A DNA stretch of 64,000 nucleotides from an uncultured virus (IMG/VR IMGVR_UViG_3300034101_006118). Lineage: Duplodnaviria; Heunggongvirae; Uroviricota; Caudoviricetes. The first letter of the stretch is position 1, and every line of letters starts with the position of its first letter. The notes below the pieces were generated by a model, which ran no database searches, was not told where the DNA came from, and was given only the letters and a program-made list of their open reading frames with translations. The translations under genes and the position numbers were made by a program. This document shows positions 1-64,000 of the stretch, one piece after another. Where the stretch lies: IMG/VR virus record IMGVR_UViG_3300034101_006118; one strand, 5' to 3'.

Positions 1-195
1 TCAACAGAAATATAATTAAAAATCTTGCTGTTTTTCACGACACATCTCCTTACAGGGTTGCATCTTTCACATTGCCTCATATTCAGCAAAAATATCGAAG
101 TGAAATTTTTGAATTGGCAAAAAATCCTATCTGCTCTGGATTAACTGATTTTACTTACTCTAGAGGATTTATGGCTTTGTGGTTGAGGTGATGTT

Positions 196-1020
196 ATGAT
201 TGATATTCAGATTGACGAAGAAAAATTGAAATTTAATTTCATGTCTCCTTTATATGAATATTTTTTAGTATTTGATAACTATAAATATTATTGTTATAAT
301 AGACAAGAATTAGATGAAAAATTAAAAAATAAAAATGTTATTACAAGATTGATTATTCACAATTCATATTGTGTGGCTTTATTTACAAATGCAGAACATT
401 TTAATTGTGCAGAATTCCGTGATTTTTTGCAGGCTATTGTGAACAAAGTGCCTTTTTTCGCCGAATATGAACTTGTTGGTCTTAATCAAAACTTTGGGAC
501 AATTGAAGAATATCTTCAAAATAAAATAACCAAGTTGGAAGAATTAGAATTTCTATATCATGGAACATCATCTTATTATGCTGATATTATTCTAAAAGAA
601 GGAATTAAACCGAGAAAACATACTAATGTTTCGGCTTCTTTCGCAGGAACAAATGAAGAAGGTAGCCCGAATTGCATTTATCTATGCACACATCCAAGAT
701 ATGGATTGAAGAGGGCAGGAGCGGCAGCAATGAGAAAATCAAATGGAGAAAACACTCTTCTAAAAATAGACATTGCTGGTATTGATAAATCAAAATTAAA
801 ATGTTGCGATCAAATAAATAAAAATGATATATCAATTGAAGAAAGTCTTTTGATAAGCAAAAATTTGCGTTATTTTGGAACAATTGAGCCAAATTATATT
901 ACAAATGAAGGCATTATTCCCTATAATCTTCTTAATATTAAGGCCATGCAATACTATGCCTCAAAAGAAAACAATGATCTAAATCGTGCAAGCACAGATT
1001 CATCGATGCAAGGCAAGTAA
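196..1020 (+). CDS. ADP-ribosyltransferase-like / Tpt1-KptA-like NAD-binding domain protein
   Basis: C-terminal half has LYHGTS...ILKEGIKP...CIYL, the H-G-T/Y signature of ART/Tpt1-like folds. Confidence 0.5.
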   Translation: MIDIQIDEEKLKFNFMSPLYEYFLVFDNYKYYCYNRQELDEKLKNKNVITRLIIHNSYCVALFTNAEHFNCAEFRDFLQAIVNKVPFFAEYELVGLNQNFGTIEEYLQNKITKLEELEFLYHGTSSYYADIILKEGIKPRKHTNVSASFAGTNEEGSPNCIYLCTHPRYGLKRAGAAAMRKSNGENTLLKIDIAGIDKSKLKCCDQINKNDISIEESLLISKNLRYFGTIEPNYITNEGIIPYNLLNIKAMQYYASKENNDLNRASTDSSMQGK

Positions 1021-1700
1021 ACATTCAGGTCAAAATTAATTTTCTTGTAGTCTTCTTCCGTGAATAGTTTTTTCACGAAAGGACTTATTGCAAGATAATA
1101 TGGAGAAATCTTACCAAGATTGATCCATCTGAATATATTGTTGTTGATATATGATTCCTTATACTTATCAAAATTCACATCAGGTCCAAATGTCTTAACA
1201 ATAAATTCTTTGGTCTTCTCAATACCTTCCAAAGCTTTTTGTATACCAACTCCAGTAACCTCAACCGTGTCCTTAGGATTATTTCTGACCTGATCGTATT
1301 TTTTCTTCCAAAGCTTCCATCTTTTCCAAGCCTTTTCTCCCACCAAACAATTTGGATCAATCAATGGATGATCATTATCACGGTTGATAGCTTTAAGAAT
1401 ATCAAGCTGGGCTCTGATATAAAGAGGATATTCTTCTTTGGTCAGAATACCATTTGTTTCACGAACTAACTTATAAGCAATTTTGAATATAAGTGATTTG
1501 CGTGGATCGCCTTTTTTCATAGTGGCGTGACGATAGTCTGGAAATTTTTTGCGACTCTGTTCGAGCCACATTGAAGCTATATGGCAAGCCTGAGTTTCAA
1601 GCTCATCCATCTCATACTTCTCAGCAGACTCGATGATCCACATGAAATTTTCCTCTTTTTTTTCGTGCTTCATCATACTCCTATACCTCAAGCGACTCAA
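954..1700 (-). CDS. hypothetical phage protein
   Basis: 248-aa ORF, TAAATA just upstream; start uncertain. Confidence 0.6.
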   Translation of the reverse strand: MSRLRYRSMMKHEKKEENFMWIIESAEKYEMDELETQACHIASMWLEQSRKKFPDYRHATMKKGDPRKSLIFKIAYKLVRETNGILTKEEYPLYIRAQLDILKAINRDNDHPLIDPNCLVGEKAWKRWKLWKKKYDQVRNNPKDTVEVTGVGIQKALEGIEKTKEFIVKTFGPDVNFDKYKESYINNNIFRWINLGKISPYYLAISPFVKKLFTEEDYKKINFDLNVYLPCIDESVLARFRSLFSFEA

Positions 1701-1713
1701 GGTTATTTATCCC

Positions 1714-2601
1714 ATGAAAATTGCAATGTGCCCACTAGTAAGCAGAGATCTTCCAAAAGCTATCAGAGCAACCAATTCTTGTAGAAATCAATTTCCAACT
1801 GAACAATTTCAAGTTGAAACAGTTGCAATTGTTAACTCAAAGAATCAAGAATTCATAGATGAGTTCTGCTCATGGTGCGAATCTGAACAAGTAAAATATG
1901 TCATTACTGAATCAAATGGAACACCAAGCAGAGGAAAAAATAGCGTTCTTCAGTTTCTTAGAGACTCGGACTATGACGGAGTAAGCATGACAGATGGAGA
2001 TGATTTAGTCTATCCAACTGGAGCTTTGCAAATTGAAAGACATCTTCTTCACCATCCAACCACAGATGTTTTGATAGTTAAGCCTTCTGATCAAGTTACA
2101 AACCATGAATCATATGGAAGTGTTCAAATTAAAGAAGGAAACTATGCTGTTTGTTGGGGTATGAATATTGTTAAGTTGGGATATACTTATGGTCCCGGTA
2201 AAAGCGAAATATTTAATTCAGGACATTTTGCAGCAAGAAATTTAGGAGGACATGTTTTTTATAGCAAGAAGGTTGCACAACTTGTTCAATATGATGAAGA
2301 ACAATTGTTGGGAGAAGACTTGCTTTTAGAATTTAATCTTCTCAAGCTTCATCAAGAAAGAAAAATATGTTTTTGGTTAAGTTTTGCAAGTGATGTACAG
2401 ATGCTAGACAGAACTGAGCAAGAAAGTATTCAATATACAAAGAATGGAACAGATGGGGCTCAATCTTTTGAAAGGTTAATTCAAAAAGTGAGAGAGATAT
2501 TGCCTGAAGACAGAAGTTCATTTGATGAATTGCCCGTAGAGTTCCCAGAATTGTTATTTTCACATGGCGAAAAAATTGAATGGTTGAAGCAAGTTTTTTG
2601 A
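1714..2601 (+). CDS. glycosyltransferase family 2-like protein
   Basis: SNGTPSRGKN, DGDD (DxD) and GED motifs; ATG at 1714 chosen within ORF 1633-2601. Confidence 0.7.
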   Translation: MKIAMCPLVSRDLPKAIRATNSCRNQFPTEQFQVETVAIVNSKNQEFIDEFCSWCESEQVKYVITESNGTPSRGKNSVLQFLRDSDYDGVSMTDGDDLVYPTGALQIERHLLHHPTTDVLIVKPSDQVTNHESYGSVQIKEGNYAVCWGMNIVKLGYTYGPGKSEIFNSGHFAARNLGGHVFYSKKVAQLVQYDEEQLLGEDLLLEFNLLKLHQERKICFWLSFASDVQMLDRTEQESIQYTKNGTDGAQSFERLIQKVREILPEDRSSFDELPVEFPELLFSHGEKIEWLKQVF

Positions 2602-2608
2602 AAATTGA

Positions 2609-2637
2609 TTGCAAAAAAGAATCTAAGTGATTACAAT
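2609..2637 (+). promoter_or_regulatory. sigma70-type promoter (TTGCAA-N17-TACAAT)
   Basis: Consensus-like hexamers with 17-nt spacing; directly precedes the structured non-coding region. Confidence 0.6.
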
Positions 2638-2643
2638 AAGAAA

Positions 2644-3150
2644 TGGCTAAGGGTAATTCTCACTCATTCCGCTCACAAGGTGTTATGAGTTAAGCCCAAA
2701 GCAAAGACAGAAGAAGGTTTCGCACTTAAAGACTTTCATCGTGATTGTCGCCTTTAATGTCTTTGTTGTCAAACCTGCGAGGCCCTTACCAAGGGTGGGT
2801 CTTTGTAGTTGTTCTACAACGAATGCTTTAACGGGAAGCATTGTACTCGCAGCAGCAGAGGTCAAGCCGGATAGAAATGATGCTGACTCTCAAGAAAAAC
2901 CCCTGTAGTTTGTTTTGCAAAAAGCAAATGAGAAATGGAAAATTCTTGAGCTATTCGGTTTTAGGTTTGCTGCAAATAAAAGTGCGCCATCTGACTCAAT
3001 CCCAAGAAGTTATTGCTGGAGTAAATAGGTTTAGTAAACAAGAATATGGCTTAAACGCCAAAAAATTGCTCTACTAAACAAGTTTACTCAATATCTCACT
3101 TTTAATGTGATATATACAGCAATAACCATTTGGGTCAGCATCCCGTTCTA
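2644..3150 (+). ncRNA. candidate large structured non-coding RNA (~500 nt), family unassigned
   Basis: More than ten nested helices with G-U pairs on the + strand, a GCAA tetraloop, upstream promoter, no convincing ORF. Confidence 0.65.
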
Positions 3151-3216
3151 GTTTTTGATTGTAAATAAAAAAAACAAATTACCTAAATTAACAAATTTTT
3201 GCATAATTTAACATGA

Positions 3217-3245
3217 TTGACCTAACTGCTTTTTTCGGCTATAAC
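3217..3245 (+). promoter_or_regulatory. sigma70-type promoter (TTGACC-N17-TATAAC) for polA operon
   Basis: Near-consensus hexamers, 17-nt spacer, ~60 nt before ATG 3307. Confidence 0.6.
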
Positions 3246-3306
3246 CTGACGAAGAATTAGCCTTCACTCACAGAGTGACGGAAAATGGCCTACAAGCTGG
3301 TGATTC

Positions 3307-4644
3307 ATGTATTTTGACTCTTTGTCCAAGTTGCTCTGTCAAATCGAGCGTAAGCCCCTTTTCTTGCGATTTAATCCCACTCCTTTTGATTTCACGGACA
3401 AGGATTCAGTCAATGAGATGCAATTCTTTCTTCCTGATGGTGTCACATTTCAAATTTTGCTCAAGGATGAATCTTTGCCTTTGGTTTTGAGTATGTTGCA
3501 GTTGTCTGTTTTTTCTGGCGACAACAAAGTCTTCGCATGGGATTGGAAATCATTTATTTCACATGTTCTTGCAAAGACTGGCAAGTTATATTCTATTGAA
3601 TCATCTGTTGTTGATCTTAAGATTTTAGAAAGTTACAACGGAATCAAGAAATCATGTCCTGAGACATTTGTTGAGTGTTTTAACAGAATAAAGTATTTGG
3701 TATCATCTGGTCTATGGAAAGACTGTGAAAATATTTACAAGAAGATTCATTTGCCTTTGATGACAAATGTCATTCCTTATTTGGAAACAGTAGGCATTCT
3801 TGACTTGAATGCTGGCAAGAAGGTTCATGCTCATTATGAGATTGATGGTCAGGAGAATGGCAGATTAAGATGTCACAATGCTTTTAAGAATGGTTTTGTG
3901 CCACATGCAATGGGATCGGATATCAAGGAGAAGTTGAAGCCTGTCGGCTATGATTCTCTTTTCATGGCTTTTGATTACAAGGGCATGGAAGCGTTTGTTC
4001 TTGCCTATTTGAGCAAAGACGAAAGGTTGATGAGTTTTTGTCAGGAAGAGGACATTTATGCTTCTTTGGCAAAGTCATTATTTGGATCGAATTCTGAAAA
4101 AATTGATCGTGAATTGGTGAAAAAATGTTTTTTGCCGGTTATATATGGACAGTCGGCCCGTTCTCTTTCTTTGCGTTGCGGAATGGCTGCTGATGTCGCA
4201 GAAGGCGTTGTGGAACGAATTAGTTCTTTGTTCAATACTGCGCTTTCATTCGTTGCTGATTGTGAAGAAAAAGTAAAACAAAATGGATTTGCCAAAGATG
4301 TTTTTGGTAAAAGAAGAAACAACTTTGAGTTAGGCAAGGAATATTTAGCCAGAAACTTTGCTGTGCAATCACCCGCATCAACGATATGTCTTGAGAAACT
4401 TATCAATCTTCATATTTCCATACAAAACTTAAATCAAAGCTTGAAGGATAAGGCTCAAATTTCTTATACTGTTCATGACGGTTATGTTTTGTATGTTACG
4501 AAGGATAATTGGAAACAAGTTTACAAGAGAAGTATGGAAGCATTGTGCGGAGAATCCGAGCTTTGTCCCGGTCTGCGACTGAAGGTTTCATGTCGTGGAG
4601 GGAGAAACCTGAATGACCTGAAAATGATTAAAGATCGAAAGTGA
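3307..4644 (+). CDS. polA: compact family A DNA polymerase
   Basis: ENGRL, motif A DYKGME, motif B RxxxKxxxLxxxYG, NFAVQS, motif C VHDG. Confidence 0.8.
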   Translation: MYFDSLSKLLCQIERKPLFLRFNPTPFDFTDKDSVNEMQFFLPDGVTFQILLKDESLPLVLSMLQLSVFSGDNKVFAWDWKSFISHVLAKTGKLYSIESSVVDLKILESYNGIKKSCPETFVECFNRIKYLVSSGLWKDCENIYKKIHLPLMTNVIPYLETVGILDLNAGKKVHAHYEIDGQENGRLRCHNAFKNGFVPHAMGSDIKEKLKPVGYDSLFMAFDYKGMEAFVLAYLSKDERLMSFCQEEDIYASLAKSLFGSNSEKIDRELVKKCFLPVIYGQSARSLSLRCGMAADVAEGVVERISSLFNTALSFVADCEEKVKQNGFAKDVFGKRRNNFELGKEYLARNFAVQSPASTICLEKLINLHISIQNLNQSLKDKAQISYTVHDGYVLYVTKDNWKQVYKRSMEALCGESELCPGLRLKVSCRGGRNLNDLKMIKDRK

Positions 4645-5204
4645 AGGAAAAAATGATTGAGATTGTTCACAATTTTCCGATAACAGAAGAAGAATTTTTG
4701 GACCTTGACAAGAAATTTTCAAAGCTTTGCTGGCATGCTGCTCACGAATTGAAGAAGAAAAACACAAACAATAATTTCATTGATGATCCTGAGGACATTA
4801 AACAAGAATTACAAATGAGCATGCTTCGTGCCGGAAGCTATTACAAGAGACAGGTTTATATTGAGAAGTGTCTTGATATTGCTAAGAAGTTCGTCGAGGA
4901 CAAATTAATTTTGAAGGTTTTATTGGAACTGGAAAATCTTTGGGAAAATAGGACTAGGCATGGTGCCAATAGGCAAAAGTATGGTGCTTTCCAAGAGAAT
5001 CTTCTTGAAAAGATTATTCGTAATTTTGTGCCGAAGGAAAATAGGCCAAACAAGAATGCGCCTTTGAAAATGGACAGCAAGTTTGTGACTTATTGCAAGG
5101 CCATCGTATGGAATGGCCAGAAATCGATGGGCAAGAAGATCACTAGGGAAAAATCAATTCGTAGTGGTATGGTTTCTTTGAGCGAGTTTGAATTTTTGCA
5201 TTGA
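4641..5204 (+). CDS. sigma-70 region-2-like protein (possible late sigma factor)
   Basis: EDIKQELQMSMLRA ... SKFVTYCKAIVWN resembles sigma regions 2.2-2.4; no region 4; ~185 aa. Confidence 0.45.
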   Translation: MKEKMIEIVHNFPITEEEFLDLDKKFSKLCWHAAHELKKKNTNNNFIDDPEDIKQELQMSMLRAGSYYKRQVYIEKCLDIAKKFVEDKLILKVLLELENLWENRTRHGANRQKYGAFQENLLEKIIRNFVPKENRPNKNAPLKMDSKFVTYCKAIVWNGQKSMGKKITREKSIRSGMVSLSEFEFLH

Positions 5205-5216
5205 TATCAATATAAT
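5188..5216 (+). promoter_or_regulatory. sigma70-type promoter (TTGAAT-N17-TATAAT)
   Basis: Perfect -10, 17-nt spacer. Confidence 0.6.
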
Positions 5217-5220
5217 ATTT

Positions 5221-5322
5221 TGAGCGGTATAGTTTGCCATCTAATCGACAATTTATATTTTGTAACTATAATCGATAATAATCCAAATCGGTTGAGAATT
5301 ATGGTGTGCCGCTCATTTTTTT
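5221..5322 (+). ncRNA. candidate ~100-nt small RNA
   Basis: TGAGCGGTATA (5221-5231) pairs with TGTGCCGCTCA (5305-5315) with 2 G-U pairs; T7 tract follows; promoter upstream. Confidence 0.5.
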
Positions 5323-5424
5323 GAATTTTTTCCTCTCCCACAAAAAAATAAATTGAAAAAAAGCCTATCTTGTTTGCCATTGTTTATGGTAAGATAGTGG
5401 CATTATTGCATATGAGGTCTTGGA

Positions 5425-6957
5425 ATGCGTGAACTTACACCAGAAGAACAAGCTCAACTTGAGTCGATGACCGATCCAGAGGTGATCAAGCCTAAGTTTG
5501 CGTGGGATGATACATTTCAGCGCAAATTGCTTGCGATGCTTTTAACTGACGAATACATGCTTGTTCAAGCCATGGACAAAGTGAAGCCAGAGTATTTTAG
5601 CAATGAAGCTCATACTCTGATCTGCAAGATACTGATTCAACATTTTACCAAGGAAAAGGTCCGTCCTAGCGAGTGGATTATTCAGCAGGAGTTGAATAAT
5701 TCTTTGAAGGATAGAGACAGAACAATTCAGCTTCATTATGCGGCTGAATTGAAAAGTATTTATGATTACTACACTTCCGGTTTAGACAGTCGTGAATACC
5801 TTATTGATAAGGTGACTTACTTTGCTAAGGTTCAAGCAGTAAAGCTGGCATTTCATGCTTCTTTGGAAAAGATGCAAGAGGCACCAGAAGACGAGAAGAC
5901 TTGGGGTTTTGTATACGAAAAAATGCGCCAAGCCATGCTCATTGATAGAAGTTATGAGCCCGGTCTTGAATACTTCATGAACATCGAAGAGATGTTCAAA
6001 AGAATGGAAGATGTGTTCGTAGGCAAAGAGAGGTTTACATCAGGATTTCCATCTATTGATAATGCTCTGACTGGAGGTGGTTTATTTATTGGTCAGATAG
6101 CAAGTTGGATTGGTTTGCCCGGTACTGGAAAGTCTCTTGCTCTTGTAAAGGCTGCTGTTGAAAATGTTCTTTTGGGACACAAGGTTCTTTACATCACATT
6201 GGAAATGGATGAACTTGGTATTGTTCAGCGTTTTACAAGTCAATTTGCGAAAAAGGACATCAATAACCTTAGGCAGATGAAAGAAGAAATCAAAGAGACG
6301 ATAGAAGAATTCAAGAAAGACAAAGTTGATCCTAACCTTTTGCATGTCAAACAATTTCCCGGTGGCCAACTTGATGTCAATGGCATCAGAGCATATATGG
6401 CACAATTAGAGCTTCGTGGATGGAAGCCAAATGTGCTTATTGTTGACTATGTTGGCGAAATGAAAGATGATCCTTCCGTCAAGAAATATGAATCTGCATA
6501 TCGTATTCTTCGTGATCTAAGGGGATTTGGTGTTGAAAAAGGACATGTAACATTTACATGTGTGCAGCCAAATCAGACTGCGGCAAAGTTGGAAATTGGG
6601 CAATATATTGACGAATCCAATATCGGCACAAGCTTTGACCAGTTCAAGCCATTGGATGCTTTTTGGTCAATTAACCAGCAAGTTCTCGAAAAAGATGCCG
6701 AGGTTGGAAGAATTTTTGTCATTAAGCACAGAAATGGTCGATCAAGATTTAGCTTTAAGATTGGATTTGATTATAAGATTGGTACATTGGACATGTTTGA
6801 AATTAGCAAGGATACATATCGTGAGCGCATGAACTTAGTACAAGAGAAGAAAGCGGAAGAAGTTACTATGGACAATGTGGGCGATGCTTCATCCGGTGGA
6901 AAAAAGCAGCGCAGCAAGAAAGGTTTCAATCCAGAAAACGACACATACGAGGCTTAA
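5425..6957 (+). CDS. dnaB: DnaB/T4 gp41-like replicative helicase
   Basis: Walker A GLPGTGKS, ITLEM, LIVDY, KHRNG arginine finger. Confidence 0.9.
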   Translation: MRELTPEEQAQLESMTDPEVIKPKFAWDDTFQRKLLAMLLTDEYMLVQAMDKVKPEYFSNEAHTLICKILIQHFTKEKVRPSEWIIQQELNNSLKDRDRTIQLHYAAELKSIYDYYTSGLDSREYLIDKVTYFAKVQAVKLAFHASLEKMQEAPEDEKTWGFVYEKMRQAMLIDRSYEPGLEYFMNIEEMFKRMEDVFVGKERFTSGFPSIDNALTGGGLFIGQIASWIGLPGTGKSLALVKAAVENVLLGHKVLYITLEMDELGIVQRFTSQFAKKDINNLRQMKEEIKETIEEFKKDKVDPNLLHVKQFPGGQLDVNGIRAYMAQLELRGWKPNVLIVDYVGEMKDDPSVKKYESAYRILRDLRGFGVEKGHVTFTCVQPNQTAAKLEIGQYIDESNIGTSFDQFKPLDAFWSINQQVLEKDAEVGRIFVIKHRNGRSRFSFKIGFDYKIGTLDMFEISKDTYRERMNLVQEKKAEEVTMDNVGDASSGGKKQRSKKGFNPENDTYEA

Positions 6958-6958
6958 A

Positions 6959-7132
6959 ATGGCAAAGTTCAAGGTTTTCGAGAATATTCTCAATGAGTAT
7001 GTCAATCATCCTACTCAGGTTTTCGTAGAAGAAATTGAGGCTTCTTCTCCAGAAGAAGCAATTCAGTTTATAAGAATGATGCATCCAAACAAGGGAATGT
7101 TGACAGTTAACGGTCAGCAATACGAGGGGTAA
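6959..7132 (+). CDS. small hypothetical protein
   Basis: ATG immediately after helicase stop, fills the gap in the operon. Confidence 0.55.
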   Translation: MAKFKVFENILNEYVNHPTQVFVEEIEASSPEEAIQFIRMMHPNKGMLTVNGQQYEG

Positions 7133-7134
7133 AA

Positions 7135-7629
7135 ATGGCTAATGAAGCACCTATTGAAAAGGTGTCGGTTGTTGTTCAGGGTCGAAGAATTGTTCTTGAC
7201 CCTGAAAACATGAAGTATAATGAAAATAATTTGCCTGAATACATGAGCAAGGAATACGGGTGGATAGATTATTTAGGCAAACAGCTTGAGTATGCACAGA
7301 AAGAAGTGCTTTTGGCTGAGATTGATGCCGAGTCAGTTTATAGTTCCAAATTCATGGAATCTAAGGACACCGGCAATTCAGACAATTATGCCAAGGCTTA
7401 TTCCAACAGTCATGTTGATGTTGTTGCTGCCAAAAAAAATGTTGTCGAGCGCAAAGAAGCTGTTGGTCATTTGAGGGCACATCTTGCTGCTTGGAGCAAG
7501 AATCATGAAAATGCCCAGAACAGAGGTCATACAATCAGAGCCGAAATGAAGGTTTTGAATCGTGACATTTATGAAACACCAGAAGAAAACAAAAGTGTTT
7601 CTTTTGAGGAATATCTTAAATCAAATTGA
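7135..7629 (+). CDS. UvsY-like recombination mediator (helical)
   Basis: Size, helical pattern and position after the helicase. Confidence 0.45.
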   Translation: MANEAPIEKVSVVVQGRRIVLDPENMKYNENNLPEYMSKEYGWIDYLGKQLEYAQKEVLLAEIDAESVYSSKFMESKDTGNSDNYAKAYSNSHVDVVAAKKNVVERKEAVGHLRAHLAAWSKNHENAQNRGHTIRAEMKVLNRDIYETPEENKSVSFEEYLKSN

Positions 7630-7692
7630 CAATTATTTCCATTTTTGTCACAATCTTTCATACGCAACTGACAACCATGGAAGGGGTTAAAA

Positions 7693-8214
7693 ATGTCTGA
7701 ATCCACTATACGCTGGCTTCGTCAAAGTGACTTAGAACAAATAGTAGAGATTGAAGAACAGACATTTCCCCATCCTTGGGATATGCAAGATTTTGAAATT
7801 TGTCTTAGAAAGAAAAATGCATTTGGAGTTGTGCAGATTCTTGATGAAAAAGTCATAGGTTATATGATTTTTCAATGCACATCCAAGTCATATAACATAC
7901 TCAGCATTGCCGTTGATCCAAAACATCAAAAATGTGGAAATGGCAGGAAAATGATTGAATATGTTAAAAATAAAATAAGAGCATCAACTGAAGGTCCAAA
8001 AAATCAAATTATTTTGATTGTAAGTGATCAAAACCTTGTTTGTCATAAATTCTTGAAGTCTCTTGATTTTGTTGCCACTAAAATAAACAAAGACTATTTT
8101 GGACCAGATCATGATGCTTATCATTTTGTCATGGACATGAGAGATCAGAAGAAGATTAAAGTAAAAAAAAAGGGAAGGACTGGTAAGGTAAAAGATGTCG
8201 ATAAAATGGAATAA
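7693..8214 (+). CDS. rimI: RimI-like GNAT N-acetyltransferase
   Basis: IRW...EIEEQTFPHPW, SIAVDP..QKCGNG acetyl-CoA motif, N...F..GF-like segment, DAY. Confidence 0.8.
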   Translation: MSESTIRWLRQSDLEQIVEIEEQTFPHPWDMQDFEICLRKKNAFGVVQILDEKVIGYMIFQCTSKSYNILSIAVDPKHQKCGNGRKMIEYVKNKIRASTEGPKNQIILIVSDQNLVCHKFLKSLDFVATKINKDYFGPDHDAYHFVMDMRDQKKIKVKKKGRTGKVKDVDKME

Positions 8215-8623
8215 GTGGTTTTTGGGTCTAGCCGAATACATTTCGACAGCATCTAAAGACCCAAGCACCAAGGTTGGAGCGGTAATTGTCGATGATGATA
8301 GAAGAGTTGTTTCAACTGGTTACAATGGCTTTCCAAGAGGCATACAGGACACCGAAGAAAGGCTCAACAACCGTGATTTGAAATATTCCATTATTGTTCA
8401 TGCTGAGAGGAATGCTCTTCTTTTCGCAAGGGGATCAGTCAAGGGATGCACAATATATACTTATCCAATGATGCCATGTTCAGTTTGTGCTTCGATGATA
8501 ATTCAATCTGGAATCAAGAAGGTAGTTTCTCCAAATAGCGACAATCCAAGATGGAAGGATCATATAGAGCTTTCTTTGGTTCTTTTTAGGGAAGCGGGAG
8601 TCGAAGTGGAATTCGTTGACTAA
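8195..8623 (+). CDS. dCMP deaminase
   Basis: SKDPSTKVGA, GYNGFPRG, HAERNA, PCxxC. Confidence 0.92.
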   Translation: MSIKWNKWFLGLAEYISTASKDPSTKVGAVIVDDDRRVVSTGYNGFPRGIQDTEERLNNRDLKYSIIVHAERNALLFARGSVKGCTIYTYPMMPCSVCASMIIQSGIKKVVSPNSDNPRWKDHIELSLVLFREAGVEVEFVD

Positions 8624-9219
8624 CAAGACCATATTTTCATTTGTTTTTCGTATTTAACAATTTGTTTGCAGTAGAAATTAATTACTTGTTTTTTCAAGAT
8701 GTTTTTCCATTCATTTCTTCCAATTTGTGTTGTTATGATTGGCTTGTTTTTATTTGATATTTGAATTTGCCCATAACCTAAGGCACCGATGCTTAGGCAA
8801 TTCCAGTCTAATTCCCAAATTGGAATAATTTTAATTTCTGCTATTTCTACTTTTCCTTCTTTTCTTTTGTAATCAATAAATATGTAATTTAATGTTAGTT
8901 CTTCATCCTTGAGTAATTTTATCAGTCTTTTGACTGAAATTAAATTAGGCATAGAAAAGCCTGATTCGTTGATGTGATGCGACTTTATGTCGAATAAGTG
9001 TTTGATTTTATCAACAGAGATGGAAAAGTCGTCTACTGATTTTTTACTTTTTGATTTGGTGAATTGGGCCTGATATTGATTTGAGATTATTTTTGATGAA
9101 AGGTGTTCAATCATATCTCCGACAGCACGATGAGAAAGAGATTCATCTGCCATAAAAGGAAGAAGATGAGAATGCAATAAGTTTTGTATGTCTTGATTCA
9201 AATTCATCAAATAATCCAT
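8620..9219 (-). CDS. PD-(D/E)XK restriction-endonuclease-like protein
   Basis: GDMIE ... VDDF ... FDIKS, MPNLIS. Confidence 0.55.
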   Translation of the reverse strand: MDYLMNLNQDIQNLLHSHLLPFMADESLSHRAVGDMIEHLSSKIISNQYQAQFTKSKSKKSVDDFSISVDKIKHLFDIKSHHINESGFSMPNLISVKRLIKLLKDEELTLNYIFIDYKRKEGKVEIAEIKIIPIWELDWNCLSIGALGYGQIQISNKNKPIITTQIGRNEWKNILKKQVINFYCKQIVKYEKQMKIWSC

Positions 9220-9231
9220 CTTTTTTTAATT

Positions 9232-10212
9232 TTAAGTTTTATGATTCATGAATTCCAGTTTTTTGGTTTTTTCAACAACTTTTTTGAATGATTGCATGAT
9301 TTGTTGGCTTGTTAATTCAGTCATGCATGGTTTGACATTTTGCTTTGATTTTGGGCATTGTATAAACATGAAGCATGGTCCGCATTCCCAGTCGCCATTG
9401 TCTTTGTGTTTTTGAACAAGTTCAAAATCAAAGTATTTGCCGTAAACTTTTCCATTTGTGAAAGAGAAAATACCAACTAGAGGTTTTTTCAATGCTCCTG
9501 CTATGTGGAATGTTCCTGTGTCGATTGAAATTACATATTCTGCTGCTTCAACAAGACCTACCCAAGACTCTAATTCGATGTTTATAAATTGTGGTATATT
9601 CATCATTTGGAATATTTCGATTGATGAATCATGAATTGTAAAAACAAAATATCCTTCTTCTTGTAGAAGCTTACATGTTTCGTAAATTTGTTGATCTGTA
9701 AGGCTTTTTGCTTGTCCGAATTCACAAGTTGTTGATTTGGTGACGAATAATACAGTTGGGAGTTTTTTATCGTTAATTGAATTGAGTGCTTCTTTATATA
9801 TTTCAATATTTTTTGCTTGAAGGTGACATTTGTGATTGTTCAGTTTTACTCCACAATGTCTTGCCCATATATCGCTTCTGTGTAGAGTATTTGATCCTAA
9901 GTGCATGCTTTCGTGTACTCTGCATGCGGTACTAATGTCATATATGATTCCATATTCTCGTTCTTTTATTTTTTCAATTGGGATTGTTTTTGCAAAAGGT
10001 TGATCTGATGCCAGTTGTAAGTATTTTTGAGGACAGCAATAATGTAAATCAATTTCTGAAAATGTTGTACTAAAATCTTCAAACATCATCCTTTGCATGA
10101 CGATGTCACCATATCCTCCGTATTTTCTTTTAATTAGAACTTTATTGCGACGAATGAAGTGTTCCTTCAATGTAATTGGATTTATTTGTTTTTTCTTTAC
10201 ATAGCGGAACAT
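9232..10212 (-). CDS. GT9 (heptosyltransferase-like) glycosyltransferase
   Basis: GGYGD, DTGTFHIAGAL, C-terminal CxPC..C..CM. Confidence 0.8.
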   Translation of the reverse strand: MFRYVKKKQINPITLKEHFIRRNKVLIKRKYGGYGDIVMQRMMFEDFSTTFSEIDLHYCCPQKYLQLASDQPFAKTIPIEKIKEREYGIIYDISTACRVHESMHLGSNTLHRSDIWARHCGVKLNNHKCHLQAKNIEIYKEALNSINDKKLPTVLFVTKSTTCEFGQAKSLTDQQIYETCKLLQEEGYFVFTIHDSSIEIFQMMNIPQFINIELESWVGLVEAAEYVISIDTGTFHIAGALKKPLVGIFSFTNGKVYGKYFDFELVQKHKDNGDWECGPCFMFIQCPKSKQNVKPCMTELTSQQIMQSFKKVVEKTKKLEFMNHKT

Positions 10213-10217
10213 AAATA

Positions 10218-10397
10218 TGGTGTCTCTTCCGTACTACCTCAATTTATTTCAATTATAAATGTTCAGGATGTCTGTATGGATACCAGATCATTTTGAAGTA
10301 AAAGAAAGACCCAATACAGGAGCGGGATGCTTTATGGCAGCGTTCAAGGGAAATTCCAAAGTTTATGCAACAAACTTAGGTTGAGACAAGGGGGCCA
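10218..10397 (+). ncRNA. candidate ~180-nt structured RNA (6S-like?)
   Basis: End-to-end pairing 10218-10228/10388-10397 and 10238-10246/10377-10385, inner stem 10271-10277/10314-10320, G-U rich on + strand. Confidence 0.35.
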
Positions 10398-10407
10398 ATC
10401 GTGTTGA

Positions 10408-11544
10408 TTAAGCCCCCTGATTCATAAATGTCTTCCACTTTGACAATGCTGAACCTATAGTCTGATCTATGTCCAAATACTTGTATTCTCCTAGTCTACC
10501 TCCAAATGTAACATCGTTGTGATTTATTTTCAGATTAGCATATTTGTTGTAAATGAAACTGTTCTTTTCATCCCTTATTGGGTAGTAAGGTTCAGGATGG
10601 TCTTTGAATGATATTGGTATGTCAAAACTCACAACTGTTTCTTCTTTTTCTTGATTTTTTGTTTCATAATGTTTTGGCGTTTCATTGTGGAAATGCTTGT
10701 GTTCAATGCTTCTGATGTATGGTTTTGATCCATCTACATGGTTGAAAACTGCCGTTCCTTGGTAGTCGCCATAGAATGTCTTGTGTTCAAAAGTTAAAGT
10801 GTTGTATTCCAAGAATCCGTACTCATAATCGTAAAATTTATCTATTGGTCCTGTGTAAACAAGATGATTGGCGTAATCTCTCCATTTGTTTCTCATGGTG
10901 AAAAAGTCAACTCCAAGATTGATATCGATTCCATCAAGCATTTTTCTAATTGTTTGGGAATATCCTTCTTTTGGCATTCCTTGATATTTTGTTGTAAAAT
11001 AATTTTCTTCGTAAGTTAGTCTTATTGGAAGTCTTTGAATGATGGAGGCAGGTAGTTCGGATGGTTCCTTTAGCCATTGCTTTTTTGTGTAGTGATAGAA
11101 AAATAAATCATAAATTTCACGACCAACCCTGTCCAAAGCCCATTCTTCAAAGTTTCTTGGATTATCGCAAGGAATTCTTACTTCTTGCAGTTTTCTTTGA
11201 GCATCTTCTGGTGTGACAACTCCCCACAATTGGTGAAGTGTCATCATGTTGATTGGGAAAGAGAAAACTTTGCCTTGAGACAAAGCCTTGGGTTTGTTGA
11301 TGTAAGGAATTATTTTTGTGAATTTATTGATGAATTCCCAAACTTCTTCACTTTGAGTGTGGAATATATGCGCTCCATATTCGCTAACCAATATTCCGTT
11401 CTGCCATCTTTTGTCATAAGTTGCTCCAGCAATGTGGTTATTTTTGTCTATGACAAGGCATTTTTTTCCTGCATCTGTTGCCTTGCGGGCAAAGGTAGAA
11501 CCGAAAAAACCAGATCCAACTATGAGAAAATCATACTTTGCCAT
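10408..11544 (-). CDS. glf: UDP-galactopyranose mutase
   Basis: GSGFFG FAD motif, YGAHIFHT, YTKKQW, EPYYP, GRLGEYKY; start MAKY at 11544. Confidence 0.95.
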   Translation of the reverse strand: MAKYDFLIVGSGFFGSTFARKATDAGKKCLVIDKNNHIAGATYDKRWQNGILVSEYGAHIFHTQSEEVWEFINKFTKIIPYINKPKALSQGKVFSFPINMMTLHQLWGVVTPEDAQRKLQEVRIPCDNPRNFEEWALDRVGREIYDLFFYHYTKKQWLKEPSELPASIIQRLPIRLTYEENYFTTKYQGMPKEGYSQTIRKMLDGIDINLGVDFFTMRNKWRDYANHLVYTGPIDKFYDYEYGFLEYNTLTFEHKTFYGDYQGTAVFNHVDGSKPYIRSIEHKHFHNETPKHYETKNQEKEETVVSFDIPISFKDHPEPYYPIRDEKNSFIYNKYANLKINHNDVTFGGRLGEYKYLDIDQTIGSALSKWKTFMNQGA

Positions 11545-12371
11545 TATTTTTCCTCTCTGAGATAATCGCTTATACGACCAGCAAGGTAGGCATCGCAATA
11601 TTCTTTTTGTGAACTCCATCCAAATTCATAATGTTCTTTGTTGCCTAAGAAACCTGTAACCCAAAAGTCGATATTATTTTCCATTCTGTATCCCCAAGAG
11701 GTGAATGTTTTTACTTTTGCGGCTGGTCCCCATATGGCGCTCCAACTATCACAAGCCAAAACCAAATCTGCTTCGTAAATTGTAAAAGCCAACGATTCCA
11801 GAATCGACCATGAACCTATTTTGTTAATTGTCTTCTCTATTGTTTCTTTTTTCATGCATGATTGATATGGATCGTTTGGTCCTCCAACCATTAATATTTT
11901 GAAACCTTTTTCATGAAGAATGTTTACACATCTATCCCATGTAGGCACATACCAGTCCAAAAACTGCTGAGGCTTCATCTCAAGGCTTACTGGTTGCAGA
12001 ACTGCAACTTTTTCATTTTGCTTTTTTTCTGGTATGTACTTTCTTAAATCAACCCATTCCTTGATGTCATGACTGTTGCGAAAGTTCATTGGCTGGAATA
12101 TTTTACAATTATATTTTTTACTGAAATAAAATGAACTGTCATTGTCGTAGTCGATGTCATATTCAATTTTTTTGATGAAATTACAAGAATCAAGAATTGT
12201 CTTAACATTTTGGCAACTTTTTTTCACTTTGCCGTGCGATTTGAATATTGGGGATGTGTGGACGATTGTTGATTGGAGATTTCTCTCTGTCATTGCGATA
12301 TTGGCTCTGCACAGGTTAAGTCCTGTATCTCCAATCGCTCCTGTTTCAAAGTAAATATGTAGGTCTTCCAT
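11544..12371 (-). CDS. GT-B (GT9-like) glycosyltransferase
   Basis: GAIGD near N-terminus, ACDSW motif; TAATG coupling to glf. Confidence 0.6.
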   Translation of the reverse strand: MEDLHIYFETGAIGDTGLNLCRANIAMTERNLQSTIVHTSPIFKSHGKVKKSCQNVKTILDSCNFIKKIEYDIDYDNDSSFYFSKKYNCKIFQPMNFRNSHDIKEWVDLRKYIPEKKQNEKVAVLQPVSLEMKPQQFLDWYVPTWDRCVNILHEKGFKILMVGGPNDPYQSCMKKETIEKTINKIGSWSILESLAFTIYEADLVLACDSWSAIWGPAAKVKTFTSWGYRMENNIDFWVTGFLGNKEHYEFGWSSQKEYCDAYLAGRISDYLREEK

Positions 12372-12407
12372 TACTCTGATAAAGTTTAGGAGTGCAAAAA
12401 GTGATAC

Positions 12408-13034
12408 ATGAAACAAATTGAACTCGAATATTTGAAAAAAAAAGTTGATGTCGATCTAAAAAAACAACTCATAAGCGGTCGTGTTTTGCTAGACAGATAT
12501 TGCATGATTGATGAGTTATCTAGAAAATCGCCTTCTTATTGCGATCCTAATTATGCTGGATTTTACTATCATTTGGGTAAGTATATTTCTCCAAACAGTT
12601 TGATGGAATTTGGTTTTGATTTGGGTCTTTTCTCTGCGTGTTTCATGATTTCTTGCAAGACCGTGAAGAATTATTTTGCATTTAGGGAGAGCGATGGTTC
12701 TTTCTTTTCAGAAAGAATTGGTGCTAGGAATATAAGAAGATCATACAAGGGTAATTCAAAATATCACTATGGTTCTATTCATGATGATGTTTTTGACAAA
12801 GTTTTTGAAAATAGATGGGATATGGTAATTTTTTCTGTTGAAGAAAAATACGACAAACAACTTCAGTATTTTGAATTTGTTTGGCCTCACTTAAATGAAA
12901 ATGCAATAATGGTTTGTGACAACATAAGAAGAAATCAGGCTACCAAAGATGCATTTGAGGCATTTGCGTTTAGCAAAAATAGAGAGTCTTGTTTCTTCAA
13001 CACAAGGCATGGAACAATGATTTTGCAAAAATAA
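12408..13034 (+). CDS. class I SAM-methyltransferase-like protein
   Basis: EFGFDLG, WDMVI, HLNENAIMVCDN. Confidence 0.55.
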   Translation: MKQIELEYLKKKVDVDLKKQLISGRVLLDRYCMIDELSRKSPSYCDPNYAGFYYHLGKYISPNSLMEFGFDLGLFSACFMISCKTVKNYFAFRESDGSFFSERIGARNIRRSYKGNSKYHYGSIHDDVFDKVFENRWDMVIFSVEEKYDKQLQYFEFVWPHLNENAIMVCDNIRRNQATKDAFEAFAFSKNRESCFFNTRHGTMILQK

Positions 13035-13077
13035 ATGGCTATTAGACTAATTTATTATATTGGGCAGGAGGGTTATC

Positions 13078-13845
13078 GTGGGATTTGAATGCATATATCA
13101 CTATCATGAAAAAGTTGATGGAGATTACGATAGGCAGGAAACGAAAACCTTCAAGAAAAAGGTTGGCGATCCATTTGATGATGTTAGTTTGGAAAGGTTG
13201 GCCGCTTCAATTATGGCTCAGATGGCAAGAAGAGACATTTGGATCACGGATGTCGAAATTTTTGAGTTGAGCAAAAAGGCCGTAAGCTTCAAAGAATCAA
13301 AAGGCGGAATCATCATAAAGAACAAAAAGTTTTTGTTTGATGGTGGTGGAGAAGAATCTTTTATAACTGTCGAAGAAATAATTCAAACAAGTCCTTCTCA
13401 AAATCCTCAATATACAGTTAGCGAATTTCAACAGGCATCAAATACTTCAATGCCTATTCAGCAATTATCAGCGGCTGCTGTTCATCCTCATAATCAGCAA
13501 AAACCTTCTCAACAGACAAGAAAAACAGTTGACCAGATGGTTTATTTGCCTGAACCCATGCATTTGCATACAGCCAAACAGAAAAACCTGCGTTTTACTG
13601 TCAACAAGAGGTATCCTATTTTTGAAAAGCGCCCATCACCAAATGGGGGAGAGATTTTTGTCACTCAAGATGACACAGGAAGAGAACAAATGGTTTCGGA
13701 TGTTTACTTTGTTCCAGCAAACATCAACCTTATTGCGGACAGAGAGCTTGGTTTTAGTGAAACCAAAGAAGAAAAAGATGGGGGCAACCTCTATTGGGGA
13801 AACGCAGCAAGAGATCCCGGTATGCCTGATTTAAGAAGGAAATAA
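13078..13845 (+). CDS. hypothetical protein
   Basis: Long ORF; GTG start after GGAGGG. Confidence 0.65.
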   Translation: MGFECIYHYHEKVDGDYDRQETKTFKKKVGDPFDDVSLERLAASIMAQMARRDIWITDVEIFELSKKAVSFKESKGGIIIKNKKFLFDGGGEESFITVEEIIQTSPSQNPQYTVSEFQQASNTSMPIQQLSAAAVHPHNQQKPSQQTRKTVDQMVYLPEPMHLHTAKQKNLRFTVNKRYPIFEKRPSPNGGEIFVTQDDTGREQMVSDVYFVPANINLIADRELGFSETKEEKDGGNLYWGNAARDPGMPDLRRK

Positions 13846-13849
13846 TGAC

Positions 13850-14314
13850 ATGTCACTATCAAGAAAAGATATTCAAAAGAGAAAAGAGCGTGAGAACGCC
13901 GTCAGGAAGAAGGTTCTTGATAGGCGTGAAGAAATACGCAAAGAAAGGAAACTTGTAGAGGATGAAAGGAAAAAGGATAAAGAAATGTTTCTCCTAGAAC
14001 ATGGACATATTCCAGCCGCTCTTCCCGGCAACCCAGAATTGGCAGAAGCCAAAAAGGCAGAAAGGGAAAAAAAAGTGAGCGAAAAATTAAAACGAAATCT
14101 AGCCATCTTGAAAAATCTTGAGCAGGAATACGAACAGGAACAAGCTGCAAGAACCAATTTGAACAGCCAACTTGAGGAAGAAGGATACCATTCCATGAAA
14201 GAAAAAATGGATGCCCTTCACGCCAAAGCCTTGAAAATGCAAAAGGTAGTGGAAGACCTCGATGAAGCAGCAAGCAAATCAGGCAAGACAGAAGACTCTT
14301 TACAACAAAAATAA
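13850..14314 (+). CDS. charged coiled-coil hypothetical protein
   Basis: K/E/R-rich ORF in operon. Confidence 0.65.
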   Translation: MSLSRKDIQKRKERENAVRKKVLDRREEIRKERKLVEDERKKDKEMFLLEHGHIPAALPGNPELAEAKKAEREKKVSEKLKRNLAILKNLEQEYEQEQAARTNLNSQLEEEGYHSMKEKMDALHAKALKMQKVVEDLDEAASKSGKTEDSLQQK

Positions 14315-14411
14315 AATTTTCAGATTTATATCAATTTTTGGGCCTCATCTGGTGATAATAGGTTTGTGACGGCATCATCACCATCACATTACTTTTTACC
14401 ATGAGGCTACT

Positions 14412-15404
14412 ATGTCACTCGACTTTGAACCACTTGATCTTTCTGAAATTAACAAAGAGGCACAACGAGTTTCCGAGGAGGCCACTTCCAATGCCGGAGG
14501 AGGTGATTACCTTGAGAAATTCGTCAAGATGCCAGATAGGGATGGCTATGTCATGCTCCGCATTCTGCCTCGCAAGAAAGGCGGAAGCGTATGGTGTGCC
14601 ACCCGTGTTCACACCCTTTCCAATCCAGAAACAAGGCAGAAGAAAACCTATCATTGTCCACGCAAGTTGACAGACAGCGACAGGGGTGGTCCACCACGCT
14701 GGCTTGGAGATTGCATTATCTGCAAGTATTACAGCGACTTGTGGCAAAGGTCTGAGAGTCTTTCAGGCAAGGCTCAGGAAGAATTGCAGAATCAAGCCCG
14801 TGCAATCAAGCCTGTCGAAAGATATTACTACAATGTCATCGTTCGTTCTGAAAAGGACAAGGATGGCAATATCAAGAAGAATGTTGGACCCAAGATTTTC
14901 TCTTGCGGCAAAACCACTCATTCCAAGATTATTCGGGCTATGAAAGGTGATGAAGCTGCTGGCGAAAAGCCATTGGGAGACATCACTCATCCCAAGGATG
15001 GTCGTGACTTCCGTGTCGTTAAGAAGGTTGTCAAAGGTGGTGGTGGTATGGAATACCCCAACTACGACAACTCTAAGTTTGAAGACCAGTCTCCCGCTGG
15101 TAGCTTGGATGAGTTGAAGAGTTGGCTTGATAGCCTTCACGATTTGCAAGCCTTAAGGGCAATCAAGTCTGCGGATGAACTCAAGCATGCTCTCAAGGTT
15201 CACTTGGGAATGGTAAGGGAAAGCTCGAACTCAAATGACAGCGATCTGAGCGAGTTCAGAAATACAAATCCAGTTAAGGCCAAGCCTGCTGAAGCGATTC
15301 GTGAAGAACTTGTAGTAAGCACAACTCCTGTTTCCAAGGAAGAAACTAAGGAAAACGAGGATTTGGCTGATGATGACTTCCTAAAAGAACTCAATGGTAT
15401 GTAA
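14412..15404 (+). CDS. T4 gp32-like single-stranded DNA-binding protein
   Basis: LRILP, C..CIIC zinc ligands, RYYYNV, GRDF, PNYDNSKF, acidic C-terminus. Confidence 0.85.
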   Translation: MSLDFEPLDLSEINKEAQRVSEEATSNAGGGDYLEKFVKMPDRDGYVMLRILPRKKGGSVWCATRVHTLSNPETRQKKTYHCPRKLTDSDRGGPPRWLGDCIICKYYSDLWQRSESLSGKAQEELQNQARAIKPVERYYYNVIVRSEKDKDGNIKKNVGPKIFSCGKTTHSKIIRAMKGDEAAGEKPLGDITHPKDGRDFRVVKKVVKGGGGMEYPNYDNSKFEDQSPAGSLDELKSWLDSLHDLQALRAIKSADELKHALKVHLGMVRESSNSNDSDLSEFRNTNPVKAKPAEAIREELVVSTTPVSKEETKENEDLADDDFLKELNGM

Positions 15405-15407
15405 CCC

Positions 15408-15452
15408 AAATAAGTACTGCCCAGATTTTTGTCTGGGCAGTACTTATTTTTT
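15408..15452 (+). terminator. 18-bp hairpin/terminator after SSB gene
   Basis: AAATAAGTACTGCCCAGA-TTTTTG-TCTGGGCAGTACTTATTT plus T tract. Confidence 0.75.
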
Positions 15453-15482
15453 CTTTCACTTACGAATAAAGGAAGGCAGACC

Positions 15483-16700
15483 ATGGCTAAGAAAAAGGCA
15501 TCTGAAGGCGTTGATGATAGTTTCTTTTGTGATTTGGCAGAGGAAACAGGAGGCGATGTCCTTGATCAAATTGATTCAGTTAAATATTTTGTGGACACTG
15601 GTAGCCTAGCTCTGAACTATATTTGTTCGGGCAAGTTCATTACTGGTGGAATACCCGGTGGCAAACTCACCGAAATTTATGGTCCAAACAGTTCATCAAA
15701 GTCTCTTTTGGGTGCCAATATTCTTTTCGGCACACAGAAGATGAAAGGAGTTCCAGTCCTCATGGACTGCGAAAACAGTGCAAACAAGGAATTCATTCAG
15801 TTGGCAAGCCATTGCAACTTGAAGAGAATTGTGCGACACACTCCAGAAACCTTGGAAGATGTGTTTGCAAAAATGTACAAAGTAATCGAAGCCGCAAGGC
15901 AAAAGACAAGTAATGATGTTCCAATAGTCATTGTTTATGACTCGATTGGAGTAAGTCCTTCTGCCCGTGAATTGCGTGAAGTTGCTCTTCCAGAAAACTT
16001 CACGAAAGAGCAATTCAAGAAGATAGTTGGAGGTAATGAGCAACCCGGTGAAAGGGCCAAAATTTGCTCTAGAGAACTGCGAAAACTCAACACTGTCATG
16101 GAGAAACACAACGCAACAGTTGTGATTCTCAACCAAACTCGTGATAAGATTGGAACTTACATTCCAACCAAAACCACGGCTGGTGGAGGAAACGCTCTTC
16201 CTTTCTACGCTTCTTGCCGTCTTGAAACCAAGACAATGCAGAAAATAGAAAAGAAGTTAAGCGCCAAGAAAAAGAAAATCTTGGGCATTAATGTGAAGCT
16301 CAAGAATGTAAAAAACAAGACTCACAGACCTTTTGTCGAGTCTGAAAATGTCCAGTTGTTGTTCGATAAGGGAATCAATCCAATCAGCGGACTACTTTCT
16401 TGCCTTCTTGATTCAGACAGGATCGAGATATCAGGAACTGGATCATTTAAGGTAAAGCCTGCTTTTTCCAATGGCGAGGAAGTAAAGTTCCGGGCCAGTA
16501 TGGATAGAAATGATGTCCCTATGGATATTCTTCTAAAATGCCCATCACTCATTGATGCATCCTCAACTAAGGAAGTTGAAGATTATCTTGAGCCCTACAA
16601 GGAAGCAATCGCTGGAAGAGCAGAAGATGATTCTGATGTAGAATTGTCAGAAGTCGATTCTCTCAGCGATGATAGCATTGACGAGGAATTGGAAGGTTGA
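15483..16700 (+). CDS. recA: RecA/UvsX recombinase
   Basis: DTGSLALN, GGIPGGKLTEIYGPNSSSKS, IVYDS, LNQTR, GGNALPFYAS, KNK. Confidence 0.92.
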   Translation: MAKKKASEGVDDSFFCDLAEETGGDVLDQIDSVKYFVDTGSLALNYICSGKFITGGIPGGKLTEIYGPNSSSKSLLGANILFGTQKMKGVPVLMDCENSANKEFIQLASHCNLKRIVRHTPETLEDVFAKMYKVIEAARQKTSNDVPIVIVYDSIGVSPSARELREVALPENFTKEQFKKIVGGNEQPGERAKICSRELRKLNTVMEKHNATVVILNQTRDKIGTYIPTKTTAGGGNALPFYASCRLETKTMQKIEKKLSAKKKKILGINVKLKNVKNKTHRPFVESENVQLLFDKGINPISGLLSCLLDSDRIEISGTGSFKVKPAFSNGEEVKFRASMDRNDVPMDILLKCPSLIDASSTKEVEDYLEPYKEAIAGRAEDDSDVELSEVDSLSDDSIDEELEG

Positions 16701-16720
16701 TCGTAACCTTATGATAAATT

Positions 16721-16760
16721 AAAAAACCTCTGACTATGAAAATTAGTCAGAGGTTTTTTT
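16721..16760. terminator. bidirectional intrinsic terminator
   Basis: AAAAAACCTCTGACTA...TAGTCAGAGGTTTTTTT between convergent genes. Confidence 0.85.
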
Positions 16761-16765
16761 GTTAT

Positions 16766-17233
16766 TTAAGAAATCTTGTAATTACCAGCAGAGATTTTAG
16801 TGAAATTATAGCCTTCTTTTTTTAATTCATTTTTGACTTGATTGAAACAACTGTTGATTGCGGCTGTTCCAAATCCTTTCTTGTCGTATCTTCTTTTCAA
16901 ATCTTCAATGCTAACAGTTTTTTTTGAAAGTAGTTTTCTTCTGATATAGTTTTTTATATTTTGATTTGTTGTATTTTTATTTGTTATATTTTGATTATCT
17001 TCTCTGGTAATCATTTTGTTTTCGATAAGAGTGTACTCATATTTTTGATTTTTTTGCTTTGGATTACAGAAGGCTGGAACTAACTCATCAAGATCGATGA
17101 CATTGCCATTTTTCATGTTTACAAGAGACATGTTGGCTTTGAAACTATTGCAGAACTCTATGAGTTGGTTGAAATTTTTTTGATGGGTGAAGAATTTGCG
17201 TTTGTCCTTGAGTTCAATTAAAAGACACTTCAT
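16766..17233 (-). CDS. hypothetical protein, possible C-terminal winged helix
   Basis: 155-aa ORF with GGAG SD. Confidence 0.6.
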   Translation of the reverse strand: MKCLLIELKDKRKFFTHQKNFNQLIEFCNSFKANMSLVNMKNGNVIDLDELVPAFCNPKQKNQKYEYTLIENKMITREDNQNITNKNTTNQNIKNYIRRKLLSKKTVSIEDLKRRYDKKGFGTAAINSCFNQVKNELKKEGYNFTKISAGNYKIS

Positions 17234-17376
17234 GATTTGCTCCGTGATTTAGCTGTTTGGTGTTTGCAGCAAGTTATTTGGGTTTTAATCTTCTGCACAA
17301 CACAATTATAGGTATTTACAAACAAAATACTACTTGCCTTTTACTTTCTCTTATAATAGATGGTGGGAGGTTTTCG

Positions 17377-18399
17377 ATGGATTCATACAAAGAAAAAATC
17401 GATTTGAATTACCTCCGCAGATTTGGCGCAGAAATCGAAATCAATGCTTTTGATTTTAGAAGTAGGCCAGTTGGGCATGGTGAAGGCAAGTTGCCAGAAG
17501 GCACATACTATGTAGCCAACTTGGTTCAAAAATCATCAGAAAATACAGTAAAAATTCACAAATGGAGTTATGATCACAACAACACATCATGGATAATCAA
17601 GCCAGATAGTAGTTGCGGCATTGAAATCTGCACTCCAGTCCTTAAAGGCTGGATTGGTCTAATGGAAACTTGTAGGGTTATTGAGGCTCTTGGTAACGAC
17701 AAGAAGGTAAATGCCGATGACCGTTGCAGTTTCCATGTTCATGTTGATGTGAGCGATTTAACTGAACAAGAAGTGGCAACAATTATTACTTGGTGGGTAA
17801 AATGCGAGCCTGTTTTCATGGATTCTGTTCCAATACTCAGGAAAAGAAATCAATATTGCCAACTTTTAGGTCAGTCGGATATATTTGAAAAAGTAGAAGA
17901 TAGCTTTCATGCAAATGATTATCTAATCAGAAGACTAGGATCTTGCAAATACTATACAATCAACACTTACCATTATCACAACAATAAAAGAAAGACAATT
18001 GAATTCCGCATTATGGATGGAGATTGCTGTCTCGACCCATGGATTGCTAAGAATTATATTCGACTTTTGCTGCATTTCATTGAAAGGTCATTGAAATTTG
18101 GAATGCCAAATAATTATTTTGAGGGAGATAAGTGGTCAGGTTACTGCTGGCTGGACCCCAAAGATGTTTTTGATTTCCTTGGATTCAACAAAAAGACTGA
18201 TTTAAGTCTGGGAGCCAAGCAAGTTTACGAATGGTTTCTTGATAGGCTTCACTTAAATTGTAATTATTCATTGAATCATGGAATAATGGGCAATAACGCA
18301 AGGCGTTATGCCCAGAAGGAAATAGAAGAAATGTGTTTTGAATATGGAAATATGTCGGTCGATTACGATGATATATTTAATTTCAAATATCGTATATAA
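17377..18399 (+). CDS. putative amidoligase (COOH-NH2 ligase type 2)
   Basis: FGAEIE, DSSCGIEICTP, CSFHVHV, TIEFR. Confidence 0.8.
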   Translation: MDSYKEKIDLNYLRRFGAEIEINAFDFRSRPVGHGEGKLPEGTYYVANLVQKSSENTVKIHKWSYDHNNTSWIIKPDSSCGIEICTPVLKGWIGLMETCRVIEALGNDKKVNADDRCSFHVHVDVSDLTEQEVATIITWWVKCEPVFMDSVPILRKRNQYCQLLGQSDIFEKVEDSFHANDYLIRRLGSCKYYTINTYHYHNNKRKTIEFRIMDGDCCLDPWIAKNYIRLLLHFIERSLKFGMPNNYFEGDKWSGYCWLDPKDVFDFLGFNKKTDLSLGAKQVYEWFLDRLHLNCNYSLNHGIMGNNARRYAQKEIEEMCFEYGNMSVDYDDIFNFKYRI

Positions 18400-18422
18400 T
18401 TAAGGCATGGCTATCATGTCTT

Positions 18423-18445
18423 GAAAATCCGTCATTAGATGGCGG
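18423..18445 (+). promoter_or_regulatory. CRISPR-handle-like hairpin in 5' region of ORF 18453
   Basis: GAAAATCCGTC-ATTAGAT-GGCGG, 16/23 identical to repeat 3' handle, ends 7 nt before ATG. Confidence 0.45.
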
Positions 18446-18452
18446 GAGGCTT

Positions 18453-18920
18453 ATGTACCCTTATAAGCAACAGGTTTTGGATGAAATCGCAAAGGAAATG
18501 AAATCCTTGGGAGAGGTTCTTGTTCCTTTTAATTATCCCAAAATGCCTGTAGGCATCTGGGAGGATGATTTGGGAATATTCAAAGCAAGACAAGTCACAA
18601 TCGACGGTTACTCTCTTTTTTTGCATTACCAAAAATCGGATTATGACAATTATTTGATTGAAACTTTGCAAATACACAACCTCAAAAGCCCATTCCTTCC
18701 TTTTAATTTGATTTGTAAAATAGGAAGAAGATTCTTGGGAAGCAAAAATCTTTCCCTTATTGAAATTTACAAAGAACACAGGAAAATATACATTTGGTCA
18801 TTATGTTCAGATAGGCAAGGAAAATCTATGCCTATTCCAGAACAAAACAACACAGAATCATGTGAATTTGAGGGATTGCAATACACTTATATGCAACCTC
18901 AAAATATTGATTTTTTCTAA
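18453..18920 (+). CDS. hypothetical protein
   Basis: GGAGG SD, 155 aa. Confidence 0.65.
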   Translation: MYPYKQQVLDEIAKEMKSLGEVLVPFNYPKMPVGIWEDDLGIFKARQVTIDGYSLFLHYQKSDYDNYLIETLQIHNLKSPFLPFNLICKIGRRFLGSKNLSLIEIYKEHRKIYIWSLCSDRQGKSMPIPEQNNTESCEFEGLQYTYMQPQNIDFF

Positions 18921-19021
18921 ACATGTAGTTCGGTTAGAAGATTTTTTCAATCAGTATTTAATCACAATATATACCCTTGTAGCGTCAACTCAGGACGCTT
19001 TCCTTTAACGAGGGTCTAAAC

Positions 19022-19321
19022 ATGAAAAAGAAAAAAATTCAGTCTCTTATCATAGACCATTTAATGAAACATGGTCAGATTGAAATACTTTTACCAGATG
19101 GCGTTAAATTGGAAATTGGCACAACACAAGAAAATCAAAAAGGCGAACTTGTTAGAAAAGACGATTACTGCTGGGTTATCACATCAAGGGAAGGAAGATC
19201 GACAAGTTTGGATGCTTACAACATGGGTCTTAGGTTCAACGATGATGAAAAGGTTCTTGTTTTTGAAGACAAGTTCATTGACCAAGAAGGCGATCACATC
19301 AGAAGATTTGATGTTGTTTAA
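19022..19321 (+). CDS. hypothetical protein
   Basis: 99-aa ORF with GAGG SD. Confidence 0.6.
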   Translation: MKKKKIQSLIIDHLMKHGQIEILLPDGVKLEIGTTQENQKGELVRKDDYCWVITSREGRSTSLDAYNMGLRFNDDEKVLVFEDKFIDQEGDHIRRFDVV

Positions 19322-19647
19322 TTAATGTGACCATTAATGTTAATTAATTTAAGTTGACCATGATGATTCAATAAAACCTCCAATGTCCCCTCGGCATAAT
19401 TATTCTTGGGGGCTATTGGAGCATTGAACTCAATCCATATAAGAAATCCATTCGGAGAATAGTAAAACCTAGATATGGTTATTCTCACTCCTTTGTTTTT
19501 GATTTGTTCGCCAGATATAATTTCAAGGTGACTGGCATTTTCTTGTACTTGTTTAAGTGCATATGCCATCAACTTTGAACTGTCAATAAAGTGTGTCCAG
19601 TTGGCAATGAGGATTTTTTCCAATTTGTCAGCATCAAAAATGTCCAC
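19318..19647 (-). CDS. hypothetical protein
   Basis: 109-aa ORF, GGAG SD, GTG start. Confidence 0.55.
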   Translation of the reverse strand: MDIFDADKLEKILIANWTHFIDSSKLMAYALKQVQENASHLEIISGEQIKNKGVRITISRFYYSPNGFLIWIEFNAPIAPKNNYAEGTLEVLLNHHGQLKLININGHIN

Positions 19648-19671
19648 ACTATCGCTCCATAGAGGTATGTC

Positions 19672-19926
19672 ATGAAAAAGCCTGAAGTATATCTAAAAGA
19701 GTTCTGCCTTAAACTTTCCGATGACAATCTTCGTTTCCTTCACGGCAGATTAAGCCAAAGACTAGGAGGAGATCTTGCCGAAGCTGTTGATTTTCTAGGC
19801 GGTATTCGTGAGATCGATAAGTGGTTTGCAACAGCTTCGACTTGCAATGACTTCTACGATATGGTAGATCATATCTTCTTCGCAGTGAATAAAGAACATG
19901 AGAAGAGATCAGGGGTTGCTGCTTGA
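19672..19926 (+). CDS. hypothetical protein
   Basis: GAGG SD, 84 aa. Confidence 0.6.
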   Translation: MKKPEVYLKEFCLKLSDDNLRFLHGRLSQRLGGDLAEAVDFLGGIREIDKWFATASTCNDFYDMVDHIFFAVNKEHEKRSGVAA

Positions 19927-20144
19927 TTAAGTACGCATTGCATCTAATTCCAATGAGCCTTGCTGGCATTGCTGGCTTGGCTCTTGGTTTTTGCTGGGGA
20001 AGATTTCACGGCTATCGTGAAGGAGCCGCAGACACCATTATTATGTTCGACAGCTTTGACCGAGAAACAAATAAAAATGATGTTCGACGATTCAAAGAAA
20101 ACAAAAAAATCCTCGATATGTTCGCAGACCAAATTCCATATTGA
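19923..20144 (+). CDS. small membrane protein
   Basis: N-terminal hydrophobic helix, overlaps previous stop. Confidence 0.5.
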   Translation: MIKYALHLIPMSLAGIAGLALGFCWGRFHGYREGAADTIIMFDSFDRETNKNDVRRFKENKKILDMFADQIPY

Positions 20145-20190
20145 AAACCCTGATTAATTTGCTATAATCAAAAAAAATCAAGAGGTCTTC

Positions 20191-22206
20191 ATGCCACCAA
20201 TCATCAAAGTTTCTGATCAAGATGTTTGCGTAGCCACATTAGAATATCCATTCGCTAAATGGAAATTTGAAAAATTCAACCCTGTCCAAAGCAGGGTTAT
20301 GGAATTTTATAACCAAGATTGCAATGCCCTTGTCGCCGCAAGAACGAGTGCTGGTAAAACAGTAGTGGCAGAGCAGTTCCTCGCTCAAGAAATCCGTGAA
20401 AGAGGAGGAAAAGGAATGTTCCTTGCCCCTCTCAGAGCCTTAGCTCGTGAAAAGGTAACAGATTGGACAAACCCAGAATATCACTTCTCTGATCAAAAAA
20501 TAAGCATATGTACAGGCGACTTCAGACTCACCAAAGAAAGAGCAAAAGAACTTAATGAAGCTAATATTATCATCATGACAAGCGAAATGCTTAGTCATAG
20601 AAGCCGATGTCATACATCAGAACAAAGTAATTTTCTTAAAGAAGTAGGCACACTCATCATCGATGAAAGCCATTTGCTCACAGTTAAAGGTCGAGGAGAT
20701 CATCTTGAGGTTGGATTGATGAAATTCACACAAATCAATCCCAATTCCAGACTCGTTCTTCTCTCTGCAACAATGCCAAATGTTGAAGAAATATCAGAAT
20801 GGGTTAGCTATAGTCTAAATCAAAAGAACACTTATGTTCTGCGATCTGATTATAGACCAGTACCTTTAACAGTTCACTATGAATCTTATGATGATGATAT
20901 CAGGGGATATGATGCGTTAGAAAGAGAAAAAGTAAATAAAGCTTTGGACATCATTGATTGGTACAAAGATGATAAATTTCTTGTTTTTTCTCACACCAAG
21001 AGAACCGGCGAATTGATGAAGAAGGAATTAAAGTCAGCAGGAATTGATTGTCAATTTCATAATGCTGATCTAGAATCCTCTGAAAGAGCAAAGGTTGAAG
21101 ATAGATTCAAGAACGATCCTAAGTTCAGAGTAATTGTTGCAACAAGCACATTGGCTTGGGGCCTAAATATGCCCGCTCGTCGTGTCATCATTCTTGGAGT
21201 CCATCGTGGTGTCGATGAGGTTGAATCTCACGACATCCTTCAAATGATCGGTCGATCAGGAAGATATGGTATTGATCCAATGGGAGATGCCTATATTCTT
21301 GTTCCAGAAAGCAAAGTCAATAATTACAAATCAAAATATAGCAAATCAAATAGAATCGAGTCTCAACTTTTAGAAAATGTAGGCGGAAAGTACAAAACCC
21401 TTGCTTTCCACTTAGTAAGTGAAATTTCCTTTGGCGGAATTGAAACTACAGATGATGTCAACAAATGGTTCAAAAGGTCTCTTGCTTTTTTCCAAAACAA
21501 GGCATTGAGCGATAATGTCATTGATTCAACATTGGAATTATTGAAAAAATGTGGGGCAATTGTAGAGGAAGATGGCAAGTGGAAAGCCAAAACTATTGGT
21601 AAAGTGGCCAGTATGTTCTACATGAGTCCATTTGATGTGAGCCACTTGTATTTCAACTTTTCTAAATTATTTGATTTGAATAAGCAAGATGATGATCACG
21701 CTTTGTCTCTTGCTATTGGTAACATTGATAGCCAAATGTCAAATATTGTAAATAAATTAGAAAAGGAAGAAATGAGCCTTTACGCTAATAAGGCAAAAAT
21801 GCAAAATGGTTTTCTTTTGGACGGAGCAATCAAGGCTGGTTATGCATATTATTGTCTTTTGAGCGGAACCAATTCGCAGGCTTTAGCAAGTTTTCAAAGA
21901 GGCATTCAGCAAGATTTCAATAGATTGAGTCAGGTTTTGATTGCATTGGATAGTATGAGTGGTTCTTGGAATAAGGCTGGATGGTTCAAGACATTGGAAG
22001 GGAGAATTGCTTATGGTGTTCCTGTACATTTAATTGATCTTTGCAAAATTGAAAATATTGGCAAGGTTCGTGCGAACAAGTTGTATGATGCTGGAGTTAA
22101 AACTGCCAAGGATATCGCATCATGCGATCCTCAGAAGTTGTCTAAGATTATCAATATGAAAATCGATGCAGTCAACAAAATGATCAAACAGGCTCAAGGT
22201 TTGTAA
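20191..22206 (+). CDS. Ski2/Hel308-like SF2 helicase
   Basis: FNPVQ Q-motif, TSAGKT, DESH, SAT, TSTLAWGLN, QMIGRSGR, C-terminal HhH (IGKVRANKLY). Confidence 0.9.
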   Translation: MPPIIKVSDQDVCVATLEYPFAKWKFEKFNPVQSRVMEFYNQDCNALVAARTSAGKTVVAEQFLAQEIRERGGKGMFLAPLRALAREKVTDWTNPEYHFSDQKISICTGDFRLTKERAKELNEANIIIMTSEMLSHRSRCHTSEQSNFLKEVGTLIIDESHLLTVKGRGDHLEVGLMKFTQINPNSRLVLLSATMPNVEEISEWVSYSLNQKNTYVLRSDYRPVPLTVHYESYDDDIRGYDALEREKVNKALDIIDWYKDDKFLVFSHTKRTGELMKKELKSAGIDCQFHNADLESSERAKVEDRFKNDPKFRVIVATSTLAWGLNMPARRVIILGVHRGVDEVESHDILQMIGRSGRYGIDPMGDAYILVPESKVNNYKSKYSKSNRIESQLLENVGGKYKTLAFHLVSEISFGGIETTDDVNKWFKRSLAFFQNKALSDNVIDSTLELLKKCGAIVEEDGKWKAKTIGKVASMFYMSPFDVSHLYFNFSKLFDLNKQDDDHALSLAIGNIDSQMSNIVNKLEKEEMSLYANKAKMQNGFLLDGAIKAGYAYYCLLSGTNSQALASFQRGIQQDFNRLSQVLIALDSMSGSWNKAGWFKTLEGRIAYGVPVHLIDLCKIENIGKVRANKLYDAGVKTAKDIASCDPQKLSKIINMKIDAVNKMIKQAQGL

Positions 22207-23264
22207 TGCACTTTCTTTATTCTTGAAAGGACTTGCTTTTCTAGCATTCTTCTGCGAAAAGCTGGCGGTGTTGGATTGCCACCAGAGCATGCTTTTTTTG
22301 CTTGAAAAATATCACGCTGACCTGCTAAACCACCATAGCCATAAAAATATCCAAAATATCCACCTGAACAACCACCTTGAGAGCCCATATACATCCAAAT
22401 AGCGCAATCTACATCGAAACTACAGTCTGTCGTAAAAGGTAATGTTTGTGCTGGATAAGTATAATCGGCACCAATGCCAAAACTATATGCTGTAAAGCTT
22501 GGAATACTTGTTGGTAAAATGTTATAGTGAAATGCTAAAAAATCACCACCATTTACCGGAATTTCATTATGGCCATAGTAAAATTTTTGGTTGCAATTGG
22601 TTTCTGTTTTGAGTACAACAAAAACAAAAGCTTGTCTACCTGCTCCATCCAGTAAACAATTTTCATCAGGATCAGACGATCTACAATTCCAGCCGCAGTA
22701 AGGTATTGTGGGTTTTCCACACCCTTCTGGCCACGGACCAACACTTGGATCAGTTAAATAACTAGATAAAAATCCAACTTCAGTTAAAGATGCAGGCGGG
22801 GCAAAATACCCGTACCACCATAAATCTTTACGAGTCCATTCTCCCATTTTTATTTTTACGGTCCCAGAATTAGCTACTACTCCCCCCAAAGAGCAGCAGC
22901 ATTCCTCAAAATTAATTTCAACGCTATATATTGATGCTTGATAAAAGCGACAAAAGTAAAAGGGAACGCCGCTAATAAGTGGATTAAAAGGAAAATCATC
23001 ATTTTCAAGTGGAGGATTATAATTACTAGTTCCTCCAAGGGCAATTCTACTGAAACATTGATTATTAGCTGGGTTATACGATGGTTCCGTAGGCAAGGTG
23101 CAAGGAGTGCAGCAATTTGTAAATGTATTGTATAAATTGTAATAGTTGCTATAAATATAACTATTGCAAGTTGAATACGGGCAAAAACAACCACCTAGTC
23201 CTAAAGTTCCCGGCTGTAATCCTCCATTGGTAAATGGAGTTCTATAAGGGGGATTACAAGGCAT
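22194..23264 (-). CDS. Cys/Gly/Pro-rich hypothetical (possible virion) protein
   Basis: 356-aa ORF with many CC/CxxC pairs. Confidence 0.55.
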   Translation of the reverse strand: MPCNPPYRTPFTNGGLQPGTLGLGGCFCPYSTCNSYIYSNYYNLYNTFTNCCTPCTLPTEPSYNPANNQCFSRIALGGTSNYNPPLENDDFPFNPLISGVPFYFCRFYQASIYSVEINFEECCCSLGGVVANSGTVKIKMGEWTRKDLWWYGYFAPPASLTEVGFLSSYLTDPSVGPWPEGCGKPTIPYCGWNCRSSDPDENCLLDGAGRQAFVFVVLKTETNCNQKFYYGHNEIPVNGGDFLAFHYNILPTSIPSFTAYSFGIGADYTYPAQTLPFTTDCSFDVDCAIWMYMGSQGGCSGGYFGYFYGYGGLAGQRDIFQAKKACSGGNPTPPAFRRRMLEKQVLSRIKKVHYKP

Positions 23265-23534
23265 TTATTTCCTTTCTTGTCCGAAAAATTCGGTTGGGTA
23301 TTCGACTTTTACAATTCCATTTCCATCAACTTTATTTCCATTTTCATCTTCTACCCACCATCTAACTTGATTGACGGGTATATTTAGTTCATCGAGATGG
23401 CATTTGTCACGGGTGAGGACAGGCATGTGATATTCTTGTCCTTCAATTAAGACTGCAACTTTACATTCTTTTTTTTCATTGTTGTAAAGGAGGCAGTTTC
23501 CGCAAATTTTCTCTATTTCTTTTTTCTTGGCCAT
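23265..23534 (-). CDS. small Cys-containing hypothetical protein
   Basis: CxxC...C...C, GGAG SD. Confidence 0.6.
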   Translation of the reverse strand: MAKKKEIEKICGNCLLYNNEKKECKVAVLIEGQEYHMPVLTRDKCHLDELNIPVNQVRWWVEDENGNKVDGNGIVKVEYPTEFFGQERK

Positions 23535-23574
23535 CGTGTAAACTCCATTTATAATTTATTATAGGGAGAATGCT

Positions 23575-24222
23575 ATGAAAGTTATTGGATGTACATCGCA
23601 ACTTGCCATGGGAAAAGACACTTTTTGTGACTATCTGGCAATAAAACTCAATCAATATGACATAAAGTGGACTAGGGGAGCATTTGCCAATGCTGTCAAA
23701 GAAACATTTTGCAATGCTTTTGGGGTTGACCGTGATTTTATAGAAAAATGGAAAAGAATTCCAGAAAATCCTCCCGGTTTCCTTATGCCAATTCGTCAAT
23801 GTCTTCAATTTATTGGAGATGGATATCGCAAGATTCGTGATGAAATTTGGATTGAAATTGCTTTAAGGGATAATGGTCAAAACCTCATCATTAGTGATGG
23901 AAGATATTTCAATGAAGCCAAGAGAATAAAGGAAAAAGATGGAATTATGTTTTTGATTTATAGGCCGGGTTATTTGAATAATGATCCTAATCCTAGTGAA
24001 TCGCAGATAAGACCTTTGTTGGATTGGGCGAAAAATAATTTGAATGAAGGTCCAATTGACCATCAACAAATCCTAATGCATCATCATGTTTCGACACCTT
24101 CAGAATTGATGTATTTTGATTATTATTTAGTCAATGATGGTTCTATAGAGGATTTTTATGAAAAGATTCAAGAGAAAGTAGTTCCATATATTTTGCAGAC
24201 TAAAATGTATCAAAAAAAATGA
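23575..24222 (+). CDS. deoxynucleoside monophosphate kinase
   Basis: GKDT, FANAVK, RQCLQFIG, ISDGRYFNE, SE, NDGS. Confidence 0.85.
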   Translation: MKVIGCTSQLAMGKDTFCDYLAIKLNQYDIKWTRGAFANAVKETFCNAFGVDRDFIEKWKRIPENPPGFLMPIRQCLQFIGDGYRKIRDEIWIEIALRDNGQNLIISDGRYFNEAKRIKEKDGIMFLIYRPGYLNNDPNPSESQIRPLLDWAKNNLNEGPIDHQQILMHHHVSTPSELMYFDYYLVNDGSIEDFYEKIQEKVVPYILQTKMYQKK

Positions 24223-24692
24223 TTGTATTTGAAGAAAAAGATGATCGTTTTTACATTTCGGCATCAAAAATAGTTGGTGCTGGAAGGGGTGTATTTGCTG
24301 CCAGAGATATTTTGGCAGGAGAATATATGCCTATTACTGGAGTTTTGGTTGAGAGAGGTTCTGAGTCTGACAGAACAACATGTTTTTTGGATCGTTACAA
24401 GTTTGCTTCTGAAATAAAGGTTGAAAACAACAAGATTGAATTGGGTAATTATTTAATTTGTCCATTGGGATATGGAGCTTTGGTGAATCACACTAACAGC
24501 AGAAGGAAGCAAAATGTTGAGATAAGGTATGTTGATGAGAGTTTGTGTGGAAGCAAGGCTGTTTATTGGTTTATAAGGGATGTTTTCAGGTTTGAGGAGA
24601 TATTGGGCAATTATGGTCCTTGTGGACATAGCCTTGAGAATACCAAAAACAATCCAGTTAAGTTGTTTAGGCCATTTTTGAAAAAAAAATAG
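24219..24692 (+). CDS. SET-domain protein-lysine methyltransferase
   Basis: GAGRGVFAARDI, LVNH, RDV..EEILGNYG. Confidence 0.8.
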   Translation: MIVFEEKDDRFYISASKIVGAGRGVFAARDILAGEYMPITGVLVERGSESDRTTCFLDRYKFASEIKVENNKIELGNYLICPLGYGALVNHTNSRRKQNVEIRYVDESLCGSKAVYWFIRDVFRFEEILGNYGPCGHSLENTKNNPVKLFRPFLKKK

Positions 24693-24841
24693 TTAGAATT
24701 TATATCTTGAGAATTTTTGTACTGTTTCGTAACCATGTTGGCCTTGGATAATTGCTCCTAGTTGTGGATGAGCGCCTTGTAGCCATCTGATGCCAAATTC
24801 TCTTTCTTGGCATTGGTGAACGATATGTTCGTCTAGGATTT

Positions 24842-25513
24842 TTATTGAACTATATTTTTCAATCTTTGTTTGAGCTTTCCCATCCCGACTTCCGTCAATA
24901 CCATAAATCCTAATCCTCTCTGCTGGCAATACTGGTTGCATGCTGTCCATTTCGCATTATTCCTTGGCAATGTTGTTTGGTTTGCCGGTTTGATTTCCCA
25001 AATTTCGATTCTTCCGTCATCGAATGCAACCTTTAGATCAGGGTTGTATTCATGAATGTTTCCTTCAAATGTATATTGGACCTTAAGTGGTTCTACTTCG
25101 TATCCAATAACTTCTGGCATTGCTTCCAAGCATTCGTAGACATCGCATTCCATTCCTGATCGATAGTGCATTTCCTTGCCTCCGTTTTTGTTGGATATCA
25201 TGTATCCTTCACGGAACTTGGGCTTGCGTTTTTTCAGACCTCCGCCCTTGGCTGACTGGTCTTTCCATATAATAGCCTTCATCTGTCCGATTTTCGGCGT
25301 AATTTTTTCATGCGGATGCTTTGTTTTGTAGTGTGTTCGTACACAACGAACGGGAGCGCCACAACGAGCAAGAGGACATAGAACATAATCTCTGCCTTCT
25401 TCGTGAGATTCGATAATATGATTTTTATAGTTTTCAAAATCATCATGCCCCACCCCGCACACAAAGCATGTGTAGATTCTTTTCCCGTTATCTTTTGGAA
25501 ATGGAAGTGTCAT
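24842..25513 (-). CDS. TnsA-like / T4 gp4-like head-completion nuclease with N-terminal zinc fingers
   Basis: YRSGME, YNPD, EIKP, NNAKW; two C2H2-like motifs upstream. Confidence 0.7.
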   Translation of the reverse strand: MTLPFPKDNGKRIYTCFVCGVGHDDFENYKNHIIESHEEGRDYVLCPLARCGAPVRCVRTHYKTKHPHEKITPKIGQMKAIIWKDQSAKGGGLKKRKPKFREGYMISNKNGGKEMHYRSGMECDVYECLEAMPEVIGYEVEPLKVQYTFEGNIHEYNPDLKVAFDDGRIEIWEIKPANQTTLPRNNAKWTACNQYCQQRGLGFMVLTEVGMGKLKQRLKNIVQ

Positions 25514-25911
25514 TTTTTCTTTGATTTCTTTTTGGCAAATTTCATGATGTTATCGATTGCATCTTCCCTGCTGCAAACATTGATTTTTGGTAAATCTCTG
25601 ATGCTGAATACTGATTCTGTTGAGTTTTCAGGATCATCATTGATTATTTTGGCTAAATTAATTGCTGGGAATCTTGCTTCTTGTCTGAATCCGGGCATCA
25701 TTGGATCATCTTCTGTGTCTGTTTTGAGTTTTGCAAAGATGACTCTGCTATCTTCGGGCGCACCAAAGTAGTCATCTCCTTTTTTGAAGAATAGAATTAG
25801 TTCATGTTTATCAAAGATATTGTTGATTGAGTCAATATTTTCCTTGATTTTAAGTTGGTTATCCCAACGATCAAGCAAATCACGAAAAGATGAAAAACAG
25901 GGAGATTGCAT
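25510..25911 (-). CDS. hypothetical protein
   Basis: 133-aa ORF, GGAG SD. Confidence 0.6.
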   Translation of the reverse strand: MQSPCFSSFRDLLDRWDNQLKIKENIDSINNIFDKHELILFFKKGDDYFGAPEDSRVIFAKLKTDTEDDPMMPGFRQEARFPAINLAKIINDDPENSTESVFSIRDLPKINVCSREDAIDNIMKFAKKKSKKK

Positions 25912-25952
25912 TTTTTATTCTCCATATATCATTACAAAACATATATAGGTTT

Positions 25953-26381
25953 ATGGAACACAGTTTAAGTGGATTTAGAAAATTCTTGGAGGAAACAGAT
26001 TCTCCAGAGAAAGGCAAGAAGCAAGACTATTGGGATAGTCTTGAGGACGAAGAGGGTATTTCTTTTCCAATGTTGAAGAAATCTTTTACTGTTGAGCCAT
26101 GGGTTTCTTCTCATTTTGCTCTTGGCCCACAGGGGAAAGAAACATGGCATAAGTTACAGCCTTGGAAAATTGTTAAGGGATCAATGAGTCCTGCTGGCGC
26201 TGACATCAGGATGGTTAACACAGGTACTGAAAAAACATATCTTCAAGGAAATAGGCCTGATAAAGGTCCAAAAATTAGAAAAAGATATTTTATGAAAAGG
26301 CCAGACTTGCAGAATTTTCAGACAGGTGGATGGCAACCTGCAATTCAAGGTGGAGGCGGTGGCGGTGGCCCACCTATGTGA
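25953..26381 (+). CDS. hypothetical protein (capsid-targeting-like N-terminus)
   Basis: MEHSLSGFRKFLEE; ATG 25953 avoids overlap. Confidence 0.6.
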   Translation: MEHSLSGFRKFLEETDSPEKGKKQDYWDSLEDEEGISFPMLKKSFTVEPWVSSHFALGPQGKETWHKLQPWKIVKGSMSPAGADIRMVNTGTEKTYLQGNRPDKGPKIRKRYFMKRPDLQNFQTGGWQPAIQGGGGGGGPPM

Positions 26382-26557
26382 TGATGAAAAATTTATCTTT
26401 CAGAGAATGGCTTAAACTTACAGAAGTTGGAACAAGTACAGCTAGTGTGGCAACATTTGCGATGCCTTTATTTGGAGGTCCATTCGCAAGACAATATCCA
26501 GAAATAATTGGCGGCAGAGAAGTTAAGCGCAAAAAGAAAAGCAAAAAACACTTATGA
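26381..26557 (+). CDS. small basic protein (capsid-targeting-like N-terminus)
   Basis: MMKNLSFREWLKLTE ... KRKKKSKK. Confidence 0.55.
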   Translation: MMKNLSFREWLKLTEVGTSTASVATFAMPLFGGPFARQYPEIIGGREVKRKKKSKKHL

Positions 26558-26647
26558 CTTTTGGTGACAAAACAATTAATTAAGAAGCCTTTTAAGCATA
26601 CATACTATGGCTGGATGGAATTCAGCTAGTTCCTATCAAGGAGGTAT

Positions 26648-26986
26648 ATGGAATGGTGGTTTTTGCTTTTAGCAGGCATGGTTTATTTTTCTTATGCATA
26701 TATTGCTTTTAGTGAACATTTCAATAAAAATAGTTACACTTATTTTTCACTTTGCATGTTAATAGGTGTTTTCTATAATCTTCTTTGGTATTGGTCAACA
26801 AGAATAACAAAAGATAAGGAAGACTTTTTTGTTTTGGTACTAATGTGGGATGTTGTCTATATGGCAGTATTCTACTTTGTACCTGTTTTTTTATTTGATG
26901 TTAAGGTGGATAAGTGGGGAATCATAGGAATGATTACTATGGTTATTGGCATTCTTATCATGAAAATTGGTCATCATTCTGGTTGA
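26648..26986 (+). CDS. 4-TM small membrane protein (DMT/SMR-like)
   Basis: Four hydrophobic segments, GGAGG SD. Confidence 0.6.
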   Translation: MEWWFLLLAGMVYFSYAYIAFSEHFNKNSYTYFSLCMLIGVFYNLLWYWSTRITKDKEDFFVLVLMWDVVYMAVFYFVPVFLFDVKVDKWGIIGMITMVIGILIMKIGHHSG

Positions 26987-27067
26987 TTTTTTGCATTGAA
27001 TTTTGATTGTTTGGTGTGTTATAATCACTTGGATTGTGGAACAAAATAATCGCAAGGTGATGAGATC

Positions 27068-27997
27068 ATGCCCGATATTATGGATTCTATAAGCCAGAAA
27101 TCAATTAATTGCCTTGACAAAGGGCATGTCACCTTAGTGGATGTCATGCCTAGAGTCGTTCCTGAAGGAAAGACGGCAGATTATGCCATTGTTCAGGCTG
27201 CTAGAGTGAGTTATGGAGATGGCACTAAAACTGTCAACGAAGATCGTGGTCTGATTCGTTACCTTCTCAGGCATTCTCACACGACTCCTTTAGAGATGAT
27301 TGAATTTAAGTTTCATGTAAAGATGCCTATTTTCGTTTGTCGTCAATGGGCAAGGCATCGCATGAGTTCAACGAATGAAATTTCAGCTAGGTATTCAATT
27401 CTGAAGGATGATTTTTATTTTCCTGCAAGTGGCGATTTGAGAAAACAATCTTCAATAAACAAGCAGGGAGGAGATGGCAGCATTGATGAATCAAGTGCTT
27501 CTTCTTCCTATTGTATTAAAAAGATAGTTGATGATGCAAACAATAATTATAATTTTTACGAATATATGATTAAATCTGGGGTTGCGAGAGAGCAAGCCAG
27601 AATGGTTTTGCCTCTTAATATTTACACAGAGTTTTATTGGAAGATTGATCTTCACAACTTGTTTCATTTTTTGGCATTGAGAGCAGACAGTCATGCTCAA
27701 AAAGAGATTAGGGTTTACGCTGATGCTATTCTTGTTTTATTGAGGCAGATTGTGCCTATTGCCGTTGAGGCTTGGGAAGATTACCACCACATGCGTGGTG
27801 CAATTAAGCTAACTAGATTAGAAGTCGAGTCTTTGAGAGATTATATTCAGCAATTCCAATCTTTTGCTAAAGCTGAATTCAAGCAGGTCAATAGTGAAAA
27901 CAAGCGTGAGCAAGCTGAATGGCTTGATAAGGCTTCTATTTTAGGCATTAATTTACCTTTACCGACACAGCAGGGGCCTGAGGGTCAATCATCTTGA
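27068..27997 (+). CDS. thyX: flavin-dependent thymidylate synthase
   Basis: AARVSY, HTTPLE, RQWARHR..NEISARY, REQARMVLP, HAQKEIR. Confidence 0.95.
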   Translation: MPDIMDSISQKSINCLDKGHVTLVDVMPRVVPEGKTADYAIVQAARVSYGDGTKTVNEDRGLIRYLLRHSHTTPLEMIEFKFHVKMPIFVCRQWARHRMSSTNEISARYSILKDDFYFPASGDLRKQSSINKQGGDGSIDESSASSSYCIKKIVDDANNNYNFYEYMIKSGVAREQARMVLPLNIYTEFYWKIDLHNLFHFLALRADSHAQKEIRVYADAILVLLRQIVPIAVEAWEDYHHMRGAIKLTRLEVESLRDYIQQFQSFAKAEFKQVNSENKREQAEWLDKASILGINLPLPTQQGPEGQSS

Positions 27998-28073
27998 ATC
28001 CTAAGCCGTTTATAATTTGAAAAGACAAAAGAATGAAAGTAATCATGTTTCCTCCTAAAGGTCACTATATCTC

Positions 28074-29468
28074 ATGGAAAATATTTTGCAATTCTTAGAA
28101 AGAGACAAAAATGGCCCAAGATTGAAAATTGCAGTCTTGGGTGATTCTATGATTGATGAATATTTTGATGTGCAAGTTAAGAGGATATCGCCGGAATATC
28201 CGATACCAATACTTCAATCAGAGTGCAATGATCCACAAGTTGTTCCCGGTGGAGCAGCTAATGTTGCATGTCAGTTTGGCAATTTTAACGCAGATGTCAG
28301 CCTTGTTTCCTTGATTGATCAGGAAGCGGTTAAGATTTTTGCAAAATCAGGAATAGAAATCAACTCTGCTTCTCAGATCGTACAAAATAAAATTCCACGC
28401 AAGAAAAGGTTTTTCTCAGACAATTTTCAGGTATCCAGAATTGATTTTGAAAAACAGAATTATGGGTTGACTGATGATAATCTTCAAAATGCCGTAAAGA
28501 ATTTGTTATCTTATTTCGGGCAGCAGCACTATCAGGCTGTTATTTTTTCTGATTACGGTAAGGGTATTTTTAATTATTTTGACAATTCAATCTTGAAGAA
28601 ATTTCCAATCACAATTGTTGATCCTAAGAATGGCGATATTGCAAAGTGGCGTGGATGTACGGTATTCAAGCCAAATCGTGAAGAGGCTCTGCGTTTGAGT
28701 GGCAAAAAGACAGTTTTTGATGCTGGAATTTACTTGTCTGAATTTCTTGGTTCATCTGTTGTTATAACAGAAGCTTCTAAAGGTGTAAGCGTATTTGAGA
28801 ATGGTGTTTTTCGTGAAATAAGACCAGATATAAGTCCAGCAGTTGCTGAGTCGGTCATAGGAGCGGGAGACTGTTTTGTTGCATTCTTGACTATGTTCCT
28901 TCTAAGAGGTTTTAGTCTTATTGATTCCTCAGAAATGGCATTTAAGGCTGGAACATTGTATGTTTTGAACAAAAAGAACAAACCTATAACTAAGCATGAT
29001 CTTTTATTTTCAATTGATCATGTTGGTTCAAAAATAATTTCTTTTGATGATTGTGGCTTTTTGTGTGACAGAAAGTTCAAACTTGTTTTCACGAATGGAT
29101 GTTTTGACATTTTGCACAGGGGCCATATTGAATCATTTAAGTTTGCCAAAAGTCAGGGAGATAAACTTGTTGTTGGTGTTAATTCAGATGCAAGTGTTGG
29201 CAAGTTAAAGGATGGAAGGCCCATCAATTCGATTAATGATCGAATTTCGCTCTTAGCTTCTTGTGAGTATGTCGATTATGTCATTGTTTTTGATGATGAT
29301 ACACCTTTGGAACTTATCAAGAAAATAAGTCCCGATGTTTTGGTTAAGGGAGAGGATTACAGGGAAGAAGATATTATCGGACATGGAATAGTGCCGGAAA
29401 TTAAAAGATGCCCTCTAGTTGAGGGCATCAGCACAACAAAAATCATCGAGAAAATCAAGAAAATTTAG
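28074..29468 (+). CDS. hldE: bifunctional heptose-7-phosphate kinase / heptose-1-phosphate adenylyltransferase
   Basis: RISPE, GGAANV, SDYGKG, GAGD; FTNGCFDILHRGH, KGEDY, STT. Confidence 0.92.
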   Translation: MENILQFLERDKNGPRLKIAVLGDSMIDEYFDVQVKRISPEYPIPILQSECNDPQVVPGGAANVACQFGNFNADVSLVSLIDQEAVKIFAKSGIEINSASQIVQNKIPRKKRFFSDNFQVSRIDFEKQNYGLTDDNLQNAVKNLLSYFGQQHYQAVIFSDYGKGIFNYFDNSILKKFPITIVDPKNGDIAKWRGCTVFKPNREEALRLSGKKTVFDAGIYLSEFLGSSVVITEASKGVSVFENGVFREIRPDISPAVAESVIGAGDCFVAFLTMFLLRGFSLIDSSEMAFKAGTLYVLNKKNKPITKHDLLFSIDHVGSKIISFDDCGFLCDRKFKLVFTNGCFDILHRGHIESFKFAKSQGDKLVVGVNSDASVGKLKDGRPINSINDRISLLASCEYVDYVIVFDDDTPLELIKKISPDVLVKGEDYREEDIIGHGIVPEIKRCPLVEGISTTKIIEKIKKI

Positions 29469-29707
29469 CAAGAACACTTGGTCTTGCCGCATTCCTTGCA
29501 GCACTTGCAATCTTTGCAGCATTCGCCTTTAAGTGTGCAAGAATTGTTGTCGCAGCATTTGCACACGCATTTGCATGGCACATGACAATCGCAAGTTCCT
29601 TTGCAGCATTCGCAAGAACAGCATTTCTTACTCATGCCGCATCCGACAAAGAATCCAATGATGATAACAGCTATGATGCCCAGAATGTTTTCATAAAAGT
29701 TGTTCAT
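29465..29707 (-). CDS. membrane-anchored metallothionein-like Cys-rich protein
   Basis: Hydrophobic N-terminus, FVGC, 22 Cys in 80 aa; AGGAG SD. Confidence 0.65.
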   Translation of the reverse strand: MNNFYENILGIIAVIIIGFFVGCGMSKKCCSCECCKGTCDCHVPCKCVCKCCDNNSCTLKGECCKDCKCCKECGKTKCSC

Positions 29708-29750
29708 GTTTGTTTCTCCTTCTAAAATATATAGTTGAGAACAAACAAAC

Positions 29751-30041
29751 ATGCCAAGAAGAAAAAACAATATAGACAAAAAAGCAAAAAAGAAGGGAAA
29801 AGGCAAATGTAGATTTTGTCCTTGTGACACTTATGAATTGTTGGATTTGCATAGGATAACTGAGGGAAATGAGGGAGGAATCTATTCCGACCAGAATACA
29901 GTTGTGGTTTGTGCGAACTGTCACAGGAAGATTCATGCCGGAATAATCAAAATAGACAGACAATATTCAACCATGTCAGGAAGATGGTGTTTGCATTATT
30001 GGATTGATGATGAGGAATATTGGTCAGTAGATGATAGATAA
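29751..30041 (+). CDS. HNH endonuclease
   Basis: CRFC...LHRI...N..VCANCHRKIH. Confidence 0.8.
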   Translation: MPRRKNNIDKKAKKKGKGKCRFCPCDTYELLDLHRITEGNEGGIYSDQNTVVVCANCHRKIHAGIIKIDRQYSTMSGRWCLHYWIDDEEYWSVDDR

Positions 30042-30044
30042 TTC

Positions 30045-30224
30045 ATGCTTACATTTCAAAGTTTTTTAGAGAATAAGCTGAGAAAAGGTACATTTGACTT
30101 TGGAACAGTCCGTAGTCCTGCGAGGTTGATTGCCAAGGGGACAGCAAAACCGGCAAAACCAGTAAGACCAAATTTTTCATTCAAGGCTAGAGATGAAATT
30201 CAGGCATTTTTTAGAAACAAATGA
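30045..30224 (+). CDS. 59-aa protein below ORF-track cutoff (capsid-targeting-like N-terminus)
   Basis: MLTFQSFLENKL...FRNK*, translated by hand; TAGATA 4 nt upstream. Confidence 0.5.
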   Translation: MLTFQSFLENKLRKGTFDFGTVRSPARLIAKGTAKPAKPVRPNFSFKARDEIQAFFRNK

Positions 30225-30441
30225 AAATATTCAAAATCTTGCTGACAGGGGCGGAGTTGATATTAAAGGATTGAAAACCAATCAGCTTTCCGTTGGTTTG
30301 AGGGTAGAGAAAGAACACAAGGGAAAAATGGGAAGAGATACAGAAGTTGCCAAAAATGATGTTGATGTTCTTAAAATTGCTGTTGCTCATTTGAGGGAAG
30401 GCCCATATTATTATTTCAAGCTAATTAAAGCAGGTCTTTAA
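30193..30441 (+). CDS. DUF5661-like protein
   Basis: GLRVEKEH ... KIAVAHLRE.PYYY.KL. Confidence 0.6.
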   Translation: MKFRHFLETNENIQNLADRGGVDIKGLKTNQLSVGLRVEKEHKGKMGRDTEVAKNDVDVLKIAVAHLREGPYYYFKLIKAGL

Positions 30442-30463
30442 TTTAACTCTAGGAGTTTGAAAT

Positions 30464-30868
30464 ATGCGTAGTTTTAATGAATTTATGGAATCCAAGATTT
30501 TCAATGAAAATGACTTGGATCATTATGCTCAAGTAAGTGATGAGGCTTTGGACAATGCTTATCATTATGGCCGTTCAAAGCCCGGAACATTTGGATATGA
30601 GGCCAATAAGGGTAGCGCCAAGTTCGCTCTTAATTTGATGCAAAATGGCGAAACAGACATTGAGAAAATTTCTGATGCTATTCATAAAGGCTGGGCCAGT
30701 GTGGCGACCACATATGATGATCCCATTTATGCGACCAAGCCTGAGAAGAAGGAAAACAGGATGAAGTTGGCAAATACTTCTTACTCTGACTTGTCAGAAG
30801 ACGAGAAAGAAAAGGACAGAGTTGTTGCCAGATCTTTGCTACAAGCATACCAGCAAAATAATACTTAA
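30464..30868 (+). CDS. RyR-repeat-like domain protein
   Basis: SDAIHKGW ... YSDLSEDEKEKDR. Confidence 0.55.
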   Translation: MRSFNEFMESKIFNENDLDHYAQVSDEALDNAYHYGRSKPGTFGYEANKGSAKFALNLMQNGETDIEKISDAIHKGWASVATTYDDPIYATKPEKKENRMKLANTSYSDLSEDEKEKDRVVARSLLQAYQQNNT

Positions 30869-30890
30869 AAAAATCATACTACCTTAGTTT

Positions 30891-31481
30891 ATGATTTCTT
30901 CACTTGGCAATGGTTTGACGATTGCCATTAATTGTGATTATTTGCCACATCATGACTGGATGTCTTTTTTGACATATTGGTCAATAGCCAAGACTTTGCC
31001 GGATTGCAAGGTCTTGGCTACATGTGTTAGGCAAAAAATGAATATGGATATTTTTAATTGGCCAAGAAAATGCAATGTACAATTCGCATATCACAAGCCA
31101 ATGGTTGATGAAGAGTTGTATAATTTTATAATGACAAGTCCGAAATTTGAAAAGACAAAGTCTTTATTGTTTGTCAAACCCGAAATTATTTTCATAAGGG
31201 ATTTTGAGGAAGCAAATTTTCCAGTTGAAAAAATTCATGATTTTAAGGGTATTTCTGAGATCGATGGTTTGGTAAGTGATTCAAAATCTGAAAATTCTAC
31301 CGTTTGCTGTGATTATTCAAATGGTTGGGGTAAGTTTGTGACTTCCAAGTGGATAAATAAAACAAGCATACCTTTTTCAAGAATTGATTTTTCTTGCATG
31401 GGAATGACTGTGAATGAAAACAGAATTGCAGGGATTTGGAAATCAGCATCAAAGATATACCCAAGTTTATCAAGGGGATAA
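30891..31481 (+). CDS. hypothetical protein (possibly degenerate GT-A fold)
   Basis: 196-aa ORF. Confidence 0.55.
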   Translation: MISSLGNGLTIAINCDYLPHHDWMSFLTYWSIAKTLPDCKVLATCVRQKMNMDIFNWPRKCNVQFAYHKPMVDEELYNFIMTSPKFEKTKSLLFVKPEIIFIRDFEEANFPVEKIHDFKGISEIDGLVSDSKSENSTVCCDYSNGWGKFVTSKWINKTSIPFSRIDFSCMGMTVNENRIAGIWKSASKIYPSLSRG

Positions 31482-31482
31482 A

Positions 31483-31767
31483 ATGAGAAATTTTAACTAC
31501 GACGAAAATGAAGATTTTCGTGAAGATATCGACAAGTTTTTTGAGCAAGACGGAGAGTCTGGAGACAATTATGACGATTTCTTGAAAGAAGAATTTGCAA
31601 TTCAAGAGGCAAAAATTGCTCTTCAGAGCAGGGATATTAATCTTCGTTTGATGAGGACGGCTGTAAGAGTTTGTGAAAAAACTTTTCTTTGGTCTTTTTA
31701 TTCAATCGTTACTCGTATGAAAATGATTTCCGAAACATATAAAAAACTTAAGAAACTAGAGGATTGA
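31483..31767 (+). CDS. hypothetical protein
   Basis: ATG after AGGGGA. Confidence 0.55.
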   Translation: MRNFNYDENEDFREDIDKFFEQDGESGDNYDDFLKEEFAIQEAKIALQSRDINLRLMRTAVRVCEKTFLWSFYSIVTRMKMISETYKKLKKLED

Positions 31768-31768
31768 T

Positions 31769-32104
31769 ATGCCTTTTTATGAATTTTCCTGCAAGAAATG
31801 TAATCACCGTTATGAGGAGCTTACTTCTCACGATCCTTCGGGCAAATACAAGGATGTAACATGCCCGAATTGCAAAAGCAAATCAAAGAAGAAGCTTATG
31901 TCTGCTTGCAAGTACCAATTTGCAAATCCAGAAGGAACAGACCGCTGGAATAGCGAAAGCAGCGGACATGATTATAGATTCAACCATAATTTACCAAAAG
32001 TAATTACAGAAAGACAAAGAGCAGAAGAAGCAGGAAAAAATCCCGATCCATATAATAAGATAAATGACTTAGAAAGTGACAATTCATGGGGCGAAGTTAA
32101 GTAA
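31769..32104 (+). CDS. FmdB-family zinc-ribbon protein
   Basis: MPFYEFSCKKC ... CPNC. Confidence 0.8.
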   Translation: MPFYEFSCKKCNHRYEELTSHDPSGKYKDVTCPNCKSKSKKKLMSACKYQFANPEGTDRWNSESSGHDYRFNHNLPKVITERQRAEEAGKNPDPYNKINDLESDNSWGEVK

Positions 32105-32128
32105 AAAATAATTAATTCAAAAAAAATT

Positions 32129-32157
32129 CCTCGGTTTTTACAACCGGGGTTTTTTTA
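32129..32157 (+). terminator. intrinsic terminator
   Basis: CCTCGGTT-TTTAC-AACCGGGG-T7. Confidence 0.7.
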
Positions 32158-32232
32158 TGTCAAATTCTGGCTTATAATGTAATCGGGTAAGTCTGTGTCA
32201 TATGCAAACATCCGTAGGCCGGAGGCAATATA

Positions 32233-34308
32233 ATGAACAAGCTGCAAAAAGTGATTTCAAATTTCAATCGTGAACAGTTCAAGGCAATCAATACTGAAAT
32301 TTCTTTCTCAGAATATATTGATCTTTGCTATCAAAATCCAAAACTCATCCGTAATTCATGGCAGACCATCTATGACATGATCATGGAAAAGGGAAGTTAT
32401 CCTGTTGAGGAATACCGCAAGACATATGTCAATTACAAGTTTTTTGATGATCCAGATTGTCCAATCGTTGGCTTGACCCCGATGAAGGACTCTCTCGTCA
32501 AGTTTATCAAGGGAGCGGCAGGCGGATACGGGACAGAACGCAGAATTCTTCTTCTTCATGGACCTGTTGGCAGTTCAAAGTCAACTATTCTCAGACTTAT
32601 CAAGAGAAGTCTTGAGAAATACAGCAAGACTGATGCTGGAGCTTGGTATAGCTTCAAATGGGTGAATCTTCCTACAGGCGCTGATGGGATCTACAACAAC
32701 CCAGAATGCGAATGCCCAATGCACGAACAACCTCTTAAGTTGCTCCCCAAGGAAGTTCGTGGACAAATCATTGCAGATATCAACAGGATTCATGAAGAAA
32801 TCGCAACTCCACAAGAGAGGAGCGATATTTACACTCTTAAATGCAATGACGAACTTGATCCTCTTTGCAATTTCTTTATGAACGAACTTCTGAAGAGATA
32901 CGAGGGTGACCTTCAAAAAGTTCTTGACAACCATATTAAGGTCGTCAGAAAGGTCCATTCTGAAGCCAATCGTTGTGGAATCGCAACATTCCAGCCCAAA
33001 GATGAAAAGAATCAAGACAGCACAGAGCTAACAGGTGATATTAACTTCCGTAATATCGGAAACTTTGGTTCAGACAGCGATCCAAGATCATTCTCTTTTG
33101 ATGGAGAATTCTGTGCTGGCAACAGAGGAATAATCGAGTTTATTGAAGCACTTAAGCTCGATACTGCATTCCTTTATGACCTTCTTGGTGCATCCCAAGA
33201 ACAAAGCATCAAGCCAAAGAAGTTTGCTCAAGTAAGCATTGACGAGGCAATTTTTTCGCACACAAACGATCCAGAATTTCAGAAGCTCAAGAGCAACCAA
33301 TATATGGAAGCTTTCCGTGATCGTACAACCAAGATTGATGTTCCTTACACCCTTAGATGGAACGAAGAGCTAAGGATTCTTGAAAAGGACTATGGTCCCG
33401 GTAAAGTTCGCCAACACATTGCTCCTCACACTCTTGAAATTGCCGCTTTGTGGAGTGTATTGACTCGTCTTGCTGACGATAAAGATGGCAAGATTAGCCT
33501 TGTCGAGAAGGCAGAACTTTATGATGGCAGGCTTCTTGCAGGATGGACTGAAGATTCTGTCAAGGAACTAAAAGACAAGTATCCCGAAGAGGGCATGAGT
33601 GGTGGGATTTCAGTTCGATATCTACAGGACAAGATTTCCAACTGCCTTGCCAACAATCATGACTATGTCAACATGTTCATGGTTCTCAATGAATTGCGTG
33701 ACGGCCTTGACCATTGCAGCTTGCTTACCAATAAGGAGCAAGTTGGCCGTTACATCACTTGTATCGATCTTGCAGTCAAGAAGTTGACTGAAATCTTGAA
33801 AGCGGAGGTTCAGAAGGCTTTGGTCGGCGATAAGGAAGCGATTAAGCGTCTTTGCTCAAACTACATCGATAACCTCATGGCATATATCAACAAGAGCAAG
33901 ATTAAGGATCAGATCACTGGCCAAGACCGCAAGCCAGACGAAAGGCTGATGCGTCAGATTGAGGAAAAGATTCAGATTCCAGATACTGGATGTGATGATT
34001 TCCGCCGTCAGATTGCCGCCTTCATCGGCCATCTTGCTCATGAGGGCAAGAGTTTTCAATGGGATTCCAATCCTAAGCTTCGCAAGGCTCTTGAGGCGAA
34101 ACTTTTCGAGGATGTCAAGGACACCATCAAGTTAAGCGCACTCAATATGAGCGGAGCGAGTGTTGTTGACAAAGACTTGCAAGAAAAGATTGATGCAGTC
34201 AAGACAAGACTCGTTAAAGAGTTTGGATACAACGAGAGAAGTGCAACGGATGTTCTAGAATTTGTTGGCGGAATTTTCTCCCGTGGCGATCTAGCCGAAG
34301 ACGAGTGA
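32233..34308 (+). CDS. prkA: PrkA/YeaG-family AAA+ protein (serine kinase family)
   Basis: LLHGPVGSSKST, CPMHEQPL, PKDEKNQDSTELTG, SDPR, NRGIIEFIE. Confidence 0.93.
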   Translation: MNKLQKVISNFNREQFKAINTEISFSEYIDLCYQNPKLIRNSWQTIYDMIMEKGSYPVEEYRKTYVNYKFFDDPDCPIVGLTPMKDSLVKFIKGAAGGYGTERRILLLHGPVGSSKSTILRLIKRSLEKYSKTDAGAWYSFKWVNLPTGADGIYNNPECECPMHEQPLKLLPKEVRGQIIADINRIHEEIATPQERSDIYTLKCNDELDPLCNFFMNELLKRYEGDLQKVLDNHIKVVRKVHSEANRCGIATFQPKDEKNQDSTELTGDINFRNIGNFGSDSDPRSFSFDGEFCAGNRGIIEFIEALKLDTAFLYDLLGASQEQSIKPKKFAQVSIDEAIFSHTNDPEFQKLKSNQYMEAFRDRTTKIDVPYTLRWNEELRILEKDYGPGKVRQHIAPHTLEIAALWSVLTRLADDKDGKISLVEKAELYDGRLLAGWTEDSVKELKDKYPEEGMSGGISVRYLQDKISNCLANNHDYVNMFMVLNELRDGLDHCSLLTNKEQVGRYITCIDLAVKKLTEILKAEVQKALVGDKEAIKRLCSNYIDNLMAYINKSKIKDQITGQDRKPDERLMRQIEEKIQIPDTGCDDFRRQIAAFIGHLAHEGKSFQWDSNPKLRKALEAKLFEDVKDTIKLSALNMSGASVVDKDLQEKIDAVKTRLVKEFGYNERSATDVLEFVGGIFSRGDLAEDE

Positions 34309-34355
34309 TGATTGAATTAACTTTATAAAAAGGTGACGATCAGTAAGGAGGATTC

Positions 34356-34577
34356 ATGACCATTCAGAACCATTGGTTACAGTCTGCTCAAGTCAAGCAA
34401 CTCATGAAAGAAATTGATGAGATTGCTATGGATATTTGGTCACAAGATGGAACTCTTGGCGATCTGTTTTCTGCCTTGAATGACGATCATACTGATCTTC
34501 TTTTCTCGATGAAGATCAAGGACTTTGCAAGCGATCCAAATGACATGTCATGCGGTATCGAGCTTGTTTCTCCTTAA
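34356..34577 (+). CDS. small acidic hypothetical protein inside the prkA operon
   Basis: Strong AAGGAGG SD. Confidence 0.65.
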   Translation: MTIQNHWLQSAQVKQLMKEIDEIAMDIWSQDGTLGDLFSALNDDHTDLLFSMKIKDFASDPNDMSCGIELVSP

Positions 34578-34583
34578 CCAGAA

Positions 34584-34606
34584 AGGAATCCGTCACAAGA
34601 TGACGG
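34584..34606 (+). promoter_or_regulatory. CRISPR-handle-like hairpin upstream of yeaH
   Basis: AGGAATCCGTC-ACAAGAT-GACGG, 19/23 identical to repeat 3' handle, ends 7 nt before ATG. Confidence 0.55.
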
Positions 34607-34613
34607 TTAAGCT

Positions 34614-35831
34614 ATGCCTCGTCGCATTCATGAAGATTGGCAGCATTTCCGTGATGTAATTTCAGGGCGAATCAGAAAAGCCCTGAAAAAATTCATCAAG
34701 AGCGGACAGATCGTCAAAAATCGTGGAAAAAATGGCAAGATTTCCATTAACATCCCGAAAATTGACATTCCTCATATTGTTTATGGAAATAGTGGCGAGG
34801 GAGTTGGAAGAGGGGATGGTAAAGAAGGAGATGTCATAGGCAAAGATCCGCAAAATGGCAAGGGAAAAGGCAATGGAGCAGGTCAAGGAGAGGCTGAAGG
34901 AATCACAATCAATCTTGATTTGGAAGATGTCCTGAGGTTTATGCAGGACGAACTTCAACTCCCAAATCTAAAGAAAAAGCCAAATGAAATTTACGATGAA
35001 ATTAAAATCAAGTATAACAATATCAGTCTGATAGGACCAGAATCTCTTAGGCACAATAGAAGAACTCTCATGCAGACCTTGAAGCGTCAGGCTGCTGAGG
35101 GAACTCTTGAAAAACTAAATCATGTTGCTGGAATTAAAGACCCAGTCAGAGTTCTACAGCCAATCAATGAAGATAAGAGATACAGACAATTTAACGAAAT
35201 TAAAATACCAAGCAGTAATGCTTTGATTGTCTTTGCCCGTGACGGATCTGGTTCCATGGATCAGGCCAAGTGTGAAATCGTCAGTGATATGGCTTGGTGG
35301 ATCGATGTTTGGATTCGTCGTTTCTATGATCGTGTTGATCGCCTCTATGTTTGGCATGATAGTGAGGCCATGGAGGTTGATGAAAATAAATTTTATAAAT
35401 ATCGATTCGGAGGAGGAACAAATTGCTCCTCTGCTCTTAAATTTATTTCCAAGCAATTTGAGAACAGATATCCTCCAGAAAAGTGGAACATTTATGTTTT
35501 CTACTTTACAGATGGCGACAACTGGGGAGAAGACAATCAGATTTTCATTGATACTCTTGCCAATGATTTTAAGCCTAATGTAGTCAATTTTACGGGTATC
35601 ACACAGATTCTCGCATCATCCTATTCTGATTCAATCAAGCATCATGTTGATGAAGCGATTAAACAAGGCAAGCTTGACAAGGATTGCGTCAGGACTGTTG
35701 CAATAGGTGGTAGTCCAGATGGAAGGTCTTTGTGGACAGCGCCAAGTTTGAGCGATGATAATAGGAATGAGCAAATCATGGAAGCAATTCAACAACTTCT
35801 AGGAAACCCAAGTAAACTATCAAGGGAATGA
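34614..35831 (+). CDS. yeaH: YeaH/YhbH (DUF444) VWA-like protein
   Basis: Gly-rich GDGKEGDVIG, LPNL, DGSGSM MIDAS, GGT, WNIY.FYFTDGDN. Confidence 0.92.
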   Translation: MPRRIHEDWQHFRDVISGRIRKALKKFIKSGQIVKNRGKNGKISINIPKIDIPHIVYGNSGEGVGRGDGKEGDVIGKDPQNGKGKGNGAGQGEAEGITINLDLEDVLRFMQDELQLPNLKKKPNEIYDEIKIKYNNISLIGPESLRHNRRTLMQTLKRQAAEGTLEKLNHVAGIKDPVRVLQPINEDKRYRQFNEIKIPSSNALIVFARDGSGSMDQAKCEIVSDMAWWIDVWIRRFYDRVDRLYVWHDSEAMEVDENKFYKYRFGGGTNCSSALKFISKQFENRYPPEKWNIYVFYFTDGDNWGEDNQIFIDTLANDFKPNVVNFTGITQILASSYSDSIKHHVDEAIKQGKLDKDCVRTVAIGGSPDGRSLWTAPSLSDDNRNEQIMEAIQQLLGNPSKLSRE

Positions 35832-35832
35832 T

Positions 35833-37428
35833 ATGAGCAGTAAATTTTTTCATGGTTCTAGCCTGCTTATGGGTGACAATACCGTTCCCGGTGTTCAACT
35901 TTCAAAAGAACTTAAAGAATACATACCCAAAATTCTTCAAGCATGTCGTGATTGGGGCCTTGATTTCTATCCCACAGTTGTCCAGTTGTTGACATATGAC
36001 GAAATTAGCGAAGTTGCCGCTTATGGTGGTTTCCCTGTCCGTTTTCCACATTGGTCATTTGGGATGGAGTACGAAGAGCTACAGCGTGGATATGAATTCG
36101 GTGGACACAAGATATACGAAATGGTTGTCAATTGTAATCCATGTTACATTTATAATCTTGCTTCAAACACTCTTGCTGACCATCTGACTGTTGTTGCACA
36201 TGCGACAGGACACAATGACTTTTTCAAGAACAATATTCATTTCAGCGCAACTGACACGAATATGATGAATAAAATGGCGAATCATTCTGCTAGGATTCGC
36301 AATTATATGAGCAGATGGGGCAAAGAAAGAGTAACTGAATTCCTTGATCATGTTATGCGTTTAGAAACACTTATTGATGGTTCAGATGCTTGGACAGATA
36401 GGGTTATAAAAGATAGGAATATTCGTGATGAAAGAAAGTACAATAAGCCTCAATTATTGAATGTTGATAAGCAAAGGCTTTACATGGAGCCTTTCATCAA
36501 TACTACTGCATTTCGTAAGAAGCAGAATGAAGATGTTCATGAGAGAGACATAGCAGACGAAATTGGCTTATTCAAGGAACCAACTAAGAACATTTTGGGA
36601 TTTATTCGTGATAATGCTCCATTAAAGCCTTGGCAAGCCGATATTGTCTCTATGCTTTATGAGGAGGCGATTTATTTCTTCCCTCAAAGACAAACTAAGG
36701 TTGGGAACGAAGGATGGGCCTCCTTAACGGACTCTGTAATCATGGCAGAGCAGGGATTCATAAGCCTTGGTCAAAAGTCTGATGATTGCGGCATTGTTGA
36801 ATACGCTGATCATAAAATGGGTGTTCTTGGTGGGAAATACAGTATGAATCCTTACAAGTTGGGATTCTACTTATTTTCTGATATTCGTGAGCGTTGGGAC
36901 AAGGGAAGATTTGGGCAAGAGTACGAAGAATGCACGGACATGCACAAGAAAGAGAATTGGGATACAGGTGCTATGCTCGGCAAGGAAAAAATCTTTGAAG
37001 TCAGGAAGTATTATGATGACCTGACTATGATCCATGAATTCTTTACAGAAGAGTTTTGCCGAAAACAGGAATATTTCCATTGGAAACATTATCCAAACGG
37101 AGAATACAGGCTTGAATCCCGTGATTATCAAAAGATCAAGAAGGGTTTGATGCAGAGGCATGTTAATGGTGGACTTCCAGACATTAGACTCATGGAGCCA
37201 AATTACGGTGGTCGTGGAATCATGATGCTTCAACATTTTTCTGACGGAAGGCCTCTTCACGATCCTTACATTGGTGATGTTTTAAGTTCAATCCGTTTTA
37301 TTTGGAATAATGATGTTATTCTTTCAACAAACTCCGATGATGGTAAGGAAAGGGTTTATTGGCAAAGAGCCAATTACCTTGATATCACGGATAGGTCTAA
37401 ATTCGACAAATCTTTGAATAATTTCTGA
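35833..37428 (+). CDS. spoVR: SpoVR/YcgB-family protein
   Basis: GFPVRFPHWSFG, KIYEMVVN, HATGHNDFFKNN, PQRQTK.NEGWAS, NPYKLG. Confidence 0.93.
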   Translation: MSSKFFHGSSLLMGDNTVPGVQLSKELKEYIPKILQACRDWGLDFYPTVVQLLTYDEISEVAAYGGFPVRFPHWSFGMEYEELQRGYEFGGHKIYEMVVNCNPCYIYNLASNTLADHLTVVAHATGHNDFFKNNIHFSATDTNMMNKMANHSARIRNYMSRWGKERVTEFLDHVMRLETLIDGSDAWTDRVIKDRNIRDERKYNKPQLLNVDKQRLYMEPFINTTAFRKKQNEDVHERDIADEIGLFKEPTKNILGFIRDNAPLKPWQADIVSMLYEEAIYFFPQRQTKVGNEGWASLTDSVIMAEQGFISLGQKSDDCGIVEYADHKMGVLGGKYSMNPYKLGFYLFSDIRERWDKGRFGQEYEECTDMHKKENWDTGAMLGKEKIFEVRKYYDDLTMIHEFFTEEFCRKQEYFHWKHYPNGEYRLESRDYQKIKKGLMQRHVNGGLPDIRLMEPNYGGRGIMMLQHFSDGRPLHDPYIGDVLSSIRFIWNNDVILSTNSDDGKERVYWQRANYLDITDRSKFDKSLNNF

Positions 37429-37478
37429 AAAAAAACTATAATATTTCATTGCCAGACACCACTTAATAAGGAGAAAAA

Positions 37479-37688
37479 ATGGACGATACAAGTTTTCTTT
37501 TGACAGACGAGTTCATAGTTTTTTCACTAAAGATCAAATCTCTTTTCGACCACAAGAAGGTCAAAAAGGCTGAACTTAAAGCCTTTTATGATAAGACACA
37601 AGCAGAAATTAAGGAAATCGATTTACAAGCAAAGTCTCTGGAAGAAGAATTTGCTAAATGGAAGGCATCACAAAAGAATGTTGAATAA
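37479..37688 (+). CDS. small coiled-coil protein
   Basis: AAGGAG SD. Confidence 0.6.
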   Translation: MDDTSFLLTDEFIVFSLKIKSLFDHKKVKKAELKAFYDKTQAEIKEIDLQAKSLEEEFAKWKASQKNVE

Positions 37689-37965
37689 TGAAATTAAAGA
37701 AACAAACGAAATTGCAGGAATTGAATTCTTCGCCCTTTGGTTTTCTATTTCTTTAGGCATTGCTATATTTTTATTTCCCAATACAATTATTTTTAAGTCA
37801 ATTATATGGACTGGGTGCATAATTGTTTGTTCTTTATATAGTTTTATATCACTTGTTAAGTGGCTGAATTATAAAAAGATAGATTATTCTTTGGTTGCTA
37901 TGTTGTTGTGGACATTGAACTTAGTCTTGCAGAGTTTAAGTCTTTTTTTCTTTAGTCCTTTTTGA
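37678..37965 (+). CDS. small 3-TM membrane protein
   Basis: Hydrophobic ORF directly upstream of cas12i. Confidence 0.55.
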   Translation: MLNNEIKETNEIAGIEFFALWFSISLGIAIFLFPNTIIFKSIIWTGCIIVCSLYSFISLVKWLNYKKIDYSLVAMLLWTLNLVLQSLSLFFFSPF

Positions 37966-38030
37966 CTTTACAATCAAAATTTTTCGGTGTAGTTTCCTTT
38001 TGTCGATGATAGTATCGGCATGAGGAAACT

Positions 38031-41000
38031 ATGATGTCTGATAATATTATTCTGCCTTACAACTCTAAACTTGCCCCCGATGAGCGTAAGCAAAGGCTTC
38101 TGAACGACACATTCAATTGGTTTGATATGTGTAACGAAGTTTTTTTTGACTTCGTGAAGAATCTGTATGGCGGAGTGAAGCATGAACATTTGATTCTTGT
38201 GAATTTTGCCGAGAAACCCAAGAAGGTTAGCAATAGTAAAAAGCCTAAGAAAAAAGATCAGGAAGTCAACATTCATGTTGAGCCCAATCAAGCCGAATGG
38301 GTTGACAATGCTTGTGCCACATTCTGGTTTCGATTGCAGGCAAAATCAACAGTACAATTAGACCAATCAGTCCAGACAGCAGAAGAGCGTATTCGACGAT
38401 TTCGGGATTATGCTGGTCACGAGCCATCATCATTTGCCAAATCTTATCTAAATGGTAATTATGATCCAGAGAAGACTGAATGGGTTGATTGCAGGCTTCT
38501 TTATGTCAATTTTTGCCGTAATCTGAATGTCAACCTTGATGCGGACATTCGCACAATGGTCGAACACAATCTTCTTCCTGTTCTCCCCGGTCAGGATTTC
38601 AAAACCAACAATGTATTCTCCAACATTTTTGGAGTAGGCAATAAGGAAGACAAGGGTCAAAAAACGAACTGGCTTAACACGGTCGCAGAAGGCCTTCAGT
38701 CCAAGGAAATTTGGAATTGGGATGAGTATCGTGATTTGATATCAAGATCTACTGGATGCTCTACGGCAGCAGAACTGAGGTCTGAGTCGATTGGCAGGCC
38801 AAGCATGCTTGCAGTTGATTTTGCATCTGAGAAATCAGGCCAAATATCACAGGAATGGCTTGCAGAAAGGGTTAAGTCTTTTAGGGCAGCAGCTTCTCAA
38901 AAAAGCAAAATCTATGACATGCCTAATCGTCTTGTTTTGAAGGAATACATTGCTTCAAAAATCGGGCCTTTCAAACTTGAAAGGTGGTCTGCTGCTGCCG
39001 TTTCTGCTTATAAGGATGTCCGCAGCAAGAATAGTATCAATTTGCTTTATTCCAAGGAAAGATTGTGGCGATGCAAGGAAATTGCTCAGATTTTGGTTGA
39101 TAATCCGCAGGTTGCTGAAGCCCAACAGATTCTTGTTAATTATTCTTCTGGTGATACCAATTCATTCACAGTTGAAAATCGTCACATGGGCGATTTGACT
39201 GTTCTTTTCAAGATTTGGGAAAAGATGGATATGGATTCTGGCATAGAACAGTATTCCGAAATTTATCGTGATGAATATAGTCGTGATCCAATTACAGAGT
39301 TGCTACGCTATCTCTACAATCATAGGCATATTTCGGCAAAAACTTTTAGGGCTGCTGCAAGGTTGAATTCTCTTTCGCTGAAGAATGATCGTAAGAAAAT
39401 TCACCCGACTATCAGTGGTAGGACTAGCGTTTCTTTCGGCCATTCAACAATCAAGGGATGCATTACTCCTCCCGATCATATTGTCAAAAATCGAAAAGAG
39501 AATGCTGGAAGCACTGGCATGATCTGGGTTACAATGCAGCTTATCGATAATGGTCGATGGGCGGATCATCATATTCCTTTCCACAATTCTCGCTACTATC
39601 GTGATTTTTATGCTTATCGTGCCGATCTACCGACTATTTCTGATCCTCGTCGTAAATCTTTTGGACATAGGATCGGCAATAATATTAGCGATACAAGGAT
39701 GATTAATCATGATTGCAAAAAAGCATCAAAAATGTATCTTCGCACAATCCAGAATATGACGCACAATGTGGCATTCGACCAGCAGACTCAGTTCGCTGTT
39801 CGTCGTTATGCTGATAATAATTTCACGATTACGATCCAAGCTAGGGTTGTAGGGAGGAAATATAAAAAGGAAATATCAGTTGGTGATCGTGTGATGGGTG
39901 TTGACCAGAATCAGACCACAAGTAACACATATTCTGTTTGGGAAGTAGTTGCTGAAGGGACTGAAAATTCTTACCCATATAAGGGCAATAATTATCGTCT
40001 CGTTGAGGATGGATTTATTCGCAGCGAATGCAGTGGTCGAGATCAGCTTTCCTATGATGGTCTTGATTTTCAGGACTTTGCTCAATGGCGCAGGGAAAGA
40101 TACGCATTTTTATCTTCTGTTGGATGTATTCTCAATGACGAAATCGAGCCTCAAATCCCTGTTAGTGCCGAAAAGGCAAAAAAGAAGAAGAATTTTTCTA
40201 AGTGGCGTGGTTGTTCTCTTTATAGTTGGAACCTCTGTTATGCATATTATCTTAAGGATTTGATGCATGAGAACTTGGCAAATAATCCTGCTGGATTCCG
40301 ACAGGAAATTCTGAATTTTATTCAGGGTTCTAGGGGCGTGAGGCTTTGTTCCCTTAATCACACTAGCTTCCGACTTCTCTCTAAAGCCAAGTCTCTAATT
40401 CATTCATTTTTTGGTCTAAACAATATCAAAGATCCTGAATCTCAAAGGGATTTTGATCCAGAAATTTATGACATAATGGTCAATCTGACACAAAGGAAGA
40501 CCAACAAGAGGAAGGAAAAAGCTAATCGCATCACTTCTTCAATTTTGCAAATTGCCAATAGGCTGAATGTCAGTCGTATTGTGATTGAGAACGATTTGCC
40601 GAATGCAAGTTCCAAAAACAAGGCATCAGCCAATCAAAGGGCAACTGATTGGTGTGCTAGAAATGTATCTGAGAAATTAGAATATGCCTGCAAGATGCTT
40701 GGTATCAGCTTATGGCAGATTGATCCAAGGGACACATCGCACCTTGATCCATTTGTTGTGGGCAAGGAGGCTAGATTTATGAAAATAAAGGTTTCTGATA
40801 TTAACGAATACACTATCAGTAATTTCAAAAAGTGGCATGCAAACATTGCTACAACAAGTACTACAGCACCTCTTTATCATGATGCTTTGAAGGCATTTTC
40901 TTCTCATTATGGAATTGATTGGGACAATTTGCCAGAAATGAAGTTTTGGGAATTGAAGAATGCCTTGAAAGACCATAAAGAGGTGTTTATCCCAAATCGT

Positions 41001-41132
41001 GGTGGTCGCTGCTATTTATCGACATTGCCGGTGACTTCTACATCTGAAAAGATTGTTTTCAATGGAAGAGAGAGATGGTTGAACGCAAGTGATATTGTGG
41101 CAGGAGTTAACATTGTGCTAAGATCAGTATGA
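38031..41132 (+). CDS. cas12i: type V-I CRISPR effector Cas12i
   Basis: 1033 aa; RuvC-I GVDQNQT, RuvC-II IVIENDL, RuvC-III SDIVAGVNI; Cas12i-type motifs FGVGNKED, WADHHIPF, DQLSYDG, DWCAR, TSHLDPF, PNRGGR; adjacent array with AGAAATCCGTC..GACGG handle. Confidence 0.92.
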   Translation: MMSDNIILPYNSKLAPDERKQRLLNDTFNWFDMCNEVFFDFVKNLYGGVKHEHLILVNFAEKPKKVSNSKKPKKKDQEVNIHVEPNQAEWVDNACATFWFRLQAKSTVQLDQSVQTAEERIRRFRDYAGHEPSSFAKSYLNGNYDPEKTEWVDCRLLYVNFCRNLNVNLDADIRTMVEHNLLPVLPGQDFKTNNVFSNIFGVGNKEDKGQKTNWLNTVAEGLQSKEIWNWDEYRDLISRSTGCSTAAELRSESIGRPSMLAVDFASEKSGQISQEWLAERVKSFRAAASQKSKIYDMPNRLVLKEYIASKIGPFKLERWSAAAVSAYKDVRSKNSINLLYSKERLWRCKEIAQILVDNPQVAEAQQILVNYSSGDTNSFTVENRHMGDLTVLFKIWEKMDMDSGIEQYSEIYRDEYSRDPITELLRYLYNHRHISAKTFRAAARLNSLSLKNDRKKIHPTISGRTSVSFGHSTIKGCITPPDHIVKNRKENAGSTGMIWVTMQLIDNGRWADHHIPFHNSRYYRDFYAYRADLPTISDPRRKSFGHRIGNNISDTRMINHDCKKASKMYLRTIQNMTHNVAFDQQTQFAVRRYADNNFTITIQARVVGRKYKKEISVGDRVMGVDQNQTTSNTYSVWEVVAEGTENSYPYKGNNYRLVEDGFIRSECSGRDQLSYDGLDFQDFAQWRRERYAFLSSVGCILNDEIEPQIPVSAEKAKKKKNFSKWRGCSLYSWNLCYAYYLKDLMHENLANNPAGFRQEILNFIQGSRGVRLCSLNHTSFRLLSKAKSLIHSFFGLNNIKDPESQRDFDPEIYDIMVNLTQRKTNKRKEKANRITSSILQIANRLNVSRIVIENDLPNASSKNKASANQRATDWCARNVSEKLEYACKMLGISLWQIDPRDTSHLDPFVVGKEARFMKIKVSDINEYTISNFKKWHANIATTSTTAPLYHDALKAFSSHYGIDWDNLPEMKFWELKNALKDHKEVFIPNRGGRCYLSTLPVTSTSEKIVFNGRERWLNASDIVAGVNIVLRSV

Positions 41133-41310
41133 TGCGAGTGATTGGGTGCCGTAGCAAATTCAGCACCCTCTCGCAATTCGTAAATCTTTAACTTGATTCG
41201 TTTTAAGCGAATCTGCTCTTTGACAAGTAGGTGATTATGGGGATTTGCGGGTGACCCTCTCGCAAAGAATGGCGTAATCTTTTATGCAGTATGGCTTTGT
41301 GAGGTGAGCC
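41133..41310 (+). promoter_or_regulatory. CRISPR leader with direct and inverted repeats
   Basis: ACCCTCTCGCAA at 41165 and 41254; TGCGAG/CTCGCA inverted pair; degenerate repeats lie at the far end of the array. Confidence 0.7.
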
Positions 41311-42002
41311 CTCTCAATGCCTTAGAAATCCGTCCAAAGTTGACGGGGCAGAATTGCTGTGAGTATCCAAAATGGATTTGAGGCTCGCAATGCCTTAGAA
41401 ATCCGTCCTTGGTTGACGGTGTCCTTCAGAGCGAGCAAAGTTTCCCAAGAAATACTCTCAATGCCTTAGAAATCCGTCCAAAGTTGACGGCGTGATTCCC
41501 TTGTGCAGATTGGGCGGCACGGGCACTCTCAATGCCTTAGAAATCCGTCCAAAGTTGACGGCTGATCTCCATTTCTGATTGACGGGCATCAGCGGCACTC
41601 GCAATGCCTTAGAAATCCGTCCAAAGTTGACGGGACAGCGGACCTAAAGCGATGGCGAAAAACTTACAAACTCGCAATGCCTTAGAAATCCGTCCAAAGT
41701 TGACGGTCGTAATAGAGGGGGACTGTTGCCCCGTCCTCAATTGCTCGCAATGCCTTAGAAATCCGTCCTTGGCTGACGGGAAACTGGTTGATATGCTATC
41801 GATTCGAGTGTATTTCTCGCAATGCCTTAGAAATCCGTCCAAAGTTGACGGGTTAGGTGTCATCCCGATCCATCCTACAGGTTGGAGACCTCTCAATGCC
41901 TAAGAAATCCGTCCATAGTTGACGGACGGTACTCTGATAAGGACTGCCAGAACCCAACCGATAGTACTCTCAATGCCTAAGAAATCCGTTCAAAGTTGAC
42001 GG
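41311..42002 (+). CRISPR. CRISPR array, 10 x 36-nt repeats, 9 spacers (35-41 nt)
   Basis: Repeat CTC(T/G)CAATGCCTTAGAAATCCGTCCAAAGTTGACGG starting at 41311, 41384, 41455, 41526, 41598, 41671, 41744, 41816, 41890, 41967. Confidence 0.98.
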
Positions 42003-42042
42003 ATAGACGGAAGAAATGTGGCAAAATTATTTTATTTGCAAT

Positions 42043-42097
42043 TGTAAATAATTTTTTATTACAAGTGTAAATAATTTTTTATTACAAGTGTAAATAA
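42043..42097 (+). repeat. 23-bp AT-rich tandem repeat (2.4 copies)
   Basis: TGTAAATAATTTTTTATTACAAG x2 + TGTAAATAA. Confidence 0.85.
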
Positions 42098-42128
42098 ATC
42101 ATACATCCCCTTACGCTTGGAGAAAAAA

Positions 42129-42755
42129 ATGCAGAGTTTTAGTGAATTCTTAAATAGAAAAAAAGGCAACTCTCTTGCGGAATCAATTGTTCGCAGTGGA
42201 ATTGATTCAGAATTTTTTTGCGAGACTGTCACGAACGCAGCTAGAAGAGTGAATCCCAGAGATCCTCGTGCTGTTGACAGAATTGTTGAAACTGTTTACA
42301 ACGAGTTCCTCGGCAGGATGCTAGGTGGTCTTGGAAATGTTCTGGGAAAGAGTGCTGCTCAATCAACATTCGGCACAAAAACCGCCGCTGCTGCTGGTAG
42401 CAAGGCCCTTCAAGCTGGTCAGTATCTTGGCGGCAAGGCCCTTCAAGCTGGTCAGTATCTTGGCGACAAGGCCGTTCAAGCTGGTCAGGCAATCAAGCAA
42501 AGCGCCCAAAATATTGGCGACAATTACATGCAAGGCGCTCAAGTTGCTCAATTGAATAAGGTCAAAGGTCAAGTTGAAAACATGAAGCAAAACTTGGTAC
42601 AAATTTTAGGAAACTATGGTATGACATCAGGATTTACCGACAATATTAACAAACAACTCGACTCACTGTCTAAAAAGCTTCAGCAAATTCTTGATCAAGT
42701 TTCCCAAGACGCAACTCTCCGTGCTGGTCCCGGTGGAGTTAAGCCTGTAAGGTAA
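42129..42755 (+). CDS. helical protein with 11-aa repeats (capsid-targeting-like N-terminus)
   Basis: MQSFSEFLN; KALQAGQYLGG repeats (33-bp units ~42400-42490). Confidence 0.65.
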   Translation: MQSFSEFLNRKKGNSLAESIVRSGIDSEFFCETVTNAARRVNPRDPRAVDRIVETVYNEFLGRMLGGLGNVLGKSAAQSTFGTKTAAAAGSKALQAGQYLGGKALQAGQYLGDKAVQAGQAIKQSAQNIGDNYMQGAQVAQLNKVKGQVENMKQNLVQILGNYGMTSGFTDNINKQLDSLSKKLQQILDQVSQDATLRAGPGGVKPVR

Positions 42756-42810
42756 TATTCGTTAATTTGACAGAAAAATACATATACATTTATAACAATC
42801 TATATTAATT

Positions 42811-42846
42811 AGTAAAGCCGTCATCTAGGTGACGGCTTTACTTTTT
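42811..42846 (+). terminator. intrinsic terminator (stem contains CCGTCA/TGACGG)
   Basis: AGTAAAGCCGTCA-TCTAGG-TGACGGCTTTACT-TTTT. Confidence 0.75.
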
Positions 42847-42920
42847 GGCCAATTCGATGTAATTTGCTTTTGTTCATTTTTTAAGAAACAAGTTTCCGAT
42901 TAGCGGTTAGGAGCAAATTA

Positions 42921-43325
42921 ATGTTGTCAATCATCAATAGAATTGCCTTTTTTGCTGGTCAAATTAGTTCTCGTTTGGGTTTGGCTTCCTTTCCATCTGC
43001 CAATTCACAAAAATCACCGTTAGAATCTGATAGCAAGATTGATGTTAATATTCCTGATTACGGTAAGGATTCCATCTTAAATCCTGAAGCTCAAATGAAT
43101 GATATTGCTTATAAAACTAAAATTCTGGTTGATGAAATCAATGAAGAAAAAAACAAGTTGATGTCACAAGTTTATTGTTCAGATTCTGATAAAATTAGAA
43201 TTCAAGATTTGGATCAAAAGGAAAGGGAAGTAATGCAAGAGCGCAGGAGGATCATGGAATTGATCCGAAATGATTTTGGCATGCCTTCTAGTTGTGATTT
43301 ATCTTCTGTTAATTGGAGGATTTAG
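42921..43325 (+). CDS. hypothetical protein
   Basis: AGGAG SD, 134 aa. Confidence 0.55.
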   Translation: MLSIINRIAFFAGQISSRLGLASFPSANSQKSPLESDSKIDVNIPDYGKDSILNPEAQMNDIAYKTKILVDEINEEKNKLMSQVYCSDSDKIRIQDLDQKEREVMQERRRIMELIRNDFGMPSSCDLSSVNWRI

Positions 43326-43337
43326 AAAAAAAGTTGT

Positions 43338-44801
43338 TTGAAAGATTTAGAAAATAGCAATAAGATGACTGGAAGGGTTATTGGCATGGACATGAAAGAA
43401 GTGTCAATGAAGATGGAGATTACCGGCTACGAACATCTTCATCTTCATTCGGATTTTTCAACCTTGGATGGATTCGGCCAAGTTGAAGAGTATTGTGTCC
43501 GTGCGCCGAAAATTAATCAAAATTTTCTTACTATTTCTGATCACGGGATGATGGGAGCGGTTCCTCGTCAAATTAAAGGATGTGAAAAGATCAATGACAA
43601 ACTTGGTAAGGATACTTTGTCCCCAATTTTTGCAGTTGAGTTATATGTAAATCGCTTGCAAACTGAGATGACGGAAGAGAATGAAGGTAAGAAAATATAT
43701 TCAAGCCTTACTGAAATAGAACAAAACGAGTTCAAAAGTAGCAGCCATCTTCTTGCTATAGCTACAAATCAAGAAGGATATAAGAACCTTGTTCGCTTGT
43801 CGTCATGGGGTTGGACAAAAGGATTTTATCGTCGCCCCAGAGTCAATTATGAACAAATTAAAAAATACAAGGAAGGAATTATTTTTACTTCTTGCTGTTA
43901 TGCAAGCGAGATAGGAAGAGCATTTGAAAGAGGTGGGGAAGACGAAGCGAACAATATGATTGAAAGATATATTGAAATGTTCGGTAAGGAACATTTTTAT
44001 CTTGAGATTATGCTTCTCGATTTTAAGAAGCAAAAGCCTTATGACAAATTTATTGTTAAGGCAAAAGAGCGATATGGATTGAAAATTATACTTTCAAATG
44101 ATGTCCATTATTGCAACAAAGAGGATAGTCATTATCAAAGATTGATGCTGATGATTCAGACAAATCGTACAATTGCTGAAATTGAAAAGGCATTAAAAGA
44201 AGATTCGGATCAAGATTTTTTTGAGTTGCAGGATGCCAATCTTTGGATGAAGAGTGAAGAAGAATTAAATGCAAAGTGGTTGTCAGATTATGCGGACACT
44301 ATTCCTTATGAAATATTCTGCGAGGCAAAGAGAACTACTGTTGATATTTGCAGGAAAGCAAAAGGTGTTCAGCTTGATAGGAGCTTAAAGTTGCCTGTCA
44401 TTCCTGATGGTGATGATAAGCTTAAAGAGGAAATTATGATTGGTTTCCAAAGTCGTGGATTGCCTAAAAATAGAGAATATTTAGATAGAATAAAAGAAGA
44501 ATATAGTCTTATTACGAGGAAGGGATTTACAAGTTACTTTCTAATACAAAAGATGATGACAGATGAGGCTAGAAGGGTTTGTCGTGATATTTTGGGTTTT
44601 GGTGATGGTTCACAGGCTGTTGGTCCGGGTCGTGGGAGTTGTTGTGGTTCCCTTATTTGTTATTGTCTTGGAATCACAAGTGTTGATCCAGTTCGTGAAG
44701 GATTGCTTTTCAGTCGCTTTATGAGTGAAGCTCGTGGAGGCAGAAGTCTTAAATTGGAGTTCAGCAATATTGACCCCTTGCCTCCTGATGAGTTGTCTTA
44801 A
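43338..44801 (+). CDS. dnaE: DNA polymerase III alpha, N-terminal part (PHP domain to GRGS/FSRF motifs)
   Basis: HLHLHSDFSTLDG, SDHG, HL, NDVHY, GPGRGS..GSLICYCLGIT.VDP, LLFSRF; true start probably ~43413. Confidence 0.9.
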   Translation: MKDLENSNKMTGRVIGMDMKEVSMKMEITGYEHLHLHSDFSTLDGFGQVEEYCVRAPKINQNFLTISDHGMMGAVPRQIKGCEKINDKLGKDTLSPIFAVELYVNRLQTEMTEENEGKKIYSSLTEIEQNEFKSSSHLLAIATNQEGYKNLVRLSSWGWTKGFYRRPRVNYEQIKKYKEGIIFTSCCYASEIGRAFERGGEDEANNMIERYIEMFGKEHFYLEIMLLDFKKQKPYDKFIVKAKERYGLKIILSNDVHYCNKEDSHYQRLMLMIQTNRTIAEIEKALKEDSDQDFFELQDANLWMKSEEELNAKWLSDYADTIPYEIFCEAKRTTVDICRKAKGVQLDRSLKLPVIPDGDDKLKEEIMIGFQSRGLPKNREYLDRIKEEYSLITRKGFTSYFLIQKMMTDEARRVCRDILGFGDGSQAVGPGRGSCCGSLICYCLGITSVDPVREGLLFSRFMSEARGGRSLKLEFSNIDPLPPDELS

Positions 44802-45595
44802 ACGCCAATTCCAGTTATTGTAACTTCACCAGTAGATGAGTTAAAATTAACTACGAGTCTTTTCTCGCTGGCCTTTCTATTTATTGTTTTTAATTTTTCT
44901 TCAATTGATTTTTTGTTTCCCGTAACTGTCAATTTGCCAACTTTTCCTTCAAGTGCGTCATCGATTGCAATATCGACTGCTGATTTTTGAAGATTTGGTC
45001 GAATTACGGCAGATGGAATTGGTGGAGATTCGGTTTGTTCTCCGCATTGCAGTCTTAACATTTCTGATTCATCTCTTCTGATTTTGACATTCATGTCGTC
45101 ATCTATGATGTTTTTTATTTCTGGAGCAGTTGTTATGTCTTCTTCATTTGGCAACATCCAATAATTGGGCATATTTGCCAATATGGTATTTGCTGTTAGT
45201 TTCATTTGTTTCCATAGTTCAACAAGAAGACTAAGACTTTTGCATCTGCTGATATTTCCAATTCGTTGATTCTCTTCGATTGCTTGCCATACTGCGTCAT
45301 AGTTTGTAAGCTGATGTCTTATTGAGGTGGCAAAAACCCTGTTTGGTCTTCCTATTCCTCTTTTCTTTTTTTTCATTTGTTCTGCAAGTTCTTTTTTGTA
45401 TTGTTCCATTGCGTGATTGTGAATATTTTTTACAGATATATCTTGATATCTGCTTGTGTCGATGCTAAGTCTTTTGGCAATCTTGAAATCTGGTATTGGT
45501 TTTACGGATTCTCTGGACCCAGTTCTTGCTTCATGAAGAAGCATGTTGAAATCAAGGGTTTCCCTTACTGCCAGCCATTCTATAAAGCTTTTCAT
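44798..45595 (-). CDS. hypothetical protein (capsid-targeting-like N-terminus)
   Basis: MKSFIEWLAVRE; IRHQLTNYD; TAAATA 4 nt upstream. Confidence 0.65.
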   Translation of the reverse strand: MKSFIEWLAVRETLDFNMLLHEARTGSRESVKPIPDFKIAKRLSIDTSRYQDISVKNIHNHAMEQYKKELAEQMKKKKRGIGRPNRVFATSIRHQLTNYDAVWQAIEENQRIGNISRCKSLSLLVELWKQMKLTANTILANMPNYWMLPNEEDITTAPEIKNIIDDDMNVKIRRDESEMLRLQCGEQTESPPIPSAVIRPNLQKSAVDIAIDDALEGKVGKLTVTGNKKSIEEKLKTINRKASEKRLVVNFNSSTGEVTITGIGV

Positions 45596-45602
45596 GTCAT
45601 AT

Positions 45603-46442
45603 TTAGAAGCTTTGTTTGATTTTTTTTACAACATATTTTGGATCAACAGTTTGATTGAATGTAATGATTCTGAAATTATTTGGGTCACAACATGGCGCAC
45701 TTGATGGATTATATTCAAGTATTTCTTGAATTTTATAAATGAAATTAATTGCGTATCTTTGCCACATGATCACTTTTAGCACATTGTTATCAGATGGATA
45801 AAGTAAAATCATTCTTGGATGATTTATCGATCCTGCATAGTGAGTTGTTCCTGTATCGCATCCGATATAATATTTAGATTTTTCTATGTATTTGAAAGTT
45901 GTGTAAATATTGTCGCTAAAGACGACTCGTCTGTCTTTTAATTTGAATTCATTTTTTTTATTGGAGTCAATGATACAAATTGAATTTGGAAAATTAAGTA
46001 GAATTTGTTGAAAAACTTCTTCGGAATTTTTCAATTCTCTTTCAAAGTAATAATTTGGTTTTATGTATGGAATAAACACACAGTCAAATTCAATTTTTGA
46101 ATTGTCATATTTTATTTGGCTTTCAGTATAAAACTTATTTGCTCTAAGGAATGGTGCCCAATTCCAGACACCGACAAGATCGATAGTTGTATTTTCCTCA
46201 GAATTATTTCTTACAAAATTGACTATGTTTTCTGGAAAAACATTAAGCATGGAAATGTAACGGTTTCCGTCTTGATAATTTATATTTATTTTTTTTGTTT
46301 TAAGATATTTGTAGAGTGCGCTTAGTTGTATTTCGTCGCCAATTCTATTTGCAGTATTACATTCAAATATTTTGCCTTTGATGATTGCGCTTTCCCACGC
46401 TTCTTTTTGATCTTTGAATCTTTGTTCTATGATTTCTAGCAT
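45603..46442 (-). CDS. GT9-like glycosyltransferase
   Basis: RIGDEI, YIGCDTGTTHYA. Confidence 0.65.
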   Translation of the reverse strand: MLEIIEQRFKDQKEAWESAIIKGKIFECNTANRIGDEIQLSALYKYLKTKKININYQDGNRYISMLNVFPENIVNFVRNNSEENTTIDLVGVWNWAPFLRANKFYTESQIKYDNSKIEFDCVFIPYIKPNYYFERELKNSEEVFQQILLNFPNSICIIDSNKKNEFKLKDRRVVFSDNIYTTFKYIEKSKYYIGCDTGTTHYAGSINHPRMILLYPSDNNVLKVIMWQRYAINFIYKIQEILEYNPSSAPCCDPNNFRIITFNQTVDPKYVVKKIKQSF

Positions 46443-46453
46443 GATTAAAAATT

Positions 46454-46492
46454 AAAAAAATAAGGGGGAAATTAATCTTCTCCCCCTTATTT
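46454..46492 (-). terminator. intrinsic terminator
   Basis: AAATAAGGGGGA...TCCCCCTTATTT followed by T run on - strand. Confidence 0.75.
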
Positions 46493-46523
46493 AAGTAATT
46501 AAATTTTTTTTGTCAACATTAAT

Positions 46524-47300
46524 TTACTCGTCTTCATCTTCGTCTTCGTCTTCTTCCTCATCTTCCTCATCTTCGTCTTCATATTCTTCGTCTTCTTCCT
46601 CATCTTCCTCATCTTCCTCATCTTCGTCTTCTTCTTCATCTTCGTCATCTTCATCTGATGCCACTACTTCAAAGATGGATTGGTTAAGTTTGCGATTGAA
46701 AGATTCGTTTTGAGTGATGAGTTCGGCAATAAAGTTGATAGTTTCTGGTTGTTCGGCCATTACAGCTATGAATGTTTCGAGAAGTCCACATCTTTTCATT
46801 TCCAAGACTGCATCAAGGACATACTGTGAATTGTCTTTGCAAACTGCGAATGTTTCTTTTAATGCTGCATATGCGTTGGATGGTGATGTTGTGAGTCCCG
46901 ACAATCTTTCGTTGCGAATTTTCTTGGTGAATTCGGCCAAGCTAAGATTTTTGTTCTTATTGAGCCACTCCATGGTTGTTTTCTTGGGATAATCGCTGAC
47001 AACTTTATTGTCTACTCCGTGTGCAGTTTTTGGCATGTTTTCGTAGCCCTTGCCGCCTTTATAGCCAAGACCATCAGAAGCGAATCCTTTATTTGGATCA
47101 GGAGCATCTTTGCCTCCCTTATAAGGTGATACAGATCCTGATTGTTTTACTCCACCTGCATTGGTGGGGAAAGCGCCAAGTTTGGGAGATGATCCATATG
47201 GTCCTTCATAGTCTGGGACAAGTTGTGTTTTTGCTTTAGTGCCTTTTTCATTGGCTTTTTCACGCATGGATTCAATATAACGCTGAAAATTTTGTCTCAT
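46524..47300 (-). CDS. protein with long poly-Asp/Glu tail (scaffold/core-like?)
   Basis: C-terminal ~43 residues almost all D/E; N-terminus MRQNFQRYIESMRE. Confidence 0.7.
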   Translation of the reverse strand: MRQNFQRYIESMREKANEKGTKAKTQLVPDYEGPYGSSPKLGAFPTNAGGVKQSGSVSPYKGGKDAPDPNKGFASDGLGYKGGKGYENMPKTAHGVDNKVVSDYPKKTTMEWLNKNKNLSLAEFTKKIRNERLSGLTTSPSNAYAALKETFAVCKDNSQYVLDAVLEMKRCGLLETFIAVMAEQPETINFIAELITQNESFNRKLNQSIFEVVASDEDDEDEEEDEDEEDEEDEEEDEEYEDEDEEDEEEDEDEDEDE

Positions 47301-47322
47301 GTGATTTTTCTCCGTCTGAATA

Positions 47323-47345
47323 CCGTCATCTTATGATGGGTTTAT
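47323..47345 (-). promoter_or_regulatory. CRISPR-handle-like palindrome upstream of ORF 47300
   Basis: ATAAACCCATC-ATAAGAT-GACGG on - strand, 17/23 identical to handle. Confidence 0.4.
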
Positions 47346-47393
47346 AAAACTATATAATGTTTAATTTTCAAAAATTTAACTAAATAATCTTAC

Positions 47394-47747
47394 GGGGCCG
47401 TATTTAGAATTCGATTCGGATGGACGGCTTGCAAGTGGCATGTAGAGGTTGGTTAGAAGGCCTCTTAAAAATCTAACCAAAGCCTTAACTGGCGAAACTG
47501 TTTACTCTTTGGCTGCATAAGTGCAACCACAGACTTAGGTAGCAATGCTAGTAGCGACCGAAAGTTTGATGTAAAATCTGGCTGGTCACATGTAGTTCAA
47601 CGGGCAAGTGACGAGATTAAGTTGATAGAGCTTGGATGGGGTTTATTTGTTGTTCCCTTCAAGTCCACAATAAACAATAAGATAAACATGTAGATGCTTG
47701 CAGACAGTTATGCGAAGACAGCGGGGCAGGTCCGCTCGGCTCCACCA
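47394..47747 (+). ncRNA. ssrA: tmRNA, tag (A)GETVYSLAA
   Basis: Acceptor stem GGGGCCG/CGGCTCC-ACCA with G3-U; tag ORF 47491-47520 after TAACT; 354 nt. Confidence 0.95.
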
Positions 47748-47806
47748 TATACTTGCTTATTATTCTATGTTGGTCTAAAATTGATTAGGCCAACATGGAA
47801 TAAAAA

Positions 47807-49027
47807 ATGAAAATATCTCTTTTCACGCCAACTCATGACACCAAGTATATCCAGAGACTCTATCAGACAATTCGTCGTCAAACTTATCATGATTGGGAAT
47901 GGGTTATTTGCCCCAATAATGGCGCTGTTGTTGATATAAAGGATGATCCAAGAGTAAAGATTTATCCTTGTTCTGGATCAACGAATATTGGATATCTGAA
48001 AAAATATGCATGTTCTAAATCAAAAGGTGATATTGTCATGGAAGTTGACCATGATGATGAATTGTTTCCAACAGCACTTGAAGAGTGCGCCAAGGCATTT
48101 GAAGATTCAACTGTTGACTTCGCTTATTCTAATTGTTGTGATGTGCAGGAAAATTATGAGCCAAGATTTTTCAGTGAAAAGTTTGGCTGGGTCAATAGAC
48201 CTTGTTTGTACGAAGGAAAACAACTGGTTGAAATGGTAGCTTTTTCTCCAGATCCTGCAAGTATAAGTAAAATCTGGTACGCTCCCAATCATTTTAGGGC
48301 ATGGAGAAAATCATTTTATGATCGAATTGGTGGTCACGATGAAACAATGGATGTTTTAGATGATCAGGACATAATGTGCAGAACTTACATTGAAGGAAAA
48401 ATGTTTCACATAGATAAGCCTCTCTATGTTTACCACCTTCATCCTCAGAACACTTGCTATGGCGAAAAAAATGCTAAAATTCAAGATTTATGCGTTGAAT
48501 TACATGATAAGTATATTTACAAATTGGTTGAAAAATGGTGCGATAATAACAACTTGAAGAAGATCGACCTTTGTGGCGGTTTTGATAAGCCATTTGGGTA
48601 TGAGAGTGTCGATTTGTCTAGCGCCGATATTACAGCCGATTTGAATGAAAGATGGCCTTTTGAGGATGGTAGCGTTGGTGTTTTTAGGGCTCACGATGCT
48701 TTGGAACATCTTAAAGACCCGATTCATGCCATGAAGGAAGCATATCGTTGCCTTGCTCCAAATGGTTGGTTTTTGACCCAAACACCAAGCACAGATGGGC
48801 GTGGGGCTTTTCAAGACCCGACTCATGTTTCTTTCTGGAATAGCAATAGTTTCTGGTATTACACTCGGGCAGAACAGGCCAAATATATTGGAACTCCAGT
48901 TAGGTTTCAGTTAAACAGAATTAAGAATTTCTATCCAAGTGATTGGCATAAATTTCATCAAATATTGTATGTCAAGGCGGATTTGTTGAAGTTTGATGGT
49001 CGTGTTGCTGGCGGTGTTGAAATATAA
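47807..49027 (+). CDS. GT2 glycosyltransferase fused to SAM-methyltransferase-like domain
   Basis: SLFTPTH, EVDHDD, DDQD; then DLCGG, DLNERWPF, HDALEHL, QDPTH. Confidence 0.85.
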   Translation: MKISLFTPTHDTKYIQRLYQTIRRQTYHDWEWVICPNNGAVVDIKDDPRVKIYPCSGSTNIGYLKKYACSKSKGDIVMEVDHDDELFPTALEECAKAFEDSTVDFAYSNCCDVQENYEPRFFSEKFGWVNRPCLYEGKQLVEMVAFSPDPASISKIWYAPNHFRAWRKSFYDRIGGHDETMDVLDDQDIMCRTYIEGKMFHIDKPLYVYHLHPQNTCYGEKNAKIQDLCVELHDKYIYKLVEKWCDNNNLKKIDLCGGFDKPFGYESVDLSSADITADLNERWPFEDGSVGVFRAHDALEHLKDPIHAMKEAYRCLAPNGWFLTQTPSTDGRGAFQDPTHVSFWNSNSFWYYTRAEQAKYIGTPVRFQLNRIKNFYPSDWHKFHQILYVKADLLKFDGRVAGGVEI

Positions 49028-49050
49028 TTTTTTGTTTAGGACATATTTTT

Positions 49051-50031
49051 ATGAGGCAAGTGGACATTCCTATGTACAAACCAAATAGTCAAGCTTCTTC
49101 TTCTCTTAAGAAATTGTTTGAATATAGATCAGATGGAGATTTTGATGCTTTTGATGATGAAAAAATATCATATTATAATCAATGGTCTACTTCTGATAGC
49201 ATTCATTTTTTGCCAACTGCTACAACTGTAAAGCAATTGGTGCCCGGAACATATGATATAAAAAGCAGTCAGGCAAATGGCATTTACTTTGAGAAAATAC
49301 CAGTAGTAACTCATGGTATTATTCGATTTCCAGAAACAAACTCAGAAAAAATTGTGTTGGAGATTCAAAAGTTTTGGGAAAGGGAAAAGCTATTCCGTGA
49401 TTATAGGCTCACCTATAAAAGGGGAGTGATGCTTTATGGGCCTCCCGGTTCTGGCAAGACTTCAGCCATACAACTTGTTATGCGTGATGTCATCGAGAGA
49501 GGTGGAGTTGTAATTAATTTCTTGAGTCCCGGTCTTTTTCTGGCTGGGATTAGGAAGTTCAGGGAAATACAGCCAGAAACTCCAATTGTAGTCTTGATGG
49601 AGGACATAGATTCGATTATAGAGATAAACTCCGAGAGTGAAGTTTTGAATGTTTTGGACGGTGTGAATCAAATAGAAAAGGCAGTATTTCTTGCGACAAC
49701 TAATTATCCTGAGAGATTGGGAGATAGGATAATTAATCGTCCAAGTCGATTTGACAAAAGATTCAAAATAGGACATCCCAACCCCGAGAGCCGACATCTT
49801 TATCTTGAGTTCATCATGGGAGGATCTGAAAAAGTAAAGGAAATGCAAATTAATTTGGAAAAATGGGTTGAGGATACGGAAGATTTTTCTCTTGCTCATC
49901 TCAAGGAATTGTTTGTTGCTGTCGTGATTCTTGGCGATCATTATGATGATGCTTTACAAACATTAATGTTGATGCGTGAAGAGAATTTGTCGTCTAGTGA
50001 TGACAACACAAGAAAGAAAATGGGGTTTTGA
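49051..50031 (+). CDS. AAA+ ATPase
   Basis: YGPPGSGKT, MEDID, LNVLDG, TTNYPE, RPSRFD. Confidence 0.9.
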   Translation: MRQVDIPMYKPNSQASSSLKKLFEYRSDGDFDAFDDEKISYYNQWSTSDSIHFLPTATTVKQLVPGTYDIKSSQANGIYFEKIPVVTHGIIRFPETNSEKIVLEIQKFWEREKLFRDYRLTYKRGVMLYGPPGSGKTSAIQLVMRDVIERGGVVINFLSPGLFLAGIRKFREIQPETPIVVLMEDIDSIIEINSESEVLNVLDGVNQIEKAVFLATTNYPERLGDRIINRPSRFDKRFKIGHPNPESRHLYLEFIMGGSEKVKEMQINLEKWVEDTEDFSLAHLKELFVAVVILGDHYDDALQTLMLMREENLSSSDDNTRKKMGF

Positions 50032-50561
50032 GCATGACTGATAACATTATTTTGTTGCAGCAAGAATATGTTGTTGTTATTGACACAAACAAACCATCAT
50101 TTGATTTTGCAACACAGCTTTGTGCATATTGCACAGGCCATGATGATGAAAATTCAAAAGACCATAAGATGGTCGATAAGTTTTATGATCAAGTCATGCC
50201 TCATTTTTCTGACAACTTGAAAGACAGAATTCGTGATAATCCTTTTTGCGGATTCCTAACAGACAAGATGGATCAGTATGGTTTTTATTCTCCTTGTACG
50301 GTTTGGTTGAACAAGAATTACGGCTGCAACGATGAAGGCGAATATGATATTTTAACTGAAAATAATTTTGATAATTTTAGTCTTCCCGCCCCATTGAGCG
50401 TTGGTTTTTTCTTTGAGAATGAACCAAACTCGGAATTACTCGCCTTGTTGAAAAACAGAATAAATAAGTTTTTCGCCGAGGAGTGGAAATCTCCTGTAAG
50501 ATTTGAAGGCATGAGGCTGATCACCAAAACTCTTTATGGTTCTGAAAGGGAAATTGACTAA
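50028..50561 (+). CDS. hypothetical protein
   Basis: 177-aa ORF in operon. Confidence 0.6.
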   Translation: MSMTDNIILLQQEYVVVIDTNKPSFDFATQLCAYCTGHDDENSKDHKMVDKFYDQVMPHFSDNLKDRIRDNPFCGFLTDKMDQYGFYSPCTVWLNKNYGCNDEGEYDILTENNFDNFSLPAPLSVGFFFENEPNSELLALLKNRINKFFAEEWKSPVRFEGMRLITKTLYGSEREID

Positions 50562-50615
50562 TTTTTGAAAGACTTGAAAAGAGTGGTCTTTTAATGTAAA
50601 CTGACCAGAGATTCC

Positions 50616-53369
50616 ATGCTTCATCTCTGGCAGATAAAAATGATTAATGATAAGGCAAGGTTTGTTGATCTTCTTGATTCTGCCATGAAGTCTAGAGGAC
50701 TTTCTGGCAAAAAGTTATATGAAAAAAGGCTTAAGTGGGAAACAGAAGAAATCCTTGCAAAGGATAAGCAAAGTTATTTTCTTGATCTTTTTGACAGGAA
50801 GATTAAGTATCCATCCAATCAAAATAATTTACTGGTTTGTTGGCTTCTAGGCATAGTTCAAGACTTTGATATTAATGATGAGCCAGCGAATCATTTTACG
50901 GGTGATTTGCCTGATGTGGACATTGATTATATTCCCATGGTCAGGGATTATTTGAAAAATGAATGGGCACCTAAAACATTTGGCGAAGAATATGTTTGCA
51001 ACATTGGCAACTATACCACATTCGGGATTAAGTCGGCTTTAATTGACATGGCAAGGGTTCATGGTGAGAGTCGTGAAGAGGTTATGGCTGTCACTAAAAA
51101 CCTTGACGCTAAGGACGACGAAGGAAATCCAATCACATGGGATGCCGCCATAAGACTCGATCCTGATTTCAAATCTTATGTTGAAAAGTATCCTTCTGTG
51201 GCAGAGGCAACTAAAAAACTAATCAATCGTAATCGTGGAATGGGAGTTCATGCAGGAGGCTTGATTATATCAAGAAATCCAATTCACGATCTTGTTCCTC
51301 TAGTGAAAAGAAAGGATAACCCGCAAGCAAGTGCTTGGGTAGAGGGTCTTCATGGACAAGACTTGCAACCTGTGGGTTTGGTTAAATTTGATTTATTAGT
51401 TATTTCAAACCTTTTACAAATTGCTCGTTGTTGTGAGATGGTAAAGAGCAGGCGTGGAATAACCAGTATTTGTGGAAGGCCGGGAGAGCCTGATTGGTCT
51501 GATGTCGATTCTTGGAGAAATGACGCAGATTCTTTGGCCATGGCCAATTCCGCTGATCTCAAGTGCATATTCCAATTTGATTCGGAAGGTATTCGTGGCC
51601 TTGTGAGAGCAGGAGGAGTAGATCGATTTGAGGATTTGGTGGTTTACTCAGCGATTTTTCGTCCCGGCTGTTTGAAAGTTTTAATGGACAAGCGTTATGT
51701 TGAGCGCAAGAAAGGTCGTGAAAAATTTGAATTGCATCCACTAATCAAGCCAATCCTTGAAAAAACTTATGGAGTCATGGTTTATCAAGAACAAATCATG
51801 AAAATATTGCATGTCGTTGGTAATATTCCTCTTAAAGATTGTGAGGCTGTAAGAAAGGCGATTAGTAAGAAGAAAATTGAATCAATTGCAAAATATAAAG
51901 ACATGTTCATTGAAAATGGAATGAAAAATTTAAGTTACACCAAAGAACAAATGGAGGAATTTTTTGCACAGATACTTTCTTTCAGCGAATACGGATTTAA
52001 TTTATCGCATGCCGTGGCTTACAATTACATAAGCATGTATCTTTTGTATCTCAAATCTCATTATCCTCCTGAATTTTATGCAAGCATGCTGTCATGTGAG
52101 ACAGTGAGTGATAAAATAAAAGATTTCAAAATGGAGGCAAAGATACATGGCGTTAACATGCACAGGCTTGATATCAATAAGTCAAAAGTGAATTTTGAGT
52201 TAGTTGGCGACATGATTTATTATGGTTTTTCAAATGTAAAGGGAATTGGAGAAGGTCCGGCTCAAAAGATAGTTTCCAATCAACCTTATTCATCTTTTGA
52301 AGATTTTCTTTATAGATGCAGCACGGACTCTTCAATACTTAAACCAATTTTAGGACTGCGTTGTTTTAGGGATCGTGATCCTATTACATTGTGGAAGTTT
52401 GCTGAACATTTCAAGGATTGCTTGAAGAAAAATGAAGACAGGAGAAAAAGGTTTGAGGCTATTTTGCAGAAGTACGAGGAAGATTTGAAGATTTTGTTGC
52501 CAGAATGTGGTTTTAAGTTATCTGATCTTAAAGGTGAATCTCCATTTGATGGAAGAGAATATCAAGAAAAATATGATATTAATGAAGAAATTGAGGTTTT
52601 GAAAGAATATGAATGTGATCCTAGTGAGGGTGTTGGCCGAATTGAAATGGAAACTATGATAGTAGATGGTACTGATGTGACAATTGAAAGAGAAGTGATG
52701 AGGCACTATAAAAAAATTGTTACAAAGAGGCCTTGGAATAGATGGAATGAGTTGAAGAAGTTGTGGGTCAAGAGACTTAGGTCAATTCAGAAATTTTCCG
52801 AAACTGAAATGAGATCTTTGCCGAAGCTAATTGGATTCGACGCAGACAAATATGATGTTCCTAAAGAACTTGAGAAGGATTTTAGGAATCCTATTCTTTG
52901 TGAGGAAAAGTATTATGGTTTTGCTTGGATACATGAGCTTGAAAGAAGTCCTGATTATAAAGGCAATCTGACTTTTGATGCTATTCGTAGCAATCATGAT
53001 GGATCAAGTGGTCCTGTTGAGTTGAAAATTAAGAAAGTTGAAGAAAAGACTAGCAAGAAGGGATCAAGTTATTGGCAGATTGCAGCGGAAGATGTGACGG
53101 GCCAAGAAAATAAAATAAATATTTGGGCTGATGATTGGAATAGGTGGAGCAAGGAATTTGTCAAAGGTAACTTACTTAGGGTAAGGCTTCAGCCTCCAAA
53201 TGGGGGATTTCCAACATTTTTGTTGGAATCAAATCAGGGTAGTGGAAGATTCCGATTCCAGAAAAAATATCATGATAAGGAAGACGATCCTAGAGTCATT
53301 ATTATGAGGTTTGGTAAGGCTGAAGAAGAAAAGCATATGACTGATGAGGAAGTGTTGAATTTGCTTTAA
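50616..53369 (+). CDS. dnaE: DNA polymerase III alpha, C-terminal part (palm PDxDxD, fingers, HhH, OB)
   Basis: LPDVDIDY, GVHAGG, KFDLL, IFQFDS, RPG, TYGVMVYQEQIM, YGFNLSHA, VKGIG. Confidence 0.92.
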   Translation: MLHLWQIKMINDKARFVDLLDSAMKSRGLSGKKLYEKRLKWETEEILAKDKQSYFLDLFDRKIKYPSNQNNLLVCWLLGIVQDFDINDEPANHFTGDLPDVDIDYIPMVRDYLKNEWAPKTFGEEYVCNIGNYTTFGIKSALIDMARVHGESREEVMAVTKNLDAKDDEGNPITWDAAIRLDPDFKSYVEKYPSVAEATKKLINRNRGMGVHAGGLIISRNPIHDLVPLVKRKDNPQASAWVEGLHGQDLQPVGLVKFDLLVISNLLQIARCCEMVKSRRGITSICGRPGEPDWSDVDSWRNDADSLAMANSADLKCIFQFDSEGIRGLVRAGGVDRFEDLVVYSAIFRPGCLKVLMDKRYVERKKGREKFELHPLIKPILEKTYGVMVYQEQIMKILHVVGNIPLKDCEAVRKAISKKKIESIAKYKDMFIENGMKNLSYTKEQMEEFFAQILSFSEYGFNLSHAVAYNYISMYLLYLKSHYPPEFYASMLSCETVSDKIKDFKMEAKIHGVNMHRLDINKSKVNFELVGDMIYYGFSNVKGIGEGPAQKIVSNQPYSSFEDFLYRCSTDSSILKPILGLRCFRDRDPITLWKFAEHFKDCLKKNEDRRKRFEAILQKYEEDLKILLPECGFKLSDLKGESPFDGREYQEKYDINEEIEVLKEYECDPSEGVGRIEMETMIVDGTDVTIEREVMRHYKKIVTKRPWNRWNELKKLWVKRLRSIQKFSETEMRSLPKLIGFDADKYDVPKELEKDFRNPILCEEKYYGFAWIHELERSPDYKGNLTFDAIRSNHDGSSGPVELKIKKVEEKTSKKGSSYWQIAAEDVTGQENKINIWADDWNRWSKEFVKGNLLRVRLQPPNGGFPTFLLESNQGSGRFRFQKKYHDKEDDPRVIIMRFGKAEEEKHMTDEEVLNLL

Positions 53370-53396
53370 TAAACTCATCATATATTAAAAAAACGG

Positions 53397-53404
53397 TATA
53401 AATA
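53397..53404 (+). promoter_or_regulatory. T4-type late promoter box TATAAATA
   Basis: Exact T4 late consensus 9 nt before ATG 53414. Confidence 0.5.
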
Positions 53405-53413
53405 GGAAAATAT

Positions 53414-53917
53414 ATGACAGATGACATTGTGATTGATGAATCAAATTTCAATCAATATTTTAGAGATTGTCGCATGCATCGCCCTGAGAGGGGTGATGTG
53501 ATGGCACGATATTCTGCGATTGCTGAATTTGTTGATGGAAAGATGAAAAAAGACATCATTGATTTATTGACGAATTATGACAATAAAGCTTTAGCGGCAA
53601 CTCAAGTTATGCGTAAGCTTGGATGCGCCACAGAAAATGAATCAATCAGAATTTGCAAAGAAATTGCAGAGGACTTGGATTCTGGGATGACTAATGAAGA
53701 TGTTGAAAACAAGGTTTATAAGTATAAAATGGAAGTTATATATTACACAAAAAGAGAATATATTCCAGAAAACGACCCGCATTGGACTGTAATTAGTATT
53801 GCAAATTTGGACAAATTCTTGGATAAAGCTAATCAGATGGTAAGCATCAGGACCAAGATATGTGACCAGACTGGAATGGAGAAATCCGATGGAGACGAAA
53901 AACAAGAATTGTCGTGA
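53414..53917 (+). CDS. hypothetical protein
   Basis: 167-aa ORF. Confidence 0.6.
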   Translation: MTDDIVIDESNFNQYFRDCRMHRPERGDVMARYSAIAEFVDGKMKKDIIDLLTNYDNKALAATQVMRKLGCATENESIRICKEIAEDLDSGMTNEDVENKVYKYKMEVIYYTKREYIPENDPHWTVISIANLDKFLDKANQMVSIRTKICDQTGMEKSDGDEKQELS

Positions 53918-54461
53918 AACTATTCTGGTAGACATTTGTTATTCTCCTTCTGCTGGTAATTTTGCCAGAACTCATAAAATAATTGGCGAGCGCCACAAGA
54001 TTGGCAATTGGTTCTATTGTCGTGATATATTTCATAATATTTTGTGGAATTTGAAATTATTTTTTTTCACCACCAATATTGGCAGGGTTTCAGCAGTTAT
54101 CAAGTTCATGGAAATAATTGAAGAAAAGTTGGATGTTCAGCCTAGATCGCAGTTTGGCCCCACACAAATGAAGAAAGTAATGTGGATTAAGCCAAGTTCT
54201 TGGTGGACTTCCTTGGGAATGAGAAGATCGTTATTCACAATTTTGTTGAGGGCTGGTTTGAAATATGTGCCATCAAAAGACAATTTTGATGAAGCCATTC
54301 AACTTGAAAAGTATTTGTCTAAAACGCCATATGCATTTCAAAGATTTATGATGGGATATACGAAGTATGCTGGTCGTAAAAGAGGATGGTATAGGCAATT
54401 TTACGATTTGAAATTAAGCGACGAACAAATAGATAAACTTCTTGTAAAACCTGAGAAATAG
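53862..54461 (+). CDS. hypothetical protein
   Basis: 199-aa ORF, start uncertain. Confidence 0.6.
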   Translation: MTRLEWRNPMETKNKNCRETILVDICYSPSAGNFARTHKIIGERHKIGNWFYCRDIFHNILWNLKLFFFTTNIGRVSAVIKFMEIIEEKLDVQPRSQFGPTQMKKVMWIKPSSWWTSLGMRRSLFTILLRAGLKYVPSKDNFDEAIQLEKYLSKTPYAFQRFMMGYTKYAGRKRGWYRQFYDLKLSDEQIDKLLVKPEK

Positions 54462-54553
54462 TTTTGTTTGTCATATATAAATTAATATTTGAATATTCTT
54501 TTTGGAATATTAAAGGCAACTGAAAAATATTGTCATAATAAAAGGAAAGCAAC

Positions 54554-55162
54554 ATGAGCGACATGATGGACGATATCAACAAGTATGCAGCTATATGGGA
54601 TAAAGCTTTGGCTAAGGGAATTTTCAATAACGCTCCCAAACCACCTACCCCATCAGAGCCACAATCAACTGCTGATTTCTTTGGTCAATATAATTCTGAT
54701 GATTATGACATCAATGGTTCTATGAATTTGAATGAATCTGAAGTAAAATATTGGTCCCAAATGGCCAAGATTGCTTCAAACCGATCTGCATATCACATGC
54801 CTTTGAATGAAGAGCGTCAAAATGATGTTCCGACTATCAAGAAGATGTCCAATCGTTTAGGAAGCACTTTTAATCCTGTTTATCCGAACACGGTTGGTAA
54901 GGATCAAGACTTGGGCACTCCAGTCAAGGTCACTCAGAATTGGGGAGTTGGAGGCAAGGAACTCAATGATCTTGCCGATTTGAAAAAGAGGCTTCATGAG
55001 CTTGAAGTTAAATTGAATCAATCTGGAATTCTTAAAAGCGAAAAGGGCAAAAAGAAGAAGGATTCTGATGAAAGCACCATTATCAAGGGGATGGATGATT
55101 TGAAGAAGCAAATTGATGATTTGTCTGACCGCTTGAACGGTAACAATAGTGATGCAAACTAA
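54554..55162 (+). CDS. hypothetical protein with C-terminal coiled coils
   Basis: AGGA SD, 202 aa. Confidence 0.65.
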   Translation: MSDMMDDINKYAAIWDKALAKGIFNNAPKPPTPSEPQSTADFFGQYNSDDYDINGSMNLNESEVKYWSQMAKIASNRSAYHMPLNEERQNDVPTIKKMSNRLGSTFNPVYPNTVGKDQDLGTPVKVTQNWGVGGKELNDLADLKKRLHELEVKLNQSGILKSEKGKKKKDSDESTIIKGMDDLKKQIDDLSDRLNGNNSDAN

Positions 55163-56111
55163 TCTTACATTCGTACAATTTCTTGAAAATCGTGATCCTG
55201 AACTTTTCTCTCAAATCCTGACAGAGGCTCAATACGACGAATTTTTCAAGGATATGAGTGGCAGAGCTAGAAGAATTATTGGAAGTATTGGTGCTGCTTT
55301 GGCGTTAGGCAGTGCATCTCCTAAGCGTATGGATGTAGATTTAGCACCCAAACCAGCAATTGTTAGGTCTGCAACTAGCCCAGTTATTCAAGCTGTTATT
55401 GATCACATCAGACAAAAAACTGGATTGAACATCAACTTTAATGATGTTCAAATGATAAAACCGAGTGAAGCTATTTCTTCTGAATATGGAAAAGATTACG
55501 AAAAAGTGCGTGATATGTCAGCCAAGGCTTATGATTCTCCTGATAAAATTGGCGACTTGGAATTTCCTAGAACTCCTTCTGCTGCCGACATGAGGACCAG
55601 TGAATTAGACAAACCTATTCCAGTTGTTTTTATGGACCCAAATAAGTATCCCGGTGCCGAACCGGGTAGTACAGGTTTTTGCTCTTCAATACCCGGTGGT
55701 CAAAAGTTTTGTGTTGTAAATAACCGTTCAAATTTGAGAACTTTGCGTCACGAATTATCTCATTCAACTCAAAACATGTTGTTCCAGTCGAGTCTTTCTA
55801 ATGAAGATCCCGGCTTAAAATATCTCACTGATAGTGCTGAAATTGGTGTTCGTTTGGGTGAACTAAAGCGCAATTGGTACAAGAAAACAGGTGAGATATT
55901 GACGAAAGAAAATTTTGGGGAGGCTCTCAAGGATTTGATAATGAATCCAGAAAATTATAGTGTTGATGTACAAGACCTGAGGCAAGTTTATTTGCATTAT
56001 TATCATAATAATGATAAATCTAAATTACATGATTTTATTAGATTTATGGCTAGCCACATTGATACCGTTGTTAAAAATGATGGTGGCGATCAAAGAACAG
56101 CACAAGCTTAG
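55152..56111 (+). CDS. HExxH metallopeptidase-like protein (capsid-targeting-like N-terminus)
   Basis: LTFVQFLENRD; LRHELSHSTQ ... YL...AE. Confidence 0.6.
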   Translation: MQTNLTFVQFLENRDPELFSQILTEAQYDEFFKDMSGRARRIIGSIGAALALGSASPKRMDVDLAPKPAIVRSATSPVIQAVIDHIRQKTGLNINFNDVQMIKPSEAISSEYGKDYEKVRDMSAKAYDSPDKIGDLEFPRTPSAADMRTSELDKPIPVVFMDPNKYPGAEPGSTGFCSSIPGGQKFCVVNNRSNLRTLRHELSHSTQNMLFQSSLSNEDPGLKYLTDSAEIGVRLGELKRNWYKKTGEILTKENFGEALKDLIMNPENYSVDVQDLRQVYLHYYHNNDKSKLHDFIRFMASHIDTVVKNDGGDQRTAQA

Positions 56112-56189
56112 TGTCAACTACTCCCAAGATTTGATTTGTACTTTTTTTTTATGCAATTTTTGCATATAATTGATTCATCTTTCATTTAG

Positions 56190-56756
56190 ATGGAGAAAGC
56201 AATGTCAAATCCTTGGAAAGCGCCAGATGAAATCATGCAATTGTTGTCATTAGTTAAGTCAAAGCATCATTCGCCAAGACTTGATGATTGTCGTATTGCC
56301 ATTTGTCTTGATGAAGGCAAAGCTTTTGTAAAAAATAAGTGGAATCTTGGTAAACTTAGCAAGTTCAGCCCAACAGCAAAGCTTTATCAAAGGGAGAAGT
56401 ATGACTTCTGTCTTATAGTCCCTTTGGAATTATGGTCATCAGCTTTGCAGCCTGATGCCAAAGAAGCCTATATTGATCTAATGCTCACAAGACTCGATAT
56501 GGAATACATTCCTGAAGTTATTGAGGAAAATGGCAAAAAAATAAAAGTGATTGATGAATTTGGCAGGATTCAGTATAGCAAAGTTCCCAAGACCGACAAA
56601 GAAGGTAATATAAAGTGGAAGGTTGACCCTCTTGATCTTGAGGTTTTTGCCAAGAATGTTCGTAAATATGGTTTATGGCAAGATGATTTGTTGGATATGA
56701 AAGAAGCCATTCTTGCTGTTGACGGAGGAAAAGGTGTTCAAGTCAAAAATAATTGA
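56190..56756 (+). CDS. phage metallopeptidase-like fold, HExxH lost
   Basis: HH..L, GKLSK, YDFCL, W, AYIDLML in place of HEL, DLEVF..VRKYGLW. Confidence 0.5.
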   Translation: MEKAMSNPWKAPDEIMQLLSLVKSKHHSPRLDDCRIAICLDEGKAFVKNKWNLGKLSKFSPTAKLYQREKYDFCLIVPLELWSSALQPDAKEAYIDLMLTRLDMEYIPEVIEENGKKIKVIDEFGRIQYSKVPKTDKEGNIKWKVDPLDLEVFAKNVRKYGLWQDDLLDMKEAILAVDGGKGVQVKNN

Positions 56757-57165
56757 AATCGTTGTTTTGGGTTTGTGGTTGCTCATAGCTTTGGTTTTGA
56801 TTTTTAGATCTAAAGAATCAACTCAATTTGTTCCTCCAATAAGTGAGCAACCATCAAACCTTTTGTCAAAGAAATATGATGTCAAGAAGATAACTGTTAT
56901 TGATGGAAACACATTTGATTTGAGCATTAGAAATTCTCTTTCTGAAGATTTAATGGCAAGAATTTTGGGAGAAATTCCTCTCAAGGCCACTATTGATGCG
57001 AAGAAGAAGGTGATTGAATTATTGAACAAAGTAGAAAATCCAATTGTTTTTCTTGATAAGAAATTAGATAATGGCAAATGGATTATTGAAATAAGTTTTT
57101 CTTTGGAAGGTAAAGATATTCAATTAACTTCATGGATGAAAGAAAACAATCTTGTTTACAATTAA
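56713..57165 (+). CDS. membrane-anchored SNase/OB-like protein
   Basis: N-terminal TM; VIDGNTF. Confidence 0.45.
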   Translation: MLLTEEKVFKSKIIEIVVLGLWLLIALVLIFRSKESTQFVPPISEQPSNLLSKKYDVKKITVIDGNTFDLSIRNSLSEDLMARILGEIPLKATIDAKKKVIELLNKVENPIVFLDKKLDNGKWIIEISFSLEGKDIQLTSWMKENNLVYN

Positions 57166-57177
57166 CTCTAATGCATT

Positions 57178-57366
57178 ATGGAACAAAATTTTATAATTAG
57201 ATGTCACAAATGTCGTTGGGCCAGACTTTCTACTGGCCTGACTGATGATCTCAAGGATTTGGCTGAAATTAAAAAGTGTGAAACATGTGGTTTTACTCGT
57301 ACATTCAAGTGTCCTAGATGTGGTCTTCCTGCAAAGATGACAAGAATTAAGAGAAACAATGCATGA
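57178..57366 (+). CDS. small zinc-finger protein
   Basis: Three CxxC pairs. Confidence 0.65.
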   Translation: MEQNFIIRCHKCRWARLSTGLTDDLKDLAEIKKCETCGFTRTFKCPRCGLPAKMTRIKRNNA

Positions 57367-58535
57367 ATCTGATAACCTCTTGTAGGCGTAATCCCGGTGA
57401 TGGAGTTTTACTGCCAAAAGAGATTTTACTCCTTCAGGCCAAGTTCAAGGTTTTCAAGAACAATAATCGTCCAAAGCCAGAAAACAAAAAGAAAATATTA
57501 ATTGTGTGTTGTTTTTCTGAGTTTGGCTGTGAAACTATTGGTTTGATGTATTGCATACCAAAGATTATAGCCAATAATCCCGGTGCTTATGTTATATGTG
57601 CTGGATGGTATGGAAGAGAATATTTATACAGGCATCTTGTTGACGAATTTTGGGAGATAGAACAAAGTTGCATGAATTTGCGTGAATATTCCAACGCATT
57701 TACCAACTCATCAAAAAATATCAAAAGAATAGAAAAAAATCTTGAAGAACATGGTTCTGTTTTTGCCACTAATAAAATGGGTTATTTATGTGTTGTTAAC
57801 ACTTGTGAGTTGTGCAAAAAAACTTGGTGTGCTGCCGAGGTTGAGAAGGGATGTCCTAGTTGTTTTTCTGAGAATGTTGTAAGAGGATTTCTATCTGATA
57901 TTTCACATCATAGAAAATTTGCCGTCAATGTTCCAAGGCCTTCGATCAAGATGCAGTCAAAGGCGAGGGAATTACTGAAGCCTAATTCGGTTGGAATCTT
58001 TGCTAGGGGAAGAAAGATATACGGCAGGAATTTGAGTTCTGAATTTTATGTAAAGTTGATAAGTACACTTGAGGAAATGGGTTATAACCCAATATGGCTT
58101 GGAGAAAAACAAAGTGTGCAGCCATGCCCAGTTGATCATATTGTTGATTTTAGCAGGATGGAAGAATCAAGGGATTTGGAATTAACTTTAGCTATAATGA
58201 CAAATTTGCAATTTACGATTCAGTTTTGGACAGCATCTACTCGATTGGCAAGCATGATGGGCGTTCCTTGGATTCTTTTTGAGAGTCCTGATCAGATTGC
58301 TGGAAATGGCCAAGAAGGCAAAAGAATTGCTTTAACTACAGATTATAATAAGAAAAAGTTGGTTTTGGCTCATTATTTTAGTGTTGTTGAGAATCACGAT
58401 CTTGCCTTGGATGTTTTGAAAAAGGCAATTAAAGAAATGAATGAAGATAATTGGGAAGACATATTGGGTTTGGTTGAAGATCAAGGAATAGTTTCCGAAA
58501 TGGTACAAAAACAAAAAGAGTGGAGGAACATGTGA
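57363..58535 (+). CDS. GT-B-like glycosyltransferase with zinc-ribbon insert
   Basis: SEFGCE, CxxC..CxxC insert, WTASTRLASMMGVP. Confidence 0.5.
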   Translation: MNLITSCRRNPGDGVLLPKEILLLQAKFKVFKNNNRPKPENKKKILIVCCFSEFGCETIGLMYCIPKIIANNPGAYVICAGWYGREYLYRHLVDEFWEIEQSCMNLREYSNAFTNSSKNIKRIEKNLEEHGSVFATNKMGYLCVVNTCELCKKTWCAAEVEKGCPSCFSENVVRGFLSDISHHRKFAVNVPRPSIKMQSKARELLKPNSVGIFARGRKIYGRNLSSEFYVKLISTLEEMGYNPIWLGEKQSVQPCPVDHIVDFSRMEESRDLELTLAIMTNLQFTIQFWTASTRLASMMGVPWILFESPDQIAGNGQEGKRIALTTDYNKKKLVLAHYFSVVENHDLALDVLKKAIKEMNEDNWEDILGLVEDQGIVSEMVQKQKEWRNM

Positions 58536-59686
58536 TTTCTGTAGTTGATTTTTTGAAGAGAGCCGCTGATCGAAATGGATTCATAAGGGATCGCTACGAA
58601 GAGAAGAAGATTCCTACTGATTTCACAGGGATTAGTGTTCTTCCTTTCTTTGGCGACTTAAGAAATTTGACAGTTCTTTCTTCTTATCTTTTGCATCGTT
58701 ACCGCAATGAGGTTAGAGGCTCAAAGTACTTTATAGTAGCATCGTGGCCGGGATTCCAAGGCCTTTTTCCTTACGCTGACGAGTATTGGTCATTGAACGA
58801 TGATTCAATAATAAGGAAATTTTATGAACGATCAGAAGGCATGAGAAACAAGTCAGATTTCTCATCAACCTTTATTCGCAATTTCAATGAATTCTTCAGG
58901 GATGTAATTGATGCCAACGAATTGCAAAAATATTATAAAAATGGCTTCACAAATCAATATTTTGAAAAGTTTACTGACACTAAGAGATTTTTGCCATTTA
59001 TTCCCAGTTCAACAATTATAGGCAGAGATTTCAATAAGTTTTTAATGACAAAGTCGGGATACAAGGTTTTTATACATCCTTCAATTTACGGAAAATTTTG
59101 GCACAATGGAATAAGTGATAATGTAAAGGCAAACAAAGATTTTTATATTGGATTGGCTAAATTCCTTCTTAAGAAAAACATCACTCCTGTTATTTGGCAA
59201 AATTACTTGTCCTATGACATATCTGACGAGCTTGACGACAAATGTATTTATATTAAGGAAAATGATATTGTTAAAGTTTTGTCTGCAATGAGGTCTTCTG
59301 ATTGTGTTTTGGATATATTTAATGGAATATCAAGACTTGCGATGATTGCTAGGAGTCCTTTTGTTTGTGTCGATGAAAGGTCTAGGTATTTTGGAACCAA
59401 AGAGTTAGAAATAGACAGTTTGAGCGGAAGCAAGATACCCAAGCAATATATTTTTTCGTTTTCTACTATCATAACAAGTGGCGATATTGGTTTGTGGACG
59501 AGTGATATTTATCAGACGATTTATCAAAAGATGGAATCGTTTCTTCCAGAACTAAATCGAGACGATTGGCCTTCTACTGCGGAATCTTATGAAAATGTGC
59601 CTTATGGAGAATTTGTGCAGCCGCAGAAGACCAAGAAATTAGGAACAAGGTTTATAAAGGTTTCGTCTGAAGACGAAATAAGATAG
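58520..59686 (+). CDS. GT-B-like protein (paralog-like to previous)
   Basis: FFGDL, ADEYW, FNGISRLAMIARSP. Confidence 0.5.
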   Translation: MEEHVISVVDFLKRAADRNGFIRDRYEEKKIPTDFTGISVLPFFGDLRNLTVLSSYLLHRYRNEVRGSKYFIVASWPGFQGLFPYADEYWSLNDDSIIRKFYERSEGMRNKSDFSSTFIRNFNEFFRDVIDANELQKYYKNGFTNQYFEKFTDTKRFLPFIPSSTIIGRDFNKFLMTKSGYKVFIHPSIYGKFWHNGISDNVKANKDFYIGLAKFLLKKNITPVIWQNYLSYDISDELDDKCIYIKENDIVKVLSAMRSSDCVLDIFNGISRLAMIARSPFVCVDERSRYFGTKELEIDSLSGSKIPKQYIFSFSTIITSGDIGLWTSDIYQTIYQKMESFLPELNRDDWPSTAESYENVPYGEFVQPQKTKKLGTRFIKVSSEDEIR

Positions 59687-59697
59687 AGGACAAAAAA

Positions 59698-59985
59698 ATG
59701 GCTTGTAAAGTTGAATTGCGTGATCTTCCTTCTAATCCGAGTTGGTACGAGAAGGAGATTGCATTCAAAAAAATGTTCACTGCATTTAAGAAACAGGTTG
59801 CAGAAGCTGGAATTCTGCATGACTACAAGGCTAGGGAATTTTATGAAACTCCCGGCGAAGAGAGAAGAAGAAAGAAAAGAGAGGCCGAAAATGTGCGCCT
59901 AAAGGAAAAGTTGCGTGAGAACTTTCCTGAGAGACGCAAGCCCAAGAAGTCCGACAATAAGAAAGCAAAAACTAAAGGTGAATAA
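59698..59985 (+). CDS. rpsU: ribosomal protein bS21
   Basis: FKKQVAEAGILHDYKAREFYETPGEERRRKKREA. Confidence 0.85.
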   Translation: MACKVELRDLPSNPSWYEKEIAFKKMFTAFKKQVAEAGILHDYKAREFYETPGEERRRKKREAENVRLKEKLRENFPERRKPKKSDNKKAKTKGE

Positions 59986-60248
59986 TGACTGCTAAAAAAG
60001 GAACCATTATGAGCTTGAGTGTCGATCTCGACATTCAGGAAAAAATGAAGGCTGTTGCTAAAAAAAGGAATATTAGTGTTTCTAAATTAATTCGTGATTT
60101 GGTTGAAAAGAATTTGCCAAATGTCGATGAAGATGTTGATGTCGTTGTATTCAAGGTTCCTGTTGAAATGAGAGTTTCTTCTGAAAGTCTAAAGCAATGG
60201 CTATCAGTTCGTGTTGATGCTGTAGTTAAGGCGCTTACCACTCCATAA
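59985..60248 (+). CDS. ribbon-helix-helix (CopG-like) DNA-binding protein
   Basis: MSLSVD..IQEKMKAVAKKRNISVSKLIRDLV. Confidence 0.75.
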   Translation: MTAKKGTIMSLSVDLDIQEKMKAVAKKRNISVSKLIRDLVEKNLPNVDEDVDVVVFKVPVEMRVSSESLKQWLSVRVDAVVKALTTP

Positions 60249-60270
60249 TAAGAGGCAGTTAAATTCCGTC

Positions 60271-60783
60271 ATGACTCAATCAAGCATGAAATTTTCCGAC
60301 CCGTTAAAAATAGTCGCAGTCGCAGATATTCCAAAGGCCATGGATGTGCCTTTGGATAATCTAATGGCGATTTTTCGATTGTGTAATAAAATGGAAAAAA
60401 TCTGCGACGAAAATAATGGCATAGGACTGTCCGCAAACCAATTGGGCATTCCTTGGAAATTATTTATTGTAAAAAGAAACAGGACTTTTGAATATTATTT
60501 GAATTGCGATTATATCGGAGAAGGCGAAAAGATGAGATCAGTTGAAGGATGCCTTTCTCTAAGAAGCGAATCTGGTGAATTTAGAAGATTTGAAGTTGAG
60601 CGTTTTTCCAAAATAAAGCTTAATGGCAAACAGTTGATTATATCTGGAATGCCTTCTTTGGTTTTGCACGATGTCAGCAGGCAAGAAAAAGATTTGTTTG
60701 CAGTTGTTTTTCAGCATGAAATCGATCATGGTTCTGATAAACTAATTTCGGATATTGGGAAAGAAGTTGAAATTTCTGATTGA
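60271..60783 (+). CDS. def: peptide deformylase
   Basis: GIGLSANQ, EGCLS, QHEIDH. Confidence 0.92.
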   Translation: MTQSSMKFSDPLKIVAVADIPKAMDVPLDNLMAIFRLCNKMEKICDENNGIGLSANQLGIPWKLFIVKRNRTFEYYLNCDYIGEGEKMRSVEGCLSLRSESGEFRRFEVERFSKIKLNGKQLIISGMPSLVLHDVSRQEKDLFAVVFQHEIDHGSDKLISDIGKEVEISD

Positions 60784-60803
60784 AATCTCGGAGTGAATGA
60801 GCG

Positions 60804-61082
60804 ATGTTGAGTTTGAAGCAGCTAAAGGATGTTTGTCTTGTTGACGATGTAACACATCGTCGCTGCCGCTATTTGTCACAGGACGACAACGATAGAAACA
60901 AATTTTATTGCATGAAAATTTCTGCCAAAGCCGAAAAGATTGATGAAGAAATTGACTCGTATGTGCATTCAATGCACATGAAAGGCAAGAATATTCATGC
61001 CGACAATCTGCCTTTGGGAGATAATTGTGGTGGCTATCCATTGCTCAGGCATATCGAGCAAGGTTACGATCAAAAAAATTAA
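60804..61082 (+). CDS. Cys-containing hypothetical protein
   Basis: GGAG SD; CRYL, FYC, GDNCGG. Confidence 0.6.
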   Translation: MLSLKQLKDVCLVDDVTHRRCRYLSQDDNDRNKFYCMKISAKAEKIDEEIDSYVHSMHMKGKNIHADNLPLGDNCGGYPLLRHIEQGYDQKN

Positions 61083-61570
61083 TTTGATTGAAGTCTTTGC
61101 TTAATTAATTCATAGATGTCTTTTGCTCTATTCTCTTCGGCAGCAATAGACAATATTTCGGTTTCAAATTTCGGGCTGTTAAAACGGGCAATTTCTCTTG
61201 CCATGAGTTCGCCAGTCTTTTCGCTCTTAATTGCCCTGTCACGATAATAGAATAAAAACATACCGACGACAACTATTGCGAATACAAAAATTAATGCACC
61301 ATCTCCTTGAATTATTTGAATTCCTGTATTTTCATTGCGTGAAATTGCAGAGTTGATGTTCACCAAGCCGCTTTGAATTTCTTTGAGTTTACTGTTATTG
61401 ACTTCCATTTCTTGACGCAATTTACCAATTTCAGCCATTATACCATTTTGATTTGTTCGTATATCCTCTATTTTACCGCTTTTATTTTCAATCTTTGGAT
61501 TATTCCGTGGATTGAAGTTTGCACATCCTGACAAAAATATCAGAGCGATCAAAAAAATGAATTTTTTCAT
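61079..61570 (-). CDS. lipoprotein with coiled coil and TM segment
   Basis: MKK + hydrophobic + LSGC lipobox; TM near residue 90-107. Confidence 0.7.
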   Translation of the reverse strand: MKKFIFLIALIFLSGCANFNPRNNPKIENKSGKIEDIRTNQNGIMAEIGKLRQEMEVNNSKLKEIQSGLVNINSAISRNENTGIQIIQGDGALIFVFAIVVVGMFLFYYRDRAIKSEKTGELMAREIARFNSPKFETEILSIAAEENRAKDIYELIKQRLQSN

Positions 61571-61686
61571 GTTAATTCTCCATTTTATGTATCGTCATGT
61601 AAGGGTTTTTATGATATTTGGATGGTAGTTGAAAAGATTTTTTACTTTGGCACGATAACGGGGTACTTGTCATTTTGGATGGGTAA

Positions 61687-61709
61687 AGCAATCCGTCACA
61701 AGATGGAAG
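61687..61709 (+). promoter_or_regulatory. partial copy of the CRISPR-handle-like motif
   Basis: AATCCGTCACAAGATG, 16 nt identical to 34587-34602; 13 nt before ATG 61723. Confidence 0.45.
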
Positions 61710-61722
61710 TATAGAGGTAATC

Positions 61723-62217
61723 ATGAGCAAGGATGTTCTTATGTTTCCTTTTAATTCACGCAATGAGTCATCAAAAGTTGTCCACAGCTTGCTTGATGGG
61801 CTTGTGGATTATTCTGAGTCATCAAAAGATGATGATCTTGTCAACAATCAAATTGTCGAAGAATTTAAGCAGAATGCAAAAAATTTGGCTATAAAGTATG
61901 CCTCTGAGTATTTCAAAGGCAAGAGTCTTTATGTTGGCGGCAAAATTACGGAACAGATTTTGATTAACGATAAAATAATTTCCACCATACTGAACTCAGA
62001 TATGTTGAGCAGCATCGACAAAGCGCATGGTGGCATAAATGGTAACGAGGACTTGGTTTTCAAGACAAGTCTTGATGGTGTTGATGGTGGGGCAAAAATG
62101 ATCATTGATATTTTGAATGATATTTCACTATCCCCTTTTCGCATACCCAAGGAATTCGCTGGTGGCATTTTGTTGTTGCATTTAGAATTAGTTGAGGGGG
62201 TTGTTTTTGAATCGTGA
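61723..62217 (+). CDS. hypothetical protein
   Basis: GAGG SD, 164 aa. Confidence 0.6.
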   Translation: MSKDVLMFPFNSRNESSKVVHSLLDGLVDYSESSKDDDLVNNQIVEEFKQNAKNLAIKYASEYFKGKSLYVGGKITEQILINDKIISTILNSDMLSSIDKAHGGINGNEDLVFKTSLDGVDGGAKMIIDILNDISLSPFRIPKEFAGGILLLHLELVEGVVFES

Positions 62218-62521
62218 CTTATTGCTTCTCAGCAGAGAATTTGACAATTATCAGCTTCCAAAGGAAAAGAAATACCTCCTGAATTATTTTGATTCGGTTA
62301 TTCAGGAGGCATTTCTCAAATATTATTTTGTATTTCATGATTTTAAGAATTTCACGGATCATACTGGTATTTCTGTTCAGCCAAAGTGGTTGAAGAATTT
62401 GCATGAAAAATTGCAAATTATTGAAAAAGCCCACAAAGAAGCAAAATTAAATTTTGATATGGCTGGTGTTTTAGAAATAGAAAATGGAAATTATAAATTT
62501 AACAAGCATCGTAGTAAATAA
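62192..62521 (+). CDS. hypothetical protein
   Basis: 109-aa ORF, start uncertain. Confidence 0.55.
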   Translation: MRGLFLNRDLLLLSREFDNYQLPKEKKYLLNYFDSVIQEAFLKYYFVFHDFKNFTDHTGISVQPKWLKNLHEKLQIIEKAHKEAKLNFDMAGVLEIENGNYKFNKHRSK

Positions 62522-62524
62522 TTT

Positions 62525-62755
62525 ATGGCACTTATATCATTCAAAGACTGGCGTAATAAATTTGACGAGGCTAGTCCCACAACTCGTTTGAGGGATGAGA
62601 TCATGAGGGGCAATCACCCCATGTCAGCCGGTGTTGCGATGTCAAGATCAACTCCACATCCTGAATTTGTTAAGAAGGCAATTAAGGAATTTGGCACACC
62701 AGATCATCCTAAGAAAAAACGAAAAAGTAAGCGCAAAAAGAAAAAAGGTCAATAA
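62525..62755 (+). CDS. small basic protein (capsid-targeting-like N-terminus)
   Basis: MALISFKDWRNKFDEA ... KKKRKSKRKKKK; TAAATA 4 nt upstream. Confidence 0.65.
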   Translation: MALISFKDWRNKFDEASPTTRLRDEIMRGNHPMSAGVAMSRSTPHPEFVKKAIKEFGTPDHPKKKRKSKRKKKKGQ

Positions 62756-63150
62756 TGCTGTCTTTTCACGAATGGAGAGCAAAAAGGCTTGATGAAGCTG
62801 CCAAAAAAGGTAAGCCAAAAAAGGCTCCTGTGGCAAGGCATGACATTGAAACATGGCTTAAGGAAATAGAAAGTCTTAAGAAAGACCTAGAAGAACTTAA
62901 AAAAGCCAAGAAAATAGCCGCTCAAAAACTCGCTAGACTGGCAGATATTGAAAAGCTTGATTCTAAGAAACCCGATTCTAAGAAACCCGATTCTAAGAAA
63001 CCCGATTCTAAGAAACCTGATTCTAAGAAACCTGATTCTAAGAAACCTGATTCTAAGAAACCTCTTAAAAAATATGTTTCTAAGAAGATTAAGAAAAAAG
63101 GCGACACAAGATTAAAAAATCCGTCAGAAATTGACAAAGAGAAAAAATGA
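62755..63150 (+). CDS. Lys-rich protein with (DSKKP)7 (capsid-targeting-like N-terminus)
   Basis: MLSFHEWRAKRLDEA; TAATG coupling to previous gene. Confidence 0.7.
   Translation: MLSFHEWRAKRLDEAAKKGKPKKAPVARHDIETWLKEIESLKKDLEELKKAKKIAAQKLARLADIEKLDSKKPDSKKPDSKKPDSKKPDSKKPDSKKPDSKKPLKKYVSKKIKKKGDTRLKNPSEIDKEKK
62959..63063 (+). repeat. 15-bp coding tandem repeat x7
   Basis: GATTCTAAGAAACC(C/T) x7. Confidence 0.95.
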
Positions 63151-63239
63151 TGATTATTGCAAATGCGTATAATGTCTAAGATAACCAACGCTTGTTAGAA
63201 AGAAGATACTCTCTAAGAGCGAAAATAAGGGGCTATCTT

Positions 63240-63701
63240 ATGTCAGAAGAATCTAGAATATCATCACAAGAAGATATAATTAACGATGTTGAAAAACAGA
63301 GTTTGAAAAATGCTCGGGAAGTTCATGGTAGTATTTCCATAATTCAAGCAGAACAAGAAACATATGTGATTGCAGTCGCAATTTGCTTAGATAAAAGCAA
63401 GAATTTTATCAATAAAATTAATTGCAAGCGTGGAGTACCCATTCAGGGTTATGTCTACGATGCCCAATCAGACAGTTACTTTTTAGAATGTAGTGATTTC
63501 TTGCATATTGGAATTATACCTGCATCATTTGTTGCAACATTCAAAAACTATAGTGGCTGGAAAATGTTTGTCCCAATGCCAGAAAGTGTAATTAAAAGGC
63601 ACCTGAATGATTCTCAAAAGAAAGATTTGAAACAATTTAAGAATCATTTCAAGGCTGATGAATTCATTATAAATTTTATTCAAATGGTAAATCCAAATTA
63701 A
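63240..63701 (+). CDS. hypothetical protein
   Basis: ATG 63240 after AGGGG. Confidence 0.6.
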   Translation: MSEESRISSQEDIINDVEKQSLKNAREVHGSISIIQAEQETYVIAVAICLDKSKNFINKINCKRGVPIQGYVYDAQSDSYFLECSDFLHIGIIPASFVATFKNYSGWKMFVPMPESVIKRHLNDSQKKDLKQFKNHFKADEFIINFIQMVNPN

Positions 63702-63725
63702 TTCCTCAATAAAATTCCAAAAAAT

Positions 63726-64000
63726 ATGAATTGCTTCCAGAAAAAAAATCTGCAAGAGAAAATAGAAAACCATGATTATTGGATGACCATGGCTTTTATG
63801 TTTGCTGTAAAATCTAAAACCAACCGTGCTTGCGTATTAGTCAACAATGCTAATAGATTGATATCTTATGGCATTGAAAATCCCCCTGAGTTTGCGGAAT
63901 CAACCAAAATATTGATTCCAGCAGAAATACAAGCGATTATTGGATGCAAGAACGAAATCATAAATGCTAATCTTTATATAACCAGCCCTCCAACTAGGGA
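63726..64000 (+). CDS. deaminase-fold protein, probably inactive (runs off window)
   Basis: YWMTMA..A..S..ACVLV..RLISYG..PAE..AI..LYITSPP, with PAE for HAE and PP for PC. Confidence 0.45.
   Translation, partial: MNCFQKKNLQEKIENHDYWMTMAFMFAVKSKTNRACVLVNNANRLISYGIENPPEFAESTKILIPAEIQAIIGCKNEIINANLYITSPPTR

Follow-up and report, generated by a model that had tools for sequence, protein, structure and literature searches.

Organization of the locus

The DNA analysed here, referred to as the window, is a stretch of 64,000 nucleotides from an uncultured virus of the Caudoviricetes, and forms part of the genome of a huge lake phage. Close to its beginning, a gene-free gap of 705 bp (2602-3306) lies between an ORF of 322 aa (1633-2601), to which protein family searches assigned no family, and the start of a gene for a family-A DNA polymerase, polA (3307). 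An earlier analysis of the letters alone, here called the sequence-only reading, had described a gap of about 700 bp opened by the sequence TTGCAA-N17-TACAAT and filled with a candidate structured RNA. Both the gap and the promoter-like sequence are real. Specifically, the exact pattern occurs a single time in the 64 kb, at the head of the gap, and predicts a transcription start near 2644. At the equivalent position, 12 of 17 relatives have a promoter-like site matching in 9 or more of 12 letters, two of them with a perfect TTGACA/TATAAT. The same reading had placed the RNA at 2609-3150; the locus is correct, while the 3' limit falls slightly short, since a further hairpin follows it (Table 1).

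On the other side of the element, the conserved structure stops 57-159 nt short of the polA start in the 17 sequences compared, leaving the ribosome-binding site (RBS) of polA uncovered, and the intervening stretch looks A+T-rich when judged by eye. Promoter-like sites (8-10 of 12 matches) are found in this stretch in most relatives, and AU-rich, weak hairpin-plus-U sites follow the RNA tail in 9 of the 17 sequences; a canonical terminator between the RNA and polA was found neither in the window nor in 8 of the 17 relatives. These features bear on the possibility that the element is a long 5' leader of the polA messenger, that is, a cis-acting sensor or autoregulatory element setting the amount of polymerase. 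Such a leader would agree with an element that is always upstream of polA, co-oriented with it and at a near-constant distance, and with the missing canonical terminators. It fits poorly with promoter-like sites placed between the RNA and polA and with a structure that ends before an uncovered RBS; the operators of T4 genes 32 and 43, in contrast, are small and overlap the RBS. Moreover, a 500-nt leader with three pseudoknots would be far larger than the known operators of phage replication genes. We consider this explanation, one of the two main rivals of the reading preferred below, unlikely, if still worth keeping in mind.

On the minus strand, a promoter-like site (TTGACA-N17-GACAAT, 2772-2744) is directed antisense into the 5' domain. 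By eye, the remaining clade-A and clade-B sequences lack its -35 hexamer where they align with it, so that a ColE1-style antisense control is unsupported.

Table 1. Coordinates of the promoter, RNA elements and neighbouring genes in the window
Feature	Position	Strand	Remarks
Sigma-70-type promoter TTGCAA-N17-TACAAT	2609-2637	+	9/12 matches
Structured RNA body	2644-3175	+	~500-540 nt; from fold z and conserved architecture, both ends predicted
5' domain	2701-2766	+	Hb 2701-2709/2758-2766 enclosing hairpin Hc 2714-2717/2751-2754
Pa, core four-way junction	2775-2781/2846-2852	+	Encloses H1, H2, H3
H1	2782-2796	+	Inside core junction
Conserved core junction GGGUCUUUGUA	2797-2807	+	Between H1 and H2
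H2	2808-2820	+	Inside core junction
H3	2822-2842	+	Inside core junction
Domain II	2852-2973	+	Pb 2852-2859/2966-2973, then conserved internal loop, Pc, Pd
Pc	2864-2874/2951-2961	+	Domain II
Pd	2889-2896/2943-2950	+	Domain II
GCAA-capped hairpin	2908-2929	+	9-bp stem; window-specific, domain II
Conserved junction stretch	2976-2986	+	After domain II
Domain III	3009-3126	+	Pf 3009-3018/3117-3126 enclosing long arm Pg/Ph plus Hi
Further helices in domain III	3019-3025/3083-3089 and 3029-3036/3072-3079	+	
UUAAAC-loop hairpin	3048-3059	+	Caps Pg/Ph arm; loop conserved
Variable hairpin Hi	3091-3115	+	Domain III
3' tail	3134-3145	+	PK1 3' strand 3134-3142, PK2 3' strand 3142-3145
Terminal hairpin, loop GAUUGUAAA	3151-3175	+	Weak; stems of differing sequence by eye only
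PK1	2879-2887 with 3134-3142	+	Internal loop between Pc and Pd; nine Watson-Crick pairs
PK2	2832-2835 with 3142-3145	+	CGGG (H3 loop) with CCCG
PK3	2721-2727 with 2980-2986	+	Hc loop with junction after Pb
Family-A DNA polymerase (polA)	3307-4644	+	445 aa; PF00476, E 5e-30
187-aa protein	4641-5204	+	Downstream of polA, conserved
DnaB-like replicative helicase	5425-6957	+	phrog_19, E 2e-48

Predicted architecture of the RNA

On the evidence of sequence, fold statistics and covariation, the gap encodes a non-coding RNA of about 500-540 nt with its own predicted promoter, in which a 5' hairpin domain, a core built as a four-way junction, a long irregular hairpin (domain II) and a Y-shaped 3' domain (domain III) follow one another. 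The + strand reaches a minimum free energy (MFE) of -162.2 kcal/mol against -123.5 +/- 6.2 kcal/mol in 100 dinucleotide shuffles (z -6.28, with 0 of 100 as good); this check, proposed with the sequence-only reading, thus gave a fold far better than the controls. In addition, all 16 relatives tested have a negative z, from -1.6 to -7.1. Every helix listed in that reading is present, with positions shifted by at most 1 nt, and its remark on G-U pairing on the + strand holds as well, the closing pair of H1, for example, being G-U in 14 of 16 sequences. The GCAA-capped stem that it had noticed exists too, but is an insertion peculiar to the window's phage; relatives have a conserved loop of 10-12 nt at the same place.

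Three long-range pseudoknots, absent from the earlier list of helices and each of them covarying, lock these domains together. Specifically, the 5' loop pairs with the junction after domain II (PK3), and the 3' tail pairs both with the loop of a core hairpin (PK2) and with the internal loop of domain II (PK1). One pair of PK1 is CG in eight, UA in seven and AU in one of 16 sequences. PK2 reads CGAG/CUCG in clade B, with AU in eight and GC in eight sequences at the changed pair, and CAAG/CUUG in one further relative (L017). In PK3, the outer pair is CG in six, UA in three and AU in one sequence, and the inner pairs are UA in nine and CG in one, and AU in nine and GC in one. When the strands of each sequence were re-paired with those of other sequences, the true pairing was reached in 0 of 5000 permutations for PK1, 0 of 5000 for PK3 and 14 of 5000 for PK2, in a test that picked an alternative duplex in a few rows.

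In principle, the conserved pairings could act in the DNA, as origin hairpins or cruciforms, with no RNA involved. The position of the locus at or near a turn of the GC skew (see below) would suit such a role, and the minus strand also folds better than chance (z -3.89). However, the + strand folds 19 kcal/mol better than the minus strand, the many conserved G-U pairs of the + strand correspond to A-C mismatches on the other one, a conserved promoter is directed into the element, and long-range pseudoknots make little sense in duplex DNA. A purely DNA-based role appears very improbable.

Conservation and covariation among relatives

Every relative found in PolA searches had a gap of 400-700 nt before polA, and alignment of these gaps exposed a shared core. 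Pattern scans for this core gave 26 and 31 stretches in viral contigs and 18 in metagenomes. Overall, 75 locus records carry the core, many contigs being represented twice among them, and they comprise 25 distinct sequences: 22 from 45 records, plus three later additions (L099, L111 and L116). The distinct sequences share from 37% to 100% pairwise identity and fall into three clades, the window grouping in a sub-clade with L099, L111 and L040.

Covariation was counted on two structure-blind MAFFT alignments. In ten clade-A sequences, 54 pairs including PK1-PK3 are formed in 93.4% of the cells, against 83.6% in shuffled alignments (0 of 500 as high) and 33-43% in slid controls, and both sides change in 23 pairs, where 12.7 were expected (0 of 500). 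With clades A and B taken together (16 sequences), 35 pairs are formed in 96.2% of the cells against 79.6% (0 of 500), with 21 pairs changing on both sides against 14.3 (0 of 500). A third alignment, fitted to the core covariance model R1 and therefore leaning towards the structure, has 23 distinct rows, two of them probably false hits; here 94.9% of the cells are paired against 70.5% in shuffles, and 19 of the 21 pairs show changes in both strands. The comparison of polA-upstream regions, which the sequence-only reading had put forward as a check, has in this way revealed many compensatory changes.

As to the single elements, Pa occurs among the relatives in at least nine mutually complementary sequence versions. 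Both sides change in 7 of 8 pairs of Pc (16-sequence alignment), in 3 of 5 pairs of Hc (10 sequences) and in 2 of 3 pairs of the stem of the UUAAAC hairpin. Pb, Pd, Pf, Pg, Ph, Hi and H2 are misaligned by MAFFT across clades; they were left out of the formal counts and judged from the folds of the single sequences instead. The architecture of domain II was recovered by independent MFE folds in 17 of 17 sequences, and the Y-shape of domain III in each of the 10 sequences of clade A, as well as, by eye and untallied, in most of clade B. Hb is matched in relatives by position-equivalent helices of differing sequence, again by eye, and the GAUUGUAAA loop of the terminal hairpin is kept in 10 of 10 clade-A sequences.

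With R1, of which it is a seed member, the window reaches 89.4 bits, and it carries what defines the family, namely the core four-way junction and PK1, PK2 and PK3 upstream of an apparently thumb-less polA. Altogether, we are highly confident that a new, conserved and multiply knotted RNA family exists, previously uncatalogued and carried by huge freshwater phages.

Comparison with catalogued RNAs and coding genes

A search of the whole window against Rfam 15 at gathering thresholds returned only a tmRNA gene far from the locus. At E<=10, the region 2400-3500 gave just two chance matches, one (3134-3221) that overlaps the 3' tail and the terminal hairpin but runs along the minus strand, the other within polA (3382-3494); 12 relatives searched at E<=1 gave only two sub-threshold miRNA/snoRNA matches. 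The families of Rfam 15 that the RNA does not match include GOLLD, ROOL, OLE, raiA, HEARO, group I and II introns, RNase P and tmRNA. The impression that the locus bears no hallmark of RNase P, group I/II intron or tmRNA thus agrees with the proposed Rfam search, in which no family was matched. The suggestion of a new ornate phage RNA likewise stands, with covariation in three clades, a predicted promoter and no match in Rfam 15; its comparison with ROOL, GOLLD and OLE holds for the size class, not for homology. A blastn search of 2400-3400 against GenBank phages gave no match, and a full-text literature search found no description of this RNA in the portions of the texts covered, PMC12619734 among them.

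The size and the pseudoknotted core might also recall a degenerate or unusual self-splicing intron, or a known ribozyme class missed by Rfam models, and one motif of the tail presumably bears a superficial resemblance to group I core sequences. Nevertheless, group I (RF00028), group II and RNase P models gave no match, neither at E<=10 in the window region nor at E<=1 in the 12 relatives, and by eye the order of the helices is unlike the P3-P7 topology. In addition, the PolA alignment begins at residue 1 and the genes upstream of the RNA differ in identity and strand, which argues that there is no upstream exon. We hold an intron or known ribozyme to be highly unlikely.

Even less probable, to a degree that makes it practically negligible, is a small protein-coding gene concealed in the gap. 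ORFs of 55, 78 and 60 aa do overlap the region; across all 17 relatives, however, such ORFs vary in length, location and strand, tblastn yields only short matches that are broken up over frames and no better on one strand than on the other, and the 78-aa and 60-aa ORFs have no Pfam family.

Linkage to polA and environmental distribution

In 72 of the 75 core records, polA lies downstream on the same strand, at a distance of 360-568 nt measured from where the core begins; in the remaining three there is no room for it. The core covariance model was then run over 79 polA loci, with polymerases of 29-100% identity, and matched 43 of them at E<0.01, each time upstream of polA and on its strand (43 of 43). 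Among the 36 loci with no core match, one has too little upstream DNA and at least two (L165 and L168) show by eye a recognisably related but reduced and divergent version. In at least four more distant loci (L180, L182, L195 and L199), a long ORF abuts polA with no gap, which indicates that this type of polymerase can exist without the upstream RNA. When the core was sought elsewhere in five genomes of distant polA relatives, the best E was 0.125, an uninformative result as the core diverges. Three bacterial matches of the pattern scan lack the flanking helices and have no score with the core model, and are therefore attributed to chance.

Two PolA relatives of about 52% identity have a gap of about 800 nt before polA (L150:700-1505 and L159:715-1495). 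Its sequence is GC-richer and unrecognised by the core model, and may be either a very divergent member of the family or a different RNA.

The stretch occurs in DNA runs of lake and freshwater metagenomes, which come from 11 studies, and a second IMG/VR record, of 42.7 kb and rated 10% complete, is 100% identical over the 1101 bases compared (window 2400-3500). The analysis worked with an identical record (G001) and with relatives. Several long contigs belonging to different phages (137-189 kb, 109 kb and 77-80 kb) have one end lying 5-10 kb upstream of the element, which points to an assembly break that recurs there, due to a variable region, a repeat or a physical end.

Presence in RNA libraries

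In each of two metatranscriptome runs from fresh water, which belong to two studies, there is one contig 100% identical to the locus; the two cover 2684-2903 and 2683-2887, and 2300-2682 and 2904-3700 are uncovered. Among the RNA libraries, X20 covers only 3352-3615 of polA, from a variant strain, and X24 covers none of the locus. Considering the low depth, and because DNA can occur in such libraries, these contigs are only a weak hint of transcription. Both contigs on the RNA begin at 2683/2684, about 40 nt downstream of the predicted start, and this common end may reflect either processing of the RNA or an assembly break that both have in common.

The polymerase and its neighbours

The polymerase belongs to a family of at least 191 clusters with about 435-445 residues. 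Its predicted structure (pLDDT 92) aligns with KlenTaq with a Z of 30.7 over 392 of 538 residues, and at the sequence level residues 172-427 match Taq 559-821. In the region that in Taq comprises the entire thumb and a portion of the palm, the phage protein presumably has a lone helix (136-162). The model apparently consists of an exonuclease-like fold, palm and fingers with no thumb, a call made from aligned ranges rather than from a residue-level alignment.

The protein encoded just downstream of polA is more conserved than the polymerase itself, with 60-79% identity in seven relatives against 39-63% for PolA. Its C-terminal third is invariant and strongly basic, and it has no Pfam or PHROG family. 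A fold search gave a best Z of 7.2, and at least 14 of 50 rows are region 2 of sigma factors (Z 5.5-6.8); a sigma-like nature is a weak lead, as these Z values are too low to indicate more than a helical bundle. Beyond the helicase gene, the window encodes gp32-like and RecA-like proteins and a DnaE-type polymerase.

GC skew and the probable replication origin

The sequence-only reading had proposed to look for an origin by means of the GC skew, and in four genomes the turning point falls at the locus or within about 5 kb of it, with gene orientation flipping nearby as well. In a relative rated complete by CheckV (G010, 532.7 kb), the cumulative skew reaches its minimum in the bin of 500-510 kb, and the skew changes sign from the bin that begins at 510001 to the one that begins at 512001; the RNA gap of this genome occupies 512.6-513.25 kb. 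In another (G003, 381 kb), the skew is flat for 70 kb and then rises from the bin that contains the element. A clade-B phage (G005) and the window's own phage (G002) have their turn at the locus or at most about 5 kb from it; in the latter, the boundary between divergent gene blocks is an intergenic space of about 30 nt, roughly 5 kb upstream, and no long non-coding stretch other than the RNA locus occurs near the turn. Genes on the minus strand inside the region of rising skew have a skew near zero rather than negative, which suggests, in a comparison that takes the two effects together, a strand bias beyond that of transcription. The RNA locus is probably at a replication origin, with the reservation that skew follows gene orientation as well as replication.

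Possible role in starting DNA replication

Taken together, the RNA would head a block of replication genes, directly before a stripped-down family-A polymerase and at or near the skew turn. It might be an origin transcript, or a primer extended by PolA before the DnaE-type enzyme takes over; alternatively, it might be a partner that holds PolA on its substrate. That the RNA works with PolA in starting DNA replication is the best-supported guess, because of the strict tie to polA, the position at a likely origin and the presence of a separate replicase, and we advance it tentatively, with somewhat less than even confidence. Counting against it are the at least four distant polA loci with no gap and the 36 of 79 polA loci with no core match; furthermore, replication genes often cluster near origins for other reasons.

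The more specific proposal of the sequence-only reading, a primer used by the adjacent PolA in the manner of ColE1 RNA II, could apply. It is favoured by the strict linkage to polA, by a second replicase of DnaE type in the same phage and by the skew turn at or near the locus in four genomes. A simple primer, on the other hand, is hard to reconcile with a 3' tail locked in two pseudoknots, and a ColE1-type primer with the lack of a conserved antisense promoter. A stronger version, in which the RNA is a part of the PolA machinery, either as a structured primer that the enzyme recognises and extends at the origin or as a subunit replacing the thumb, seems to us rather unlikely.

The RNA may also be a stand-alone ornate RNA unrelated to replication, such as a scaffold, a self-assembling particle or a host-takeover RNA, in the manner of ROOL, GOLLD or OLE; a host-type promoter and early expression would then be all that its place beside polA reflects. 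The three pseudoknots, together with unpaired junctions and loops of high conservation, suggest a function that depends on the fold. The element also has its own predicted promoter, many relatives have promoter-like sites before polA, weak hairpin-plus-U sites follow the RNA in 9 of 17 sequences, and the contigs from RNA libraries fall on the RNA. Against this stand a linkage to polA that is strict down to about 37% polymerase identity, while the upstream neighbours change in identity and strand; ornate phage RNAs described so far are not known to be tied to one gene in this way. This alternative strikes us as doubtful, with perhaps a modest chance of being right, and a role with PolA in the start of replication is the reading followed below.

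Relation to known systems

The closest analogy is ColE1, where RNA II acts with Pol I. Alike are a transcript of about 500 nt with its own sigma-70 promoter (here predicted) and a fold that matters, and, on the proposed reading, a family-A polymerase at the origin ahead of a Pol III-type replicase, both types being encoded here by the phage. Unlike ColE1, the present element belongs to a phage and not to a plasmid, shares no sequence or structure likeness with RNA II, has three covarying pseudoknots, two of which use the 3' tail, has no conserved antisense (RNA I) promoter and is associated with an apparently thumb-less polymerase. In ColE1, a persistent RNA-DNA hybrid at the origin is cut by RNase H to give the primer end; the phage RNA is known from its sequence. 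The R-loop origins oriF and oriG of T4 and the primary origin of T7 are similar in having a promoter-driven transcript beside an AT-rich stretch at an origin (here a predicted transcript, a stretch judged by eye and a probable origin). These transcripts are not known to need an elaborate fold, whereas the fold is the most conserved feature of the polA-upstream RNA.

GOLLD, ROOL (RF03087) and OLE, which are large, ornate and found in bacteria and phages, share with it the size class, the many helices and pseudoknots and the occurrence in phages; the RNA described here has no Rfam match and, unlike them, is tied to one neighbour gene. Retron msr-msd and the non-coding RNAs of DRT2 and DRT9 are likewise structured RNAs directly 5' of a co-oriented polymerase gene, with their own promoter. 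Here, in contrast, the neighbour is a PF00476 polymerase with a KlenTaq-like fold and not a reverse transcriptase (PF00078), and the setting is a replication module (DnaB, gp32-like, RecA-like, DnaE) and not a defence island.

It is rare for a new class of large RNA with an intricate fold to come to light, and most of the known ones (the ribosome, RNase P, introns and, recently, ROOL and GOLLD) have turned out to perform remarkable chemistry or assembly. In the present case the candidate partner is unusually clear, a minimal polymerase at a likely origin, so that the function can be tested directly with one RNA and one or two proteins. Should the RNA prove to be a primer or a thumb-replacing subunit, it would mark the first case of a family-A DNA polymerase system that depends on an RNA, and a mode of initiating replication that is new among viruses. 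If it primes or assists the polymerase, it would explain how phages of half a megabase begin to replicate, and would extend the idea of RNA-protein polymerases past reverse transcriptases and telomerase.

Other features of the window

Matches to a GAUUGUAAA-type motif, considered as a repeated phage promoter, number 22 in the window against 18.6 in shuffles, and are not commoner than expected. Two other gaps with no long ORF, 11620-12407 (788 nt) and 41133-41608 (476 nt), have no Rfam match at gathering thresholds. The tmRNA gene is full-length (47394-47747, 97.4 bits in Rfam), while ARAGORN reports no tRNA or tmRNA in the window. It lies between the two ORFs, about 5.8 kb apart, that encode the DnaE-type Pol III alpha: the first (43338-44801) carries PHP and the start of PF07733, and the second (50616-53369) the remainder of PF07733, the finger and HhH. 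The same interval holds three minus-strand ORFs, a glycosyltransferase/methyltransferase and an AAA protein. Finally, a PrkA kinase, DUF444 and SpoVR trio (32233-37428) represents an operon of bacterial stress/sporulation type in a phage.

Follow-up and report, generated by a model that had tools for sequence, protein, structure and literature searches.

Can the hairpin by which a CRISPR effector recognizes its own guide RNA also occur outside the array, in the leaders of ordinary genes? The question is raised by a window of 64,000 nucleotides from an uncultured virus (IMG/VR record IMGVR_UViG_3300034101_006118), the whole stretch of DNA analysed here. The window is part of a huge phage, and the phage's own Cas12i (type V-I) is encoded within it. 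Viral solitary repeats are known as decoys against host immunity, whereas here handles that fit the carrier's own effector stand in the leaders of ordinary genes.

The Cas12i Locus

In the window, prkA (32233-34308) is followed by an ORF of 73 amino acids (34356..34577, + strand), whose stop codon lies 36 nt 5′ of the yeaH start codon; this gap is filled by the solitary handle. The yeaH gene (DUF444; Pfam E 2e-65) occupies 34614..35831 on the + strand and precedes spoVR (35833-37428), a 125-aa ORF, and a 1033-aa ORF. The last of these is cas12i (38031..41132, + strand), with an E of 1e-96 to Cas12i2 in the PDB (6ltp). The CRISPR array (41311..42002, + strand) contains 10 repeats of 36 nt. The final 23 nt of every repeat constitute the array handle, AGAAATCCGTC-N7-GACGG, and all array repeats keep the AGAAAT tail. 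From the handle copy in front of yeaH, it is 3.4 kb downstream to the start of cas12i and 6.7 kb to the array.

The crRNA of Cas12i2 provides the structural reference. As described in the available text of Huang et al. 2020 (PMC7567891), its 23-nt repeat region is composed of a 6-nt 5′ tail and a stem-loop, and cleavage occurs between U(-24) and A(-23). According to the same text, A(-23) is essential for processing and G(-22) and A(-21) are important, their mutation abolishing or reducing cleavage; Lys18, His485, and His486 are the catalytic residues for crRNA cutting, and the loop bases are contacted in a sequence-specific manner. The pre-crRNA processing residues are conserved in the window Cas12i as K20, H513, and H514 (by alignment to Cas12i2 K18, H485, and H486), and these three columns are also invariant in the Cas12i of two relatives.

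The Solitary Handle before yeaH

A near-copy of the array handle had been reported at 34584-34606 in a first-pass annotation, with 19/23 identity and an end placed 7 nt before the yeaH ATG, and coordinates, identity, and spacing are all correct. The copy, AGGAATCCGTCACAAGATGACGG, lies on the + strand in sense orientation and ends 7 nt 5′ of the ATG at 34614. It consists of an AGGAAU tail, a CCGUC/GACGG stem, and a 7-nt loop. Outside the loop, 15 of 16 positions are identical to the array handle; three of the four differing positions fall in the loop, and the tail carries the change A(-21)G. The predicted fold of 34584-34606 is the handle hairpin. Judged by sequence and predicted fold, this element is a solitary copy of the mature handle found in the crRNAs of the phage-encoded Cas12i.

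The leader in which the copy stands is unusual in its ribosome-binding signals. No Shine-Dalgarno (SD) sequence is present between the hairpin and the ATG, and the sole SD-like motif, AAGGA, overlaps the 5′ tail of the handle. The yeaH leaders of relatives carry an ordinary SD of the agaggtg type at this position (e.g., agaggtgattcATG), and in the window it is the handle that occupies the position of the relatives' SD.

The distribution of the copy is narrow. In unchanged form it is present only in near-identical strain contigs: its exact 20-mer gives two matches in viral contigs, both from the same strain group, and in metagenomes three same-strain contigs and one unrelated GC-rich match. None of these 20-mer matches, in viral contigs or metagenomes, belongs to an array with the ACAAGAT loop. 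A handle before yeaH is absent from the other 65 of 68 yeaH loci (816,762 bases scanned), and the closest relatives are without it, including two that have cas12i at 88-89% YeaH identity. On this distribution the yeaH copy is evidently young. It could be neutral, since it is confined to a near-identical strain group and is absent from the closest relatives. The yeaH leaders of two relatives, designated G004 and G002, were also considered as decayed handles and rejected, as their alignments to the handle are no better than those of shuffles. For G004 and G002, respectively, shuffles aligned as well in 1235/5000 and 4579/5000 cases locally and in 1944/2000 and 1782/2000 cases globally.

Other Candidate Copies in the Window

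The first-pass annotation had called for a motif scan with enrichment statistics, and the scan gives counts above chance expectation; the excess is real. Outside the array, the 23-mer is seen once at up to 4 mismatches (mean of 0.0 in dinucleotide shuffles), five times at up to 6 mismatches (0.16), and eight times at up to 7 mismatches (1.36), and at each threshold 0/300 shuffles reach the count. When the 16 non-loop positions are considered, one site is found at up to 1 mismatch (0.0 in shuffles) and four at up to 3 mismatches (0.2), with 0/500 shuffles reaching either count.

A covariance model built from 23 handles, with no solitary copy from the window included and with E-values that are rough, lists the yeaH copy at E 0.014, a site at 18982 on the - strand at E 0.28, the 18423 copy at E 0.46, and the 61687 copy at E 0.51. 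By this measure only the yeaH copy is individually secure; the other window copies are marginal (E 0.3-1.5). A further match of the model, 14515-14545 (E 0.16), lies inside the ORF 14412-15404 and is treated as chance.

The copy at 18423..18445 (+ strand) is degenerate, being identical to the array handle at 16/23 positions. Its stem is kept by a U-G pair, its predicted fold is the handle hairpin, and its tail is changed at -23 (A to G) and at -22 (G to A). The ATG (18453) of a 155-aa ORF follows 7 nt after the end of the copy, and a GGAGG SD overlaps with the 3′ arm of the hairpin; the orthologue of this gene in G002 has no handle. A second degenerate copy, 61687..61709 (+ strand; 16/23), is located 13 nt 5′ of the ATG of a 164-aa ORF; its hairpin is shifted in register (UCCGUC/GAUGGA) and has a 4-nt loop. 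Sixteen consecutive nucleotides of the yeaH copy, 34587-34602, are found again without change at 61690-61705. These two copies are older, worn copies of the same Cas12i handle. The site at 47323..47345 on the - strand (17/23, 6 mismatches), 22 nt 5′ of the ATG of an acidic 258-aa ORF, is a decayed look-alike with a broken stem: it folds no better than shuffles (z -0.06) and is unlisted by the covariance model at E <= 10. The weak look-alike at 63115..63137 (+ strand; E 1.5) lies in the 3′ end of the ORF 62755-63150 and is probably due to chance.

The positions and match counts that had been given for the copies at 18423, 47323, and 61687 hold, as do the ending of the 18423 copy 7 nt before its ATG, the 16 nt common to the 61687 and yeaH copies, and the description of the four copies as intergenic and co-oriented with the next gene. 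Among the six sites named at that stage, those at 34584, 18423, and 61687 stand as handles; the one at 47323 arguably does not, its stem being lost, and those at 42818 and 18981 do not.

The window copies also provide some indication of how they arose. Their tails at positions -23 to -21 read AGG (34584), GAA (18423), and AGC (61687), so that the processing determinants are not intact. In the 13 nt upstream of the five window copies, only 3-6 of 13 positions match the 5′ part of the repeat, and no neighbouring repeat is present. The loops of the solitary copies (ACAAGAT, ATTAGAT, ATAAGAT) differ from that of the array, CAAAGTT, and four window copies share an A at loop position 1 and an A at loop position 6, neither of which occurs in the array. 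In view of these shared non-array loop states, the window copies were probably copied among themselves and not separately from the array.

Solitary Handles in Related Phages

Three of the closest relatives, at 88-89% YeaH identity, encode a Cas12i with 41-46% identity to that of the window. Two of these three, the contigs G002 (225 kb) and G003 (168 kb), overlap and belong to a single phage, which is extended by a further contig, G011. The array of G002/G003 has the same handle as the window with a different loop. Outside the array, lone handles with up to 2 mismatches over the 16 non-loop positions number five in G002 (0.045 expected) and seven in G003 (0.005 expected), and in both cases 0/200 shuffles reach the count. 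G011 contains six handles, one of them in neither G002 nor G003, which brings this phage to 11 distinct lone handles in total, most of them in 5′ leaders. Two further phage fragments, G007 and G010, have three and two handles, respectively, with no cas12i in the fragments examined (15-21% complete). Reversed-pattern controls gave 0 throughout. The contig G004 has cas12i, yet no array, repeat family, or handle is found within its 57.8 kb.

A comparison of relatives with and without cas12i had been proposed in the first-pass annotation, and its outcome agrees with a link between the two: handles are present in the Cas12i phage, and none is found in ten Cas12i-less relatives. These ten relatives carry yeaH, gave no Cas12i match, and amount to 2.36 Mb, the 595-kb LR756511.1 among them; the handle search in them returned a single stemless match, approximately the number expected by chance. 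Taken at the sequence level, solitary handles are scattered through Cas12i-encoding huge phages of this clade, typically close to or at a transcript's 5′ end.

Wider searches gave little beyond this group. No array with this handle occurs in one genome for each of 185,579 prokaryotic species, where 81 matches were found, all single and, by our estimate, about the number due to chance. A pattern scan of the sequence collection with AATCCGTCANNAGATG, which has 14 specified bases, returned at least 116 unrelated matches and is uninformative. For Cas12i itself, a single-protein search of viral contigs detected no relatives, and a search with a three-sequence alignment detected only the three contigs already known.

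Placement and Conservation of the Handles

Ten of the 15 distinct handle sites outside the window lie in sense orientation in a 5′ leader. In nine of these, the start codon follows the handle after 11-31 nt, and the tenth, G002:49401, is the more 5′ of two handles arranged in tandem in the same leader. With the window included, the spacing from handle to start codon across the family is 7-31 nt. By our tally, the orientation is sense relative to the neighbouring gene at 16 of 18 sites, against 50% expected of neutral intergenic insertions (P 7e-4). The sites outside leaders are G003:145196, with no downstream gene, G003:150197, inside an ORF, and two G010 sites, after stop codons.

A relation to promoters is also observed. 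A sigma-70-like promoter, called by consensus match only, ends within 30 nt upstream of 6/16 sites in relatives, against a background of 5% (P about 1e-4). In the relatives, a promoter in this place means that transcription would start at or just before the handle. Under the same consensus rule, a promoter-like site within 30 nt upstream is found for 0/5 window copies. The site G003:145196 combines a perfect handle with a promoter-like site; it is contained in an insertion of ~85 nt relative to G007, flanked by ATGATT direct repeats.

One position is shared over a long evolutionary distance. The orthologue of the gene at 61723 in the window has a handle upstream in G002 (G002:214278), with an identity of 42% between the two proteins. 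Since both of these orthologues are preceded by a handle, the position is conserved across deep divergence. The G004 orthologue has no handle.

As to what is retained, similarity to the 5′ part of the repeat in the 13 nt preceding the handle is limited to 0-6/13 positions in all solitary copies. The retention of a full 36-nt repeat in lone copies can therefore be rejected; from these alignments only the mature 23-nt handle is seen to be kept. Within the tail, 11 changes over 20 copies fall at positions -23 to -21 and one at positions -20 to -18. The stem is paired in 98.3% of cells, with 5 wobble changes, 1 compensatory change (U-A), and 2 breaks; its covariation is not significant, 54/500 shuffles reaching the same level. 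Wobble pairing is possible on the sense strand alone, and of the two flanks just one, AGAAAT, is conserved. An action of the element as a sense-strand, RNA-level feature of gene leaders is supported by these comparisons.

A Proposed Docking Model and Its Alternatives

The reading that we prefer, and to which we give about an even chance, is that, in mRNA leaders, the lone handles act as docking elements for Cas12i and cover the site of ribosome binding. It is inferred here that Cas12i would bind the leader RNAs and that this binding would repress translation. Cas12i would hold the leader RNA by its AAU tail and 5-bp stem, in the same way as a crRNA, and the next ~30 nt, which include the ribosome-binding site and the AUG, would sit in the guide position. 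Because these ~30 nt contain the SD and the AUG, binding should block initiation, and translation would drop as long as there is free Cas12i. The SD-like AGGA of yeaH would itself lie in the tail that Cas12i2 contacts; in the 18423 copy, it is the GGAGG overlapping the 3′ arm that would be covered.

Docking without cleavage would be expected for the window copies, which are altered at -21 (yeaH, 61687) or at -23/-22 (18423). Processing should be weak or absent in them because bases needed for Cas12i2 cutting are changed. The earlier suggestion that Cas12i might process these leaders is for this reason unlikely where the window copies are concerned, as A(-23), G(-22), or A(-21) is changed in them. 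The loop bases may matter as well, being contacted in Cas12i2 while the loops of the window copies differ from that of the array. A tentative extension, possible although we lean against it, is that Cas12i has a second job as a non-cutting RNA-binding regulator and that the expression of a regulon of genes with handles in their leaders, yeaH among them, is coupled to the amount of Cas12i not loaded with crRNA. If this were true, the regulon would be a natural counterpart of engineered Cas-responsive 5′-UTR switches.

The same pattern could be left by a process without function, in which handle-sized pieces of repeat are spread by recombination or by a small insertion process, survive only between genes, where little harm results, and then decay. 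This is a rather unlikely explanation that nevertheless accounts for several observations: close relatives differ in which copies they have, the yeaH copy is of recent origin, G003:145196 looks like an insertion (its ~85 nt and its direct repeats relative to G007), the window contains a decay series from 34584 through 18423 and 61687 to 47323, and the non-array loop states common to four window copies suggest copying among them. Inert scars, however, would not be expected to prefer the sense strand at 16 of 18 sites, to be in excess directly after promoters, to hold one position before orthologues only 42% identical, or to keep AAU(-20 to -18) and the stem selectively while positions -23 to -21 drift. 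In yeaH, moreover, the ancestral SD has been replaced by the handle, which should be costly if the handle does nothing. Transcribed handles might instead serve as Racr-like decoys that soak up the Cas12i of a competing phage or of the host and blunt its interference, which is the mode of action of known RNA anti-CRISPRs. Solitary repeat units directly after promoters, and a transcript common to RacrIC1 and AcrIC5, are described in the accessible text of PMC10651486, and handles occur in G007 and G010, whose fragments, as far as examined, contain no cas12i. A decoy of this kind would be self-disarming, as the same handle serves the phage's own Cas12i and array. Added to this, the 185,579 species surveyed (one genome each) hold no array with this handle, and tight spacing to ribosome sites would be unnecessary for a decoy; we consider the decoy explanation improbable.

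Two other explanations have been weighed, both of them foreshadowed in the first-pass annotation. Non-array guides had been suggested there, that is, a handle and its downstream sequence acting as a working crRNA, either against the DNA of sibling phages or on a promoter target in the manner of CreR and crlRNAs. The best case is G003:145196, with its perfect handle, promoter-like site, and absence of a downstream gene, whose "spacer" matches the handle-less orthologous locus of G007 at 27/30 positions. In the DNA compared, the phage genome being incomplete, the 32-nt segments downstream of the 15 handles match only self or orthologous loci; other matches are of 21 nt or less, mostly 14-18 nt, with E >= 0.006, as is also the case for the true spacers. 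The guide suggestion thus receives no support from the DNA compared, and its probability is very small. Nor is there support for the idea that the handle is a scar at a former PAM with a guide fitting siblings, as register and PAM misfit in both candidate pairs (yeaH/G004 and G003:145196/G007). The match between the yeaH copy and G004 (27 nt, 3 mismatches) starts at guide position 6 and leaves the PAM-side positions 1-5 outside, and its flank is read as TGG rather than TTN, while for G003:145196 the register of the TTG present in G007 is off by one base. TTN is what we take to be the PAM of Cas12i1/2, and it may not hold for the window Cas12i.

The element could finally be independent of Cas12i, either as a hairpin spanning the distance between a remote SD (AAGGA at -30) and the AUG or as a palindromic operator, CCGTCA-N5-TGACGG, bound for example by the RHH protein (59985). 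Hairpins that bring an SD close to the AUG are known in genes 38 and 25 of phage T4, and yeaH has no SD between hairpin and ATG and has AAGGA just 5′ of the stem. The palindrome occurs also within the 42818 terminator, where it is simply part of a 14-bp terminator stem. Neither version explains the 15/16 handle identity including the one-sided AGGAAU tail, or the family of handles in relatives, and the stem variants are wobble pairs on the sense strand only. A symmetric DNA operator, the alternative put forward in the first-pass annotation, is disfavoured because of these sense-only wobble pairs and because only a single flank, AGAAAT, is conserved. An origin independent of Cas12i is accordingly judged to be quite unlikely, slightly less so than the orphan guides.

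Relation to Known Systems

Lone repeats in viruses have been described as solitary repeat units (SRUs) and Racrs (Camara-Wilpert et al. 2023, PMC10651486; Faure et al. 2019, cited therein). In the accessible text of that work, SRUs are described as "not associated with cas genes" and as corresponding in most cases to the host's CRISPR subtype. Similar to SRUs and Racrs, the element is a lone intergenic copy of a CRISPR repeat in a phage and is predicted to be co-transcribed with neighbouring DNA; the handles of the relatives are often found just after a promoter, as SRUs are, and stand beside a protein gene, as RacrIC1 does in the transcript it has in common with the AcrIC5 gene (PMC10651486, accessible text). 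Unlike SRUs, the handle matches the phage's own Cas12i and array, 3-7 kb away, and only the 23-nt mature part is kept, in several copies per genome and 7-31 nt before start codons. The window copies differ from SRUs also in having no promoter directly upstream (0/5). On these comparisons of sequence and position, the best description of the element is a variant of the viral solitary repeat unit that is self-directed and embedded in a leader. In comparison with the repeat of the Cas12i2 crRNA, the 23-nt layout is the same, with the 6-nt tail AGAAAU followed by a CCGUC...GACGG stem-loop (PMC7567891, available text), whereas the window element is solitary, without a spacer-repeat context, and has a different loop and changes at -23, -22, or -21.

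Engineered systems offer an analogy for the docking model. In CARTRIDGE, Cas proteins, including an RNase-dead AsCas12a, repress translation through a crRNA in the 5′-UTR (PMC10115826), and a bacterial 5′-UTR switch has been built on Cas6f (PMC13478208). The likeness consists in the RNA scaffold of a Cas protein within an mRNA leader and, by analogy, in a lowering of translation by the Cas protein, which is proposed here. The CARTRIDGE and Cas6f switches, as far as their accessible texts describe them, are man-made and tested in mammalian cells or model bacteria, whereas the leader sequences considered here are natural; no Cas12i appears among the CARTRIDGE proteins described in the text at hand.

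If Cas12i does bind the leader handles, a class 2 effector would act as a sequence-specific translational regulator of its carrier's genes. The handles would then amount to natural, compact Cas12i-responsive RNA switches and would reveal which handle positions serve binding and which serve cutting. If they are inert scars, they would constitute a record of how repeat fragments spread within phage genomes.

Regulation by degenerate repeats outside arrays has natural precedents. In tracr-L, CreA/CreR, and crlRNAs, a degenerate repeat outside the array regulates by guiding the effector to partly matching promoter DNA. The window copies resemble these in being degenerate repeat copies outside an array for which regulation rather than immunity is proposed. 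They differ in that the proposed action is on the RNA that carries the handle, and no promoter target was found in the DNA compared. Regulatory crRNA-like RNAs are treated in 10.1101/2024.12.27.630466, as far as its accessible text goes. The literature search found no paper in which mRNA leaders are described as containing solitary handles of a Cas12i encoded by the phage itself; the supplementary SRU tables of PMC10651486 might list type V-I units.

Terminator Hairpins in the Window

Two hairpins that had been described as weaker relatives of the handle, at 42818 and 18981, are ordinary terminators and not handles. The one at 18981..18999 (+ strand) is a terminator-like hairpin located after the ORF 18453-18920 and is included in the consensus-scan listing. 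The other is an intrinsic terminator at 42811..42838 (+ strand), unlisted by the consensus scan and found by folding as a hairpin followed by U5, with a 14-bp stem of -21.3 kcal/mol (z -6.35).

The CRISPR array and its surroundings

The 5′ part of the repeat occurs on its own, as CCCTCTCGCAA, in two extra copies between cas12i and the first repeat (window 41164-41266). These copies, at about 41166 and 41255 in the leader of the array, lack the handle (the last 23 nt of the repeat), and thereby mirror the solitary handles found outside the array. On the other side, directly after the last CRISPR repeat and ahead of an ORF at 42117-42755, lie 3.1 copies of a unit of 23 nt, AATTTTTTATTACAAGTGTAAAT (window 42025-42097).

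Handles and cas12i in related phages

G002 and G003 are overlapping contigs of one related Cas12i phage. At G003:145139-145250 (L197 1440-1552), a perfect handle is accompanied by a promoter-like site, TTGATT-17-TATGAT, and both lie within an insertion of about 85 nt relative to G007, a related phage fragment with three lone handles; ATGATT direct repeats flank the insertion. This handle is antisense to a convergent gene and reads into its 3′ end; no ORF follows the handle downstream. On the minus strand of G002 (49369-49423; L194 1501-1555), two handles are arranged in tandem with a spacing of 9 nt, downstream of a single promoter-like site (TTGACT-17-TAGAAT) and upstream of a 120-aa ORF. Another relative, G004 (L223-L225), carries at 16393-19395 a gene for a full-length Cas12i that aligns with the window Cas12i at 41% identity, and a terminator follows this gene. 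Neither a CRISPR array nor a handle is present across the entire 57.8-kb contig.

The yeaH leader and other genes of the window

The window contains a prkA/small ORF/yeaH/spoVR module (32233-37428) with cas12i directly downstream; prkA, yeaH, and spoVR are the bacterial stress/sporulation trio. The module is found again in 67 viral contigs, and 1.5-3.5 kb of additional DNA interrupts the match to spoVR in many of the relatives. The 73-aa ORF ends in CUCCUU, which resembles an anti-SD sequence. Predicted pairing of this CUCCUU with AAGGA at the tail of the handle (window 34571-34588) would create a second small hairpin in the yeaH leader.

Elsewhere, window 59698-60248 holds two genes with a stop/start overlap: the first encodes a homologue of ribosomal protein S21 (Pfam E 4e-13), the second a small ribbon-helix-helix/DUF6364 protein. 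In-frame coding tandem repeats are located at 46527-46656, within a 258-aa ORF, where the repeat is acidic and Asp/Glu-rich, and at 62958-63063, where a 15-nt unit occurs seven times within the ORF 62755-63150.
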